In this document: piece after piece, positions 1 through 64,000 of the stretch | Position numbering within the stretch: the stretch's first letter is position 1 | How the letters are laid out: the number at the start of each line of letters is the position of its first letter | DNA from: Candidatus Saganbacteria bacterium | Lineage (GTDB): Bacteria; Margulisbacteria; WOR-1; XYC2-FULL-46-14; WPAF01 | DNA length: 64,000 nt | Direction: 5' to 3' | Assembly: GCA_009772965.1 (NCBI GenBank) | Contig: WPAF01000002.1 | Location: forward strand, 54,199 to 118,198 | Translations under genes and position numbers: made by a program | Notes under the pieces: model-generated | What the model was told of the DNA's origin: nothing | What the model saw: the letters and a program-made list of their open reading frames with translations, nothing else | The model's database searches: none

Positions 1-1
1 G

Positions 2-391
2 GCCTCCGGCTATGTTAATCCGCTTTCGGCGATCGCAATTGGCGGAGTGGCTGCGGTCATTTCCTATTATATGATTGTCCTGCGTATGAAGTTTAGGATT
101 GACGAATCGCTTGATGCTTTTGCCTGCCATGGCATGGGTGGATTGTGGGGAGCGCTTGCGACCGGAATATTTGCCGAAAAAGCAATTAATCCGGCGGGGG
201 CAAACGGCTTGCTGTTTGGCAATCCTCATTTGTTTTGGGTACAACTGGTCTCCGTAATTGTTATTGCTTCTTTCTCTTTTGTCGCGAGCTATGTTCTTGC
301 GACCCTGATCGATCTATTTATCGGCTTAAGGGTTACAGAAAATGAAGAGCTGGTCGGGCTCGATATTTCGCAACACGCTGAAAGTATTTAA
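2..391 (+). CDS. amtB: Ammonium transporter Amt, C-terminal part (5'-partial at window edge)
   Basis: The frame is open from nt 2. The translation (GYVNPLSAIAIGGVAAV...HGMGGLWGALATGIFA...) matches conserved Amt/MEP C-terminal helices. It is followed directly by a PII gene. Confidence 0.85.
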   Translation, partial: ASGYVNPLSAIAIGGVAAVISYYMIVLRMKFRIDESLDAFACHGMGGLWGALATGIFAEKAINPAGANGLLFGNPHLFWVQLVSVIVIASFSFVASYVLATLIDLFIGLRVTENEELVGLDISQHAESI

Positions 392-403
392 GGAGGGACA
401 ACT

Positions 404-742
404 ATGAAAAAAATAGAAGCGATCATCCGTTCCGAAAAACTGGAAGAGATTAGGGAAGCGCTGGACGCGAAGAACCTAAGCCGCATGACGGTGACCGAGG
501 TCAAGGGGCGCGGGACGCAGAAGGGAATTACCCTTGAGTGGCGGGTGGGGGAGTATACAGTTGAATTCCTGCCGAAAATAAAAGTTGAGCTTGTAGTGAA
601 TGATGAGCAGGTCGATCAAGTGGTAAAGATTATCATTTCTGCCTGTCAAACCGGCAAGATCGGCGACGGAAAAATATTTATCTCGCCAATTGAGGAGGCG
701 ATAAGGATCAGGACAAATGAGAGAGGGGAGAAAGTATTATAG
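404..742 (+). CDS. glnK: Nitrogen regulatory protein P-II (GlnK-type, linked to amtB)
   Basis: 112 aa starting MKKIEAIIRSEKLEEIREAL..RMTVTEVKGRG.QKG, the canonical PII family including the T-loop region. AGGAGG RBS 8 nt upstream. Lies immediately downstream of amtB. Confidence 0.9.
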   Translation: MKKIEAIIRSEKLEEIREALDAKNLSRMTVTEVKGRGTQKGITLEWRVGEYTVEFLPKIKVELVVNDEQVDQVVKIIISACQTGKIGDGKIFISPIEEAIRIRTNERGEKVL

Positions 743-854
743 TTATGCCAACTATATATTTCGCAGCACGCTGAAAGCGTTTAAGGCGTTATAAATGCTT
801 TATAAATATTTAAAAACTGCTAAAATATACCCAATAGTTAAAAAGGGGGCAGTT

Positions 855-1310
855 ATGAAAATATCGGAGCTTATGACCAAAGAGGTTTTTACTATCCCTC
901 CAGACATGAGCGTAAAGGAAGCGGCAAGATTGCTGATGGATAAAGAGATCTCAGGCCTGCCGGTTGTTGACAAGGACAATAAAGTGATTGGCATGTTGAC
1001 GGAAAAAGACATTATCAGCATGGCTATGCCCAAATACCTTGAAGAAAAAGATCTGCATGATTTTGCTTATATTCTTGATGATGGCCCGTTTTGGAAAAAA
1101 GCGGAAGAAGCGGATAAATTAAAAGTAAAAGACATCATGAGAAAGGAAGTCCTCTGCGTCTCTGAAAGTACGCCATTGCCTGAAGTTGCGAGGCTGATGA
1201 TAAGCAAAAAAGTAAGAAGAATTCCGATAGTGACAGACGGAAAGCTTGTCGGGATAATTGCCAGAGCGGACATTGTTAAAGAAATCGCTAAAAAGACAGG
1301 AATTATATAA
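855..1310 (+). CDS. CBS-pair domain protein
   Basis: MKISELMTKEVFTI...VKEAARLLMDKEISGLPVVD and a second ..IMRKEVLCV...ARLMISKKVRRIPIV motif give two CBS motifs. AAGGGGG RBS precedes the ATG at 855. Confidence 0.75.
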   Translation: MKISELMTKEVFTIPPDMSVKEAARLLMDKEISGLPVVDKDNKVIGMLTEKDIISMAMPKYLEEKDLHDFAYILDDGPFWKKAEEADKLKVKDIMRKEVLCVSESTPLPEVARLMISKKVRRIPIVTDGKLVGIIARADIVKEIAKKTGII

Positions 1311-2626
1311 TGGTCGTGCAGATTGTCGCGGCAGTATTATTTTTATTAGTGTATATATTGCTAGCAACAGATAAAATCCACAGGACTATAGTTGCGTTAT
1401 GGGGAGCGCTTCTTTTTGCCACAATCCCGGTATTTACAAATCAAGGTATCCAGTATGGACTCCTTTCAAAAAGCGACCTTTTAAGATATGAAAACTGGGA
1501 AGCGCTGGGGCTGATTTTTGGCTTATTTACAATTGTCGCGGCGCTCCGCGAAAGCGGATTTTTTAGGTGGCTGGGTTTGGCCATACTTAAAGCGGCAAAA
1601 TTTGATCCGCTTCGCGTCTTTATTCTTTTTTCATGCACTGCCGCGATTCTTTCTGCATTTATGGATTCGGTAACTGTGTTAATGTTCCTTACGGTTTTAA
1701 CAATTGAAGCTTGCGGCATACTTCAAGTAAATCCATTGCCTTTTATCATAACCGAAATACTTTGCGCGAACATTGGCGGGACGTCAACCATAATCGGCAA
1801 TCCTCCAAATATCATTATTGGCACGGGGCTTCACCTTTCTTTTGCCGACTTTATTTTTAATGTCTTTCCTTTTGTTTTGGTGGTTTTGGCTATTAATCTT
1901 GTTTTAAGCTATTTATTTTTCAAAAAGATTTTTATCAATAGAAAAAAAATTGCCAGTGAAACGTTTGAAAAAAACAAGGATATAAAACCGGAATCGGCGA
2001 TTACCGATCCCCGGCTTATGAAAATATCTTCTATCATTTTTGGATTGGTTGTTGTTGCCTTGATGTTCCATAGTGTGTTTGGAATATCTCTGGCATTTAT
2101 AGGCATATTGGGCGCGTCTCTGGTCTTGCTATTGGGCGGCAAAAAGATGCCTGAAGTAATAGAGAGGATTGATTGGCATACGCTTATCTTTTTTGCCTGC
2201 CTTTTTATCATGGTGGGCGGGCTTGAAAAAACCGGAGTTCTTCAAGAAGTGTCGAAATGGATAGGAATAATATCGGGCGGAAATATAGTTATCGCTTCAT
2301 TTATAATATTGTGGTTTTCTGCTATTGCTTCCGCAGTAATTGATAATGTGCCTTTCGCGGCGGCAATGGTGCCTATTGTTTCTGATCTTGCGCATACATT
2401 TGCTATGCCTCTGCCGATTTTGACCTGGGCAATGGTGCTTGGAGTAAATATAGGCGGCAATGGCACGCCAATTGGAGCCTCGGCTAATGTGGTAGGCCTC
2501 TCAATATATGAAAAAAGAACCGGAAAAAAAGTTACATGGGCGGAATATTGTAAAACTGCCATTCCGCTGACATTAATATCAGTTATTGCCTGTACAATCT
2601 TATTTTTCTTCAGGTATTTATTGTAA
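1310..2626 (+). CDS. ArsB/NhaD-superfamily anion permease (SLC13/YbiR-like) membrane transporter
   Basis: 438 aa polytopic membrane protein with the hallmark GGTSTIIGNPPNIIIG and GGNGTPIGASANVV motifs of the ArsB/NhaD permease superfamily. Its ATG overlaps the upstream stop (TAATG). Confidence 0.7.
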   Translation: MVVQIVAAVLFLLVYILLATDKIHRTIVALWGALLFATIPVFTNQGIQYGLLSKSDLLRYENWEALGLIFGLFTIVAALRESGFFRWLGLAILKAAKFDPLRVFILFSCTAAILSAFMDSVTVLMFLTVLTIEACGILQVNPLPFIITEILCANIGGTSTIIGNPPNIIIGTGLHLSFADFIFNVFPFVLVVLAINLVLSYLFFKKIFINRKKIASETFEKNKDIKPESAITDPRLMKISSIIFGLVVVALMFHSVFGISLAFIGILGASLVLLLGGKKMPEVIERIDWHTLIFFACLFIMVGGLEKTGVLQEVSKWIGIISGGNIVIASFIILWFSAIASAVIDNVPFAAAMVPIVSDLAHTFAMPLPILTWAMVLGVNIGGNGTPIGASANVVGLSIYEKRTGKKVTWAEYCKTAIPLTLISVIACTILFFFRYLL

Positions 2627-2813
2627 TTTATTGATGTGTCATACCCGCGGAGGCGGGTATCAATGACAAAAATGTATAATATTGAAAGATATATACAATA
2701 ATGTATATGCCCTCATCATGAGTTTTTAGTTATTTGTTGTTATAAAGCCAAAAAGAAAATTCACAATCAAAGCATATAAATTGCTTCTAATGTTTCAAAA
2801 GGAGATGATTTAT

Positions 2814-4160
2814 ATGGCGACAAAGGCGACTACAAAAGAGGAAATATTAAAAACGATAAAAGATAACGATGTCCAATTTGTAAGGCTGTGGTTTACGGAT
2901 ATAAACGGGATATTAAAAAGTTTTGCGGTAGGATCCGACGAGATGGAAGAGGCATTAACGCAAGGGATGGGATTTGACGGGTCTTCGATTACCGGGTTCC
3001 AATCAATTGAAGAGTCCGATATGATTGCCATGCCCGATCCTGAAACTTTTTCAATTCTCCCATGGAGGCCGCAGGAAAAGGCGGTGGCAAGGATGATTTG
3101 CGATATCCTTACTCCATCTGCCGGCAAACATAAGCCCTATGAAGGTGATCCAAGATATGTTTTGAGGAGAGCGCTTGATAAAATGAAAAAAATGGGCTTT
3201 GACCATTTTTACGTTGGTCCCGAGCTTGAGTATTTCTATTTTAAATCCTCAAACAAACCCGAAATAATTGATGAAGGGGGATACTTTGACCTTACTCCGC
3301 TCGACATGGCATCAAATCTAAGAAGAGAAACCATTTTAGCGCTGAAAAAGCTTGGGGTAAGGGTTGAGTATTCTCATCACGAAGTTGCTCCCTCCCAGCA
3401 TGAAATTGATATGCGATATGATGATGCGTTGAAAATGGCGGACAATACAATTACTTATCGCTTAACTGTAAAAGAAATTGCCACTCAACAGGGTGTTTAT
3501 GCCACATTTATGCCAAAGCCGCTTTTTGGACAAAATGGTTCAGGAATGCATGTGCACCAATCACTCTTTAGGGGCAGTAAAAATGCTTTTTACGATGCGA
3601 ATGACAAATATAATCTTTCTGATATTGGAAAGTCATATATTGCCGGCATTTTAAAGCATGCGCCGGAAATGAGTTCTATTCTTGCTCCCTGGGTCAATTC
3701 CTACAAAAGATTAGTTCCGGGGTATGAAGCGCCGGTTTATATTGCCTGGTCGCGCAGGAACCGCTCTGCTTTAGTAAGAGTTCCGATGTACCAGCCGGGC
3801 AAAGAAGCCGCCACCCGCATGGAGCTTAGATGTCCCGATCCTTCCGGCAATCCTTATCTCCAGTTTGCGGTAATGCTGAACGCGGGATTGAAAGGAATTG
3901 AAGAAGGGTATAAACTGCCAGAACCGATGGAATTAAACCTTTACCACCTTACTGAAGAAGAAAGGGCGGAAAGGGGAATTAAATCTTTGCCTGCTTCACT
4001 TGGCGAGGCAATAGCAAAAACAGAAAAAAGCGAGCTTGTCAGGGAAGCCCTTGGCGACCACTGCTTTGAAAGATTCATTGCGATAAAAAAACAAGAATGG
4101 GATGAATTTAGGATCCAGGTGACAGAGTACGAAATAAAAAAGTATCTGCCAATTTTATAA
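2814..4160 (+). CDS. glnA: Glutamine synthetase type I
   Basis: MATKATTKEEILKTIKDNDVQFVRLWFTDINGILKSF... is a classic GSI N-terminus, with downstream GS catalytic motifs. AGGAG RBS upstream of the ATG at 2814. Confidence 0.9.
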   Translation: MATKATTKEEILKTIKDNDVQFVRLWFTDINGILKSFAVGSDEMEEALTQGMGFDGSSITGFQSIEESDMIAMPDPETFSILPWRPQEKAVARMICDILTPSAGKHKPYEGDPRYVLRRALDKMKKMGFDHFYVGPELEYFYFKSSNKPEIIDEGGYFDLTPLDMASNLRRETILALKKLGVRVEYSHHEVAPSQHEIDMRYDDALKMADNTITYRLTVKEIATQQGVYATFMPKPLFGQNGSGMHVHQSLFRGSKNAFYDANDKYNLSDIGKSYIAGILKHAPEMSSILAPWVNSYKRLVPGYEAPVYIAWSRRNRSALVRVPMYQPGKEAATRMELRCPDPSGNPYLQFAVMLNAGLKGIEEGYKLPEPMELNLYHLTEEERAERGIKSLPASLGEAIAKTEKSELVREALGDHCFERFIAIKKQEWDEFRIQVTEYEIKKYLPIL

Positions 4161-4187
4161 TTTTCTAAGGGCAGGGGTCTTGTTAAA

Positions 4188-7100
4188 ATGAATGAAAACA
4201 ATAAAGGTTTATATTCCCCGCAGTTTGAACATGACAGCTGCGGTGTTGGCTTTGTTGTTAACATCAAAGGCAGAAAATCCAACGAGATAGTAAAACAGGG
4301 TCTTGAAATATTAAAGCGGTTAGCGCATAGAGGGGCGGTGGGGGCTGACCCAAAAACCGGGGATGGGGCGGGGATACTCCTTCAAATTCCCCATGAATTT
4401 CTTACTGAGGTTTGCGATAAAATAAAACTTCCTCCTCCCGGGGCGTACGGCACCGGCATAATATTTTTTCCTCAGGATTTGTCAGAAAAAGAAAAATATA
4501 AAAAAGCCATAAAAAAATATATAGAGCTTGAGGGGCAAATATTTCTTGGCTTTAGGCCGGTGCCGGTTGATGATTCAGATATCGGCAAAAGCGCAAAAGA
4601 AACACAGCCGTCAATTGAACAGGTTTTTATCCAAAAAGGGCAAAAGGTAAACACCCAATTAGAATTTGAAAGAAAGCTGTATTTAATCAGGAAACAGGTT
4701 GAAATAAGCGGATTAACTTTGACCCATCTGTCGTCGCGGACAATTATTTATAAAGGGCTATTGATGCCGCACCAGGTGGAAAAATATTTTCTGGATCTTC
4801 AAAATCCAAAATTTAAAAGCGCAGTCGCGCTGGTACATTCAAGATACAGCACAAATACTTTCCCTTCGTGGAACCTTTCCCAGCCGTTCCGATTTCTGGC
4901 GCACAACGGAGAAATAAATACCCTTCGCGGCAATATTAATTGGATGAAGGCAAGAGAAGGGATTTTGCACAGTAAAGTATTTGATATCGCAAAATTAAAA
5001 CCCATAATTGTCCCAGAAGGTTCTGATTCCGCGTCGCTGGACAATATGCTGGAGCTTTTAGTGCTTTCCGGACGCACAATATCGCAGGCGATGATGATGC
5101 TGGTTCCCCAAGCTTGGGAGCGCAATAGGCAAATTCCAAAAAGTATTAAAGATTTCTATCAATTTAACTCTTGTTTTATGGAACCGTGGGATGGGCCTGC
5201 GGCTATAGCTTTTACTGACGGGGAAAAAATTGGGGCGATGCTTGATAGAAATGGATTAAGGCCGGCGCGATATATTATAACTAAAAGCGGAAACGCTGTG
5301 ATGGCTTCAGAGGCGGGAGTCCTTGATATTGAACCAAGCGAAATAATTGTTTCCGGCAGGATTGAACCGGGAAAAATGCTCTTTATTGATTTTGAAGAAG
5401 GAAGAATCATAGCTGATGAGGAAATAAAAGATACGGCGGCATCAGCTAAGCCCTATGGCGAATGGCTTAAAAAAAATATATTAGAGCTTAGCAAACTGCC
5501 AAAAATATCATCTTCCCAAAAAGAAATTCCGCCGCGGCTTTTTAATGCCTTTGGGTACACGAGGGAGGATTTCAAATTCATTATCAAACCAATGGCGGAA
5601 AAAGGAAAAGAGCCGATTGGGTCAATGGGAAATGATACTCCGCACGCGTTTTTATCAAAAAAACCACAACTTCTTTTTTCCTATTTTAAGCAGCTTTTTG
5701 CCCAGGTAACCAATCCTCCAATCGATCCGATAAGAGAAGAAATTGTCATGAGCCTTGAGTGTTTGATCGGCCCCCAGAAAAATATGCTTGATGAAACTCC
5801 CGAGCATTGCCGTAAATTGTTAATCAAAGAACCGATCTTATTGGATGAAGAGGTAGAAAAAATCCGCGGTTTGAACAAAAAAGGATTCAAAACCAAGACA
5901 ATAAATACATTTTTTAATTCCAAAAAAGATAACGGATTTATAGATGCATTAAATGATATTTGCCATGAGGCTGAAAAAGCAATTAATGATGGATATACTT
6001 TTATTGTTTTAAGCGACAGGGGAAATGAAAAAAATTCTCTCCCTATTCTTATGGCATGCGGGGCAGTGCACCATTATTTGGTTAATAAGTCACTAAGGAC
6101 ACAGGTTGGGATTATTATAGAAAGCGCGGAACCCCGCGAAGTACATCACTTTGCCCTGCTTTTTGGCTATGGAGCAGACTGTATTAACCCATATCTTGCT
6201 TATGAGGCTATTAGCCTGCTTGAAAAAGAAATAAATATTGACCATAAGACAGCTATAGGCAATTATCGCAGGGCGATTAACCACGGGATATTAAAAATTC
6301 TTTCAAAGATTGGTATTTCTACGCTTTCCAGCTACAAGGGGGCGCAGGTATTTGAAGCTTTGGGCTTGGCGGATGAAGTTATTGATAAATGCTTTGCAGG
6401 TACTGTATCAAGGGTTGGGGGATTGGATTTTAAAGCCATTGCCGACGAAACCATTATAAGACAGGAAATAACTAGTGATGTCCTTCTTCCTGCCGGAGGG
6501 ATTTACCAATGGAAAAGAGATGGGGAATTCCACCTTTTAAACCCAGACAGCATTTCAGCTTTGCAGGATTCAGTGAGGAAAGAAGATTTTACAAAATACA
6601 AAGAATTTTCTCGTATGATAAATGACCAAAAAGACAACCCGACAACTTTACGCGGATTATTAAAATTCAAAAAAGCTAGTCCTATTCCAATTGATCAGGT
6701 TGAACCAATTGAAAGCATCATGAAGCGTTTTGTTACTGGAGCGATGAGCTTTGGATCTATCAGCAGGGAAGCGCACGAAACACTTGCTATAGCAATGAAT
6801 AAAATCGGCGGAAAATCCAATACTGGCGAAGGGGGAGAAGATCCAGCCCGGTTTAAAGATGATCGCCGAAGCGCCGTTAAGCAAGTTGCTTCAGGCAGGT
6901 TCGGAGTTACCACTAATTATTTGGTTAACGCAGACGAATTGCAGATAAAAATTGCCCAGGGGGCAAAACCGGGGGAAGGTGGACAGCTTCCGGGATATAA
7001 AGTTTCCGCAATAATCGCGCGCACGCGTTATGTGACACCCGGGGTGACATTAATTTCACCTCCTCCTCACCACGACATTTATTCGATTGAAGATTTGGCT

Positions 7101-8603
7101 CAGTTGATCTTTGACCTTAAAAATGTAAATCCAACAGCAAGAATTAGCGTAAAACTGGTTTCTGAAGCCGGAGTCGGGACAGTTGCGGCAGGGGTGGCAA
7201 AAGGGCACGCGGATATGATTCTTATTTCAGGAGGAGATGGAGGAACGGGGGCAGCGCCTCAAACTTCCATCAGGTATGCAGGATTGCCGTGGGAGCTGGG
7301 GCTTTCAGAAACCCACCAAACTTTAATATTAAACGACTTGCGCGGCAGGGTGCGTTTGCAGACTGACGGGCAAATGAGAACCGGCAGGGATGTAGCAATT
7401 GCCGCGCTTTTAGGAGCTGAAGAATTTGGTTTTTGCACTTCGGTTTTAATTGTTTGCGGATGCGTGATGTTAAGGCACTGCCACTTAAATAATTGCTCGG
7501 TGGGTGTTGCGACGCAGGATGAATTTCTTGGCAAAAGGTTTTCCGGCCGCCCTGAATATGTAATTACTTATTTTAAATTTATTGCCCAGGAGCTGAGGGA
7601 AATAATGGCTGGCCTGGGGATAAAAACAGTAGATGAGATGATTGGGAGATCAGATCTTTTGGAGCAGGATAATATTTCCACGAAAGCTAAAACAATAGAT
7701 TATTCAAAAATATTATGGAAGCCGGAAGTTTCCCATCCAATACGTTTTTCAAAACTGCAGAAACATGAGCTTGAAAATGTCCTTGATCGCAAGCTTATTG
7801 AAGGATGCGCTGAAGCATTAAATAATAAAAAGCCAGTTAGATTACAGTATGGGATAAAAAATAATAACAGGGCGGTAGGCGCTATGCTTAGCGGAGAAAT
7901 TTGCCGGCGCTTTGGAGAAGCGGCATTACCAGAAAATACTATCAATGTAAAATTTAATGGAGTTGCCGGGCAGAGTTTTGGCGCCTGGCTCGTAAAAGGA
8001 GTGGTTTTTGAACTTGAAGGAATGGCAAATGATTATATAGGCAAAGGGATATCAGGCGGAAAAATAATAATCTATCCCGATAAAAAAGCTGGTTATGATC
8101 CATCAAAAAATGTCATCATCGGGAACACTTCTTTTTATGGCGCAATTGAGGGAGAGGCTTATATTAGAGGAATTGCGGGAGAAAGGTTTTGCATAAGGAA
8201 CTCAGGGCTTTATGCGGTTATAGAGGGAGTGGGCGACCACGGATTAGAATATATGACAGGCGGAAGGGTAATTGTAATTGGATCAACAGGAAGAAATTTT
8301 GCCGCGGGAATGTCGGGCGGGATTGCTTATGTATATGATAAAAACGCTGATTTTTCTGAAAAGTGCAATTTACAAATGGTCGAACTTGAATCATTGAAAA
8401 AAGACGACGAAAAAATTATCCAGGAATTATTGCACAACCATTTTAAATATACCGGAAGCACAGTTGCCAAAAAAATCATTGATAATTTCATGAAAGAAAA
8501 AAGAAAGTTTGTTAAAGTGATGCCCATTGAGTATAAACGGGTGCTTCAGGAAAAAGTATTGGAAGAAAAAGAGCTGGAGCTTATGGAGATATCAGATGGG
8601 TAA
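4188..8603 (+). CDS. gltB: Glutamate synthase large subunit
   Basis: 1471 aa. N-terminal Ntn amidotransferase (MNENN...CGVGFVVNIKG), FMN/Fe-S central domain and C-terminal GXGXG domain, in the order typical of GltB. Confidence 0.9.
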   Translation: MNENNKGLYSPQFEHDSCGVGFVVNIKGRKSNEIVKQGLEILKRLAHRGAVGADPKTGDGAGILLQIPHEFLTEVCDKIKLPPPGAYGTGIIFFPQDLSEKEKYKKAIKKYIELEGQIFLGFRPVPVDDSDIGKSAKETQPSIEQVFIQKGQKVNTQLEFERKLYLIRKQVEISGLTLTHLSSRTIIYKGLLMPHQVEKYFLDLQNPKFKSAVALVHSRYSTNTFPSWNLSQPFRFLAHNGEINTLRGNINWMKAREGILHSKVFDIAKLKPIIVPEGSDSASLDNMLELLVLSGRTISQAMMMLVPQAWERNRQIPKSIKDFYQFNSCFMEPWDGPAAIAFTDGEKIGAMLDRNGLRPARYIITKSGNAVMASEAGVLDIEPSEIIVSGRIEPGKMLFIDFEEGRIIADEEIKDTAASAKPYGEWLKKNILELSKLPKISSSQKEIPPRLFNAFGYTREDFKFIIKPMAEKGKEPIGSMGNDTPHAFLSKKPQLLFSYFKQLFAQVTNPPIDPIREEIVMSLECLIGPQKNMLDETPEHCRKLLIKEPILLDEEVEKIRGLNKKGFKTKTINTFFNSKKDNGFIDALNDICHEAEKAINDGYTFIVLSDRGNEKNSLPILMACGAVHHYLVNKSLRTQVGIIIESAEPREVHHFALLFGYGADCINPYLAYEAISLLEKEINIDHKTAIGNYRRAINHGILKILSKIGISTLSSYKGAQVFEALGLADEVIDKCFAGTVSRVGGLDFKAIADETIIRQEITSDVLLPAGGIYQWKRDGEFHLLNPDSISALQDSVRKEDFTKYKEFSRMINDQKDNPTTLRGLLKFKKASPIPIDQVEPIESIMKRFVTGAMSFGSISREAHETLAIAMNKIGGKSNTGEGGEDPARFKDDRRSAVKQVASGRFGVTTNYLVNADELQIKIAQGAKPGEGGQLPGYKVSAIIARTRYVTPGVTLISPPPHHDIYSIEDLAQLIFDLKNVNPTARISVKLVSEAGVGTVAAGVAKGHADMILISGGDGGTGAAPQTSIRYAGLPWELGLSETHQTLILNDLRGRVRLQTDGQMRTGRDVAIAALLGAEEFGFCTSVLIVCGCVMLRHCHLNNCSVGVATQDEFLGKRFSGRPEYVITYFKFIAQELREIMAGLGIKTVDEMIGRSDLLEQDNISTKAKTIDYSKILWKPEVSHPIRFSKLQKHELENVLDRKLIEGCAEALNNKKPVRLQYGIKNNNRAVGAMLSGEICRRFGEAALPENTINVKFNGVAGQSFGAWLVKGVVFELEGMANDYIGKGISGGKIIIYPDKKAGYDPSKNVIIGNTSFYGAIEGEAYIRGIAGERFCIRNSGLYAVIEGVGDHGLEYMTGGRVIVIGSTGRNFAAGMSGGIAYVYDKNADFSEKCNLQMVELESLKKDDEKIIQELLHNHFKYTGSTVAKKIIDNFMKEKRKFVKVMPIEYKRVLQEKVLEEKELELMEISDG

Positions 8604-9918
8604 TCCAAAAGGATTTATAAAATATAGCAGGAAAAAGACGGAATACAGGCCGTCTTGCGAAAGAATAAAAGATTATGATTTAGTATTTAAACACAGGGCT
8701 GAAGCCGATTCTAAGGAACAGGCATCCCGCTGTATGGACTGCGGAACGCCATTTTGCCACTGGGGCTGTCCGCTGGCGAATTACATACCCGAATGGAATG
8801 ATTATAATTCTTTCGGCTTTTGGAAAAAAGCTTATCAACTGCTCAGCCAAACAAATAACTTGCCTGAGATAACAGGAAGGGTTTGCCCCGCATTATGCGA
8901 ATTTGCCTGCGTGCTTGGCATTAATGATGATCCTGTGACAATAAGAGAAAACGAGCTTTCAATAATTGAATACGCGTTTAAAAAAGAATGGGTAAGGCCA
9001 AATCCCCCCAAAATCAGGACCGGAAAAAAAGTCGCGATTATTGGGTCTGGGCCGGCCGGGATTTCCTGCGCCGCACAGCTTAACCAAAAAGGGCATACAG
9101 CGGTAGTATTTGAAAAAGATAAAAAGATCGGCGGTCTCATGAGATATGGGATACCGGATTTTAAACTGGAAAAGAGCATTCTTGACCGCAGGATAGAAAT
9201 CTTAAAAGAAGAGGGGATAATTTTTAAGACAGGCATAAATGTTGATATTCAATCCGGAAAAATATTGGAAGAATATGACGCGGTATGCTATGCCGGAGGA
9301 TGCCGCACTCCGAGGGATTTGAAGGTGAAAGGCAGGGAATTGGACGGGATACACTTTGCCTTGGAATATCTTTCCCAAACAAATAAAATCATTTCTGGGG
9401 AACAAATAAAAAACGAAATTGAAGTCTGTGGAAAAAAGGTTGTTGTGATCGGGGGAGGGGATACCGGGTCTGATTGTGTTGGCACGGCTAATCGGCAGGG
9501 GGTGGCAAGCGTTGTCCAGCTGGAGCTTCTTCCCAAACCGCCGGAAAAAAGGCTTGAAAGCCAGCCTTGGCCTAAATATCCAAACTTGTTAAAAAATACA
9601 AGCAGCCATGAAGAAGGATGCGGCCGCAAATGGTCAGTTATGACAAAAGAATTTATTGGCAAAGGAACAAATATCTCAGGCCTTAGATGCGTTTTAGTTG
9701 ATTGTGATTTAAAAGAAATTCCGGGTTCGGAATTTGCAATTGAAGCAGATGTTGTACTTTTGGCGCTTGGATTTCTAAGTCCGGAAAAGATGGGATTTAC
9801 CAGCGAAAATGTTTTTGTTGCTGGAGACGCGCGCAGGGGACAGTCGCTTATCGTATGGGCGATACAGGAGGGCAGAAGCGCAGCTGCGGCTATTGATGCA
9901 TTTTTACTGCGAACATAA
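8596..9918 (+). CDS. gltD: Glutamate synthase small subunit (NAD(P)H-dependent oxidoreductase)
   Basis: Translation from the ATG at 8596 (MGNPKGFIKYSRKK...) has a Cys-rich Fe-S region and two Rossmann GXGXXG motifs (IIGSGPAG, VIGGGDTG). The start overlaps the gltB stop by 8 nt. Confidence 0.85.
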   Translation: MGNPKGFIKYSRKKTEYRPSCERIKDYDLVFKHRAEADSKEQASRCMDCGTPFCHWGCPLANYIPEWNDYNSFGFWKKAYQLLSQTNNLPEITGRVCPALCEFACVLGINDDPVTIRENELSIIEYAFKKEWVRPNPPKIRTGKKVAIIGSGPAGISCAAQLNQKGHTAVVFEKDKKIGGLMRYGIPDFKLEKSILDRRIEILKEEGIIFKTGINVDIQSGKILEEYDAVCYAGGCRTPRDLKVKGRELDGIHFALEYLSQTNKIISGEQIKNEIEVCGKKVVVIGGGDTGSDCVGTANRQGVASVVQLELLPKPPEKRLESQPWPKYPNLLKNTSSHEEGCGRKWSVMTKEFIGKGTNISGLRCVLVDCDLKEIPGSEFAIEADVVLLALGFLSPEKMGFTSENVFVAGDARRGQSLIVWAIQEGRSAAAAIDAFLLRT

Positions 9919-9957
9919 AGCTTTAAAAGTTGCAAATTTAATAATATAATAACCTCT

Positions 9958-11238
9958 ATGTTGTTCTTAACGCCAAAAATAGCAGCGCTTGCATTGTTTA
10001 TCGCCGCTTATGTCTTATTTGTTTTTTTTCCCGCACGAAGAACCCTTATCTCTGTTTCAGCGGTTATGCTGCTATTGCTTTTTAAAGCTATTTCTCCAAA
10101 CGACGCGCTGATGGCAATTAACTGGAATGTAATTGGGATATTCATTGGAACGCTCGCGGTGGCGGATATATTTATGGAAAGCCGCGCGCCTGCTTTTTTT
10201 GCCGAATTAATTGTGGACAGGGCAAAAAGCACCGCCTGGGCGATTTTATTTATTTGTTTATTGACCGGTTTTATATCCGCATTTGTTGAAAATGTCGCGA
10301 CTGTCCTTATTGTTGCCCCGATAGTTATAGCGCTTACCAAGAAACTTAAAATCAATCCAATCGGTCCCATGATAGCGGTTGCCATTTCCAGCAATTTACA
10401 GGGAACGGCTACTTTAATAGGAGATCCGCCCAGCATGCTACTTGGAGGTTTTGCTAAAATGAATTTTATGGATTTTTTCTTTTACCATGGCAAGCCCGGC
10501 ATCTTTTTCGCGGTTGAGCTTGGCGCGATTTTTTCCTTTTTTATACTTTACCTGATTTTTAAACACTACAAAGAAAAAAGCACTTTGTTGAAAGTAGAAA
10601 AAATAAAAGCGTATTTCCCGTCTTTTTGGCTGGTTCTTTTGATTTTTGTCCTTGCTCTTTCTTCTTTTTTTGATCCTGGATTTTCCTGCGTGGCAGGAAC
10701 AATCTGCTTATTTTTTGGGCTGGTGTCTTTAATTTATAAAATGTTTACTGAAAAAAAATCGCTGGGGTATGGTATTACGAATCTTGATTGGGATACTACG
10801 CTTTTCCTTATGGCGATTTTTATTTTAGTCGGAAGTTTGACTATTACTGGATGGATTGACACCTTTTCTATTTTCCTGGCTAATGTAATCGGCCAAAATA
10901 TTCTGGGCGGATATCTTTTAATTGTTATTACAGCCGTTGTCCTTTCATCTTTCATAGATAATGTCCCTTTTTTGGCGGCCATGCTGCCGGTTGCGCTCTC
11001 GGTATCGCAAAGAATAAATATTGATCCCCCCCTCTTGCTTTTTGGGCTTTTAATTGGCGCTAGTTTAGGCGGGAATATTACCCCAATTGGCGCGTCGGCC
11101 AATATTGTAGCTTGCGGGATATTAAAAAAAGAAGGATATCAGGTAAAATTCGGCGAATTTATAAAAATCGGCTTGCCGTTTACTTTGGTGGCAGTGACGG
11201 CTTCATGCCTTTTTGTTTGGCTAATTTGGCGTCCTTGA
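9958..11238 (+). CDS. Second ArsB/NhaD-superfamily anion permease
   Basis: 426 aa membrane protein carrying IGDPPSMLLGG and GGNITPIGASANIVA motifs. A paralogue of the 1310..2626 permease. Confidence 0.7.
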   Translation: MLFLTPKIAALALFIAAYVLFVFFPARRTLISVSAVMLLLLFKAISPNDALMAINWNVIGIFIGTLAVADIFMESRAPAFFAELIVDRAKSTAWAILFICLLTGFISAFVENVATVLIVAPIVIALTKKLKINPIGPMIAVAISSNLQGTATLIGDPPSMLLGGFAKMNFMDFFFYHGKPGIFFAVELGAIFSFFILYLIFKHYKEKSTLLKVEKIKAYFPSFWLVLLIFVLALSSFFDPGFSCVAGTICLFFGLVSLIYKMFTEKKSLGYGITNLDWDTTLFLMAIFILVGSLTITGWIDTFSIFLANVIGQNILGGYLLIVITAVVLSSFIDNVPFLAAMLPVALSVSQRINIDPPLLLFGLLIGASLGGNITPIGASANIVACGILKKEGYQVKFGEFIKIGLPFTLVAVTASCLFVWLIWRP

Positions 11239-11252
11239 AACAGGAGGTTAAT

Positions 11253-11579
11253 ATGAACAAGATAAAATTAGGCCTTTTGCTGGGTATTGCTGCCGGCGTT
11301 ATTGATGTGGCGCCGATGATTATGATGAAGCTTCCTTTGTCCGCGGATTTATCCGCTTTTTCGATGTGGGTAATTATTGGCTTTTTTATTGCCGCAACAA
11401 ATATTGGCATTAAAGGAGCGGTAAAAGGCATAGTGATATCTTTCCTTAACCTTCTTCCGGCCGCGATTATAATTTCTGCCGGCAATCCAATGGATATTAT
11501 TCCAGTTGTTTCAATGACTTTGATTCTGGGAAGCATGCTAGGGTTTTTAATTGAAAAAGCAGGGAAGGGATGCTACTAA
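11253..11579 (+). CDS. Small hydrophobic membrane protein (unknown function)
   Basis: The ATG at 11253 is preceded by a CAGGAGG RBS. The product is about 108 aa with 3-4 predicted TM helices. The longer 11112 ORF overlaps the permease and is less likely. Confidence 0.45.
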   Translation: MNKIKLGLLLGIAAGVIDVAPMIMMKLPLSADLSAFSMWVIIGFFIAATNIGIKGAVKGIVISFLNLLPAAIIISAGNPMDIIPVVSMTLILGSMLGFLIEKAGKGCY

Positions 11580-11636
11580 TGGCCTTGACTTGTATTCATT
11601 GTTGAGTAATAATTTACTCAAGGTTGAAAAATAGAA

Positions 11637-12215
11637 ATGATGCAATTGTTTGCAAAATCAAAAATCCGGCAAAGAATAATTTTATTATTCATTTATAACC
11701 AAAATAAGGAATTTTATTTAAGTGAAATTGCCAAAAAAGTTAGAACCTCTGCTGGTACGGCTCAGCGTGAGCTTAATCGGCTTTTAGGTAGCGATTTAAT
11801 CGTTTTTAAAAAGAAAGCCATTTTAAATATTTATGCTCTCAACCGGCATTATTCTTTACTCCCTGAAGTGGAGTCAATAATAAAGAAAACATTTGGGATA
11901 GAAGTTGAATTGAAAAAAGAATTAGGCAAAGTGAGAAATATATCTTTTGCTTTTCTTTTTGGCTCTTTTGTTAAGGGCGGATTTAAATCTGATTCTGACA
12001 TTGATCTTTTTGTGATTGGAGAAGTTGATGAAAATAGGATGTTTAAGATGGTACGGAAAGTAGAGGAAAAGATTGGGAGGGAAATAAATTATCATATTGC
12101 AACCGAAGGGGAGTTTTCCGAAAAGAAAAAAACAAATTATTTTCATAAAGATATTGTTAAAAACTGTATTTTGTTGAGAGGTGATGAGCATGAATTTAGG
12201 AAATTTATTAAGTAG
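11637..12215 (+). CDS. Nucleotidyltransferase (MNT/MntA-like) with an N-terminal winged-helix HTH extension
   Basis: The C-terminal half contains LFGSFVKGGFKSDSDIDLFVIG, the minimal NTase fold signature (GS...D.D). The N-terminal roughly 90 aa (LSEIAKKVRTSAGTAQRELNRL) resemble a wHTH regulator. Confidence 0.6.
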   Translation: MMQLFAKSKIRQRIILLFIYNQNKEFYLSEIAKKVRTSAGTAQRELNRLLGSDLIVFKKKAILNIYALNRHYSLLPEVESIIKKTFGIEVELKKELGKVRNISFAFLFGSFVKGGFKSDSDIDLFVIGEVDENRMFKMVRKVEEKIGREINYHIATEGEFSEKKKTNYFHKDIVKNCILLRGDEHEFRKFIK

Positions 12216-12620
12216 ATTGTTAAAAGAAGGAAAAATAAAGAGTCAGGTTGCTGATAATAACTATCTGGACAATTTGTTGGCTGCGGCCAAAAGGAATTTT
12301 GAAGCAGCCGCATTGCTTAGAGATAAGGTGGATGAGGCGGCATTTAAACTTGTCTATGATGGGCTGCTTCAAATCGGTCGCGTAATTGTTCTTTCTTTAC
12401 GGTTGCGGGAGAACTACTGGGCAATGAATATGGTGACTTAATTGAAAAGATACAAAAATTCCGCATAAAAAGGAATGACTGTATCTATGAACCGAGAGAT
12501 TTTATTGGCAAAGCAGAAACCGAAGCTATATTTAAAACTGCCAAAGAATTTTGGCATAAAGTGCGACATTATTTGGAAGAAAAGAGCCCGCAGTTGAAGC
12601 TTTTTAGGGATTTTAATTGA
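12190..12620 (+). pseudogene. HEPN-domain partner of the nucleotidyltransferase, interrupted by an apparent +1 frameshift near 12395-12410
   Basis: Frame A (MNLGNLLSRLL...VIVLSLRLRENYWAMNMVT*) stops at 12441. Frame A+1 continues without a stop as ...TVAGELLGNEYGDLIEKIQKFRIKRNDCIYEP...EFWHKVRHYLEEK, ending at 12620. Together they resemble a HEPN domain. The start overlaps the NTase gene by 26 nt, as is typical of MNT/HEPN pairs. Confidence 0.5.
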
Positions 12621-12677
12621 AAGGATAGAAAAAAACTTACATCGCTGAACTAATATTAACGGTTATGTGGATGATAT

Positions 12678-12720
12678 TATGTCAATGCCCATTGACATAA
12701 ATAGTGTGCAGCATTATGAT
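12678..12720 (+). promoter_or_regulatory. arsR promoter with overlapping perfect palindromic operator
   Basis: Perfect inverted repeat TATGTCAATG-cc-CATTGACATA (12678-12699). TTGACA (12692-12697), a 17-nt spacer and TATGAT (12715-12720). The arsR ATG at 12730 makes an almost leaderless transcript. Confidence 0.55.
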
Positions 12721-12729
12721 TAAACTATC

Positions 12730-13038
12730 ATGAAGCGGAAATCGAAATGTCTTTGCACCCAAAAAAAACTGACGCATATTTCTAAATTACTTAAAACAAT
12801 TGCCGAAGACAATCGCCTAAAAATTATCTGCCTGCTGCGCCAAAGGGAAATGTGCGTTTGCGAACTCGAGGAGGAGCTAAAACTGAAACATAATCTAATA
12901 TGCCACCACCTAAAGGCGCTAGGGAAAGCAGGCATATTAAAGATTAGGCAAGATTGCCAATACACATATTATCGAATGAATGATCAAGTATATAAAAAAG
13001 TGCTAGCAGATATTAATGCGTTGTTGGAGGGAGTATAA
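12730..13038 (+). CDS. arsR: ArsR/SmtB-family metalloregulator (arsenite-responsive repressor)
   Basis: 102 aa with the ELCVCEL metal-binding motif in the HTH region (..EMCVCELEEELKLKHNLICHHLKAL..). Lies upstream of ACR3. Confidence 0.85.
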   Translation: MKRKSKCLCTQKKLTHISKLLKTIAEDNRLKIICLLRQREMCVCELEEELKLKHNLICHHLKALGKAGILKIRQDCQYTYYRMNDQVYKKVLADINALLEGV

Positions 13039-13051
13039 GAGGGAGTATAAG

Positions 13052-14170
13052 ATGGAAAAAAATGATCAGTCAACAGATAATGTTAGCGCCAAGCTGCCGA
13101 TTTTTGAGCGGTATCTTTCGGTTTGGGTGATCCTCTGCATTATCGGCGGCATTATTTTGGGCAAGGTTTTTCCTCAGGCCATAAACTTCTTAAGCCGGAT
13201 TGAAATCGCACAGGTCAATATCCCTGTTGCCATTCTTATCTGGCTGATGATCTACCCCATGATGGTGCAGATAGATTTTTCAAGCATTATCAGGGTTGGC
13301 AAAAGGCCAAAAGGATTAATTGTAACCTTAGTGGTTAATTGGTTAATCAAACCATTCACTATGGCTATCTTTGCGGTTATCTTTTTGAAATATTTATTTT
13401 CCGCGTTTATAAATCCCGCCTTGGCTACGGAATATATTGCCGGAGCAATCCTTTTGGGGGCCGCGCCCTGCACGGCAATGGTTTTTGTCTGGAGCTATTT
13501 AACCAAAGGGAATCCTGCCCATACCCTAGTTCAAGTTGCGGTAAACGATCTGGTAATATTGGTTGCTTTTGTCCCGATCGTAAAATTCTTGTTGGGAGTA
13601 AACCAAATAATAGTGCCTTACGACACCTTGATATATTCGACGATTTTCTTTGTGGTTATCCCTTTAGCCGGAGGATACATTTCGCGGCAGCAGCTCATAA
13701 AACACATGGGCATAGAATGGTTTGAAAATGTGTTTTTGAAGATATTAAAACCGGTCACAATTATGGGGCTTCTTTCGACCTTGATTTTGCTTTTTGCTTT
13801 TCAAGGCAATATTATTATCAAAAATCCTTTGCACATCTTTTTAATTGCCATTCCCTTGACGATCCAAACCTATTTTATCTTTGCCGTTGGTTATTTATGG
13901 GCAAAGAAATGGCGGATTGAGCACGCGATCGCTTCTCCAGCCGCAATGATCGGCGCCAGCAATTTTTTTGAGCTGGCGGTAGCTGTTGCAATCGCTCTTT
14001 TTGGCTTAAAAAGCGGCGCGGCATTGGCTACCGTAGTAGGAGTTTTAACCGAAGTGCCTATTATGCTTAGTCTGGTCAATTTTTCAAATAAAACCCGGCA
14101 TTGGTTTGTTAAAGAGGAAACAAGAACAAAGATAAAAAATGCTTTAGGAAAAGGCCATGGTTGCTACTGA
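13052..14170 (+). CDS. acr3: Arsenite efflux transporter, ACR3 family
   Basis: MEKNDQ...KLPIFERYLSVWVILCIIGGIILG....PVAILIWLMIYPMMVQIDF is a canonical ACR3 N-terminus. About 10 TM helices. AGGGAG RBS before the ATG at 13052. Confidence 0.85.
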   Translation: MEKNDQSTDNVSAKLPIFERYLSVWVILCIIGGIILGKVFPQAINFLSRIEIAQVNIPVAILIWLMIYPMMVQIDFSSIIRVGKRPKGLIVTLVVNWLIKPFTMAIFAVIFLKYLFSAFINPALATEYIAGAILLGAAPCTAMVFVWSYLTKGNPAHTLVQVAVNDLVILVAFVPIVKFLLGVNQIIVPYDTLIYSTIFFVVIPLAGGYISRQQLIKHMGIEWFENVFLKILKPVTIMGLLSTLILLFAFQGNIIIKNPLHIFLIAIPLTIQTYFIFAVGYLWAKKWRIEHAIASPAAMIGASNFFELAVAVAIALFGLKSGAALATVVGVLTEVPIMLSLVNFSNKTRHWFVKEETRTKIKNALGKGHGCY

Positions 14171-14268
14171 TCTGTCCGAAAACTCCAACGAAGTTGTTTG
14201 TTGAATCTGGGCTGTTGAATCTGGGCTTGACAATGTCGTTTCAATAATCTACCATATGTGGTAGAAAA

Positions 14269-14865
14269 ATGAAACCGATAGAAATACAAAACAAACTAAA
14301 AGAAAGCGGCTTGAAGATATTTTCCAGATTTGAGTTTCGACGGTTGGTTGGGGCGTCGCCTATCGCTGCGCAAAAACTATTGGAAAGATACACGCAAAAA
14401 GGAGTATTTGCCCGGCTAAAGGGGGGCATGTACGCTTTAGAAATAAGCTTCCCCTCCAGTTATTTGATAGCAAATAAACTATATAAACCATCCTATATAT
14501 CCTTTGAAACGGCTCTTTCTTATTATCGCGTAATTCCCGAAGTGGTTTATTCTTTTACTTCTGCCACAACAAAAACAACGCGCGAATACGGGGTCAAGAA
14601 CATGGTTTTTAATTATCACAAGATAATGAAAAAGGCCTTTACCGGCTATAAATTGATCAAGCTGGGCGGTGAGAATATCCTCTTGGCAGAAAAGGAAAAA
14701 GCCTTAGCGGATTATCTTTATTATGTGTTTTTACATAAAAAAAAGCTTAATGACCGGTTGAATCTAAAAGGGATTGATCGCAAGAAATTGCTTGTTTTTG
14801 TATCTTTATTTGGAAAACCAAGTTTTATAAGGTGGGTTGAACATGATATCAGAAAAACAAATTGA
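14269..14865 (+). CDS. AbiEi-like antitoxin/transcriptional regulator (type IV TA, abortive-infection AbiE family)
   Basis: 198 aa. The N-terminal ..LVGASPIAAQKLLERYTQKGVFARLKGGMYAL region resembles the AbiEi wHTH domain. It is followed, with overlap, by an AbiEii-type NTase gene. Confidence 0.7.
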   Translation: MKPIEIQNKLKESGLKIFSRFEFRRLVGASPIAAQKLLERYTQKGVFARLKGGMYALEISFPSSYLIANKLYKPSYISFETALSYYRVIPEVVYSFTSATTKTTREYGVKNMVFNYHKIMKKAFTGYKLIKLGGENILLAEKEKALADYLYYVFLHKKKLNDRLNLKGIDRKKLLVFVSLFGKPSFIRWVEHDIRKTN

Positions 14866-15556
14866 AGAAATAGCGGTAAAAATGCAAACCTCTGCCATTA
14901 ATGTTGCCCGAGAGTACGCGCAAAACTTGTTTCTCCAGTATTTTTACGCGCAGGAAGGTTCAGAAGCAATTTATTTTAAGGGCGGAACCGCGTTAAGGAT
15001 ACTTTATCGGAGCCCCCGTTTTTCCGAGGATTTGGATTTTTCAACCTCCCATATAGATAAAAGTATAATTGAAAAACTTCTCCAGGAAACAGCGATAAAA
15101 ATTGACGAAGAGGGGGTTTTGATAGAAATTGAGGAAGCAAAGCCCACTTCCGGAGGATATTTAGGCGAGATCAAAGTTTCGATCGGCGCGATTAATTTTA
15201 ATATTATGATGGAAATATCAAGCCGGAAGAAAAAAACTTCCGGAGAAACAGTTGTGGTTGAAAACCCTTATGTAAGCACCTACACGGTTTTATCGCTCAA
15301 AAAAGAAGAATTGATCGCGGAAAAAATCGAAGCGCTCCTTGACCGGAAAAAGCCCAGGGACTTTTTCGATCTGTATTTTATGCTGAGAGCAAACCTTATC
15401 CCCAATAAAAAGTTTTTAAAACTAGTTATTCCTTTGCTAGGAAAAACAAAAATCGACTTTAAAAATGAGTTGGGCGAATTTTTACCGAGAAGTTTCCATC
15501 CCATAATCAAAAAATTCCCTGTTGCCCTGGCTCAGGAAATCCGCCGGCATCTTTAA
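14837..15556 (+). CDS. AbiEii/AbiGii-family nucleotidyltransferase toxin (DUF1814-like)
   Basis: MNMISEKQIEEIAV...FLQYFYAQEGSEAIYFKGGTALRILYRSPRFSEDLDFS matches the AbiEii NTase signature (GGTAL...R.SEDLDF). The start overlaps abiEi by 29 nt. AAGGTGGG RBS. Confidence 0.75.
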   Translation: MNMISEKQIEEIAVKMQTSAINVAREYAQNLFLQYFYAQEGSEAIYFKGGTALRILYRSPRFSEDLDFSTSHIDKSIIEKLLQETAIKIDEEGVLIEIEEAKPTSGGYLGEIKVSIGAINFNIMMEISSRKKKTSGETVVVENPYVSTYTVLSLKKEELIAEKIEALLDRKKPRDFFDLYFMLRANLIPNKKFLKLVIPLLGKTKIDFKNELGEFLPRSFHPIIKKFPVALAQEIRRHL

Positions 15557-15564
15557 GCTGATTA

Positions 15565-15819
15565 TCAGCCATGCTTGAGCTTTAAAATTATCAAATAAGC
15601 GCAAAGCATAATAGTAAGCGAGTTGGCTATAATTATCGGGAGCGACTGCAGGATGACGCCATAAGCAATCCAAAGCATTAAACCAATCGACATAACCACG
15701 TACATCCCCAGCGAAAGATCTTTTGTATGCTTGCTGTTATGTGCCTTGATTACCTGGGGGAGAAAGGCGGAGGTGGTTAAAATGGCGGCGAGAATACCGA
15801 TAATTAATTTAATGTCCAT
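15565..15819 (-). CDS. SemiSWEET-type (PQ-loop/MtN3) small sugar transporter
   Basis: 84 aa, three TM helices, with an LPQV PQ-loop motif in TM1 (ILTTSAFLPQVIKA). The size and topology are typical of bacterial SemiSWEETs. Confidence 0.65.
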   Translation of the reverse strand: MDIKLIIGILAAILTTSAFLPQVIKAHNSKHTKDLSLGMYVVMSIGLMLWIAYGVILQSLPIIIANSLTIMLCAYLIILKLKHG

Positions 15820-15899
15820 CCCTATACTATAATTTAAACTGGGATTGGTGGCAAGCGCTCATTGCTTTTTTGCCGTATAAAGATTAGGATTATAACGCC

Positions 15900-17444
15900 A
15901 TGCAGAAATATACGGATGCCGAAGTTTTGATCGCCAATAAGCGGCTTGGCAAAACCGCACTGCATGATCCGGTAATTATTTCTCGCTTATTTAAGCGCAT
16001 TACCAATAAAACACTGAAAAATATCCGCCCGGACAAGCGTCTTGTAATTACCCGCCCTTTCCGTCCTGCCAGTGAAATCCACACCGGAAATATTGTCAAC
16101 CGCATCCTGGCGCTGGACGAAAACGGAGCCAAATCTGTGCTCAAGCAAACGCTTAAGGATTTCGCGCACCGCCATAAGGATATTCAATCCATCCTGATGA
16201 GGAATTACCAGAAAATTTCCGGATATATCAAGGATCCGGCGGCGTTATCAGATGAAAGAAAGCTTTTGCTTGGCGCCTGTTTTACGATGGAATATTCCAT
16301 CGAATCGGCTGCCCTTTTTAATCCTTCGATTGTCATTTATCCCAAGCAGAACAATTTGAAGAGGGGACAAACCCGCGTTATTTTTAGCTTCCGTGCGACG
16401 GGCGAAGGGCATATCTCCTCGATCGTTTTTCGCAGCGCCCTGATCGATAAAGATAATTCGATCTTTCTGGAGCCAGTAAGCCCATTTTTGGGCGCGCCCG
16501 AAATTGTTTTGAACGCGACTTACGACCGGGAACTTTTTAAAGCCAAACTGAAAGAGATGGGGCAGTTTAGCGAAGCGGCAAATGCGATTTACCAACTATT
16601 GCCTTCGAGCTTTACGCTGGAAGAAATGGGGCAGGCAATTACCTCCGTCCGCAACAAAAATATTTTTTCCGACATGGATGACTCCATTATCCACATCAAG
16701 TGGCTGGCGGAATCGAATTATGAGGTCTTTTTTCCGCACGGGCAGTTGATTTCGGAAAGGGTCATTTTCCCTCTCTCTCAAAACGAAAGCAACGGCGTGG
16801 AAGACGCGCGCTTCGTCCGTTTTGTTGATGACGATGACAACGTTACCTACTACGCGACCTATACCGCTTATAACGGCAGGGAAATACTTCCGCAATTGAT
16901 AGAAACAAAAGATTTCCACCATTTTAAAATCTCGACCCTCAACGGCCCCATGGCGCGCAATAAGGGAATGGCTCTTTTTCCGCGCAAAATCAACGGGCAG
17001 TATGCCATGATCACGCGGACTGACGGGGAAAATCTCTATTTAAGCTATTCCAATAATATTCATTTCTGGTTTGAAGGGGTTAAAATTGAAGCGCCGGAAA
17101 ATCCCTGGGAGCTGGTTCAGATCGGCAATTGCGGGTCGCCGCTCGAAACGAAAAAAGGCTGGATCCTGCTGACCCACGGCGTAGGGCCGATGCGCAAATA
17201 CTGCATTGGCGTCGTACTCTTAGACTTGAAAGACCCCTCGAAAATAATAGGGCGGCTCAAAGAGCCCCTGCTTATGCCGCGGGAAGAAGAGCGCGAGGGC
17301 TATGTGCCGAACGTGGTTTACAGCTGCGGTTCCATCATCCTCAACAATGAATTGATTATTCCTTACGCCATTTCCGACTCCGATTCGCATGTAGCCAGCA
17401 TCCCTGTTGACGAACTGCTCGAGAAGCTTTTAAGACAGGTCTAA
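15900..17444 (+). CDS. GH130-family glycoside phosphorylase/hydrolase with an approximately 230-aa N-terminal extension
   Basis: The C-terminal 280 aa (..NGVEDARFVRFVDDDDNVTYYATYTAYNG..ALFPRKINGQYAMI..) match the GH130 beta-propeller (beta-1,4-mannosyl phosphorylase-like). The N-terminal domain is not recognised. Confidence 0.7.
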   Translation: MQKYTDAEVLIANKRLGKTALHDPVIISRLFKRITNKTLKNIRPDKRLVITRPFRPASEIHTGNIVNRILALDENGAKSVLKQTLKDFAHRHKDIQSILMRNYQKISGYIKDPAALSDERKLLLGACFTMEYSIESAALFNPSIVIYPKQNNLKRGQTRVIFSFRATGEGHISSIVFRSALIDKDNSIFLEPVSPFLGAPEIVLNATYDRELFKAKLKEMGQFSEAANAIYQLLPSSFTLEEMGQAITSVRNKNIFSDMDDSIIHIKWLAESNYEVFFPHGQLISERVIFPLSQNESNGVEDARFVRFVDDDDNVTYYATYTAYNGREILPQLIETKDFHHFKISTLNGPMARNKGMALFPRKINGQYAMITRTDGENLYLSYSNNIHFWFEGVKIEAPENPWELVQIGNCGSPLETKKGWILLTHGVGPMRKYCIGVVLLDLKDPSKIIGRLKEPLLMPREEEREGYVPNVVYSCGSIILNNELIIPYAISDSDSHVASIPVDELLEKLLRQV

Positions 17445-17464
17445 TCCACACTCGCAATTTCATA

Positions 17465-17484
17465 CCTGCCTGCCGGCAGGCAGG
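17465..17484. terminator. GC-rich perfect 20-bp palindrome between convergent genes; first copy of a repeated motif
   Basis: CCTGCCTGCC|GGCAGGCAGG lies between the GH130 stop (17444) and the GT4 stop (17502). A near-identical core GCCTGCCGGCAGGC recurs at 48159-48172. Confidence 0.4.
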
Positions 17485-17501
17485 TTCTTCGATCATATCA
17501 A

Positions 17502-19739
17502 TCAAACAACACTTGATATCTCATACTCTTCAATCATAGCTAGCAATGCCATTAGGAAAGAGACGGTGCTTTCGCCCCCCTGGTTTAAACTGACACCTTC
17601 CGGCATCAACCCGTCAGCACAGCCTTTGGTCTCATGGTCGTACAAAGACATTCCCATATCGTTTTCGCCCAGAAACCAGCCGAATGCCTGCCGCATCTTT
17701 TTTAAATATTCTTTTTCTTTGGTAACCCGGTAAGCCGACTGATAAGCTAGAACCATGGCTGCGGCATCAATTGGCTGTTGGTCATACTTTGCTTTTATCC
17801 CGCCTCTTTTATACCAGCCGCGGGAGCCGACAATGGAAAGGCGGCCATTATGGGTAATTGTTTTTTCTAAAAACTCCAGCGTTTCCTTTGCGGCCTTCAA
17901 ATATTTTTCCTCGCGGAGAATTGAATAGGTTTGAAATAATGCCATAGGCATAATCCCGTTATCGTAACAGATGATATCTTCAAACCAGCGCCAGTTATCA
18001 TCGGAAACATTTTTATATAAATCCAATAAATAATCGGCGCATTCGCGAAGCTTTGCCGCAACGCTCTCATCTCCCTGGTAGCAGCGCAGATAGGAGACCA
18101 AACCTAACATGGCCAGGGATTTTCCGCGCAGGTTTAATTCGCGCACGTGGGGCAACGCCTTCTGAAAACATTCATAAGCCAAAGAACGATAGGCGTTGCG
18201 CGGAGGCCGCCAGATGATGTAGCCAAGCGCCCAGAGCGCCCTGCCGCACGCGTCATCCGAACCGCTCTCATCCAGGAAGTGGCGCTGGTAATCGATAAAA
18301 TTGCGGAAGCGGCCGTCGGGATTTTGCATAAAATGGGTAAAGCTGAAATAAGTAGAGATTAGCTCTTTGGCGTCCTCGCCGCGTAAAAGGAAAAATGCCC
18401 AGGCGCACATCATCAGGGCGCGGGAGTTGTCATCAAGGCAATAACCGGTATGCCGGTCGGGGACAATATATTTCGCGTGTTGGATCAGTCCCGTATCATC
18501 GGTCAAACGTTTTAAGTGTGCCAGGTCAAAGGGTGGTTCGCGCAACAGCAGGGCGGGGGTTTTTAAAGTTAAGGATCTTTTAGCCGCGGTGGCCGCTGTT
18601 TTTTTAAATATTTCAAGATACTTTTCCGAAACTTTTTCCCAGCGCATCTGCCGCCCAAATTTATAGGTTTTATCGCGCAGAGACTTTAGCTTTGTTTTGT
18701 CCGACAACAGGTCGCGCAAGGAAGAAGCCAAGGCATTGCTGTCCCCAAAGTTTATTAATCGTCCCCTTCCTTCGGCGAGTATCTCTTTGGCATACCAGTA
18801 AGGCGTAGAGATTATGGCGTTCCCCGCCCCAATTGCATAGGACAGGGTTCCGCTGACTATCTGCGCCTCATTCAAATAGGGGGTGATATAAATATCCGCC
18901 GCCATAAGCCAGGCATAGAGCTCTTCCAAGCTGACAAATCGGTTGTCAAATATTACCTGTTCCTGTAATCCTAATTCCTCGACCAGCGCTACCAGGCTGG
19001 TCCGGTATTTTTCGCCGTACTCCCTAAGGACATTGGGGTGGGTTTTCCCAAGAACAACATAGATCAACTGGGGAAATTCCTGGACTATTTTTGGAAGGGC
19101 CTTTATGACTGTCTCTATACCTTTGTTTGGGCTGAGCAAGCCAAAAGTCAACAGTGTTTGTTTCCCTTCCACCTGGAAACGTTTTTTGTAGCGGTTGTTA
19201 TCAAGCGAGGTAAAATCGGGAGTGCCGTGATAAAGCATCCTGATCTTCTCGGCCGGTACGGAGTAAACCTCCTTCAATAAAGTGACAGCCAGATTGCTCA
19301 TCACTATGAGATAGCTGGCTCGTTGAGCCATCTCCTGGATGATCTTTTTTTGGTTGGGGGTGGGGTTTTTGAGCACTGTGTGCAGAACCACTACCGCCGG
19401 TACGCTGAGGCTTGAGATCAGGGAGAGGATGTAAATACCATCCCAGCCGCCGTAGATTCCGTATTCGTGCTGGATGCAAACCACATCGGCATTACTGGCA
19501 TTGATAAAGTTGGCCGCTTCAAAATAATCTTTCTGTTGCGTTTGCTGTATGATGAATTCAACTCTGCGCGGATAAGCGTACCTTCCATCAGTGTCGTTGA
19601 CGGCGATTGCAAACACGCTGGAGCGGGGCGAAAGTAATTTAGCGGCCGCCTCGCAAAGATCGGTTGTAAAAGTAGCGATTCCGCAAAGGCGAGGAGAATA
19701 ATTTCCGACAAAAACGATATTGAGCTCTGGTTTCAACAT
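17502..19739 (-). CDS. GT4-family glycosyltransferase fused to a C-terminal (alpha/alpha)6-barrel glycosidase-like domain
   Basis: 745 aa. The N-terminal 400 aa have the GT-B/GT4 fold (MLKPELNIVFVG...; EX7E-like region ..FGLLSPNKGIE..). The C-terminal roughly 340 aa are rich in the W/Y/D motifs of six-hairpin glycosidases. Confidence 0.65.
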   Translation of the reverse strand: MLKPELNIVFVGNYSPRLCGIATFTTDLCEAAAKLLSPRSSVFAIAVNDTDGRYAYPRRVEFIIQQTQQKDYFEAANFINASNADVVCIQHEYGIYGGWDGIYILSLISSLSVPAVVVLHTVLKNPTPNQKKIIQEMAQRASYLIVMSNLAVTLLKEVYSVPAEKIRMLYHGTPDFTSLDNNRYKKRFQVEGKQTLLTFGLLSPNKGIETVIKALPKIVQEFPQLIYVVLGKTHPNVLREYGEKYRTSLVALVEELGLQEQVIFDNRFVSLEELYAWLMAADIYITPYLNEAQIVSGTLSYAIGAGNAIISTPYWYAKEILAEGRGRLINFGDSNALASSLRDLLSDKTKLKSLRDKTYKFGRQMRWEKVSEKYLEIFKKTAATAAKRSLTLKTPALLLREPPFDLAHLKRLTDDTGLIQHAKYIVPDRHTGYCLDDNSRALMMCAWAFFLLRGEDAKELISTYFSFTHFMQNPDGRFRNFIDYQRHFLDESGSDDACGRALWALGYIIWRPPRNAYRSLAYECFQKALPHVRELNLRGKSLAMLGLVSYLRCYQGDESVAAKLRECADYLLDLYKNVSDDNWRWFEDIICYDNGIMPMALFQTYSILREEKYLKAAKETLEFLEKTITHNGRLSIVGSRGWYKRGGIKAKYDQQPIDAAAMVLAYQSAYRVTKEKEYLKKMRQAFGWFLGENDMGMSLYDHETKGCADGLMPEGVSLNQGGESTVSFLMALLAMIEEYEISSVV

Positions 19740-19810
19740 AGACTTTAACTCTAACCGATATCATACAGAGTTGCAACCTGATTGTTCCCGGGATCAACTT
19801 CAAGGATAAA

Positions 19811-19861
19811 TAGCCCAATCTTCTGAGAATCGAACCCCGATTTGTACCTTGAGAGGCTCGC
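19811..19861 (-). repeat. Decayed copy of the 3' half of tRNA-Glu (putative att remnant)
   Basis: The reverse complement GCGAGCCTCTCAAGGTACAAATCGGGGTTCGATTCTCAG...TTGGGCTAT aligns with the anticodon arm, T-arm and 3' end of the tRNA at 21471-21541. Both are followed by GGGCTAT(A/T)(A/T)AT. Confidence 0.5.
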
Positions 19862-19981
19862 ACTTAGCCGCCCCTCCGTTTCTCAACATAATGCGACCCT
19901 AAGATTACCTTTAACTTTACAAACCAAACCAAAGTAGTATAATTTCATCGGTGGATATTTAAGGATGGGGGGATAGCACAA

Positions 19982-20428
19982 ATGGCAAATTTATCACGAG
20001 CGAATTTATCCCGAGGCAAATCGAGGGAGTCGAGTGAAGCAAAAATAGATCAAGTACTTGAAAAGATAAGCGTTATAGAAAAGGATATTTCTTCATTAAA
20101 AAATGGTCAGCAATCGTTAGAAAAAGGCCAGAATACATTAGCGCAAGATGTTGTTTCATTAAAACAAGGCCAGCAGAAGCTTGAGGACGGCCAGACAAAG
20201 CACTATGATTTAATCCAAAAACAGGGCATCCTGTTGGAGCAGGTTGCGTCAGACGTCAAAGCAGTTGCGGAAGGGCATGCGGTAATAAGGAGTGAAATGC
20301 AAAGAGGATTTGAAGAAGTTAAAGAACAAATAAAATTCGTTGATGATAAAGTAACGTTTGTAGCCGACAAAGTAAATAAAATTGACCAAAAATTGGATGA
20401 GCATATCAGACTTCCAGCGCATGTGTAA
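19982..20428 (+). CDS. Coiled-coil protein with internal Q/K-rich repeats (unknown)
   Basis: 148 aa. N-terminal tandem ANLSR-ANLSR. Repeated SLKNGQQSLEKGQ/SLKQGQQKLEDGQ heptad-like units. No recognisable domain. Confidence 0.4.
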   Translation: MANLSRANLSRGKSRESSEAKIDQVLEKISVIEKDISSLKNGQQSLEKGQNTLAQDVVSLKQGQQKLEDGQTKHYDLIQKQGILLEQVASDVKAVAEGHAVIRSEMQRGFEEVKEQIKFVDDKVTFVADKVNKIDQKLDEHIRLPAHV

Positions 20429-20532
20429 TAAATGTTTTCCCTGCCGTAGCAACTCAAGATTTTTAGAGCATAGCCCCACGGGGAGCTAACCCTAAAGAAA
20501 CCACCCTAATTATACTGCATTATCCAAAGAGG

Positions 20533-21252
20533 TTAAAGGTGGGGGAAAGACCCGGGAGCACTATTTAGTTTGAGTTGAACCTTCTTGAAGCCTAAATAAC
20601 AAGGCGCCGTAAGAATAAAATCAAATAAACAATTTAATAATGCTATTGTGAATAACGCATAATAATTGGGCTCTACAAATATATCAACCTTGAAAAAATA
20701 CAAAACATAAACAATAATCAACCAGAAAAGGTTATTAATCCCCCAGCATATATGTTGGTCATATTTATCCTTTTTCCACCACCACTGCCTCGCTAAAATA
20801 AGGAGTAACCAAAACACATTTATTGCTAACAGCCCAAAGAACCATTGATAAAAGAGGTCATATCTAAATTCCCATATTGAATGGCACATTCTATAGTAGA
20901 TAAATGAATGTAAAAATAGCAGTGGAACATCAATAACAAAAATACCAATCTGGGCAAGCCATCTATATTGAGTCTGCCAAGCAATATTTGAGAGATTGCG
21001 CGCTGGGGCAAAGAAAAATCTGATTAATACTAACCCGGCGATTACTGAAGGCAATGCGTGTTTCAATTCAAATATGAAATTGCTTGCAACCAATGCAATT
21101 CCCCAAGCCATCAAAACCGCATAAAGCACATCCATAATGTTTATAAATTTTGCAAACTGAACCTCTTTTGCTTTTTTGTTTTGGCTTTCAGCAAAATATT
21201 GTTCTTTTATATAATTTATAGAATTAGTCAGGATGGATAATGCTTTTTTCAT
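20533..21252 (-). CDS. Polytopic membrane protein, unknown function (W/F/Y-rich)
   Basis: 239 aa ORF with about 6 hydrophobic helices and no recognisable motif. Located inside the tRNA-bounded islet. Confidence 0.4.
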   Translation of the reverse strand: MKKALSILTNSINYIKEQYFAESQNKKAKEVQFAKFINIMDVLYAVLMAWGIALVASNFIFELKHALPSVIAGLVLIRFFFAPARNLSNIAWQTQYRWLAQIGIFVIDVPLLFLHSFIYYRMCHSIWEFRYDLFYQWFFGLLAINVFWLLLILARQWWWKKDKYDQHICWGINNLFWLIIVYVLYFFKVDIFVEPNYYALFTIALLNCLFDFILTAPCYLGFKKVQLKLNSAPGSFPHL

Positions 21253-21470
21253 AGCACCCTAATTATACTCTTGTGAAAAACATGGTCAATAGTATGACTT
21301 CTTATTGCTAAGATCGAGTTTGGCGTGGAAGCGAAAGCATTGCATGTCTCACCGATAGAGACACCTTTAAGGAATTGCTTGAAATATATCTGGAAAATGT
21401 CCCGGATGAAAACCCAATAAAGAAAAAGATTATGCAAGAAGTGACGAAATACCAACAATAGCAAAATTTA

Positions 21471-21541
21471 TAGCCCTAACGGGGATTGAACCCGTATCTC
21501 GACCTTGAGAGGGTCGCGTCCTAGCCATTAGACTATAGGGC
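21471..21541 (-). tRNA. tRNA-Glu (anticodon CUC)
   Basis: The minus-strand sequence GGCCCTA-TA-GTCT-AATGGCTA-GGAC-G-CGACC-CTCTCAA-GGTCG-AGAT-ACGGG-TTCAATC-CCCGT-TAGGGCT-A folds into a cloverleaf with a 7-bp acceptor (one G.U pair), D-arm, anticodon loop C-U-CUC-A-A and TPsiC loop. CCA is not encoded. Confidence 0.7.
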
Positions 21542-21550
21542 CGCGCGGAA

Positions 21551-21886
21551 TTATCTCAGCTGTTCCTGCTTGAACATTTGCTCGCGGAGGAAGATGCTTT
21601 TTACTGTTGATTCAAGAGCGTAAGAGACTACAAATAATACTATCAGGCCAATCAGTATCCACCAGCCAAGATTGTGATGCTTAATCCATTTAATTGACAC
21701 GTAAATGGTCATTACTACCATCGCCGCGGTAAGGGTGATTCCAAAAAGCATCAATAGAGTAGTTATTAGCATGGGGAAAATTGGCTTAAAAAATATTACC
21801 AGGAGATAACAGGTGTTTGCCCAAACCAAAAGCAAAAGCAACAGATTAAAAACCGTAAAATGTTCTTCTTCAATATCAAAATTCAC
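21551..21886 (-). CDS. Small membrane protein at the 3' end of the V-ATPase operon
   Basis: 111 aa with 3 TM helices. The start overlaps the stop of the subunit D gene (21886). Confidence 0.4.
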   Translation of the reverse strand: MNFDIEEEHFTVFNLLLLLLVWANTCYLLVIFFKPIFPMLITTLLMLFGITLTAAMVVMTIYVSIKWIKHHNLGWWILIGLIVLFVVSYALESTVKSIFLREQMFKQEQLR

Positions 21887-22488
21887 TATTTTCCTCCCTT
21901 TCTTTTTAATATAGAAACATGGCTGCTTCTTTCAAGTTCATCCAGCTTCATTGTAACAAATTTTAAATTATCCTCAAGCTCAGGAATTAATATATATTCC
22001 AAGGCGTTTACCCGCCGCCTGGTTTCAATTATTTGTTTCGCGATAAAATTTAATGACCTTCCCGCTTCCGCAAGCTTAATAAGGGAGGGAAGGGCATTGT
22101 TAAAAGCATTTAATGCTTCGGGCAAATCTTCTGAAGCTAATATTTTAGAAAATTTTAACGGTTCGCCTGAAACCCTTAATTCATACGACGGAATTTCAAC
22201 CCCCATGATGCTTTGGGTTTTTATGTTTATCCGGGCGCTGGCCGTGGATTTATTTTTAAAAACTACAGGGTTTGATAAAGCATACGCAAAAACAGATTTA
22301 GTAAAAATATCTACCAATTCCGGCTCAAGCTTTTTATGGAGGCCAAAATAGCTGTTTTTGATGCTGTAAAACCTTTGCACCAGGCCGTCAAGCTTATCTT
22401 TTAAAAGCTTATGCCCCCTGCGGGCAAGCGCGGTTTGCTTCCTCAGGCGCAGAAGCTGCATCCGAGTGGGACTAATCCGCTTTTGCAT
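21886..22488 (-). CDS. atpD: V/A-type ATP synthase subunit D
   Basis: [36 protein letters not shown] is the canonical subunit D N-terminus. 200 aa. Confidence 0.85.
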
Positions 22489-23833
22489 ATTTGTTAAAAA
22501 TTTCGTCCTTGATGCGCTTTAATTCTTCCCTGGGCAGGATATTTAATAACTGCCAGGATATTTTTAAAGTTTCTTCTATTGTCCGGTTTTCATATTCGCC
22601 CTGCCTGATAAATTTGCCCTCAAACTCATCCGCGAATTTTAGGTAGGTTTTATCAAGGGGCGATAATGCCGCCTCTCCAAATATGACCATAAGTTCACGC
22701 ACTTCTTTTCCTCTTGCATAGGCGGCAAATAATTGGTTGGCAACGCTTGCGTGGTCTTCGCGGGTTTTCCCTTCGCCGATTGCCTTGTCCCTTAATCGGG
22801 AAAGGGAAGGAAGCGGATCAACCGGAGGATATATCCCTTTTCTTTCAAGCGGCCGGTCTAAAATAATTTGCCCTTCGGTAATGTAGCCGGTCAAGTCAGG
22901 GATCGGGTGGGTCTTATCGTCATCCGGCATGGTCAAGATGGGAATTAAAGTAATTGATCCTGACCTGCCTTTAATTCTTCCCGCTCTCTCATATAATGAC
23001 GCGAGATCGGTATATAAATAACCGGGATACCCGCGGCGGCCGGGGACTTCTTTCCTGGCGGCAGATACTTCGCGCAAACTTTCACAATAATTGGTCATGT
23101 CTGTCAATATTGTCAAAACATGCATATTTAAATCAAAGGCCAGATATTCCGCGGCGGTAAGCGCCATTCGCGGGGTTGCGATTCTTTCAATTGCCGGGTC
23201 GGTCGCCAGATTGATAAAAAGCACAGAGGTTTCAATAGCGCCGGTCTTTTTAAAGTTATCGATAAAAAATTCAGCTTCTTCGTAGGTAATTCCCATTGCC
23301 CCAAAAACAACCGCAAAGTTTTGTTCTTTTTTCAAAACTTTTGCCTGCCTGGCAACTTGGGCGGCGAGGTGGGAGTGGGGGAGGCCGGAGCCGGAAAAAA
23401 TCGGGAGCTTTTGCCCTCGCGAAAGTGTGTTTAACCCGTCAATTGTCGAAATGCCCGTTTGGATAAAATCATCCGGATAATCCCTTGCCACGGGATTGAT
23501 AGGGTTGCCGTTAATATCGATTTGCTTTTTTGGGATTATTGCCGGCGCCCCATCGATTGGTTTTCCAAGCCCGGAAAATATCCTTCCTAAAATATCTTCT
23601 GATACTGGAAGCTCGAGCCCTCTCCCTTTAAATTTTAGCTTTACAGTTTTTGAGTCCAATCCAACTGTTCCTTCAAACACCTGCACCAGCGCTTTATCGT
23701 CTTCAACTAATAGAGTTTTCCCTTGTCTTACTTCTCCGGTATTAAGGATTATTTCAACCAGTTCATCATATCCAACGCCTTTAACGCCATCAACCATCAT
23801 CAAAGGCCCTGCAATTTCTCGGATTTTACTCAT
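22472..23833 (-). CDS. atpB: V/A-type ATP synthase subunit B (regulatory)
   Basis: 453 aa. Homologous throughout to V-type B subunits (..[14 protein letters not shown].. degenerate P-loop region, ...[15 protein letters not shown]..). Confidence 0.9.
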
Positions 23834-25550
23834 GGCTCACCCTTCCTGTTAAAGCATGGAACTGGTCGATCAATTCAGTTTCAATAGCATCAGCTTTGTT
23901 TTCATCGGCAAACTTAAGGACGGGAATTTTTTTAATTGCTTCGATTTCTTTGATTTTAGAAAGTTCAACCCCCATTGAAAGCGCGTTTTTTGCCTGTCCA
24001 TAAAAAAGTATGATGGAGTTTAATATTTTAAATTGCTTTCTTAAGCTTGAGTATTGGTCAACCGGATCAAACGCGCTCTGGTATAAAAAATCCTCCCTGA
24101 TTGACTTGGCGGTAAATAAAATAAGCTGTTCAAGCGAGGAGAGGGATTCAACGCCGACTAACCTGGCAATTTCCTCAAGCTCGGCTTCCTTAGATAATAT
24201 TTCTAGGGCAATTCCGCGAACTTTGGGTAATTCCTTTGAAACATTGGCAAGCAAATATTCTTTAACGCTTTCGTTATAAAGCGAATATGAGTTTATCCAG
24301 TTTATCGCGGGGAAATGCCTTTTGTGGGCGAGGGCGTAATCAAGCCCCCAAAAAACTTTTGTTACCCTCAGTGTGTTTTGCACCACTGGCTCTGAAAGGT
24401 CTCCTCCGGGAGGGGAAACAGACCCGATGATAGTTAGAGATCCTTCTCTTTCCGGTTTTCCCATGCACTTGCCGAATCCCGCCCTTTCATAAAATTCCGC
24501 GAGACGGGTTCCAAGATAAGCGGGATATCCTTCTTCTCCCGGCATTTCTTCAAGCCGGCCTGACATTTCCCTGAGTGCCTCGGCCCAGCGGGAAGTGGAA
24601 TCGGCCATAAGGGCTACGTTGTATCCCATGTCCCTAAAATATTCAGCGATTGCCGCTCCGGTATAAACCGAGGCCTCCCTGGCGGCAATCGGCATGTTTG
24701 AAGTGTTGGCAATTAGAACCGTTCTTTCCATGAGCGGTCTTCCTGATTTTGGATCTTTTAAATGCGGGAATTCCAAAAGCACATCCGTCATTTCGTTGCC
24801 GCGTTCCCCGCAGCCGATAAAAATAATTATATCTGCGTCCGCCCATTTTGCCAGCTGGTGCTGGATAACGGTTTTTCCCGCGCCAAACGGTCCCGGCACG
24901 CAGGCCGCGCCGCCCTTGGCAATTGGGAAAAGAGAATCAATAATCCTTTGTCCGGTAACCAAGGGTACTTTTACGGGAGCTTTTTCAGCCAGCTGCCTTC
25001 TTTTCCTTACCGGCCATTTTTTTAGCATTGTAACTGCTTTGCCTGAAACAATAGCAATTGTGCCATCTATGTGAAAGCTTCCGCCTTTAATATCATCAAG
25101 GGTTCCTGAAATTTCAGACATTATCATATGTTTAACAAGGGGAGTTTCCTGCACGTAGCCGAGAATATCCCCCGGCAAAACTTTATCGCTTTTTTTCATA
25201 GTGGGTATAAATTCCCAGCTTTTTTCTCTTGAAAGCGGCAAAACATCAATTCCCCGCCCGATAAAATCCCCCGACTTTTTAAGCAATGTTTCAAGCGGGC
25301 GCTCAATCCCGTCAAAAATAGAAGAGATAAGCCCGGGGCCAAGCTCAACCATAAGAGGCGCCCCTGTTGTTTCTACAATATCTCCCACTTTAAGCCCCGC
25401 GGTTTCTTCATATACTTGGATGCTCGCGTAATCTCCTTTTAGCTCAATAATTTCTCCAATTAGTTTTTTTTCACCCACCCGCACCAGGTCTCCCATTTTC
25501 GCGTTTTCAATTTCCGCCACAACCAAAGGGCCTGCAACTTTTTTAATCAT
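23826..25550 (-). CDS. atpA: V/A-type ATP synthase subunit A (catalytic)
   Basis: 574 aa. Walker A GPFGAGKT. Includes the non-homologous insert region typical of A subunits. ..[22 protein letters not shown].. Confidence 0.9.
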
Positions 25551-25851
25551 TTTGCGACACTCCTATTGCTTCTTTAACTAGCTTATTTGTTTTTTCAAAA
25601 AACAAACCGACGCTTCCCTGATTATCGGGGATAAATACAAAATTAATTTTGCCCTGGTTGAGCTCAATTGATTCCATGCAATCCATTGCCAGGCGTTCGG
25701 TAATAAAAACAACCGCGTACTCATTCTTTTCTGAAATGGCTTCAATCCTAAGGCCGGCTTCATATCCGGAGTCTGCCGGAAAAATTTCTATTCCCGAGGA
25801 GGCGAGGGGCAAAACCATCTGGCTTGGGCCGATCAGCGCGATTTTAGACAT
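25543..25851 (-). CDS. atpF: V/A-type ATP synthase subunit F
   Basis: 102 aa (MSKIALIGPSQMVLPLASSGIEIFP...). The size and position between C and A match subunit F. Confidence 0.7.
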   Translation of the reverse strand: MSKIALIGPSQMVLPLASSGIEIFPADSGYEAGLRIEAISEKNEYAVVFITERLAMDCMESIELNQGKINFVFIPDNQGSVGLFFEKTNKLVKEAIGVSQND

Positions 25852-26542
25852 AGCTTATCCTAACCCTTTCTTTTATTTGTTCGGGGGGAACCTGGAGCAG
25901 TTTTGCGGTCAATACAAAGCGAAGGTTTTTTATTTCAATTTCTTTGGCAATGGCATAGCCGATAAGCGGCTCGATGCCAAAAACAAAATATTTCGCTTCT
26001 TTGATTATTTCCATTAAGTAGTTGTCGATTTCCCTTTCAAAAACGCTTAAGCTGCCGGTTTTTTGAAAGTGGCTTAAGCCTTTATTGACAGCTTTAAAGC
26101 AATCGTAATAACGGTATTTAGCAAGCGCTTGCTCAACCTCGGCTTGTTTAATGCTGGCTTTTAGGGAGTGCAAAACGATAAAACTCTCCGCGTATTTTGA
26201 AAAAATATTAACATTGTGTTTGTCGGCTGTTTGTTTAAGTTTTAATAAATAGTTTTTATCCTCCTCGCCGTCAATTTCATGTTTTTCCCAAATAACTGAG
26301 ATAATTTCATTTTGCGGGGCAAGCTGGTCCAGCAATTCTTTTACTCCCTTAAGCTCCAAACGGCACAAGGCTTCAAAGTCAAAAGGTTTTTCTAGCTTAG
26401 CAAGGTTTTCTGATGTCTCTGATAAAATATTAAAGGCCTGTTCAAAGCTATGGGAATCAACCATCCTTAGGATTTGAGCCTCACTAAGCATTTTGGATTC
26501 TATTGCCCTGATCCGGGCTGAAGCGTAAGCGAATTTAACCAT
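25844..26542 (-). CDS. atpC: V/A-type ATP synthase subunit C (V0 d-like), short form
   Basis: 232 aa. N-terminal YASARIRAIESKML and C-terminal GYAIAKEIEIKNLRFVLTAK match subunit C (d) signature segments. The position between E and F fits. Confidence 0.6.
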   Translation of the reverse strand: MVKFAYASARIRAIESKMLSEAQILRMVDSHSFEQAFNILSETSENLAKLEKPFDFEALCRLELKGVKELLDQLAPQNEIISVIWEKHEIDGEEDKNYLLKLKQTADKHNVNIFSKYAESFIVLHSLKASIKQAEVEQALAKYRYYDCFKAVNKGLSHFQKTGSLSVFEREIDNYLMEIIKEAKYFVFGIEPLIGYAIAKEIEIKNLRFVLTAKLLQVPPEQIKERVRISYV

Positions 26543-26858
26543 AAAGTATTTTTGCCGCCTCTATAAAATATTTTTCTTTGGTTTCTGCCGGCGCACCCGA
26601 AAAGACCGTATCTAAAATTTTGTGTTTTTCTTCGAGCAGTTTCTTTTTTGCTTCAAGGCGAACAGGGGTGATGATAGATCTTTTAAATGCTTCAGCCTTT
26701 TTTTTGCCTTCCTCAAGCATTTTAGCGGTAATTATTTCCGCTTTTTCTTTTGCTTCCCTTTCGATTTCGCGCGCGCCAGCTTCTGCTTTTTCTAAAATTT
26801 GCTTAGCTTCAATTTCAGCTTCTTCAAGTATTTTTGCTTTAATTTCGGCGATTCCCAT
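26535..26858 (-). CDS. atpE: V/A-type ATP synthase subunit E-like (short, 107 aa)
   Basis: K/E/A-rich helical protein (ILEEAEIEAKQILEKAEAGAREIEREAKEKAEII) typical of the peripheral-stalk E N-terminal region. Lies downstream of K. Confidence 0.5.
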   Translation of the reverse strand: MGIAEIKAKILEEAEIEAKQILEKAEAGAREIEREAKEKAEIITAKMLEEGKKKAEAFKRSIITPVRLEAKKKLLEEKHKILDTVFSGAPAETKEKYFIEAAKILYG

Positions 26859-27329
26859 CTATAACTTTATTCCCGATACCATCAGGATTGTGGCCAAAAG
26901 CCCCAATACCGCGTAAGTTTCAACCATTGCCGGCAAGATTATTGCTTTTCCTGATTCTTCTGGCCTTTTAGCAACTAGATGTATACCAGCCGCAGAGGCT
27001 CTTCCCTGGTAATAGCCGGAAATAAGCCCGACAACTCCTACCGGCAACCCGGCAAAGAAAAGCTGGAGGCCTGATGCAAGCGACACAGGAAATGCCCCCC
27101 CTAAAAGATTGATTTTCATCATAATATAAAAGGCGCCAAGAAAGCCGTAAAAACCCTGTGTTCCCGGAAGCGCAATCATAACCAAAAGTTTACCGAATTT
27201 TTCCGGATCCTCGGTTAAAACTCCCGCCGCGGCCTCAGAAGCAACCGCTATCCCCCAGGCCGATCCGCAAGAAGCCAAAAACGCGGCAAAAGCCGCGCCA
27301 GCCAGTGCCAAACCTATCCCAATTTCCAT
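26859..27329 (-). CDS. atpK: V/A-type ATP synthase proteolipid subunit K (duplicated, 4-TM c-subunit)
   Basis: 156 aa with two G/A-rich hairpins (GIGLALAGAAFAAFLAS.. and ..PVGVVGLISGYY). Typical of 16-kDa V-type proteolipids. Confidence 0.8.
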   Translation of the reverse strand: MEIGIGLALAGAAFAAFLASCGSAWGIAVASEAAAGVLTEDPEKFGKLLVMIALPGTQGFYGFLGAFYIMMKINLLGGAFPVSLASGLQLFFAGLPVGVVGLISGYYQGRASAAGIHLVAKRPEESGKAIILPAMVETYAVLGLLATILMVSGIKL

Positions 27330-27343
27330 AAAATCCCCCTTTT

Positions 27344-29275
27344 TTATTTTATCAAGACATACTTTGTTTCTTTTTTAAACGGCTTAAACTCTCGGCCTCC
27401 TCCCTCATAAAATTTACCAAAAAATTCGACAAGCTGCAATCGCATAGAATGAATAAAAGCCCCAAGCACCGAGATAACTAAATTAAATAAATGTCCCCCT
27501 ACAAGGATTATCACCATTATGACATATCCTACAAATGGGATGCCGGCAGTAATTCCGGCAATGATATTTACCACCATACCGATTATTGAGGTGGTCATCA
27601 TAAGCGCTAAAAGGCGGGAGTAGGAGAGGGTGTCGCCCAAATAACTTGTAGTCTTATAAAGGCTAAGGATGCCGGAAATAGTTTTTTTTATGAAGGTTGG
27701 CTCCTGTCTCCCTTGGGTTAATACAAGGAGCAGCGCCCCAATAATTGAAAGCTTTGAAAATGTGCCCGCCCAGATTGAGCCGGTGAACATTGTGCCGGAC
27801 ATAATAACAAGCGACATTAAAAAGAATATCCATAATCCGTGATTTAGTATTCCCTCTAGATACTGCTTGTTTTTAAACTGCCAGCACATTGCTATTACCA
27901 GCCCGCAGATATTTTGAAAAACGCCCAAAAGCAATGAAATCAACAAAACATTAATCGGGTTTTTGATGGGGTCAATTATCCTAAGGCCAATTAGCAGGTT
28001 TCTTATCCCGCCATGAGGAATGGCTTCAAGCGAAATGCTGAAATAACTGCCGGTTATTATGCCGATGGGTATGGTAAGCACTCCGCCCCAGATAAGAAGG
28101 AGCATGAGATTTTTACCGCCTTCGGACAACTGCAGTTTTTTTAATAGATAATATGAAGCAGCGGCAAGGATCAGCCCGTATCCGGCGTCAGAGAGGCAGA
28201 CGGCAAAAAATAAAAGGTAAAAAAATGACAGGGCAGTGCTTGGATCGATTTCGTTTTGTTTTGGGAGGCCGAAGATTTTTGTGATCAGTTCAAACGGGCG
28301 GAAGATTTTTGGGTTTTCAATAATAACCGGAGCAATTTCGCCTTCTTTGGGAGATATCTTTTGGACATCAATCGTATTGGATATGTTTGACAATATTTTT
28401 TTAAGCTTGTTGAAATTTGAGTTTTTAATCCAACCTTCAATAAAAAAGGCGCTTTTTGTTTTAAAAGCGCTTGCCTGCGCATCTTCCTCTGATTTTTTAA
28501 TAAAAAGAAAATCATAAACATAACCAAGCCGCGGCAAAACCTTTGCCATTTCCTTTGCTTTTTTTTCAAGGTTAAAAAGGTTTTCGCGCGACGTTTCCTG
28601 TAGTTGTTGATGCTGTTCCAGTTCTTCTTTTGCGGTATTTTTTGATGAGGGGAGGGGAATTTTGACAAATTCGTTTTTGGCAAGAAGCCCGTTGATAGCT
28701 TTTTCCTCTCTTTTCAAGAAAACAACAAGCAAATAGGTATCTGTCTTTTCTGAATTTACAACACTAATCTCAGCAAAAGGGGTTAATTTAGATAAATTGT
28801 TTTTAAACTCTTCAAGTTTTTTTGTTTTTATGCTTCCAGAAATTATACCGGCAGTTTTTGCGCCGGCCAAAATATTTAGGGGGGTAGTTAAGTTTTGCCA
28901 GGGGGAGAGAATTTCAATCTCTGATTTTAATTTGACCATAAAACTGCGGAGGTTGCCGATTTCCTGCTCAATGTCTTTCACGGATTTTATTATTTCTCCC
29001 CAGTTGAACTTTTTATAAGACATATTAAGTGTTTCCTCGTCAACAATTTCACGCGTTGGGGCAAAAGATTCCAAAAGGTTTTTCTTTTTATTCGCCGCTT
29101 TTTCAAGAAAGGTAATTGCCGCTTTGATTTCTGAAAGCTCCAATTCGCTTGTTTGCGGCTTTGCTCCCTGGCTGATAATCTGGATAATTTCTTCTTTGCT
29201 TAATTTTTCAATAACTGAGTTTTGCAGGCTTTTGTGCCCAATAATCAAAGTTTTAACAACTTCGGCTACTGCCAT
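27344..29275 (-). CDS. atpI: V/A-type ATP synthase subunit I (a-subunit)
   Basis: 643 aa. The N-terminal half is a soluble coiled-coil region. The C-terminal half has about 7 TM helices with a conserved R-containing helix (..HSMRLQLVEFFGKFYEGGG..). Confidence 0.8.
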   Translation of the reverse strand: MAVAEVVKTLIIGHKSLQNSVIEKLSKEEIIQIISQGAKPQTSELELSEIKAAITFLEKAANKKKNLLESFAPTREIVDEETLNMSYKKFNWGEIIKSVKDIEQEIGNLRSFMVKLKSEIEILSPWQNLTTPLNILAGAKTAGIISGSIKTKKLEEFKNNLSKLTPFAEISVVNSEKTDTYLLVVFLKREEKAINGLLAKNEFVKIPLPSSKNTAKEELEQHQQLQETSRENLFNLEKKAKEMAKVLPRLGYVYDFLFIKKSEEDAQASAFKTKSAFFIEGWIKNSNFNKLKKILSNISNTIDVQKISPKEGEIAPVIIENPKIFRPFELITKIFGLPKQNEIDPSTALSFFYLLFFAVCLSDAGYGLILAAASYYLLKKLQLSEGGKNLMLLLIWGGVLTIPIGIITGSYFSISLEAIPHGGIRNLLIGLRIIDPIKNPINVLLISLLLGVFQNICGLVIAMCWQFKNKQYLEGILNHGLWIFFLMSLVIMSGTMFTGSIWAGTFSKLSIIGALLLVLTQGRQEPTFIKKTISGILSLYKTTSYLGDTLSYSRLLALMMTTSIIGMVVNIIAGITAGIPFVGYVIMVIILVGGHLFNLVISVLGAFIHSMRLQLVEFFGKFYEGGGREFKPFKKETKYVLIK

Positions 29276-29559
29276 GCTTTTTTTGCCTCTTTGATTTTTG
29301 AAGGCGGAGTTTGTTTGATTTTTTCTATGTCGAGATTGAGCTGTTTTTCAATTGTTTGTTTTTCTTTTTCCGCAGATATTTCCGCGTCTTTAAGGTAAGC
29401 TTCAATCTTTACTAAAGCGTTATCTTGGGCTTCTTTTATCAGAGCTTCAGCGTTATTACGGGCTCTTTGCACCTTGAGGATCGCATTCTTTTTTGCCTCT
29501 TCAATTATCTGCGCGGCTTTTGCTTCGGCCTCTTGGATTGTTTTTATTGCTTCTTCCAT
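29266..29559 (-). CDS. V/A-type ATP synthase subunit G/H-like (stalk)
   Basis: 97 aa helical, E/K/A-rich (MEEAIKTIQEAEAKAAQIIEEAKKNA...). It is the first gene of the operon, in the same order as Thermus/Enterococcus G. Confidence 0.55.
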   Translation of the reverse strand: MEEAIKTIQEAEAKAAQIIEEAKKNAILKVQRARNNAEALIKEAQDNALVKIEAYLKDAEISAEKEKQTIEKQLNLDIEKIKQTPPSKIKEAKKAWQ

Positions 29560-29610
29560 AAATCTTATGGGAATTTTAACATGATATTAAAGCTTAGTCC
29601 ATTCAAGCGG
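29513..29610. repeat. Direct repeat copy 1 (5' end of the ATPase G gene plus upstream region)
   Basis: GCGGCTTTTGCTTCGGCCTCTTGGATTGTTTTTATTGCTTCTTCCAT...AATTTTAACATGATATTAAAGCTTAGTCCATTCAAGCGG. A near-identical copy lies at 31571-31670. Confidence 0.7.
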
Positions 29611-29622
29611 AGATAACTCTTG

Positions 29623-30891
29623 CTATTTAAACAAATCATCAAGCTCACACGAAAGTAACGCTGATTTGTTTAAAACTATCTGTTCTTTTTGGTTTAAATT
29701 ATCCGCCGTCATTCTAATCACTTTCGTGGAAATGCTGTTGCCAAGCATAACACGGTTTGTTTTCTTAAGATATGCCTCGACTTTATCGTAAAAAAGCGTC
29801 ACGTACTGTTTTAATTTATCGCTTAATTGGCCTTTTATATCGCTGATAACCAGCTGAACTACTTTGTCGTTTATTTTTGTTGGCAAATCTCCTTCCCGAT
29901 CAGTAATCCAATAATCGCTTATAATGCATCGAATTCGGGTGGATCTTTCTTCTTCGGTATTATAAGTATATATGAGAAAATAATTGTCGGTATCAAAATC
30001 CTGGTGTACCTCCATGCTTTCCAATTTTGTTGCCGTATTGATTTTATAATCTTCAAGAAGCCGTAAATAGCTTTCCCTCCAGTTTTTCAGCCAGTTTTCA
30101 ATAAAAATCTGGTTCACGAAAAGCGGCGTTAAGTCATGCTTGAGGTTCACATTATTTACTTTATTCATTTGCAAGGTAAGCTTGTCAAAAAGCGCCCGCA
30201 AATCTTTCACATCTATCTTTTTGGCGACGAGATAGTCAAGATCTGGAACAACCTTTTTTGTCATATACCAAAGGAGGTCGTAAATATCGCGGCCTTTTTC
30301 TTCATATACGGCGTCACCCACGCCACGCTGTCCACGCAGAAAAATAGCGGCGATTTTGCTAGCCATAAGCGCCGACATATTGTAGGTTGTAATAACAAAC
30401 GAGAGTTGGTCGCGGTTTATCGGCCTTCGCTCAACCACGGTCTTTGGCGCCGTGAAGTGATGCAGATCAATTTTAACATGCACTTGTTTTGAAGGATGCC
30501 CGAGGCCCAATTCATCGCCGATATGAAAGCGCAGAAGAAGCCCTCGGACGCCGGTTGTTTTTACCGTCAAAAAATCTGCCTCCGTGCCGTAGGTATTTGA
30601 GAAATGTTTCTCAATGGCTTCTTTTATTTCTCTGAGAAAGGGTGTAGTTATCTCGCTTTTAATTTCAAAATCCAAATCAACCGACATGCGATCAAGCCCA
30701 TGGCAAATGCGGAGCGCCGAGCCGCCGTACATTATCCAATCACTATATTGGGGATGGTGATAAATAAAATTGAGAACATAGTATTGCAAATCTTCTTTCA
30801 AGGCATTGCGTTTTATCTCCACATCCAATGTTTTATGGGTGGCGAGATCATCAATTTTTATTTTAAGTGCCGCGAGAATTTGGTTACTCAT
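29623..30891 (-). CDS. Large AbiEii/DUF1814-family nucleotidyltransferase (toxin-like)
   Basis: 422 aa. The N-terminal ..YVLNFIYHHPQYSDWIMYGGSALRICHGLDRMSVDLDF matches the AbiEii NTase core motif. The start overlaps the upstream AbiEi-like gene. Confidence 0.65.
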   Translation of the reverse strand: MSNQILAALKIKIDDLATHKTLDVEIKRNALKEDLQYYVLNFIYHHPQYSDWIMYGGSALRICHGLDRMSVDLDFEIKSEITTPFLREIKEAIEKHFSNTYGTEADFLTVKTTGVRGLLLRFHIGDELGLGHPSKQVHVKIDLHHFTAPKTVVERRPINRDQLSFVITTYNMSALMASKIAAIFLRGQRGVGDAVYEEKGRDIYDLLWYMTKKVVPDLDYLVAKKIDVKDLRALFDKLTLQMNKVNNVNLKHDLTPLFVNQIFIENWLKNWRESYLRLLEDYKINTATKLESMEVHQDFDTDNYFLIYTYNTEEERSTRIRCIISDYWITDREGDLPTKINDKVVQLVISDIKGQLSDKLKQYVTLFYDKVEAYLKKTNRVMLGNSISTKVIRMTADNLNQKEQIVLNKSALLSCELDDLFK

Positions 30892-31504
30892 GGCGTATAT
30901 ATTTTTTTATCATAGCGTACAATTTTTCTCGTTCTTGTTTGTCCATTTCATCAATATCTATGCGCAACTCAGGGATCAAGGCATCTATCGCTTCCTGCTT
31001 TACCCCGCGAAATTGGCGCGTTTTGAAATATAAAAGGTCAAAAAGTGCTTTTGAGGGCGAAGCGAGAAAAAAGTCAAATCTTCCTTTCACCAAAGAAAAG
31101 CCGGAAAAAAGTTCTTTTTTTATGGAATGATATTCAAAAATTCCCGCCTTAGTGGAATAGGTTTTTGTGATTTTAGGGGTGACTGAGGTAACGGCATGAA
31201 TTATTTCGGTGGCTAAATTATAATACTGCAAAGCCGCCCAAGAGCTTATATACGATGGCATGCGTAAAACATTGGCAAGATAAAACGAATAAGAGATGTC
31301 GCTTTTGTTTTTGTGGTAAAAATCCGCGGAAATGTATAACCCATTCTTGAGATGAATAATTTCTTTGTGCGCTAAAGAACGGTTGATGTAGGAATCAACG
31401 GTGGTGCTTTTAATCTCGTACTGCTTGCATATTTGGGAAATAGTCTCCTTATTGAAATATGGTAGGGCCTTTAGTTGTTCAAGTAATATTTCTCGATATT
31501 TCAT
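30884..31504 (-). CDS. AbiEi-like antitoxin/regulator partner
   Basis: 206 aa. The region ..ANVLRMPSYISSWAALQYYNL.. resembles the AbiEi family. It is operonic with, and overlaps by 8 nt, the NTase gene. Confidence 0.55.
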   Translation of the reverse strand: MKYREILLEQLKALPYFNKETISQICKQYEIKSTTVDSYINRSLAHKEIIHLKNGLYISADFYHKNKSDISYSFYLANVLRMPSYISSWAALQYYNLATEIIHAVTSVTPKITKTYSTKAGIFEYHSIKKELFSGFSLVKGRFDFFLASPSKALFDLLYFKTRQFRGVKQEAIDALIPELRIDIDEMDKQEREKLYAMIKKYIRHE

Positions 31505-31570
31505 AATTATGATGCAATCATATCATTTGTGAAACGACTTGTCAACGCCCATCACCGCGACAAAGTAGGC

Positions 31571-31670
31571 GTCGGCTTTTGTCTCGGCCTCTTGGATTAT
31601 TTTTATTGCTTCTTCCATGGTTATTTGTAGCAATTTTAACATGATATTAAAGCTTAGTCCATTTAAGCTG
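31571..31670. repeat. Direct repeat copy 2 (includes a truncated duplicate of the first 12 codons of the ATPase G gene)
   Basis: GTCGGCTTTTGTCTCGGCCTCTTGGATTATTTTTATTGCTTCTTCCAT...CAATTTTAACATGATATTAAAGCTTAGTCCATTTAAGCTG. About 90% identical to 29513-29610. Confidence 0.7.
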
Positions 31671-32047
31671 AGGAGGGTTAAAGGTTCTCGCAAATACTAT
31701 CTTAATTTAGGCCAAAAGTGGTCTTGACAATGGGGTCAAGCTTAATCCCGATTATGCTTCTGGTACAAAAGGAAAACATTCATTTTTGATTCCTCAAGAA
31801 GCAGTTGGTGGAGTTTTTCCCCAACTCCAATTAATGTTTGCTCCGGGAAAAATAGAAAGCGGCTCGATTTTACGCGTATATTTTGAATAATTTAATTTAA
31901 TGTATATTTGCCGCTCATAAGTTTTGTACACAAATATACTTATGGGCGGCAGCGTTTAAAGGCATACTCCTGCTACGGTTGGATTTTACATGGCGCAATA
32001 CGAATAATTGAATAAATAAACCAGTTATGATATTATAAAATCCCGTG

Positions 32048-33001
32048 ATGCTAATATTTATTCCTGCGTTTTTAATAGCCCTTTTTGTGACCATTCTTGC
32101 TACTCCTATTGTCTCAAAAATCGCCGTCCGCTTTGGCGCGGTAGATAACCCCGGCGAAAGAAAAGTACATACTAAAATTGTCCCAAGATTGGGTGGGGCG
32201 GCGATATATGCCGGCTTTATCTGTTCCCTGATTTTTGGGATTATATTCCTAAAATTATTGGGGAGGGGAATGGAGCCGCTCCATCTTTTGGGAATAATAA
32301 TAGGCGGCACTTTGATTTTTTTAGTCGGTATTTTTGATGACTTAACAGGATTAAAACCAATAACCAAATTAATCTGGCAGTTTATTGCCGCGGGCTTTGT
32401 GGTTTTTTCAGGCGTCACAATTGGCTTTATTTCCAACCCCTTTAATGGAATGCTTACGCTTGGTTTAGTCGGAATCCCGTTGACTTTAATTTGGATTGTG
32501 GGCATGACCAATGCTATAAATCTTATTGACGGGCTGGATGGCCTGGCGGCGGGGGTTACTGCCATATCTTCTGGGACGCTGTTTTTTGTGGCGCTAAGGA
32601 CTCACCAAATCGGAGCGGCTTTAATTATGCTTTCTTTATGCGGAGCGGCGCTGGGATTTTTGCGGTACAATTTTTTTCCAGCTAAGATATTTTTGGGTGA
32701 TTCAGGCAGTTACCTTTTAGGATTTCTGCTGGCGTCGGCATCAGTAATAGGGGTTTTCAAAACTACGCTGGTAGTAGCTCTTATTATTCCCATCATGATT
32801 TTAGGCGTGCCGATATTTGATACTATGTTTGCCATTACCAGAAGGTTGGGCGAGGGGCGGTCTCCCTTTGCGGCGGATAAAAAACATATCCACCACATGC
32901 TCTTAAGGGCGGGATTTACACAGAGGGAAGCGGTTTTGGCGATTTATATTGCCTGCTTTCTTTTAAGCATAGGAGCGCTTCTCATGGCGTTAAGCAAATG
33001 A
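32048..33001 (+). CDS. wecA: Polyprenyl-phosphate N-acetylhexosamine-1-phosphate transferase (WecA/TagO/MraY family)
   Basis: About 318 aa with 10-11 TM helices. Motifs ..NAINLIDGLDGLA.. and DSGSY are diagnostic of the MraY/WecA family. Confidence 0.8.
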   Translation: MLIFIPAFLIALFVTILATPIVSKIAVRFGAVDNPGERKVHTKIVPRLGGAAIYAGFICSLIFGIIFLKLLGRGMEPLHLLGIIIGGTLIFLVGIFDDLTGLKPITKLIWQFIAAGFVVFSGVTIGFISNPFNGMLTLGLVGIPLTLIWIVGMTNAINLIDGLDGLAAGVTAISSGTLFFVALRTHQIGAALIMLSLCGAALGFLRYNFFPAKIFLGDSGSYLLGFLLASASVIGVFKTTLVVALIIPIMILGVPIFDTMFAITRRLGEGRSPFAADKKHIHHMLLRAGFTQREAVLAIYIACFLLSIGALLMALSK

Positions 33002-34155
33002 TGAACCGTAAAAGAATAATGTTTGTTTTTGGGACTAGGCCAGAGGCCATCAAGATGGCTCCGGTTATACTTGAAGTTGAAAAACATCCCGATATTTTGC
33101 AGGGGATAATAGTTTCTACCGGCCAGCACCGCGAAATGCTCAACCAGGTTAACAGGATATTTGACATCCGCCCCGACTATGACTTAAGTATTATGGAGCA
33201 ATCCCAAACTCTTTTGCGAATTACAGTAAAAACAATCCAGGGGCTTGAAGGCATATTATTGCGAGAAAAACCGGATATGCTTCTTGTCCAGGGCGACACC
33301 ACTACCGCGTTTGCCGCCGGGCTTTGCGCCTTTTACAATAAAATTCCGGTTGGGCATGTTGAGGCGGGGCTTAGGACAGGGGATAGGACAAGGCCGTATC
33401 CTGAAGAAATAAACCGCCGATTAATTTCTGTGGCGGCGGACCAGCATTATGCCCCGACAAAAAGGTCAAAAGATAATTTATTAAAAGAAGCTGTCCCTGA
33501 GCCATCTATTTACCTTACCGGAAATACAGTTATTGACGCCCTGCTTAAGGTATCCCAAAGGGATTTCAATTTAAAGAGACATGGGTTAAACCTCGATTAC
33601 AATAAAAAAATTGTATTGGTCACAACCCACCGGCGCGAGTCTTTTGGCGGTCCCATGAAAGGCATATGTTCAGCAGTTGGCCGTCTGGCAAAAAAATACG
33701 AAAAAGAAATTCAAGTGGTTCTCCCCGCGCATAAAAATCCCATGGTAAGAGATGTTGTTAATGAAATGCTTGGCAATATCAGTAATGTTGAAATAATCGA
33801 GCCGCTGGATTATGAGCCGTTTGTTCATTTAATGAAAGCTTCATATATTATACTAACCGATTCCGGAGGGGTGCAGGAAGAAGCGCCTTCTTTAGGCAAG
33901 CCGGTTTTAGTGCTAAGGGAAAAAACCGAAAGACCCGAGGCAATTGAAGCGGGAACGGTAAAGTTAATCGGAGTTGACGAGGAAGCCATTTTTTCAGAAG
34001 CGGAAAAACTCATTCTTGATCAAAACGAATATAATAAAATGAAGCGATCAGTCAATCCTTATGGTGACGGCAAAGCCGCGATTAGGATAATTCAATCAAT
34101 ATTGTACTTTTTTGGTTTTACAGACAAAAAAGCCAAGGAATTTAACAGCCTATGA
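32998..34155 (+). CDS. wecB: UDP-N-acetylglucosamine 2-epimerase (non-hydrolysing)
   Basis: MNRKRIMFVFGTRPEAIKMAPVI...HVEAGLRT...DSGGVQEEAPSLGKPVLVLR match the conserved epimerase blocks. Confidence 0.85.
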   Translation: MMNRKRIMFVFGTRPEAIKMAPVILEVEKHPDILQGIIVSTGQHREMLNQVNRIFDIRPDYDLSIMEQSQTLLRITVKTIQGLEGILLREKPDMLLVQGDTTTAFAAGLCAFYNKIPVGHVEAGLRTGDRTRPYPEEINRRLISVAADQHYAPTKRSKDNLLKEAVPEPSIYLTGNTVIDALLKVSQRDFNLKRHGLNLDYNKKIVLVTTHRRESFGGPMKGICSAVGRLAKKYEKEIQVVLPAHKNPMVRDVVNEMLGNISNVEIIEPLDYEPFVHLMKASYIILTDSGGVQEEAPSLGKPVLVLREKTERPEAIEAGTVKLIGVDEEAIFSEAEKLILDQNEYNKMKRSVNPYGDGKAAIRIIQSILYFFGFTDKKAKEFNSL

Positions 34156-35432
34156 GAAGAATCCTGATTGTGGGGGGCAAACGGCTGGCAGGCGAGGTTG
34201 AGGTCTCAGGCAGTAAAAATGCGTCTTTGCCAATATTAGCCGCGACAATTTTAACCCGCGGGATGTCAACCCTTTCCTCTGTCCCTTGCCTTTTGGATAT
34301 TTTAACAATGATCAGGGTTTTAAGGGCTTTGGGGATAAGAGCCGAGTATTCTCCTCCAAACACAGTTAAAGTCTGGGTAAACGATCACGTCAAGCATATT
34401 GCCCCATATGAGTTAGTGACAAAAATGCGCGCTTCGTTTTTTATAATGGGTCCGCTTTTGGCTAGAACTGGTTTTGCCAAGGTTCCTCTTCCGGGAGGCT
34501 GTGCGATTGGATCCCGTCCGGTAAACATCCACATCAAAGGGCTTGAGGCGCTAGGCGCAAAGATTGAGCTTGAGCATGGGTTTGTCATTGCCAGAGCCAG
34601 CAAACTTAAAGGGGATAGGATAATCCTTGATTTCCCGTCAGTTGGCGCGACCGAAAATGTTATGATGGCGGCCACGCTGGCTGAAGGCGAGACAGTTATT
34701 GAAAATTCCGCAAGGGAGCCGGAAATTGTGGATTTGGCGAATTATTTAATCAAAGCTGGCGCAAAAATATCTGGAGCAGGAACTGATATTATCAAAATTG
34801 AAGGGGTAAAAGAATTAAATGCCGTAAACCATAAAATAATACCTGATCGGATAGAAGCCGGAACGCTGATGATTGCCGCCGCCATAACCCGCGGGGATGT
34901 AGTGATAAAAAATATAAATGCCGACCATATAGATTCAATCATTTTAAAACTCAGGTCAGCCGGAATAGAAATTTCTGTAAACGGGAATCAAGTAAGGGTG
35001 CATTCGCCGGATGGGATAAAGCCGGTTGATATTATAACCCAGCCTTTTCCCGGATTCCCAACCGATATGCAGCCGCAAATGGTGGCTTTGCTTGCTTTGG
35101 CATCCGGAACATCAGTTGTCACCGAAACAGTTTTTGAAAACCGGTTTATGCATGTGCATGAATTAAAAAGAATGGGCGCGGATATCCGGCTTGAAGGCTT
35201 GAGCGCGATTGTGAACGGGGTGAATAAACTTGAGGGGGCGCCGGTTAAAAGCCGCGACCTTAGGGCCGGGGCGGCATTGATTGTCGCCGGATTAGTCGCA
35301 GAAGGAGAAACCCTGATAGAAGATATGGATCGTTTTATTGAACGCGGTTATGAAGGGATTGATAAAAAACTTATTTCCCTCGGCGCCGACATCAGGGAAT
35401 TAAAAAACATTTCTGACTATGAAGATGAATAA
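34152..35432 (+). CDS. murA: UDP-N-acetylglucosamine 1-carboxyvinyltransferase
   Basis: MRRILIVGGKRLAGEVEVSGSKNASLPILAA... includes the active-site Cys region (..PGGCAIGSRPV..). 426 aa. Confidence 0.9.
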   Translation: MRRILIVGGKRLAGEVEVSGSKNASLPILAATILTRGMSTLSSVPCLLDILTMIRVLRALGIRAEYSPPNTVKVWVNDHVKHIAPYELVTKMRASFFIMGPLLARTGFAKVPLPGGCAIGSRPVNIHIKGLEALGAKIELEHGFVIARASKLKGDRIILDFPSVGATENVMMAATLAEGETVIENSAREPEIVDLANYLIKAGAKISGAGTDIIKIEGVKELNAVNHKIIPDRIEAGTLMIAAAITRGDVVIKNINADHIDSIILKLRSAGIEISVNGNQVRVHSPDGIKPVDIITQPFPGFPTDMQPQMVALLALASGTSVVTETVFENRFMHVHELKRMGADIRLEGLSAIVNGVNKLEGAPVKSRDLRAGAALIVAGLVAEGETLIEDMDRFIERGYEGIDKKLISLGADIRELKNISDYEDE

Positions 35433-35791
35433 TATAGAAATCTGCGCAAGCAAGGAGAGCTTTTTTGACGCCGGCATATTTAAATCAGTCAAAATCAGTG
35501 TTGTTAAAATACTAAAAGAAAATAAGTTGTCAGGTAAATTAGGCATAACTTTTATCGATGACAAAGAGATGAAAAAGCTAAATAATAAATATAGAAAGAA
35601 AAACAAATCAACGGATGTCTTGTCTTTTGAAATAAATGATAATGGGGTTTTAGGCGATGTTTATATCTCATATCCTCAGGCCGTAAAACAGGCAAAAGCT
35701 TTCAGCTGGAGCTTAAAAGAAGAAATTAACCGGCTGGCTTTACATGGGACGCTCCATGTATTAGGATATACGCATAAAGAAATGAGCAAAT

Positions 35792-35802
<11 letters not shown>
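35419..35802 (+). CDS. ybeY: rRNA maturation endoribonuclease YbeY
   Basis: 127 aa with the HGTLHVLGYTH zinc-binding H3xH5xH motif. Confidence 0.85.
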
Positions 35803-38712
<2,910 letters not shown>

Positions 38713-38743
38713 TTATTTTCTTTATTGTATAATCTAATCAAGT

Positions 38744-39181
38744 ATGAAAGTCCAAATAAAACGTTTGCCGCATAGTGAAAACATCCCTTTGCCAAAATAC
38801 ATGTCCGCCCATGCGGCGGGAATGGATTTATACGCGGCGGTTGATCCGGAAATGATTATTAAAGCTGGAGAGTGGAAGCTTGTCCCGACCGGCATTTCAA
38901 TCGCCCTGCCTGATGGATATGAGGCGCAAGTCCGCCCGAGGTCTGGTTTGGCGTTGAAGCAGGGGATTTCTGTCCTTAATACTCCTGGCACAATTGACGC
39001 GGATTACCGCGGCGAAGTAGGCGTCATTCTTATGAACCACGGCAAACAAGACCTGGTTATTAAGCGCGGCGACAGGATTGCCCAGATGATAATCAATGAA
39101 GTGGTCAGGATTGAATTTGAAGAAGTTGGTGAACTTTCTGAAACAACAAGAGGTGCAGGAGGCTTTGGACACACGGGATAA
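38744..39181 (+). CDS. dut: dUTP diphosphatase
   Basis: 145 aa with the conserved dUTPase motifs (..AGMDLYA.., ..RSGLA.., ..[11 protein letters not shown].., ..[10 protein letters not shown]). Confidence 0.85.
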
Positions 39182-39199
39182 CCCCTCAAGGAGTAAAAC

Positions 39200-39874
39200 A
39201 TGATAAAAGTAATTGTTAACGGGGCAAAGGGGAAGATGGGGCAGGAAACCGTGAAGGCGGTTGAAAAAGAATCGGATTTGAAATTGGCCGCAAAGCTGGA
39301 TGTAGGCGATAATTTAGCTGAAGCGATAAAAAAACATCAAGCCCAGGTTGTGATTGACTTCACCCACCCTGAATCGGTAATCAGCAATATCAGGACAATC
39401 CTGACTTCCGGTGCCCATGCCGTGATCGGCACAACCGGAATCTCAAAAGATGATCTCATGGAAATAGGAAAGCTTTGCGAAAAAAATAAAGTTAACTGCC
39501 TGATTGCCCCCAATTTTGCTATTGGGGCGGTGCTGATGATGCAATACGCAAAAGATGCGGCAAAGCACATGCGCCACGCGGAAATTATTGAAATGCACCA
39601 TCCTCAAAAAGTGGATCGTCCATCGGGAACCGCTCTAAAAACTGCCGAGATGATGAAGGAATCATTGGGTGAAGGCGCGGATGTTCCTATACATTCTGTC
39701 CGCTTGCCCGGGCTTGTAGCTCATCAGGAAGTGATTTTTGGCGGGCTGGGGCAAACCCTAACCATCCGCCACGACACTATAAATCGGGAATCTTTCATGC
39801 CTGGAGTAATTTTAGCTGTTAAAAAAGTAGCCCACCTAAAAGGGTTGGTTTACGGTTTGGAAAATATACTTTAA
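39200..39874 (+). CDS. dapB: 4-hydroxy-tetrahydrodipicolinate reductase
   Basis: MIKVIVNGAKGKMGQ... gives the NAD-binding N-terminus, and ..E.IEMHH..K.D.PSGTA.. is the DapB substrate-binding motif. Confidence 0.85.
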   Translation: MIKVIVNGAKGKMGQETVKAVEKESDLKLAAKLDVGDNLAEAIKKHQAQVVIDFTHPESVISNIRTILTSGAHAVIGTTGISKDDLMEIGKLCEKNKVNCLIAPNFAIGAVLMMQYAKDAAKHMRHAEIIEMHHPQKVDRPSGTALKTAEMMKESLGEGADVPIHSVRLPGLVAHQEVIFGGLGQTLTIRHDTINRESFMPGVILAVKKVAHLKGLVYGLENIL

Positions 39875-42241
39875 TTACCCAAGCTCTGCTTCTATATGAT
39901 GATCTTGCTGGTCGGTGAATATTGGTATTTTATTGCCCGCGTATTTTTTTCCGTCAACAGTTAAGCTTTTTATGCCTTTGTTTACTCCTTTTGGATTTCT
40001 AACGGTTATAAAATAATTTGATCCCCTAAAGTATTTTTTTACCTCAAAGCCTTTCCACTTGGCTGGAATACATGGATCAATTATAAGCCCGTCGTAGTCG
40101 GGCTTTATTCCCAGTATGTATTGGCTGACAGCCTGCATTGCCCAAGCGGCGGTTCCGGTAAGCCAGGAGTTCCTGCCTAGCCCGAATTGAGGGTGTTCTT
40201 TTCCTAAAATGTTTTGACAGTAAACATAGGGCTCAACTTCATAGTGGTCTGCCGTATCATTTTTTGCAGAAGGCAGTATTTGCTTGTAATATTGGAATGC
40301 TTTTTCTCCGTCTCCAACCAAAGTTTGCGCGATAATCTGCCAGGGGTTGGTTTGTAAAAATATTCCTCCGTTTTCTTTTGCACCCGGGGGATAGGTGGTA
40401 GTTCCTCCGATTTTCCAGTCAAAATGGTCATAAGCCGGCCAAATCAGTACAAGCCCGTATTTTGTATTTAATAATTTATGAGCTGAATCAAGCGCGGTTT
40501 TTGCTTTTTTACCAGTTGCAAAACCGGACATTACCGCCCAGCTTTGGGATAAAAGATATATTTTTGCCTTTTCATTTAAGTGGGTGCCGACTTTTTTCCC
40601 TTCGTCAGTATAAGCTCTTAAATACCATTTGCCGTCCCAGCCGGCGGAAGAATTTATTTTCTTTGAAAATTTCTTATGGATAAAATCATACTTTTGGGCG
40701 TGGGTTTCTTTTTTTAACGCCCCATATAGATGGGATATTTCTTTTAAAGCTACTCCTAAAAGCATAGTTGTCCAAACAGATTCGGCCTCGCCTTTTCCCG
40801 TGTCCAGGTTTAGGGTATCGTCCCAATCAGCCCAGCCGGCCAGGCACATGCCGTGCTTGCCGATATGGGTTGTGGAATAATTGATAGCGCTTTCTAAATG
40901 TTCAAGAACGCTTGTATTGCCGCCCTGTATATAAGGAATAGTTTCATTTAAAAAGCTAAAATTACCGGTTTCTTTAATATATGCGCAAACAGCCAGTACA
41001 ATCCACAAATGGTCGTCAGAATACCATTTTGCCGCTTTTTTAGTGCCCTCCGCGGCATCTCCGGCATCGATTTCTCCTGTTAGCGGGTAAAACTGGTGGG
41101 CGGCATAGCCTTCTTTGTATTGGATTTTTAAGAGTTTTATAAGAGTGTTTTTTGCTTCTTCAGGGATTGTGTGCATTACGCCAAGAGTGTCCTGGGCGGT
41201 ATCCCTAAATCCCTTGCCTCGATTGACTCCCAACTGGTATAAAGAAACGAATCTTGACCAATTAAAAGCGCATTTGCATTGGTATTGAGTCCACAAGTTA
41301 ACCATGGAGTTTAAATCTTTATCCGGAGTTTTTACCTGGAAGCGGTCAATATATTCCTTCATCCGGTTTTTTAAGGATTTAAACGCGGAGTTAACCTCTT
41401 TGGCGTCGCGGTATTTTTTTATAAGCGGCATTGCTTTATCTTTATTTTCTGTTGTGCCAAGGATGAAAATTGTTTCTTTTTCTTCATTAGGGTTTAATTC
41501 TATTTCAATGGCAACTGATCCTATGCCGTTTCCTCTTCTTGTTTCAGAATTAAAACAGCTTCCTTTAAGAACCGCGATTGGATTAGCCAGCGAGCGGTAT
41601 GCCCCGATAAATTTTTCACGGCTGGTATCAAAGCTATGGATTTTGCGGTTGGCGGCAAAAAAAGTACAGCCGAGCGTTTTCATGAATGGAGACCAAAAAA
41701 TAGTGTTATTTTTATAATTGGCCTGATTTATCTGCTGGCACCAGTCAACATTGGTTTGGTCTTTAACCGCGTCATAAAACGAAAACTCGCAGTATGAAAA
41801 TAATTTTATTTTTCTTTTATGGGCGCTTTTGTTTTTTATTTTTACCCTCCATATTTCCAAGGGGAGGGAGTCATCAGGGACAAAATAAGCAACCTCGCCC
41901 AATATTTTTTCTGATTCTGTTTTTATGGTTGTGTATCCCATACCATGGCGGCATTCGTATGAATCCATTTTATGGTAAGTAGGAGACCAGGTTAAGGACC
42001 AATATTTCTCTCCGTCTTTTATGTATATATATCTTCCCGGCTGGTCAGCGGGGATTGAGTTGTACCTGTAGCGGAGCACCCTTTTATTTTTTGGGTCTTT
42101 GTCAAACGAATAGCCTCCGCCAGTATTTGAAACAATCCCTCCATATTGTCCCCCGCCAATATAATTGATCCATGGGGTGGGGGTGTCCGGACGGGTTATA
42201 ACGTATTCCAGGTTTTCATTGTCAAAGTATCCGTAGCGCAT
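39875..42241 (-). CDS. GH94-family disaccharide phosphorylase (cellobiose/chitobiose phosphorylase-like)
   Basis: 788 aa. N-terminal MRYGYFDNENLEYVITRPDTPTPWINYIGG... is typical of GH94. The (alpha/alpha)6 catalytic region has conserved D/E positions. Specificity cannot be set from the sequence alone. Confidence 0.75.
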   Translation of the reverse strand: MRYGYFDNENLEYVITRPDTPTPWINYIGGGQYGGIVSNTGGGYSFDKDPKNKRVLRYRYNSIPADQPGRYIYIKDGEKYWSLTWSPTYHKMDSYECRHGMGYTTIKTESEKILGEVAYFVPDDSLPLEIWRVKIKNKSAHKRKIKLFSYCEFSFYDAVKDQTNVDWCQQINQANYKNNTIFWSPFMKTLGCTFFAANRKIHSFDTSREKFIGAYRSLANPIAVLKGSCFNSETRRGNGIGSVAIEIELNPNEEKETIFILGTTENKDKAMPLIKKYRDAKEVNSAFKSLKNRMKEYIDRFQVKTPDKDLNSMVNLWTQYQCKCAFNWSRFVSLYQLGVNRGKGFRDTAQDTLGVMHTIPEEAKNTLIKLLKIQYKEGYAAHQFYPLTGEIDAGDAAEGTKKAAKWYSDDHLWIVLAVCAYIKETGNFSFLNETIPYIQGGNTSVLEHLESAINYSTTHIGKHGMCLAGWADWDDTLNLDTGKGEAESVWTTMLLGVALKEISHLYGALKKETHAQKYDFIHKKFSKKINSSAGWDGKWYLRAYTDEGKKVGTHLNEKAKIYLLSQSWAVMSGFATGKKAKTALDSAHKLLNTKYGLVLIWPAYDHFDWKIGGTTTYPPGAKENGGIFLQTNPWQIIAQTLVGDGEKAFQYYKQILPSAKNDTADHYEVEPYVYCQNILGKEHPQFGLGRNSWLTGTAAWAMQAVSQYILGIKPDYDGLIIDPCIPAKWKGFEVKKYFRGSNYFITVRNPKGVNKGIKSLTVDGKKYAGNKIPIFTDQQDHHIEAELG

Positions 42242-44063
42242 TTTTCATCCTTTCTAGTAAATTATTACTCTCAAGCATACTGCTAAACATGCTGAATGCC
42301 GCGTAAACTATTTTCCCCTTTCCAATATTTCTTTCAATTATTGCCGGAAGTTCATCTGAAAACTTTAAAAGGACTTTTGACTTGGAATCCTTAAGTTTTA
42401 CGATATCCCTAAAACCATATGCCAGGGCTTTGATGTTTTTTAATTTCATGCTGTTGTTGATTATTTCAGTTGAAATGCTCTCCACGTTTAGCAATTTTTC
42501 AAATAATGGGTTCATGTGTAAGTGCCCATTTTCATCCTTTACTCCCAGCCGCGATTCTGAAATAACTTTTCCTCCGCCTTCAATAAAAGATTGTATATTT
42601 TCAAAATCGTTTGTGCTTAACAGGTATGGATTAGTCAAAAGCAAAAATTTACAGTTTAAAGAATTGAGGTCAAAAACAAAACTGAGGTTTCTGTTTTTAT
42701 TGGATGCCAGCCTATAGGCGCCGGCGATGGAATTGAGGCCAAAAAACAAGCCAAGATTTCCCCGTCCGGAAAACCATTTGGGAGAACAGGGGCGCGAAAA
42801 ACCTTCCTCTTGAAAAGTTTGTATTTCTGAATCTTTTGAGTAATAGATGCAAACCGAGGATGGGGCATCCTCGGTTACGCGTAGTCCAGATTGTCTCAAT
42901 CTGGATCCATATTCTTGGATGATCTTTATTATTGCCTGGTGCCTTTCAGTTGTTGAGCCATCAGGCTTTAATATCCCAAATCCGCCGGTTTCACTGCCAA
43001 AAAGCGGAGGCCTCCAATTGTGGAATAAAATAATTTTCGCGCCTTGTTTTGCTAAAAGATTTACCCATGAGCTAATATCCTTGCCGGAGACAGCTTCCCC
43101 GCATCCCCATCTGACAGTGGAGCCGCCCTGAAGCTCTGATACGATAAACTCTGAGCCGCTTGCCTGGCAAATACTTCTCCAATAGCTTGCAATTTGGGAA
43201 AGCGATTCTTCTGTATTCTCCGTGCCTTTAGGATAAATGTCCCAGCCAAACCAATCCATTTTATGGCTGATTATTGAATGGTCAACAATGCGGTTTGGAA
43301 TGGATGTAAAACTATTTGTCCCGACTTTGTGTTCTTTGTCATGTTCTCTTATTATTTTTTTAAGATTAATCAGCCATTTGGAAATATTTTCAGATTTAAA
43401 CCTGAACCAATCTAGATAAATATGGGGGTTCCCTGCGTCCCACATGCCGCCTTTGGGGGTAGATATTTCATCAAAAGCGGAAAAGGTTCCCGTCCAAAAT
43501 TTTGTCCCCCACGCATCATTTAATTTTTCAATTGAGCCATAACGCGACTTTGCCCATTCAATAAATGCCTGTTTAGTATGGAGGCAATGGCAGTAGTCTT
43601 TATTATCTGTTAAATCAAGCGGGGGATATCCCGGCTCGTTATCAATCTGCCACATGAAAAGGGCAGGGTGCTTTGCGTATTTTTGGGCTAAAACTTTTGT
43701 CAGGGTTTCCGCGTACTGTTTAAAAATAGGATTATCTCGGCAGGCGTTTGGGCGGGGTCCGTATTCTGGATGGATTGTGCCGTCATTTGCCGCGTGAAGG
43801 ATTTCCGGATGTTTTTTAACGAGCCATTGCGGGGCTTGAGCTACTGGCACGCCAAGCACAACTTTTAATTTGTGCTTTTCGCAAAGGTTGATGGCGTGGT
43901 CGAGATCGTCAAAGCTCCATTTTCCCTCAGCCGGCTCAATAAAATCCCAAGCCATTTCCAAGAAGCGAACAATTTCAAAGCCGGTTTTTTTTATTTTTGA
44001 AAACTCTTCATCCCAACTATCTCTTGGATGCTGGTCTGGGTAATAAGTAACTCCAAATTGCAT
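42222..44063 (-). CDS. GH42-family beta-galactosidase
   Basis: MQFGVTYYPDQHPRDSWDEEFSKIKKTGFEIVRF...WQIDNEPG. The TIM-barrel N-terminal half has the GH42 catalytic acid/base NEP motif. 613 aa with trimerisation and C-terminal domains. Confidence 0.7.
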   Translation of the reverse strand: MQFGVTYYPDQHPRDSWDEEFSKIKKTGFEIVRFLEMAWDFIEPAEGKWSFDDLDHAINLCEKHKLKVVLGVPVAQAPQWLVKKHPEILHAANDGTIHPEYGPRPNACRDNPIFKQYAETLTKVLAQKYAKHPALFMWQIDNEPGYPPLDLTDNKDYCHCLHTKQAFIEWAKSRYGSIEKLNDAWGTKFWTGTFSAFDEISTPKGGMWDAGNPHIYLDWFRFKSENISKWLINLKKIIREHDKEHKVGTNSFTSIPNRIVDHSIISHKMDWFGWDIYPKGTENTEESLSQIASYWRSICQASGSEFIVSELQGGSTVRWGCGEAVSGKDISSWVNLLAKQGAKIILFHNWRPPLFGSETGGFGILKPDGSTTERHQAIIKIIQEYGSRLRQSGLRVTEDAPSSVCIYYSKDSEIQTFQEEGFSRPCSPKWFSGRGNLGLFFGLNSIAGAYRLASNKNRNLSFVFDLNSLNCKFLLLTNPYLLSTNDFENIQSFIEGGGKVISESRLGVKDENGHLHMNPLFEKLLNVESISTEIINNSMKLKNIKALAYGFRDIVKLKDSKSKVLLKFSDELPAIIERNIGKGKIVYAAFSMFSSMLESNNLLERMKNALRIL

Positions 44064-44101
44064 GGAGATATTATATCAAAAAGGGAGCAAGAATTCGCTG
44101 T

Positions 44102-44425
44102 TTATTTATAAACAACTTTGCCGTTTTTTAAAATATTGCCGAGAAAACTGCGCGAGTCAGTATTTTTTGTTTCTTCTGTGGAAAAAGGAAGTGGTTCTAT
44201 TTTTGAGTTTATTTTAGCGGCTTCTGTCCAGAGCAATTTTAGATCTTTAAGATGGGTCTTCTCTGAAAACTTGGAGGAAATTACAGCTAAATCTATGTCG
44301 CTGTATTTATTGGGATTACCTGTAGCATACGATCCAAATAAAATGACTTTATTGATAGGGATTTTTTGAGAAATGGATTTGATATACTGGGAAATAAGCT
44401 TTTTTATATCATCTCTTTTAGGCAT
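44102..44425 (-). CDS. Minimal nucleotidyltransferase (MNT/MntA-like antitoxin)
   Basis: 107 aa. ILFGSYATGNPNKYSDIDLAVIS is the NTase fold signature. Confidence 0.7.
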   Translation of the reverse strand: MPKRDDIKKLISQYIKSISQKIPINKVILFGSYATGNPNKYSDIDLAVISSKFSEKTHLKDLKLLWTEAAKINSKIEPLPFSTEETKNTDSRSFLGNILKNGKVVYK

Positions 44426-44799
44426 TTTAATAACTCCTTTGTTTTTTGCAGATATTCAACTGCTAATTTTTTGTCCGCCAACTTAGACATTTTTTCTGTG
44501 TATTCAGCATAGCGGGTTTCAATGCAAAAGGGGGTTAAGATTGCTAAAAGATCTTTTTGTTTCTGATCTAATTTAGAATTAACTTTTGCTAGTTCGGATA
44601 GTCTTGTTAAGTTGTGTATTCGCGGAGGAAATTCTTTTGAAATAGTAGTAATGATTGCTTTTAATAACTTCTCAATTGCTTGCTGACACATAAAAGTTAC
44701 ATAAAGGTAACGGCAGCCGTCAAGCATAACCTTTGCGCTTTCAAGGTCGTAGGCAGCATGTTTAATCCAATATTGAGTGATTTTATCTGGTTTTCTCAT
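44404..44799 (-). CDS. HEPN-domain protein (HepT-like toxin partner)
   Basis: 131 aa helical protein immediately upstream of the MNT gene and overlapping it. Conserved R...(E/H) HEPN-like segment (..CIETRYAEYTE..). Confidence 0.6.
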   Translation of the reverse strand: MRKPDKITQYWIKHAAYDLESAKVMLDGCRYLYVTFMCQQAIEKLLKAIITTISKEFPPRIHNLTRLSELAKVNSKLDQKQKDLLAILTPFCIETRYAEYTEKMSKLADKKLAVEYLQKTKELLKCLKEMI

Positions 44800-44886
44800 C
44801 TATATTATTATATCATTCAAAATAATTTTAAAGAAGTAAAATATTTTCGTAAAAAAGAATAAATCCCTAAGGGTATATGTTCCGTA

Positions 44887-46731
44887 CTATTCTACTGTAA
44901 CCGATTTTGCGAGGTTGCGGGGTTGGTCAACATGACAGCCGCGTTTGACGGCAATATAATAGGCAAGCAACTGCAACGGGATAACAGCCAAAATAGGGGA
45001 TAGGGCTTCTGTAGTTTGGGGAATATAAATCACCTCGTCTGCTTTTTCGCAAACCATCGCATCTCCCTCAACAGCAACCGCGACAACAATTCCTCCCCTG
45101 GCTTTTACTTCTTCAATATTTCCCAGGATCTTATCATATCTTCTGCCGGCTAAGGCCAAAACTACAACCGGCATGTTTTCGTCAATTAGTGCAATTGGCC
45201 CGTGCTTCATCTCTGCCGCGGGATATCCCTCGGCGTGGATATAAGATATTTCTTTTAATTTTAGGGCTCCTTCAAGAGCGATAGGAAATCCTTTTCCCCT
45301 GCCAAGAAATAAAGTGTTTGAGCATTTGCTGAATCTTTCCGCCGCCGCCTCGATTTCTTTTTCGCGTCCAAGGAATTGTTCTATTTTATCCGGGATGGCA
45401 ATAAGGTCGGAAATCATTTTTTGCGCCTCAAGCTTGCTTATGCTTCCGCGCTTTTTTGCGAGAAATAATGCAAAAAGATAAATTACCGTAAGCTGGGTGG
45501 TAAAAGCCTTTGTTGAAGCGACGCCGATCTCAGGGCCGGCATAGGTGTAAATTATCCCGTGGGATTCTCGGGCAATGCTGGATCCCACAACGTTGCAAAT
45601 AGAAATTACTTTCGCGCCCTGGGCTTTTGCTTCCCACACTGCCCCTAAAGTATCAGCAGTTTCTCCAGACTGGGAAATGGCTATTACCAGGGTATTTTCA
45701 TCAACAATAGGGTGGCGGTACCTGAATTCCGCGGCATATTCAACTTCGGCGGGGATTTTTACAAACTGCTCAATTAAATATTCTCCTATCAGCCCCGCGT
45801 GCCAGCTTGTGCCGCAAGCGGTAAAAACCACGCGGTTAATTTGCCTTGCTTCTTCTTCGGTAAAATTCAGTTCATCAAAATGGATAAAAGATTCGTCCAC
45901 TTTGACCCGGCCGGAAATGGTGTCCCTTATGGCTTTGGGCTGTTCATGGATTTCTTTGAGCATAAAATGGGCGTAGCCGCCTTTTTCCGCCGATTCCGGA
46001 TCCCAGGAAATAAAGACTGCCTCTTTTTCTACTTTCTGTCCGTGGATTGTTTCTACCTTTACGCCGTCTTCTGTTATAGTTGCGATTTCGTAGTCGTTTA
46101 AATAAATTATCTGGCTGGTATACTTGAGCATTGCGGGGATATCGGACGAAATAAAAGTTTCGCCCTCTGAAATCCCGATTATAAGCGGGCTTCCTTTGCG
46201 GGCGGCGACAATTTTATTCGGCTGTTTTTCATATAAGACGGCAATAGAGTAGCTTCCTTCTACGGCAAGCATGGCCTGCCTTACTGCTTCTTCAAGGGGA
46301 ACATTTTGTCCGGCTTTGGTAAAATACTTTTCAATTAAATGGGCGATAACTTCTGTATCGGTGGTGGACAAAAATTTGTGCCCTTCATCAGCCAAGGCTC
46401 TCCTGAGCGGCAAGTAATTTTCAATAATACCGTTATGGACTACGGCTATCAGGCCGGTGCAGTCTTCATGCGGGTGGCTGTTTTGGTCTGATGGTTGGCC
46501 GTGGGTGGCCCAGCGGGTGTGGCCGATTCCAATGGGACCGCGGATCGGCCTTTCGTTTATTTTTTTTTCAAGGTCGGAAATCTTGCCGGCGCACTTTTCT
46601 ATGAATAGCCTGCCTTTATCTATGGTCGCAACGCCTGAGGAATCATACCCGCGGTACTCAAGCTTTTTTAACCCTTCAATTAGGAAGGGCAGGGCTTCTT
46701 TAGTCCCGATGTAGCCAAAAATCCCGCACAT
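44887..46731 (-). CDS. glmS: Glutamine--fructose-6-phosphate aminotransferase
   Basis: MCGIFGYIG... gives the N-terminal nucleophile Cys, followed by two SIS domains. The C-terminal ..KSVTVE matches the GlmS terminus. Confidence 0.9.
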   Translation of the reverse strand: MCGIFGYIGTKEALPFLIEGLKKLEYRGYDSSGVATIDKGRLFIEKCAGKISDLEKKINERPIRGPIGIGHTRWATHGQPSDQNSHPHEDCTGLIAVVHNGIIENYLPLRRALADEGHKFLSTTDTEVIAHLIEKYFTKAGQNVPLEEAVRQAMLAVEGSYSIAVLYEKQPNKIVAARKGSPLIIGISEGETFISSDIPAMLKYTSQIIYLNDYEIATITEDGVKVETIHGQKVEKEAVFISWDPESAEKGGYAHFMLKEIHEQPKAIRDTISGRVKVDESFIHFDELNFTEEEARQINRVVFTACGTSWHAGLIGEYLIEQFVKIPAEVEYAAEFRYRHPIVDENTLVIAISQSGETADTLGAVWEAKAQGAKVISICNVVGSSIARESHGIIYTYAGPEIGVASTKAFTTQLTVIYLFALFLAKKRGSISKLEAQKMISDLIAIPDKIEQFLGREKEIEAAAERFSKCSNTLFLGRGKGFPIALEGALKLKEISYIHAEGYPAAEMKHGPIALIDENMPVVVLALAGRRYDKILGNIEEVKARGGIVVAVAVEGDAMVCEKADEVIYIPQTTEALSPILAVIPLQLLAYYIAVKRGCHVDQPRNLAKSVTVE

Positions 46732-46734
46732 GTG

Positions 46735-48114
46735 TTATTTTCCCTGTTGGATAATAATTTCCATTTCTTTTTTAGCCAGGTCAAGTTGTTTGGCAATTTC
46801 ATTTTTATCAAGCACGGTATCCTTTGATCCCGTCACATAATCCCATAAAATGCCGAATCTCCTGGTTAGCATTGGCTCAAGTATTCCCCAAAATGAAACG
46901 CAGGGATATGACTTGCCGTATTTGATCGCTTCTTTAAAAACCCTTCTTGCCGGATCAACCGAGAAAAATGGCTCGTTAAATACTGAGAGCTTGGCCGGCA
47001 AAAAGCCCGATGCCTTGCAATAGGTGAGCTGGGCGTTGGTGTCAGTTGTCAGGTATTTAACAACTTTAAAAGCTTCTTCTTTATGTTTTGAATATTTAAA
47101 GATGGCAAGGTTTGATCCGCCGACAAAGGTATATTTGCCTTTTGGCCCCTTTGGATAGGGGACAACCGCGTAATTCCTGGCGGTTATGCTTTCAGACGCC
47201 CCTCCCTGGGCTGGAGGAGTGGTTAATGTGCGGACTTCATACGGGCCGTCAAACATCATTGCCACGGAGCCGTTGTTAAAGTTTGATGATACCTGCGCGG
47301 TATTTAGCTCAAGATATTCAGAAGGCACTAGCCCTTCTTTTGCCAGGTTTATATAGAAAGAAACCCCATCAAGCGCCTGGGTTGAGCTTACAGCGGATGA
47401 TTTATTGTCTTTGGCTAAATAGTCACCGCCGGCAGACCAGATCCAAGGGGAAAGGTTATGTACTACGTTCCAGTCGTTTTTGCCGGGCATGCCGAGAGGG
47501 AATATTTCAAGCCCTTCAATTGTGAGCTTGGCTTCTTTTATTTTCTTCAGTGTGTTTTTAAAACCGTCCCAGGTTTCAAGGTCTTTTGAGGAAAGGTTTA
47601 ACTTTTTAAATACGTCAGTGCGATAAAACAATGCCCGCGCGTCCACTATCCATGGGACAGCCGTAATCTGTCCGGAATCTGCAACCCCTGAGGTTTTCCA
47701 GGCGGCGGGGACAAATGAATCTGCGCCTCCAAGTTCCAGTTCTTTATCCTTTAAATCCAATAAAGCGCCCATGCTGGAGATTGATCCCACCCAGGTTGAT
47801 CCGAGCTGAGCGATATCAGGCACATCGCGGGATGTGGCGGCGGTTGTGATTTTTGACCAGGCGGCGCCCCAGTCAACAACTGTAATTTTAATTTTAATGT
47901 TCGGGTTGGATTCTTCAAACGGCTTTAAAGCTTCTTCAATATCTTTTAGCGGCTCAAGGGAATTAGGCATGACCCACATATTTAATGTAACAGGGCCACC
48001 TTCTTTGCTGGCTGGGGCACAGGAAATAAGGGACAACGATAACGCGGCTAAGCAAAAGAATGCAAGTATTTTACGCACAGTTTTTCTCCTTTTCACTGGA
48101 TAACTTAACACCAT
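46735..48114 (-). CDS. ABC-transporter extracellular solute-binding lipoprotein (family 1, carbohydrate-type), orphan
   Basis: 459 aa with a signal peptide and lipobox (LSLISC|A). SBP_bac_1-like fold features. No cognate permease or ATPase genes are adjacent. Confidence 0.7.
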   Translation of the reverse strand: MVLSYPVKRRKTVRKILAFFCLAALSLSLISCAPASKEGGPVTLNMWVMPNSLEPLKDIEEALKPFEESNPNIKIKITVVDWGAAWSKITTAATSRDVPDIAQLGSTWVGSISSMGALLDLKDKELELGGADSFVPAAWKTSGVADSGQITAVPWIVDARALFYRTDVFKKLNLSSKDLETWDGFKNTLKKIKEAKLTIEGLEIFPLGMPGKNDWNVVHNLSPWIWSAGGDYLAKDNKSSAVSSTQALDGVSFYINLAKEGLVPSEYLELNTAQVSSNFNNGSVAMMFDGPYEVRTLTTPPAQGGASESITARNYAVVPYPKGPKGKYTFVGGSNLAIFKYSKHKEEAFKVVKYLTTDTNAQLTYCKASGFLPAKLSVFNEPFFSVDPARRVFKEAIKYGKSYPCVSFWGILEPMLTRRFGILWDYVTGSKDTVLDKNEIAKQLDLAKKEMEIIIQQGK

Positions 48115-48158
48115 ATTATACCAATTTATGAGGGGGAATACAAATGAAAACGCAACTC

Positions 48159-48172
48159 GCCTGCCGGCAGGC
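48159..48172. terminator. Second copy of the GC-rich palindrome motif (GCCTGCCGGCAGGC)
   Basis: A 14-bp perfect palindrome between the stop of the 48184 gene and the start of the SBP gene. Flanks CGCAA..T...CTGCCGGCAGGCAGGT are shared with the copy at 17455-17485. Confidence 0.35.
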
Positions 48173-48183
48173 AGGTAACGCGG

Positions 48184-48825
48184 TTAGATGGAGGAGGTTT
48201 CCAGAAGATAGCCTTTTACTCTTTTTTCAAAATCTTTTTTAATAACAGGGAGGGCAACTTTATTTCCTTTGGTAAATAATATCTCAGTGTAGTTTATATC
48301 GTCGAAACTGACTAAAGCTTTCAGATAAACGGCGGCATCAAAGCTTGTGTACTTCTTTTTGCAGTTTTCTATTATTTCTTTTAGGGAAGTTTTCTTGAAA
48401 ATATAATAGAGATCTACATAATCTTTAAATTCTGCCCGGAGCAAAGCGCAAATTTTCATGCAGGCAATGTCCATTGGATCTGCAATATTAAAAACCCCAA
48501 AATCCAGACATGGCCTTAAAAGGTTTTCTTTGATACAAAAAAAAGAAACTTTTATTTCATCAGCAACAACTAGATTTAATGTTTTATTACTAGCCTGTAT
48601 GACTTCTATTGAATAACCATTGAAAATTTCCCTAATTTCCCTTAAAAGATCTTCGGGGTTAAAAACCTTGTTTGTAAAAAAGTCAAAATCGATAGAATCC
48701 CGATGTCCTAATTGTAATGCCAACCCTGTTCCTGCTGCAAGATAGAAGCGGTCTTTGAAATCCTTGAACAAAGGAAGGATCTCTTTTCTTTTTTTATCCA
48801 AGATTTCAAGGTGTTTTTCTGTCAT
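48184..48825 (-). CDS. Third AbiEii-like nucleotidyltransferase (short)
   Basis: From the ATG at 48825: MTEKHLEILDKKRKEILPLFKDFKDRFYLAAGTGLALQLGHRDSIDFDFF matches the AbiEii/DUF1814 core. About 213 aa. Confidence 0.6.
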   Translation of the reverse strand: MTEKHLEILDKKRKEILPLFKDFKDRFYLAAGTGLALQLGHRDSIDFDFFTNKVFNPEDLLREIREIFNGYSIEVIQASNKTLNLVVADEIKVSFFCIKENLLRPCLDFGVFNIADPMDIACMKICALLRAEFKDYVDLYYIFKKTSLKEIIENCKKKYTSFDAAVYLKALVSFDDINYTEILFTKGNKVALPVIKKDFEKRVKGYLLETSSI

Positions 48826-49084
48826 GTTTAATACCAAAAAATATCCGCCAGAGGTTATTGCTGCGTTTATCAAGCTGCTTGCCGCCAAAAGACAAAACGT
48901 AGTTTTTTATTGAGGATTTATCCGAATTTTTAAAAAGCCAATGGATTGCAGGTATGCTGCCGTAGCTTAAAATCCGGCTAAAAATAAGCTTATAATTTTG
49001 GGAAAAAGAAAGTTTATCCAGATTTACATCCCAGAAATATTTTTTAAATTCTTTAGGAAGCTTTTTTTCTCTTTTTAATGACAT
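48806..49084 (-). CDS. Small basic protein, putative cognate partner of the NTase (unknown family)
   Basis: 92 aa ORF directly upstream of, and overlapping by 20 nt, the AbiEii-like gene. No recognisable motif. Confidence 0.3.
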   Translation of the reverse strand: MSLKREKKLPKEFKKYFWDVNLDKLSFSQNYKLIFSRILSYGSIPAIHWLFKNSDKSSIKNYVLSFGGKQLDKRSNNLWRIFFGIKHDRKTP

Positions 49085-49231
49085 GGGACATCCTCTTTTA
49101 GAAAAATTTTTATTACCATATTATATCACCTCACCCTGTCCCTCGACAAGTTCCTCGATTCTGAGATCTTCGGGATCGAAGGAAAAATACTTTATCACTT
49201 TGTCTGGATCGTAAAATATCGGCGAGAGTTA

Positions 49232-49426
49232 TTGAGGGAGAAGCAACAGACAGAGGAGTTTGTGAAGATATTGCGAGAGATTGCGGAGCGATACCGATAC
49301 GTGATAGATACGGTGGGGACAGTAGACGATGGCAGGACAGAGGAAAGCATCAAGCAATACATCGAGAAACAAGGGAAGGAAGACAAGCATGCAAGATTCG
49401 AGCAAATGCGAATGTTTAAGTTGTAA
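49232..49426 (+). CDS. Small charged ORF in a purine-rich segment (uncertain)
   Basis: 64 aa E/K/R-rich ORF. The surrounding 250 nt have a strong A+G strand bias unlike neighbouring DNA. Could equally be non-coding. Confidence 0.2.
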   Translation: MREKQQTEEFVKILREIAERYRYVIDTVGTVDDGRTEESIKQYIEKQGKEDKHARFEQMRMFKL

Positions 49427-49428
49427 AG

Positions 49429-49472
49429 GGTGGGGTACCCAGGTTAAAGATACCCCACCGCTTGCGGTGGGG
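49429..49472. other. Overlapping alternative GC-rich hairpins (possible RNA switch or terminator element)
   Basis: GGTGGGGTA(49429-37)...TACCCCACCGC(49451-61)..GCGGTGGGG(49464-72). The middle segment can pair with either flank, giving mutually exclusive stems of 8-9 bp each. Confidence 0.3.
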
Positions 49473-49544
49473 AGTTAAGTCATTTGGCCAAAATTGGAAA
49501 TTATTTGGGTAAAAGGGGCTTCCTACACTAAATTTAAGTATAAA

Positions 49545-49579
49545 CAATGAGGGGATTCTATTCTTGGATTTTCAGAATC
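49545..49579 (-). terminator. Rho-independent-like terminator of the minus-strand cluster
   Basis: An 11-bp stem GAGGGGATTCT/AGAATCCCCTC with a 13-nt loop, 20 nt after the stop of the 49600 gene. Followed on the minus strand by a U-rich AUUGUUUAUACUU. Confidence 0.45.
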
Positions 49580-49599
49580 CCCTCAAAGTTATAAAGAAT

Positions 49600-50091
49600 T
49601 TATTTTACAATTTTTGCCCAAACGGCATCAATTGCGGCTTTATCTGCCGAAGAATTGACTTTATCTAATCCGTCTGTATCATTTCCTTTTTCTGCCCATC
49701 TAACAATAATGGCGTATTTTAATTCATATGGATCTATAGTTGCTCCCTTTTTAATGGGTTTGCTGCCACCATTAGTTAAAGTGCCGTTTATAGTTATTAA
49801 AGCTGGACGGGAACCTGAAAGCTTTTTATCTCCGAGCAAACGGGCAATGTTTGCTAGTAGGGTTGGGTAACCGCTGTAAGGATTTTGCATCCAGCTTCTC
49901 ATATTAAATTTTTGAGAAGGGGTGTCTGTTAAATTTATCCCTTTTGCCCGTGCCGCTTTCTCAATGTTATTATAAGCGCCACCCTTAGCTGCTTTAACTA
50001 TTTCACTTTCCTTGGTAATATCAACATTAGCTGCTGTTTTAGTTTGATACAGTATTGACTGTATAGATTGTATCCCGTTAATTTCACTCAT
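49600..50091 (-). CDS. Hypothetical 163-aa protein, last gene of the large minus-strand cluster
   Basis: Intact ORF. Gly/Ala/Lys-rich, no TM segment and no recognisable domain. Separated by 50 nt from the upstream GH116-like gene. Confidence 0.4.
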   Translation of the reverse strand: MSEINGIQSIQSILYQTKTAANVDITKESEIVKAAKGGAYNNIEKAARAKGINLTDTPSQKFNMRSWMQNPYSGYPTLLANIARLLGDKKLSGSRPALITINGTLTNGGSKPIKKGATIDPYELKYAIIVRWAEKGNDTDGLDKVNSSADKAAIDAVWAKIVK

Positions 50092-50141
50092 TTTTTTCCT
50101 CCTAATTGTTTATTGATTTAATCAACAAGTCGACCTTAGCG

Positions 50142-53028
50142 CTATTGCCCTTGCTGATTTCCTTTTAAAACCAAGTATACCTGCCAAATGGAAAGATAAC
50201 GATAATAAGTCCTAGCCCTGTATCCATACATAGGCCCGTTGCCAATACCGGGTTCAACGGTATAAGCTTCAGGCCATAATCCCCAATTGTTAGCTTGATT
50301 AACTGCTAAATTGTAAGTTCCATATACAGTTTGCCAACCCTCTCTTTTTAAACCATAGGCAAGGAGACATGCGCCTAGTGCATAACTGCTGCCGAGCCAA
50401 ACTTCCCTTTCTTGTTCGCCATTGATTAATTTACCGTTTCTGGTGCCATTTACTGCACCGATAAATCCCCTTGCAAATCCTCTAACGCCGAAATTTGCAA
50501 CATTGTTTTTAAAGATTGTTTGCAAATGGCTTATTAGCATATTTCTTGGGAGAATCTCTCCTAATCCAGATATTTTTCCATATAAAAACGGCAGGACATC
50601 CGAAAAAACATCAGTCGAATTTTGTGAAAGATTAAAGTATCCTTTTTGATTCCAAAGAGCTTTTGTAAAATTAGATTTACCTTTTTCGTACCAACTCGAC
50701 AGTTCTGCTTCAGTTTTTTTATCCCCCATAAGCTTTGCCATTTCAATGCCGGCTTTTAGGGCATAGAGCCACATTGCGCTGGTATAAGTCATAGCCCCTT
50801 TTACATTCCAGTTGTCATAGGTTTGATCTGGAATACCAAGGTGAATTGGAAGGCCTAATCCCTTTGTGTCGAATCTTTTCGCATACCTTAATGCGGCAAT
50901 AACTCCTCCGTAAACTGACTGGATAAAGGATGTATTTTTTTTGCCTGATAAAACAAAATTTCTCCAGGCTTCAAGCGGAACGCACATTGATAATTCAGAC
51001 CAGACATTGGGGTTTTGGTGGTCATAAGAATTGTAGTCCAAAGCCGGATCGCTGTCTGGGGCGCCTATGTCATGTGGTGTCGCGTCTTTAATTTTTTTGG
51101 CATCAATATATACCTGTGCTAATAATTTGGCCTCATCTGTGGGCTTGCCTGACCTTATGAAATATTGATAAATCGCTTCCTTTTTTTGCTCGGTTGTTTT
51201 TAGTTTGTCAAAATTGGGAATTTTTTGGGCAAACTCGTTATAAGCAATCAAAGTCAAATCTCTTTTTCCGATTGCTCTTGAGTAATGAGCCATTAAATTG
51301 TTATGGAGCTTTGGCCAGAGCAAAGCTCTTGCCGCGGCGTAAATGCCGACATCCCTGGTTTCAGTATGCCGATAATCCATGCGGTTGCTTTCTCCCATAA
51401 TATGGAGGTTCCCCGCATTTGGGATATTTCCCCAATAAACCGCGCCGCTTTGTAAAAGAGATAATGAATTTATCAGCTCGCCCTTGAACCAATTTGGAAG
51501 TTTGTTATCGGTTAATATGGTTTTTTGCCAATTGCGGATTTGGGTTTGCCAGTTATCATAATTATCCAGTGCGTATTTTGCGATTGCAACCGCATTTTGG
51601 CCGGAGTTCCCAAAATATTTTGTGTATTGCTTATCGTATACAATTCTTTCTTTTTTACTTGCATCTTTGAAGCCAAAAGCGGTTTTTGGAAAATCATAAA
51701 CAAAAGCAATCGGGATATTTCTAACTTCACCCGCTTTTAAGCTGAATTTTATCGCAATCGCGCCAGCCAGCGAATCATTTGCATTTGCTTTGGCTGTATT
51801 ATTTGTATTGGAAAGTTCGCCGTTTCTATAAAATCCTGATACTTCCCGTCCATTGCCATTTGCGTTAAAGCGAGAAACGTAGGTTATTTTAATGCCCGGA
51901 ACTTTTTTTATGGCAATTGCTATTTGCCCTTTACTGCTGATGGTTTGCGGGTTCCCCGTCAAAAATCAGGTAAAAATAATTTTGGTCTTCGACGATGCGG
52001 TTAAAATTTCCTAAATTGTTTGGCAAGAATTGTGTTTGGAGCATTTTCGATCTTGCACTGCCGGCAGGCTGGCCGGATTCTGGAAAAATTGAATTTATGC
52101 CGGGCAGAGTAACTTCTCTATATGCTTTTGGGTCCCAGGTATTTTCATTAGTATTTGCCCAGCCGACTAAATTTTGAAATGAAAGCATCACGGAAGATTC
52201 TACATTTTCTTTTGAGGTGTTATTCATTTGAACATTAAACATAAGCACTGGCAGAGATGATTCTTTGTGATTGCCTGGAATGATGGGGCTGCTGCTGCGG
52301 ATTGTTAAACGAACCGGGAACTCGCGGTAAACATGCCAGCTTAACGGGTAAAGAGAATGGAAGGTTGTCTTTTCAGCGTTTACGCCCCATTTCCAGCCGC
52401 TTAATTTTCCTTCCGGAGCCATTGTGTTTAATGTGCGCGAAACAACTCCTCTGCTGTTTTTAAAATATACATGGAATTGGCTGGCGGCATTTCCTTTGGG
52501 ATCAAAAATGTTTCTGCCGGGATTAATAAAATCAACAGTTGGAAATCCTCCTGCTGGCCAAAAAGTTATTCCCCCTGTACCCAGTCCGCCCAAGGGTAGG
52601 GCATATGGAATGGCGTTTCCCTTTCCATCAGTGGGAGTGCCTGTCATACGCATATATGCGATTCTATTATCACCATAGTTGCCATAAGGGATTAACCTAA
52701 CAGATGTGTCATGGGCGGCTTTTGGAATCCCTGCAGGGAGTGAAAGGCCTGGATATCCAAGTTTTTGTAAAATATATATAACAATTCGTTTTAGGTATTG
52801 TTCTTTTTCCTGGCCAGGAGTAAAAGACCTGCTTATTGCTTCTGCAATCAATTGGTTAAACTTGTTTTCATTAATTATTTTTCCGCCGGTTGCCTTTGGA
52901 GATAAATATCCTTTCTCAATTAAATGCTGTTTGTAAAATTTATTAAGAAGAAACGAAATTTGCTGGTTTATAGGAAGATTTTGGAAGTGCCTTAAAGGAA
53001 GATTGAAAACAATATTATTTATTCCCAT
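50142..53028 (-). pseudogene. GH116-family (GBA2/glucosylceramidase-like) beta-glycosidase split into two overlapping frames
   Basis: Upstream ORF (53028..51931) contains ..IPYALPLGGLGTGGITFW.., the signature of the GH116 N-terminal beta-sandwich. Downstream ORF (51962..50142, TTG start) looks like a GH116/DUF608-type catalytic (alpha/alpha)6 domain. The frames overlap by 32 nt around an A/T homopolymer-rich stretch. Confidence 0.55.
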
Positions 53029-53107
53029 TTATAACCTCCACGAATTTATAATAATACTTCGTAAGAGATTTTTGGAAATTTCAGGCTATTTTGGAATAAT
53101 AGTTAAT

Positions 53108-55291
53108 TTAAAAAGTTCCCTCAAACATTATACTATGGGATTGGCTGCTAGACCTGAATCTATCATCATAGTAATTGCCCTCATATTTGAGGGATAAATT
53201 TGGAAGTTTCCAAAATACTCCCCTAAGTCCCACCCCCCATTGCAAAGAGATAATATTTCCAAACCTGGAGTTGAAAAACGTGAATGCGGAAAACGGCTGG
53301 TTAAAAGCGGTAAATTGGTATTCTGCACCGAAGCCGAGTGAAATATAGTATCTCCAATAATTAATTTGTTCATAAGCGCCCCCGTCTTCAACCTTTTTTT
53401 CAGAATACCTCGGCCATAATCCATTGCCCGTAATCTCAAGAGGGTTATATTCAATCCCAAATCCAAGGTATGGGGAAATTTTTAATGTAGAATCATTGAT
53501 CCCAAAAGAATTTGCATATCTAAAAATAAATGGCTCAAAAGTCCAAGAAAAATTATCTTCTGGCCGGGATTCTGATGCATTTTTTAGGCTGTTTAATCTG
53601 TCTTCAGTTTTTACCTTTTTATTTGGGAATTCAGCAATATTCTGCTTGCTGGCTGTTACAAGAGGGCTTTCGCTGCCAACGGGTTTAAAAGCAAAACCCA
53701 TTGATCCCCCCGCTAAAATAAGGCCTTTTTCGCCGATAGGAAATTTATATTCACCAGCTGTTTTAACGCCAAGCACCAGGGAAGAAAATAATGAATTCTG
53801 CGGAGTTTGGGCTTGATATTTATTGCTTTCTTCGTCCCATGAATACCTATGTAATTTAATGCCAGCAAAAGTAAGCTGGGCAAACGGAGTAAACCTGAGA
53901 TTATAATGGTCCCTTTCTAATCCATATTCTGCACCAATTGATAAAGAATGGGTTTCACTAATATTAAGGCGGGGAATTTTAGCGCTGAGTGAGTCAGTTT
54001 GGAAATCAAAAGTCCTAGCGGGACTCATAGAATAATCAATATTAAGCTGTAAATTTTGGGAAAGCCTTGCCTTGCTGCTAATAGAAAAGGAAACCCCTTC
54101 TGTTAATGAAGAAGTTGCCTTCCCTGTTTGATATGAGTCTTTTACATAAGCTGTGCTAAAATTTATTTCAGCTAAAGTTCCAAAATCCTTATGTATAATT
54201 GCATACTGGGCGGCAATAAGCCTTTCTTCGATTTTACTGCGTTCCGCATCATAGGCGCTAATTGGAACTTTACTCAGTATACGCAGGGCTTTTTTGATTT
54301 CTCGTTTAGCTTCTTTGTATCTTCTAAGCTGGGCAAGGGCAGTGGCTCGCCCCGCATGCAGCTGTGCAAGTATTTTTCTGCTGTCATGGTCAAGATCATT
54401 ATGCCTAAAGAGGTTTATTCCGGCTGAGAAGTATCTTATAGCTTCCCGATAGTTTGATTTTCTAAGCCGTAAAATATCTCCCATTCCAAGAAAATATTGC
54501 ACAAAGTAACGGCGGAATGGCATTTTATCCCGCAGCATATCTGCGGTTCTTTTTGCCTGTTCATAATAATTGGTAGATTGCGGAATATTTCTCCTCCTGT
54601 AATTAAAAAGATCAGCGAGTGATAATAGGGCAGGAGTTATTATTTTTCTAAGCTTTAACCTGATATTTTTATTTGTTGGGTCTTCTAAGAAATCCTTGAA
54701 TACGGGATATTCGACGATTTTCCTATACTCAGCCAGGGCTGACCTGACTTTTCCGTTTTCAAGATAAAGCTTTCCAAAACCGTTTCTCAGCCGTAAATAT
54801 ATCTCAAGGAAAGTTTTATAAGCAGGGGTTATTAATTTATCCCCTTGGCTCTCAATATTTGCAATTGCCTTAATTAACTTTTGCTTTGCATCGCTTGACT
54901 TATCTTCACTTGGTTCTGGCTTGGTTCTTTTAAGTGCTTCTGAAATAACCATTAAAGCTTTATTGTAAATTGGTTCTGCTTCATCATATCTTGCCATTTT
55001 AAAACAATACACGTCGCCGATTGCAGAATGGATATTTGCCAAAAACTCAGATTCTTTGATTCCAAATCTTCTTATTTTTAAGGTTTTTAATGTTTTGTGG
55101 TATTCGTGAATGGCTTTATCGTATATTTTTGCCGCGATCAGGTTTCCAATAAAGCCAAAGCGAAACGCCCAGCGATTGGCGTTGATGGCAAAAAGAACTT
55201 CTTTGTTAAGCAGTTTTGGCTCGCCGTTTGCCCCTCGGCTTTTGGCAATGCTTCCCACCCAGGAGCGAGTAATATAAGAGCAGGGAGGCAA
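53108..55291 (-). CDS. TPR-repeat protein with C-terminal outer-membrane beta-barrel (BcsC/PgaA/PelB-like architecture)
   Basis: The N-terminal 380 aa form helical TPR-like repeats. The C-terminal 340 aa show an amphipathic beta-strand pattern with aromatic girdle residues and a terminal ...SIMFEGTF, typical of OMP barrels. The annotated start overlaps the upstream gene by 86 nt, so the true start may be internal. Confidence 0.55.
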   Translation of the reverse strand: MPPCSYITRSWVGSIAKSRGANGEPKLLNKEVLFAINANRWAFRFGFIGNLIAAKIYDKAIHEYHKTLKTLKIRRFGIKESEFLANIHSAIGDVYCFKMARYDEAEPIYNKALMVISEALKRTKPEPSEDKSSDAKQKLIKAIANIESQGDKLITPAYKTFLEIYLRLRNGFGKLYLENGKVRSALAEYRKIVEYPVFKDFLEDPTNKNIRLKLRKIITPALLSLADLFNYRRRNIPQSTNYYEQAKRTADMLRDKMPFRRYFVQYFLGMGDILRLRKSNYREAIRYFSAGINLFRHNDLDHDSRKILAQLHAGRATALAQLRRYKEAKREIKKALRILSKVPISAYDAERSKIEERLIAAQYAIIHKDFGTLAEINFSTAYVKDSYQTGKATSSLTEGVSFSISSKARLSQNLQLNIDYSMSPARTFDFQTDSLSAKIPRLNISETHSLSIGAEYGLERDHYNLRFTPFAQLTFAGIKLHRYSWDEESNKYQAQTPQNSLFSSLVLGVKTAGEYKFPIGEKGLILAGGSMGFAFKPVGSESPLVTASKQNIAEFPNKKVKTEDRLNSLKNASESRPEDNFSWTFEPFIFRYANSFGINDSTLKISPYLGFGIEYNPLEITGNGLWPRYSEKKVEDGGAYEQINYWRYYISLGFGAEYQFTAFNQPFSAFTFFNSRFGNIISLQWGVGLRGVFWKLPNLSLKYEGNYYDDRFRSSSQSHSIMFEGTF

Positions 55292-58200
55292 TAATTTCCG
55301 GCTGTTTTACGTCATCCGGAATATTTTCGATTTCGCTATTGATATTCCCCAAGCTGTTTAATGCCCAGGTGAGCGAACCAAATGCTCGAGTATTTATAGC
55401 TGCTAAGTTTAAAGTGTCAGGATTTCCCAACTTGATCAAATTTGTCATTATGGTATTTATTTGTTGCAAGATGGATTTGTATTGTGCCTGAGCTTTTGTT
55501 AATTCTCCATCTTCCTCAAATAATTGGCCAAGCATTACACTTGCCTCAATTCCTGCGATCTTAGCTTGGTGTTTTCCTATATCAATTAAATGTTTTATTT
55601 TGGTATTTGTATCTTTTGAGAAATCTAGAGAATTGAATAGTTCTATAACCTTAGAAAGTATAGCTTTTGTTTTTACACCGGCAGCTTTAATGACTTCGTA
55701 CGAATTGAGCTTGATCATATTTATGCTTGTTTCCGCGAGCAGAAGCAAATTATTGCTTGTTAATTGTGTGCTTTTGCTTCTTAGGGATTCTAGTAATTCA
55801 ACAGGATAGGCGGGTAATTTTGACTGATCAATTCCAGCAAAAATTATTCTATCTTGCCCTAAAACTGCCCTTAATATGTCTGAAGCAATTAGAAAGTTTT
55901 CCTTTCCTTTGCCTTCCTCAACCAATATATCTTGAATTCCGCCGCGCACTGCATAAATCATAGAGAGGATCTGAGCCCCGCGGAATGCCAGCCGGAATGA
56001 ACCTTTCTCCAATGCGCATTTTGTGTTGTTTATAATGCCATCCAATAAATCATTATTTTTCAGGAATGATTGAACTTTTCCTAATTCATTATTTCTTAAG
56101 AGAAGTTTTATTTTATATGCTGAGGTTTCAGCCAAGCCAAACATAGAAATTATCCCGCCGCGATCATTTTTTTCAGTTTTAAATTGGGTTTCTGCGGTTT
56201 TAAATGCGGTTTCAACCTGTTCTAGGTTTTCCAACTCGCGCTCAAACCTTATTTTCATGAGTTCTGCAATGCTGTATAAAAGGTTGCCTTTGGAGATGCA
56301 TAATTCGCTCAAGGCGTATTTTTGGCCGGCGTCAGGGCTATTTGCAAGCGCTCTAAATATATCAATTGCCTTGTCAAAACATCCATTTGCTTTTGTACGG
56401 TCAAGATTTTGAATATGCTGCCAGCCCGTGGTTCCATATATTTGTGCCTTAAGCATCAATAATTGCAGTTTTTGGGTTTTATTCAGCCTATTTGAAATCC
56501 CATTTGCCGCATTTTGAATATTGTTTAATTCATCAATAATAGTTTTTCCGGTTGAGGTAAAGGTGATTTTTGCAAGCGCGATTTTTGCCTCAAGGATTGA
56601 TATTTGAGCGTTATTATAATTTGTTTCATCAGAGCCGATCGTTTCAAAATCGGCAATTGCCTCACTATATCTCTCTAGATTTGCCAGCAACTCTGCCCGC
56701 CTTTGGGCAAGCGCTGAAGGAGTTAAATTTGTCTCAATTTGCATGATGAGTTTGCGATCTTCTCTTACGGGGCATTGAGATATCTTTTTATATAATTCCA
56801 ATGCGGCATTGAAATCGGCTTTTCCTTCGCCGGATTCTTCTTTTGCAATTGTTCCCCTAAACGAATGCGCCCAAGCAAGGGTTGAGAGAGATTGGTAATA
56901 GGCAAATAAGTTATGCTCTGTGCTGGTTGGCGAGCCGTTAATTCCGCAGATTGAAGTAGGAGAGCATGCATTTGGCTGTATATTCATTGTAGTATTGAAC
57001 CAGTCAACTGCCTTTTTTGCTAAAGCATATGCTTCATTTATTTTAATGAGTGTTTCTTCGGCATTTTTGGTAATTGGGTAAGATCTGCTTATCATTTGTA
57101 AAATAACATTAGCTTTTTTAGCTTGAATTCTTGCCAAAAATGACGGGCGCAATTGATATGTGCCATTTAATTTTGCTTTTGTAGAAATAATGTTGTCACA
57201 TTCATTGTTTGCTTCGGTAAAGCGCCTTGCCGTAGTTAGGGCATCAACTAAGCTCAATGAAAGCTCCATCTCGTTGGTCGCGTTTCTTTGGAGGATGTCT
57301 ATTCCTGAGATTCTAATTGGTTTTCCTTTACTTAGATTTTTATAATTATTCGAGATTTGCGACATGGCGCCGCTGAATTTATTCAGTATTGCCCAAAGAT
57401 CCGAAATAGAACCTTTAAGAGCGGTATCACTATTTAATTTGACTTCACCATGCAAAAGCCATGTGTATATTGCGGCCGCTTTTAAAGCTTCATTAGCGCC
57501 TGAGCCGGGCTCTGCTTTTTCTAGCAGGGATGCGCGCATATTGTACGCCCAGGCAAGGGTTGAGAAGAATGAATAAACTATGTCTGGCGCCATGTTGGGC
57601 GGCATATTTGACAACTGTTTTATGCATATGTCAATGGCACCCTTAATTGCGGTTTTGGCTAGGTCAGGATTTTTTAAGCTAAGTCGTTTCGCGATTTCAA
57701 TGAGTAAAAACGCGTGGATGCTGTAAGACCTGGTTTTATACATATACTTTGAAATAGTTACATCGTTATGGTCTTCAAGCCCGGTCCTTATGTTATTAAT
57801 AGTATTTGCTAAAGTGGATAGTTTTTGTTTAAGTGTGTTTTGATCAATTTTACCCGCGGCCATTTCATCGGTTATTATTTTGTCGGGGCGGAGCATTAAG
57901 AGCTTAATGTTTTCAATTTCCATCTTAAATTGCTGATAGAGTTCTTGATTTATTTCCGCGAGTAATTTCCCCCTTATAAGGCCATTAACATATTCTGGAG
58001 AAAATCTAATTTGTTGTCTTTTAATCCAATATGAAACACCAAAATGGTTAGACAAGTCGCCATTGATCAGCCCATTATATTTATTTAATGCGAGAGAAAA
58101 ATATTTTTCTGCTTCGTCATAGTTCCGTTGTTCGCGATAATGCCGGCCTTTGGTGGAATCAATAATAGTGCTATTGCTGGCATAGGCTATAATTTGAGAC

Positions 58201-58439
58201 AAGAACCAAGGAGAATTTGACATCGATCTTCTTACAATTGAATTTTTGGCGGTGTTTTCAAAAAGCGTGTTAGCAATTGATAGCTTGCAGTAATCCCCGT
58301 CTCTTGGAAGACTGGCGGATGCGTCAAGCAAAGCCTCGAGATTCTTCTTAAGGTCCAGGTCTGTGCGCTGTGCGTCAATGACGTTCGTACCGGGTTGGGC
58401 CAGTATATTACTATCTATTTTTGAAGTTCCCGGGGGCAT
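55206..58439 (-). CDS. Large (1077 aa) alpha-helical TPR-like repeat protein
   Basis: An uninterrupted ORF with pervasive helical-repeat composition (A/L/K/E-rich; W/Y-L-G/A-Y TPR-like periodicity). No catalytic motifs recognised. Confidence 0.55.
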   Translation of the reverse strand: MPPGTSKIDSNILAQPGTNVIDAQRTDLDLKKNLEALLDASASLPRDGDYCKLSIANTLFENTAKNSIVRRSMSNSPWFLSQIIAYASNSTIIDSTKGRHYREQRNYDEAEKYFSLALNKYNGLINGDLSNHFGVSYWIKRQQIRFSPEYVNGLIRGKLLAEINQELYQQFKMEIENIKLLMLRPDKIITDEMAAGKIDQNTLKQKLSTLANTINNIRTGLEDHNDVTISKYMYKTRSYSIHAFLLIEIAKRLSLKNPDLAKTAIKGAIDICIKQLSNMPPNMAPDIVYSFFSTLAWAYNMRASLLEKAEPGSGANEALKAAAIYTWLLHGEVKLNSDTALKGSISDLWAILNKFSGAMSQISNNYKNLSKGKPIRISGIDILQRNATNEMELSLSLVDALTTARRFTEANNECDNIISTKAKLNGTYQLRPSFLARIQAKKANVILQMISRSYPITKNAEETLIKINEAYALAKKAVDWFNTTMNIQPNACSPTSICGINGSPTSTEHNLFAYYQSLSTLAWAHSFRGTIAKEESGEGKADFNAALELYKKISQCPVREDRKLIMQIETNLTPSALAQRRAELLANLERYSEAIADFETIGSDETNYNNAQISILEAKIALAKITFTSTGKTIIDELNNIQNAANGISNRLNKTQKLQLLMLKAQIYGTTGWQHIQNLDRTKANGCFDKAIDIFRALANSPDAGQKYALSELCISKGNLLYSIAELMKIRFERELENLEQVETAFKTAETQFKTEKNDRGGIISMFGLAETSAYKIKLLLRNNELGKVQSFLKNNDLLDGIINNTKCALEKGSFRLAFRGAQILSMIYAVRGGIQDILVEEGKGKENFLIASDILRAVLGQDRIIFAGIDQSKLPAYPVELLESLRSKSTQLTSNNLLLLAETSINMIKLNSYEVIKAAGVKTKAILSKVIELFNSLDFSKDTNTKIKHLIDIGKHQAKIAGIEASVMLGQLFEEDGELTKAQAQYKSILQQINTIMTNLIKLGNPDTLNLAAINTRAFGSLTWALNSLGNINSEIENIPDDVKQPEIIASLLLYYSLLGGKHCQKPRGKRRAKTA

Positions 58440-58478
58440 TTTAACCCTCCCTTCTTTTCCTCTGCTGCTTATATATCG

Positions 58479-61400
58479 TTAAAAATGCCTTAGAATTTCA
58501 TTGATTATCTGGGTATCATAGAGGGAGATGGCCTTTTTCTTCCCAAGAAAGTTCTGTATACTCAAAATAGCGTTTTTTTGGTGTTGATCAAGCTTGCTTG
58601 TTTTTTTGTCTAAAGAAAACAAGCCGAATAGGCTGACCAGATCCCTTAGCTTGTTGTCTGGAATAAAACCTCCAGCCGCGGTCCTAACTGTTTTGACAAG
58701 GTAAGAGAATGCTTTGCGGTCATTTTGCAGGGAGCTATAAAGCATGACCGAACCGGCTAAAGCTTCAAGATTGTGGCGGTCATATTTTAATGCTTCGCGG
58801 TAATATTTTAAGGCCTTTATTATTGTTCTGTAGGTTTCTGTCTGTTGTCCTTTTTCACCTTTTAAAATGATCTTTTCCCCTGGTTCAATCATAAGCGTCC
58901 ACCAGGTAAAATTTCCTAAGAAAGCCAGGAATTTCGCATTGTTTGTGTTGTCCTTATTAAAAAGTTCCTCTATTTGGGGCGCGTATTGGCCTATTTTTTT
59001 TGCCAGTCCTAAAAAGGAATTTATAACATCGTTTGAATCTGAGTATATAAAGGAGTCTTTGTTAATCTCCTTCCCAATTACTCCTATTTTAAATGCGTGT
59101 ATAGAAATATAATTGTCACTAATAGTTTTTATTTTTTGCCCAATTCTTCTTATGTCATTATCAATGTTTGTTGTCGGCTGGTTATTGCCTTTGGCTAATA
59201 TCAAATTGTTGTTGGCTAGCATCAATTGGCTCCTGGCTGTGGAGAGTCTGTTGGTGTCCAGGACCAGGTGCATTATCTCGGTCATTAATTGGGAGATGAT
59301 TTCGATATCTTTTTTGTATTTGCTTTTTATTTTTGGATTATCTGATAGCCTATAATATTCATGAAGCGAAGCGTGGGCGGCAAGACAAACGTCTGATAGC
59401 TCGTTTATTACCCGGATTATGTGCATCGCGGGAAGGGTGGGGTTGGTAAATTTGATTGAAGGGATGCTGTTTAATAACAGGATGGCGTCCTTGAATTCTG
59501 TAAGTTTGTGAGCTTGCGCCCCCGCGCTAACCAAAACAGAACTTAACTTGAGGAGCCATTTTGTTTGAGCGACGTTCCTGGGGTCTGATGATTTGAAATG
59601 GTTAACCAATAAGCCGGCGGCTTGCGAAAAAAGCGTTTTGTCCGGCAGATCAAATCTGGCGCTGGGTTGGGAAGTAAAATTGTGTTCTAAGCTCGCGGTA
59701 ACACCCGTTATAATATTATTGAACCTGTTAAAAGTTGACAAAATAGAACTTGATATTTCTTTTAAGGTTTTTATGGCTGCTTCGTAATCCTTGCTGAAGC
59801 CAGTTACTACTATTTCTTTTTTCTTGTTTGCGGCTTCTTCTGTATAATCCCCTGTAAATTCATTATTATTCGCAAGATTGTTAATGCTTTGAATGTGTTC
59901 ATCTTTTTGTTTTTTTAATACATCAAGCTTAAACAGGAGGGTTCCCATCCAGCTATCGATTATCTCGGAAATGGATTGGTAGTTTTTGGTGGTGTTCACC
60001 TCTTCCACCAGCGCTTGTTTAAAAGCATATTCAGCAATAGAGCAGGCAGCAATAATCTTCTGGTATTCATTAACCAAATTTGCTTGTCTTTGCTCATATG
60101 ATTCTCCGCTGTTATGTATATCTTTTTGATTTAACCAGTAAAGATGAAACGGGTCGGAAAATTTCCTTCTCTGAAAATCATCATTTAAGTCAAAAATTCT
60201 TCTTTGCAGAATACGGGCAATTTTATATAAAATATGTGCTTTTGCTTGAGTAGGGAATTGGGATTTATAAATCTCAAAGACTTTTAGCAAATCTTTGATG
60301 GGAGGGTTGGAGGGAAGGTTTTTGATTAATCCTTTCTCTCTTAACTTTTCAATTACCGGATGGTTTTGCTCAAGGATAACTGCCGCGAGATTAAAAGCGT
60401 CTGAATAGTTGTATTGCTTTCGCGGGAATTCAATGGTTTTATTGTTTGGGAGCATAGTGAAATGATTTACAGAATAACCGCTGGCGGCAGTGTCAATAAT
60501 TTCACTTATGACCTGGACGATAAAAGCCTGCTGAGGAATAGGTGTGTTCCCATGTTCTCCGGAAAATCCAATGTTATATACATGCTCCATCAATTTATTG
60601 GGCCAGGAAGATAAGCTGTTCTTGCTGTTTTCTAATTCAACAAGCAGGAGGTTTTCCTGGCTTTGGGCCAGAGTAAAACGCCGGCTCCGGTTCAATTCTT
60701 GTATGTAAGCAAGGCGCAGGATCATTTTTATGCGCGTGCATTTGTGATCCAATTCAAGAAACCATTTGAACCGGTCTTCAATTTCAGTTGATAAGACATT
60801 TAGGGTTTCTAAAATATTTTTTAGGCGGTTTATGGCAAGGGTAAAGATAAATTGATCCGCGGGTCCTTTAAGGCTCTGGGTAAAAAGAATGAGGTTCCGG
60901 TAAGCCTCAGATGCTTCATCATAACGCCCAACACCCAGGCAAGATTCCGCAAAGTTAAACTGGGCAAGAATGGTTTTGTCATTAATTGCAGCCTTTTTAT
61001 AATAGTGGTATCTTCTTTCCGCCTCTATCGCCATAACTGGTTTTTCTTCTATATCGCTCTTAAAAACATGCCGAGCGATTAAAATTCCGGGGAACAATAT
61101 GTCATCTCTTGCCATTTTGGCAAAATAGTCAACGTCTTCCATGCCCAATAAAATATGATTAAACGGTTCATCTGAAAGGGGTTGGGGAGTACGATTAATT
61201 ATTTTACCACGCGCAACTATTGACGGGCTTATCTTCTTATTAAAAGCGAGCTCAAGCATTGAAGCGGCGCGCAAAAAAAGCATAGTATTGTAATATTGCG
61301 GCCCTTTTTTGCCTTTTGAATCAATATAATCGTAAACGCTCTTAGTTGATATATATTTGTTAAGTTCATTAATGAATTGAGTATAAGCTTCGGCTTTTTC

Positions 61401-63188
61401 TTCTTGGCTTGTGGTATTGAAAGAGCTCACTGCCGCGTGCGCCGCAAGATAACTTATTCGGGAGATTATGTTGCTGTAATTGCCCGCTTTAACGTCCTTT
61501 GGTTTTTTCTTGTCAATATATGAAGTGAGTAAAGCATACGCCTTGTGGGTGGTTTTAAACTTTTTAGCAACGCCATCCATAGCTTCATCGTTGTAATTTA
61601 ATAAATAGACCGCCAGTTCAATTAAAATCCTTATGGCGTCATATCCTTCTGTTGCGCCCAGATTTGCTGCCTTAACATTTGTTCTGATGGTTAACCTGCC
61701 GGTTTCCGGGTCAATTCCCAGCTCAACCTGGTCGGGGAAAAAGTTAGTTAACGAGTAAGCACCTATTTTTTTCATTATCAGATCATATATGTTTTTGTTA
61801 ATATCAAAAGAGCCGTCCTGGTTTTCAATGAAGGAGCGGTCCTGAATAAGTGAAAAATAGTAGCCATTATTGGTTAATTTTGGTTTTATAGCTTTGGATT
61901 TTTTATTGGCTTTGGTTCGGCTTAATCTAGTAAGGGCTAACAGCTCTTTGTCTGTCACAGGAATTTTGCGCATTAAACTTTCAAATATTTTATATTGGGG
62001 ACCGTCAAGCCGAACATATTTCCCGTCCCCGCTTGTTATTTTGCTGTCTTCAATTTGACGATATAAGTTGTGGGCAAAGTTATAAGAAGCTTTGATGATA
62101 TCAAAACTATCGGAAACCAGCTGATACCAGAAATCCTTGTCTTTGTTGTCATACGCGGCAATTTTCATAATGACATTCAGGCAGTTATATGAAGGGTTGA
62201 CGGTGTAATTGTGGTTGAATCCAGGGCCGCCCCAGGAGGGGAGATCTCCCACGCGGATAAACATTCTAACAATTTCATTGGACTTATTTTTGATCACTTC
62301 AACATCATATGTTTTTAGCCCTTCTATCATAAAATCGAGGAGGGAGCTGATAGTAAAATTGGGCCTACTGCCAAAGCTTCGCATTCGCAGCCCTGTCAAC
62401 TTATCCTTAATAGGATCCGGAAAGTTAAAGGCGGCCGAAGCACTGAATATCTTTAGATTTTGCAATTGTTTAATTGTCATGAGCGCGTCTATAAAAATTA
62501 GATCTGCGTCAGAAGCGGAGGTCTCTTCATCTTTGCTTTGAAAATATACCCCTTTTTGCTCCTGGCTATAATAACAGCGCCACCCCATATTCCCGTATTT
62601 GTTTAACATGGTGAGCGCCCCGCGGATCAAGCCAAAAGCGACAGTCTCATATTTCTTTATTAGTTCAGTTTTAGCATCTTCTTTCATATTCTTTGAATGG
62701 TGAATTAGTAAAGCGGCGTTTGCCACCGCCTGGAGGCCGTAGGCTATACCTTCTGAAACAATTTGTCCTCCCTGGGTGGGGGATTCAACATAATAAATTG
62801 GCTCATTGTCGCTTCCGGCTATCCTCAAAAAATAACCGCTGTAATTAATTTTGCTGTTGTTTATAACGACTTTACCTTCATCATTTATTTCAAAGTTTTT
62901 AAGCAGGCTCTGGTTGAGGCCTTGAGTTAAATGGGCCATTAGCTTTCCTTGATTGAGCGCGGATCTTCCTGTGTCTTTATTAATATCCATATTTTCTGTA
63001 TTTGGATCCCCAGCATCTATGGATTTACTGGTTATACTGCTTTGTTGGACTGGGGGATTAATAATTGACAGGACATAATTAATTCCCAGTCCGCCCGCGG
63101 CTACTCCGCCCGCGACCAGAATTGGTTTTATTACTTTCGTAAGTGTTATTCTGCCAACTGAAAGGCCCAAGCCTCTAAAAAACCCCAT
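58479..63188 (-). CDS. Giant (1569 aa) membrane-anchored protein: N-terminal GH8-like glycoside hydrolase domain fused to about 1100 aa of helical repeats
   Basis: N-terminal TM helix (ILVAGGVAAGGLGINYVLSII). GH8 signature blocks appear in the correct order and spacing: IVSEGIAYGL (SEGQxYGM, catalytic Glu), SASDADLIFIDAL (ASDADxxIAxAL) and TVNPSYN (NPSY). The rest is helical TPR-like. Confidence 0.6.
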   Translation of the reverse strand: MGFFRGLGLSVGRITLTKVIKPILVAGGVAAGGLGINYVLSIINPPVQQSSITSKSIDAGDPNTENMDINKDTGRSALNQGKLMAHLTQGLNQSLLKNFEINDEGKVVINNSKINYSGYFLRIAGSDNEPIYYVESPTQGGQIVSEGIAYGLQAVANAALLIHHSKNMKEDAKTELIKKYETVAFGLIRGALTMLNKYGNMGWRCYYSQEQKGVYFQSKDEETSASDADLIFIDALMTIKQLQNLKIFSASAAFNFPDPIKDKLTGLRMRSFGSRPNFTISSLLDFMIEGLKTYDVEVIKNKSNEIVRMFIRVGDLPSWGGPGFNHNYTVNPSYNCLNVIMKIAAYDNKDKDFWYQLVSDSFDIIKASYNFAHNLYRQIEDSKITSGDGKYVRLDGPQYKIFESLMRKIPVTDKELLALTRLSRTKANKKSKAIKPKLTNNGYYFSLIQDRSFIENQDGSFDINKNIYDLIMKKIGAYSLTNFFPDQVELGIDPETGRLTIRTNVKAANLGATEGYDAIRILIELAVYLLNYNDEAMDGVAKKFKTTHKAYALLTSYIDKKKPKDVKAGNYSNIISRISYLAAHAAVSSFNTTSQEEKAEAYTQFINELNKYISTKSVYDYIDSKGKKGPQYYNTMLFLRAASMLELAFNKKISPSIVARGKIINRTPQPLSDEPFNHILLGMEDVDYFAKMARDDILFPGILIARHVFKSDIEEKPVMAIEAERRYHYYKKAAINDKTILAQFNFAESCLGVGRYDEASEAYRNLILFTQSLKGPADQFIFTLAINRLKNILETLNVLSTEIEDRFKWFLELDHKCTRIKMILRLAYIQELNRSRRFTLAQSQENLLLVELENSKNSLSSWPNKLMEHVYNIGFSGEHGNTPIPQQAFIVQVISEIIDTAASGYSVNHFTMLPNNKTIEFPRKQYNYSDAFNLAAVILEQNHPVIEKLREKGLIKNLPSNPPIKDLLKVFEIYKSQFPTQAKAHILYKIARILQRRIFDLNDDFQRRKFSDPFHLYWLNQKDIHNSGESYEQRQANLVNEYQKIIAACSIAEYAFKQALVEEVNTTKNYQSISEIIDSWMGTLLFKLDVLKKQKDEHIQSINNLANNNEFTGDYTEEAANKKKEIVVTGFSKDYEAAIKTLKEISSSILSTFNRFNNIITGVTASLEHNFTSQPSARFDLPDKTLFSQAAGLLVNHFKSSDPRNVAQTKWLLKLSSVLVSAGAQAHKLTEFKDAILLLNSIPSIKFTNPTLPAMHIIRVINELSDVCLAAHASLHEYYRLSDNPKIKSKYKKDIEIISQLMTEIMHLVLDTNRLSTARSQLMLANNNLILAKGNNQPTTNIDNDIRRIGQKIKTISDNYISIHAFKIGVIGKEINKDSFIYSDSNDVINSFLGLAKKIGQYAPQIEELFNKDNTNNAKFLAFLGNFTWWTLMIEPGEKIILKGEKGQQTETYRTIIKALKYYREALKYDRHNLEALAGSVMLYSSLQNDRKAFSYLVKTVRTAAGGFIPDNKLRDLVSLFGLFSLDKKTSKLDQHQKNAILSIQNFLGKKKAISLYDTQIINEILRHF

Positions 63189-63189
63189 A

Positions 63190-63969
63190 TTATTTCACGC
63201 TCCCGTATGCCCAAATGTGGTTTTTCTCTTCCCATTGTTTCGCGTCTTCTATTGGGCTCACCCCTTGATTTAAACCATACCCCCTAATGGTGTAGTATGA
63301 TGCCAGGCCGATCCAAAAGATCATGGAAGCGATCCCCAGCTCATAAAAGTCAACATACTTGGCCCCAGAAAAAACATGCCGGCCCAACCTATAAATTGCT
63401 AAGAAGTTAAGAACAGTTAACAATTTGCTCCTGCCCATATATTCTTCACTAAAGAGTTTTTTTCCAAAGCTTTTTACCTTCATCGGCTGTTCTAACGGGT
63501 CGGTTACATTGAATCCGGCTTTTTCATTGTGCCAAAACCTTCTCATCACATAATTGTAGTTAAAATGAAGCATAACCTTTTCATACCCCATGTTTGAGGT
63601 AACTCCAGTCCAGGAAGATCCCGCGGATATCCTGGAATATCTTAATACCCCTTCAATCATCAGATAGTTGACAAAACCGGTTTCAATTATCCAGTTGAGC
63701 GGTTCTTTAAATGTGGTCCCAAAGGCGTTGGGATTGGGCATCATTATGGAAGGGTGCCCAAAAAAGATAAAACCCAGCGAAGCATAAGCATTGGCCAAAC
63801 CGGGCATCCCAAACATGTTGTATAGCGGCCCCTGTATAAGGTCAAACGCGGTTTTTGCCGGCATGACTTTGCGGTATTTCCAGCAGTATTTTACGGCCAT
63901 TCTAATAAGCGCGGCGTTCATTGCCATCCAGCGAAGTTTTTGGAACATATCAGCGTTAAATTCAAGCAT
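63190..63969 (-). CDS. Hypothetical 259-aa protein at the head of the cluster (aromatic-rich)
   Basis: ORF with an ATG at 63969. W/Y/F/G/N-rich and possibly beta-rich. Its stop is 1 nt from the start of the giant gene, consistent with translational coupling. The region upstream lies outside the window. Confidence 0.4.
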   Translation of the reverse strand: MLEFNADMFQKLRWMAMNAALIRMAVKYCWKYRKVMPAKTAFDLIQGPLYNMFGMPGLANAYASLGFIFFGHPSIMMPNPNAFGTTFKEPLNWIIETGFVNYLMIEGVLRYSRISAGSSWTGVTSNMGYEKVMLHFNYNYVMRRFWHNEKAGFNVTDPLEQPMKVKSFGKKLFSEEYMGRSKLLTVLNFLAIYRLGRHVFSGAKYVDFYELGIASMIFWIGLASYYTIRGYGLNQGVSPIEDAKQWEEKNHIWAYGSVK

Positions 63970-64000
63970 GGCGTCGTTTTGCTGGCGTAGTCCCCTAACG

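What the first reader, a model, noticed from the sequence alone, without database searches (positions are those of the whole stretch)
58479..63188. 1569-aa protein: signal-anchor + GH8 catalytic-motif set + about 1100-aa helical repeat tail
GH8 enzymes (BcsZ, chitosanases, xylanases) are normally 350-450 aa single-domain proteins. Here the three GH8 signature blocks (SEG..YG, ASDAD..I.AL, NPSY) occur within the first 400 aa after a single TM helix. An uninterrupted 3.3-kb helical-repeat extension follows. Such a fusion would tether a glycan-cleaving activity to a very large scaffold at the membrane. I am not aware of a characterised example.
Basis: partly seen in the sequence, partly recalled or inferred. 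Interest (0 to 1): 0.7.

Follow-up and report, generated by a model that had tools for sequence, protein, structure and literature searches.

The report
Giant GH8 glycanase fused to scaffold
This 1569-residue protein of an uncultured Saganbacteria (Margulisbacteria) genome is a real, apparently active family-8 sugar-chain-cutting enzyme fused to an ~850-residue helical scaffold, and it always sits between two other giant uncharacterised envelope genes, which suggests an undescribed polysaccharide-handling machine.

Summary
The ORF (58479-63188, minus strand, 1569 aa) and the three motifs are real. The protein is a GH8 enzyme.

- **Profile evidence:** the window protein misses Pfam PF01270, but 14 of 19 relatives hit it (best E 2e-20). 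A family profile hits CelA (E 4.6e-11) and E. coli BcsZ (hhalign 91.8%).
- **Catalytic residues:** E146, D227, Y334 and D517 correspond to CelA E95, D152, Y215 and BcsZ E55, D116, D243. D227, Y334 and D517 are invariant and E146 nearly so.

The barrel runs to about aa 650, with a roughly 100-aa insert. The tail is about 850 aa and only partly TPR-like.

The fusion is not a chimera. Three assemblies carry it, and all 18 full-length representatives (named ones nearly all Margulisbacteria) keep it.

Five loci share the cassette: giant membrane protein, GH8 fusion, giant TPR protein. A UDP-sugar pyrophosphorylase-like gene lies upstream in three of them. Several homologues carry Tat signals.

My best reading (inferred) is a periplasmic BcsZ-like processing hydrolase fused to its docking scaffold. 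The synthase is unidentified and the substrate is unknown. New variant of a known kind; interest about 0.55.

The parts
58479..63188 (-). Whole ORF, 1569 aa (stop codon 58479-58481). Identical to NCBI 'hypothetical protein FD145_281', Candidatus Saganbacteria.
63060..63125 (-). N-terminal hydrophobic segment, aa 22-43, preceded by R5, R13, K18 and K21. Predicted signal anchor or export signal. It has no twin-arginine motif, unlike several homologues.
61239..62951 (-). GH8 (alpha/alpha)6 catalytic domain, about aa 80-650.
62751..62753 (-). E146 in VSEG, the predicted proton donor. Aligns with CelA E95 and BcsZ E55.
62508..62510 (-). D227 in SASDAD. Aligns with CelA D152 and BcsZ D116. Invariant in the family.
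62187..62189 (-). Y334 in NPSY. Aligns with CelA Y215. Invariant in the family.
61638..61640 (-). D517 in GYDAIRI, the predicted catalytic base. Aligns with E. coli BcsZ D243. D517 and R520 are invariant in the family.
   Evidence: (domain 2 against 4q2b)
61749..62045 (-). Family-specific insert of roughly 100 aa (about aa 382-480) between barrel helices. A small alpha/beta subdomain, partly low confidence. Absent from the 346-aa stand-alone relative P0020.
61038..61238 (-). Low-confidence linker, aa 651-717.
58482..61037 (-). Helical tail, aa 718-1569. An alpha-solenoid with TPR-like ends, long helical hairpins in the middle and one beta-hairpin (aa 905-926). Conserved motifs include (S/A)DPRN at aa 1200-1205 and GN(F/L)xWW at 1425-1430.
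   Evidence: Model pLDDT 71.5, pTM 0.70. Foldseek hits to TPR scaffolds SKI3, TTC7B, Naa15 and Ctr9 with low TM scores. Sub-threshold TPR_19 hit. Conservation.
63190..63969 (-). C-terminal 259 aa of the upstream giant polytopic membrane protein (2616 aa in the longer assembly L001). Its stop codon is 1 nt from the target's ATG. Conserved neighbour in 5 loci. Function unknown.
53108..58439 (-). Downstream giant TPR protein with a beta-rich C-terminal domain of about 400 aa ending in Phe. It is a single 1807-aa ORF in assembly L001. The window splits it into 55206-58439 and 53108-55291 because 92 bp are missing. Conserved neighbour in 5 loci.

Best explanation
The gene encodes a catalytically competent inverting GH8 beta-glycanase. 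Its (alpha/alpha)6 barrel spans about aa 80-650 and contains a lineage-specific insert. It is exported or anchored by its N-terminal segment so that the enzyme faces the periplasm.

The enzyme is covalently fused to an alpha-solenoid of about 850 aa that is partly TPR-like and acts as a protein-docking scaffold.

The gene is the middle member of a conserved, translationally coupled Margulisbacteria cassette:
- a UDP-sugar pyrophosphorylase-like gene;
- a polytopic membrane protein of 2300-2600 aa;
- the GH8-scaffold fusion;
- a TPR protein of 1400-1900 aa with a beta-rich C-terminal domain.

The most likely role is that of BcsZ in cellulose secretion, or PelA docked on PelB. That is a periplasmic hydrolase that trims, releases or quality-controls a beta-linked glycan made and moved by the neighbouring giant proteins. 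Here the hydrolase is permanently tethered to the scaffold instead of docking on it.

What is shown and what is inferred:
- **Shown:** GH8 fold, conserved catalytic residues, conserved fusion, conserved synteny.
- **Inferred:** periplasmic location, scaffold function, a biosynthesis or export role, and a beta-1,4-glucan-like substrate. A GlcN/GlcNAc-containing substrate is possible.
For: **GH8 identity**
- 14 of 19 family N-domains hit PF01270, best E 2e-20. P0020 scores 74 bits over profile positions 42-335 of 341.
- The family profile hits CelA 1cem at E 4.6e-11, plus 17 further PDB sequences deposited as glucanase, endoglucanase, chitosanase, cellulase or GH8 domain protein.
- hhalign against E. 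coli BcsZ gives 91.8%, E 7e-7.
- The Foldseek top 9 are all GH8.

**Active site**
- D227, Y334, D517 and R520 are invariant and E146 is nearly invariant across 20 sequences.
- They map to CelA E95, D152, Y215 and to BcsZ E55, D116, D243.
- The roles of the Glu and of the BcsZ-type Asp come from PMC13363691, which describes Glu95 as the proton donor and lists the E95Q, E55Q and D242A mutant structures, and from established GH8 literature.

**Export**
- The hydrophobic segment at aa 22-43 follows basic residues.
- Four homologues pass the TIGR01409 Tat-signal cut-off, and two more carry RR motifs.

**Fusion is real**
- Identical ORFs occur in three assemblies.
- All 18 full-length representatives are 1315-1909 aa.

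**Tail as scaffold**
- It is all-helical, and its nearest structures are TPR docking scaffolds.

**Cassette**
- Five loci share the giant gene, the GH8 fusion and the TPR giant. The neighbours are homologous between loci.
- A UDPGP-family gene lies upstream in L006 (UGP3-like), L008 (E 5e-20) and, weakly, L001.
- The upstream stop codon and the target's ATG are 1 nt apart.

**Precedent**
- TPR modules have been proposed as docking platforms for BcsZ, and PelA activity is enhanced by binding PelB's TPR region (PMC8892547).
Against: - No recognisable synthase was found. The giant upstream protein has no Pfam, NCBIfam or PDB-sequence hit.
- Its only link to a GT2 synthase is a weak hhalign match to BcsA (E 0.003, probability 9.9%). 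One of 60 local shuffles equalled that score. PgaC did not reproduce it.
- The TPR giant and its separate beta-rich homologue lack N-terminal signal peptides.
- The beta-rich domain is not detectably related to the BcsC barrel or to any PDB sequence.
- About half of the GH8-fusion homologues show no N-terminal hydrophobic segment.
- The window protein lacks the RR motif.
- Catabolic beta-glycoside genes (GH116, SBP, GH42, GH94) lie just downstream in this genome.
- The tail's similarity to TPR proteins is generic (TM 0.1-0.2) and its Pfam TPR hits are below threshold.
Confidence: 0.5

Rival explanations
1. A catabolic, cell-envelope-tethered endoglycanase. The GH8 domain degrades environmental beta-glucan, xylan or chitosan. 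The oligosaccharides are taken up through the nearby solute-binding protein and its transporter, then processed by GH94 phosphorylase and GH116 beta-glucosidase. The helical tail and the giant neighbours form a cell-surface, cellulosome-like holding complex.
For: - The best structural match is the cellulosomal cellulase CelA.
- GH116, SBP_bac_1, GH42 and GH94 genes lie within 20 kb downstream on the same strand.
- SBP_bac_1 also follows the cassette in L006.
- A CBM11/TIG protein follows it in L008.
Against: - The downstream sugar genes are not conserved across the five loci. The giant membrane protein and the TPR giant always are.
- A UDP-sugar pyrophosphorylase-like gene, an anabolic function, recurs upstream.
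- The 1569-aa protein has no carbohydrate-binding module.
- The protein appears periplasmic and anchored rather than secreted.
- The other top structural hits are BcsZ-type enzymes of cellulose synthesis operons.
Confidence: 0.22
2. A component of a non-glycan envelope machine, such as a giant-protein adhesion, attachment or cell-cell contact apparatus. In this reading the GH8 domain locally clears or remodels a host or own surface glycan, and the helical tail is a structural strut.
For: - All three core proteins are giant, lineage-specific and mostly lack known domains.
- No glycosyltransferase domain was found in the cassette.
- From my own knowledge, some Margulisbacteria live attached to other cells.
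Against: - Nothing adhesin-like (Ig, cadherin or beta-helix repeats) was detected in the three core proteins.
- The UDP-sugar pyrophosphorylase-like gene association points to sugar-nucleotide use.
- The catalytic residues are strictly conserved, as expected for a dedicated enzyme and substrate pair.
Confidence: 0.15
3. The GH8 domain is a catalytically dead glycan-binding module, and the protein is purely a scaffold.
For: - The window protein is too divergent to hit Pfam GH8.
- It does not match the PROSITE-style signature.
- It carries an insert near the cleft.
Against: The proton donor, the stabilising Asp, the Tyr and the base Asp are all invariant or nearly so across about 20 sequences that share only 17-35% identity.
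Confidence: 0.05
4. An artefact: an assembly chimera or a read-through of two genes.
For: The neighbouring gene in this same window does carry a 92-bp assembly difference.
Against: - The ORF is 100% identical in the NCBI, ENA and Logan assemblies.
- The architecture is kept in 18 divergent homologues from different samples.
- GC content shows no break along the gene.
Confidence: 0.01

Closest known systems
BcsZ (E. coli b3531; PDB 3QXQ/3QXF; also P. putida 4Q2B, V. fischeri 5CD2, CMCax 1WZZ). The periplasmic GH8 endoglucanase of bacterial cellulose secretion systems.
   Same: - Aligned catalytic residues E55, D116 and D243.
- Predicted periplasmic location.
- Encoded next to a large TPR protein in an operon.
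   Different: - 1569 aa against 368 aa, with only about 12-17% identity in the structural alignments.
- An insert of roughly 100 aa in the barrel.
- Covalently fused to a helical tail of about 850 aa.
- No recognisable BcsA or BcsB in the operon.
- Restricted to Margulisbacteria.
CelA catalytic core of Acetivibrio (Clostridium) thermocellus (PDB 1CEM/1KWF), GH8 endo-beta-1,4-glucanase.
   Same: - E95, D152 and Y215 are conserved.
   Different: - CelA is a secreted cellulosomal enzyme of about 480 aa with a dockerin, used for catabolism.
- It has no membrane segment, no TPR tail and no giant-gene context.
BcsC and BcsK, the TPR-rich periplasmic scaffolds of cellulose secretion. Analogues are PelB, PgaA and AlgK.
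   Same: - A long TPR-like alpha-solenoid encoded in the same operon as a polysaccharide hydrolase.
- Proposed as a docking platform for BcsZ (PMC8892547).
   Different: - No detectable sequence homology.
- Here the solenoid is fused to the hydrolase itself.
- The neighbouring TPR giant's C-terminal domain does not align with the BcsC barrel.
PelA-PelB interaction in Pseudomonas aeruginosa (hydrolase docked on a TPR scaffold).
   Same: The same logic of a glycoside hydrolase held on a TPR scaffold in the periplasm. Binding enhances PelA activity (cited in PMC8892547).
   Different: - The association is non-covalent.
- PelA is not GH8.
- The polymer and the synthase are different.

Membership tests
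Glycoside hydrolase family 8 (CAZy GH8; Pfam PF01270) | (alpha/alpha)6 barrel fold closest to solved GH8 structures | tested here: met
   [not shown]
Glycoside hydrolase family 8 (CAZy GH8; Pfam PF01270) | Significant match to the family profile (PF01270 gathering score 24 bits) | tested here: inconclusive
   The window protein has no hit at E<=0.1. 14 of 19 family members hit at E<=1, best E 2e-20. The 19-sequence family profile hits CelA at E 4.6e-11. Membership therefore rests on transitive and profile evidence.
Glycoside hydrolase family 8 (CAZy GH8; Pfam PF01270) | Proton-donor Glu in the (S/T)EG block (CelA E95, BcsZ E55) | tested here: met
   E146 aligns with both and is nearly invariant in the family.
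Glycoside hydrolase family 8 (CAZy GH8; Pfam PF01270) | Asp of the A(S/T)D(A/G)D block (CelA D152, BcsZ D116) and Tyr of NPSY (CelA Y215) | tested here: met
   D227 and Y334 align and are invariant.
Glycoside hydrolase family 8 (CAZy GH8; Pfam PF01270) | Catalytic-base Asp (BcsZ D243 in YDAIR) | tested here: met
   D517 lies in GYDAIRI. hhalign of the C-terminal half against BcsZ gives E 2.5e-4 but only 42.8% probability. D243 was verified to be the D of YDAIR. D517 and R520 are invariant.
Glycoside hydrolase family 8 (CAZy GH8; Pfam PF01270) | PROSITE-style GH8 signature A-[ST]-D-[AG]-D-x(2)-[IM]-A-x-[SA]-[LIVM]-[LIVMG]-x-A-x(3)-[FW] (pattern recalled from memory) | tested here: not met
   No exact match. 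ASDADLIFIDALMT deviates after the ASDAD core.
Glycoside hydrolase family 8 (CAZy GH8; Pfam PF01270) | Inverting hydrolysis of a beta-1,4-linked glycan | not testable with these tools
   This needs an enzyme assay.
Bcs (bacterial cellulose synthase) secretion system | BcsA-type GT2 synthase (D, DxD, TED, QxxRW; usually PilZ) in the operon | tested here: inconclusive
   No GT2 or PilZ Pfam hit in any cassette gene. The giant protein's C-terminus aligns weakly with BcsA, matching SED to TED, QKLRW to QRIRW and FNVT to FNVT (hhalign E 0.003, probability 9.9%). One of 60 local shuffles equalled the score. PgaC gave nothing.
Bcs (bacterial cellulose synthase) secretion system | BcsC-type outer-membrane porin (TPR plus a 16-stranded barrel) | tested here: not met
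   hhalign of the beta-rich C-terminal domain against the BcsC C-terminus gives probability 0.4%. There are only weak Autotransporter and OMP_b-brl hits (E 0.002-0.006). No signal peptide.
TPR repeat proteins (Pfam clan TPR) | 34-residue helix-turn-helix repeats detected above the family thresholds | tested here: not met
   The best hits are TPR_19 at 19.1 bits against a cut-off of 25, and TPR_2 at 17.2 against 27. The fold search gives only generic alpha-solenoid/TPR scaffold similarity at TM 0.1-0.2. 'TPR-like' describes the shape and does not claim family membership.
Tat-exported proteins | Twin-arginine signal (TIGR01409) | tested here: not met
   The window protein has no hit and no RR motif. 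Homologues P0003, P0004, P0005 and P0018 pass the cut-off. Export of the window protein would have to use the Sec or signal-anchor route (inferred).

The most novel reading that the evidence does not exclude
The conserved cassette encodes a previously unrecognised, Margulisbacteria-specific glycan synthesis and export machine that spans the cell envelope. It would be built from three giant proteins:
- a polytopic membrane protein of 2300-2600 aa;
- the GH8-scaffold fusion;
- a TPR protein of 1400-1900 aa with a beta-rich domain.

Its synthase would be the giant membrane protein. That protein has no recognisable glycosyltransferase domain. At most it is an extremely divergent relative of the TED, QxxRW and FxVTxK region of cellulose synthase. 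The hydrolase would be hard-wired to the periplasmic scaffold.
Probability: 0.3. Interest if true: 0.8.

Novelty: new variant of a known kind. Interest (0 to 1): 0.55.

Why it matters
Synthase-dependent exopolysaccharide systems (cellulose, Pel, PNAG, alginate) all pair a periplasmic glycan-cleaving enzyme with a TPR scaffold. How the two cooperate is still debated (PMC8892547). A natural covalent fusion of a BcsZ-like GH8 to a large solenoid is evidence of the 'Rosetta-stone' kind that the hydrolase works on the scaffold.

It also flags a three-giant-gene cassette in Margulisbacteria, an uncultured sister lineage of Cyanobacteria, whose other two members have no known domains. If the giant membrane protein proves to be the synthase, it would be a very divergent or new class of polysaccharide synthase.

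More practically, the family extends GH8 sequence space. The window protein escapes Pfam GH8 and is annotated 'hypothetical'.

Tried and rejected
- **Pfam and NCBIfam on the window protein.** No GH8 hit, only a 17-bit BcsZ fragment. This is not evidence of absence, because the homologues hit.
- **PDB sequence search with the single protein and with a 2-sequence profile.** Nothing relevant.
- **Word-indexed homologue search.** It found only one relative. The exhaustive HMMER search was needed.
- **Word-indexed searches with the giant protein.** The C-terminal half found one partial homologue. The A7 profile found nothing.
- **PDB sequence searches on the neighbours.** None for the giant protein, for the TPR giant or for its beta-rich domain profile.
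- **Pfam on five giant-protein C-termini at E<=10.** Nothing relevant.
- **GT2 hypothesis for the giant protein.**
  - hhalign against BcsA scored 34.6 (E 0.003).
  - Full shuffles gave 18.2±2.8 (maximum 26.8). Local shuffles gave 18.8±3.7 (maximum 34.4).
  - hhalign against PgaC scored 14.8, below its shuffles.
  - I keep this only as a lead.
- **BcsC-barrel homology of the neighbour's C-terminus.** Rejected.
- **afdb50 fold library.** Unavailable.
- **Literature searches** for a GH8-TPR fusion and for Margulisbacteria glycoside hydrolases. No characterised example.
- **Chimera hypothesis.** Rejected.
Full report
**1. Observation**

The window contains one uninterrupted ORF at 58479..63188 on the minus strand, 1569 aa with an ATG start. 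GC content is even along it. The sequence is identical to an NCBI entry, 'hypothetical protein FD145_281 [Candidatus Saganbacteria bacterium]'.

The N-terminus has one hydrophobic stretch, aa 22-43, preceded by Arg and Lys residues. Its Kyte-Doolittle 19-mer maximum is 1.66, and no other stretch comes close. An exact PROSITE-style GH8 pattern, recalled from memory, does not match.

**2. Is it GH8?**

Direct scans of the window protein are nearly silent. Pfam gives no GH8 hit at E<=0.1. NCBIfam gives a 17-bit fragment of the BcsZ model. PDB sequence searches with the single protein and with a two-sequence profile gave nothing relevant.

An exhaustive HMMER search of 1.84 billion representative proteins, using a two-sequence profile of aa 60-670, found only 20 representatives. 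Once these relatives are used, the evidence becomes strong:
- 14 of 19 N-domains hit PF01270, best E 2e-20.
- The short relative P0020 (346 aa) covers positions 42-335 of the 341-position GH8 profile at 74 bits.
- The 19-sequence family profile hits the CelA catalytic core (1CEM) at E 4.6e-11, and 17 further PDB sequences deposited as glucanase, endoglucanase, chitosanase, cellulase or GH8 domain protein.
- hhalign against E. coli BcsZ gives 91.8% probability, E 7e-7.
- An AlphaFold2 model of aa 50-690 built on this alignment is confident (pLDDT 81.7, pTM 0.87).
- Foldseek against the PDB returns GH8 enzymes as the top nine hits.

**3. Catalytic residues**

I counted chain positions in the HMMER alignment to 1CEM, whose chain index plus 32 gives the residue number. 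The 1KWF E95Q chain shows Q at the same position.
- E146 corresponds to CelA E95.
- D227 corresponds to CelA D152.
- Y334 corresponds to CelA Y215.

Against E. coli BcsZ, E146 corresponds to E55 and D227 to D116.

The C-terminal half aligns FFPDQVE...GYDAIRI with BcsZ FSPDWV...SYDAIRVY (hhalign E 2.5e-4, probability 42.8%). I verified that BcsZ D243 is the D of YDAIR, so D517 corresponds to D243.

PMC13363691 names Glu95 as the CelA proton donor. It also lists the E95Q, E55Q and D242A mutant structures.

In the 20-sequence family alignment D227, Y334, D517 and R520 are invariant. V144, S145, E146 and Y150 are at least 90% conserved, although pairwise identity to the window protein is only 17-35%.

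**4. Corrected anatomy**

| Region | Residues | Description |
|---|---|---|
| Export or anchor segment | 22-43 | single hydrophobic stretch |
| GH8 barrel | about 80-650 | (alpha/alpha)6 catalytic domain |
| Insert within the barrel | about 382-480 | small alpha/beta subdomain, partly low confidence, absent from P0020 |
| Linker | 651-717 | pLDDT <50 in both models |
| Helical tail | 718-1569 | alpha-solenoid scaffold |

The tail model is moderately confident (aa 671-1569; pLDDT 71.5, pTM 0.70). It is all-helical apart from one beta-hairpin at aa 905-926, with very long helical hairpins in the middle.

Foldseek finds TPR and alpha-solenoid docking scaffolds (SKI3, TTC7B, Naa15, Ctr9, IFT-A). 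The TM scores are only 0.1-0.2, which is generic similarity. The Pfam TPR hits are below threshold.

Conserved tail motifs include (S/A)DPRN (aa 1200-1205) and GN(F/L)xWW (aa 1425-1430). Their function is unknown.

**5. Not a chimera, and a small lineage-specific family**

The same ORF is present in the NCBI MAG, an ENA assembly (L001) and a Logan assembly (L002). The window and L001 are 100% identical across the gene.

Of the 20 representatives, 18 are 1315-1909 aa and align along the whole length. The two exceptions are:
- the 722-aa one, which sits on a 2.9-kb contig and is therefore probably truncated;
- the 346-aa one (P0020), a stand-alone GH8 on a 3.6-kb contig.

All named members are Margulisiibacteriota or Saganbacteria, except one labelled Bathyarchaeota. 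NCBI already names two of them 'glycosyl hydrolase family 8'.

**6. Export**

The window protein has a hydrophobic segment but no twin-arginine motif. Homologues P0003, P0004, P0005 and P0018 pass the TIGR01409 Tat-signal cut-off. P0014 and P0016 carry RR-x-F motifs. This argues that the family works outside the cytoplasm. However, roughly half the members show no N-terminal hydrophobic segment as called. Location is therefore inferred and has not been shown.

**7. Genomic context**

The gene neighbourhood could be read in five independent loci: L001 (this genome), L006/L007, L008, L009 and L010. In all five the order is the same:
- a giant protein without Pfam domains, 2284-2616 aa (split into 1352 + 1019 aa in L009);
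- the GH8 fusion;
- a giant TPR protein, 1425-1936 aa.

A sixth locus, the P0002 locus (L003-L005), lies on short contigs. There the GH8 fusion is flanked by long ORFs cut by the contig ends. The upstream one (P0021) is homologous to the giant protein.

The giants are homologous between loci, with 40% identity over 1249 aa. The TPR proteins share 25% identity over 1746 aa.

In the window the upstream stop codon and the target ATG are separated by 1 nt. A strong Shine-Dalgarno sequence precedes the downstream gene.

A UDPGP-family gene (UDP-sugar pyrophosphorylase) lies upstream in three loci: L006 (UGP3-like, 3e-18), L008 (5e-20) and, weakly, L001.

The giant upstream protein has clusters of transmembrane segments near both ends.

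The TPR giant ends in a beta-rich domain of about 400 aa:
- It has weak Autotransporter and OMP_b-brl hits (E 0.002-0.006).
- It ends in a C-terminal Phe in three of four fused versions.
- It is a separate 403-aa ORF in L010, ending in Trp.
- None of these proteins has a signal peptide.
- The domain does not align with the BcsC barrel or with any PDB sequence.

**8. Is the giant neighbour a synthase?**

hhalign of six giant C-termini against E. coli BcsA aligns 154 columns (E 0.003, probability 9.9%). Three motifs match:
- the invariant SED matches TED (residue 455);
- QKLRW matches QRIRW (residue 493);
- GFNVTDP matches KFNVTAK, the FxVTxK gating-loop motif (PMC8892547).

The real score of 34.6 exceeds all 60 full shuffles (18.2±2.8, maximum 26.8). 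One of 60 local shuffles equalled it (maximum 34.4).

PgaC, another processive GT2, does not align (14.8, below its shuffles). Pfam is silent. I treat this as an unconfirmed lead.

**9. Mechanism**

The best-supported model is a membrane-tethered or exported GH8 beta-glycanase that is permanently attached to a solenoid scaffold. It would act on a glycan handled by the neighbouring giant proteins.

The analogies are BcsZ with the TPR modules of BcsC or BcsK, and PelA docked on PelB. In the Pel system, docking on the TPR region enhances hydrolase activity (PMC8892547).

The substrate is most likely a beta-1,4-glucan, because the closest structures are CelA and BcsZ-type endoglucanases and a UDP-glucose-pyrophosphorylase-like gene is present. 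However, GH8 also contains chitosanases and xylanases. GlmS follows the cassette in two loci. An amino-sugar polymer is therefore not excluded.

The main rival is a catabolic role. GH116, a solute-binding protein, GH42 and GH94 lie downstream in this genome. These genes are not conserved across loci, whereas the giant neighbours are.

**10. Novelty and verdict**

GH8 enzymes and TPR scaffolds are both well known. The novelty lies in three points:
- their covalent fusion;
- the insert-bearing, highly divergent GH8 subfamily, confined to Margulisbacteria;
- the conserved three-giant-gene cassette.

I found none of these described in the searched literature.

I classify the finding as a new variant of a known kind.
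- Interest: about 0.55.
- Probability of the more novel reading (a new kind of glycan synthesis and export machine with an unrecognised synthase): about 0.3.

Noticed in passing
window 55206-55291 (junction near 55251); L001:17939-18030: The window lacks 92 bp that the ENA assembly of the same genome has. This splits the 1807-aa TPR gene into two overlapping ORFs, 55206-58439 and 53108-55291. Homologues elsewhere are single ORFs of 1737-1936 aa. The window version is therefore probably an assembly error or a frameshift variant.
   Followed up: partly
window 50142-53028 (-): A GH116 beta-glucosidase gene is split into two overlapping ORFs. 51931-53028 carries N-domain profile positions 1-156. 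50142-51962 carries positions 186-312 plus the catalytic domain. The split is identical in both assemblies, so it is a probable frameshift or pseudogene.
   Followed up: no
window 63190-63969 (-); L001:2149-9999: The giant upstream protein (2616 aa) has no known domain and has TM clusters at both ends. Its C-terminal part carries invariant SED, QK(L/I)RW and (F/W)NVT motifs. Their order and spacing match TED, QxxRW and FxVTxK of cellulose synthase BcsA, but the statistical support is weak and PgaC does not reproduce the match.
   Followed up: partly
window 53108-54400 (-); L001:18914-20173; L010:16898-18109: The beta-rich C-terminal domain (about 400 aa) of the TPR giant ends in Phe or Trp like an outer-membrane protein. 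Neither the fused nor the stand-alone version has an N-terminal signal peptide. It matches no known barrel family. How it would reach an outer membrane is unexplained.
   Followed up: partly
window 39875-48114 (-): A sugar-utilisation-like gene run lies downstream of the cassette: GH94 phosphorylase (39875-42241), GH42 beta-galactosidase (42222-44063), GlmS (44887-46731) and an SBP_bac_1 solute-binding protein (46735-48114). SBP_bac_1 and GlmS also follow the cassette in locus L006.
   Followed up: partly
window 48184-48888 (-); L001:24197-24710: An AbiEii-type nucleotidyltransferase toxin gene, with a small DUF6922 gene next to it (probable type IV toxin-antitoxin pair), is inserted between the cassette and the sugar genes.
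   Followed up: no
window 23826-29275 (-): V/A-type ATPase genes are present: the catalytic A subunit at 23826-25550 and the I subunit at 27344-29275. A large glutamate synthase lies at 4188-8603 (+) and CTP synthase at 37075-38712 (+).
   Followed up: no
protein P0013 (family member, 1382 aa): One family member is deposited as 'Candidatus Bathyarchaeota archaeon' on a 19-kb contig, while all other named members are Margulisbacteria. This points to mis-binning or a horizontal transfer.
   Followed up: no
window 59574-59591 (aa 1200-1205) and 58899-58916 (aa 1425-1430): The helical tail carries near-invariant motifs, (S/A)DPRN and GN(F/L)xWW, across very divergent homologues. This suggests a specific binding or interaction site of unknown function.
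   Followed up: no
L008:22291-24428: In one related locus a CBM11/TIG-domain protein follows the cassette. From my own knowledge, CBM11 modules bind beta-1,4 and mixed-linkage glucans. This is a hint about the polymer type.
   Followed up: no
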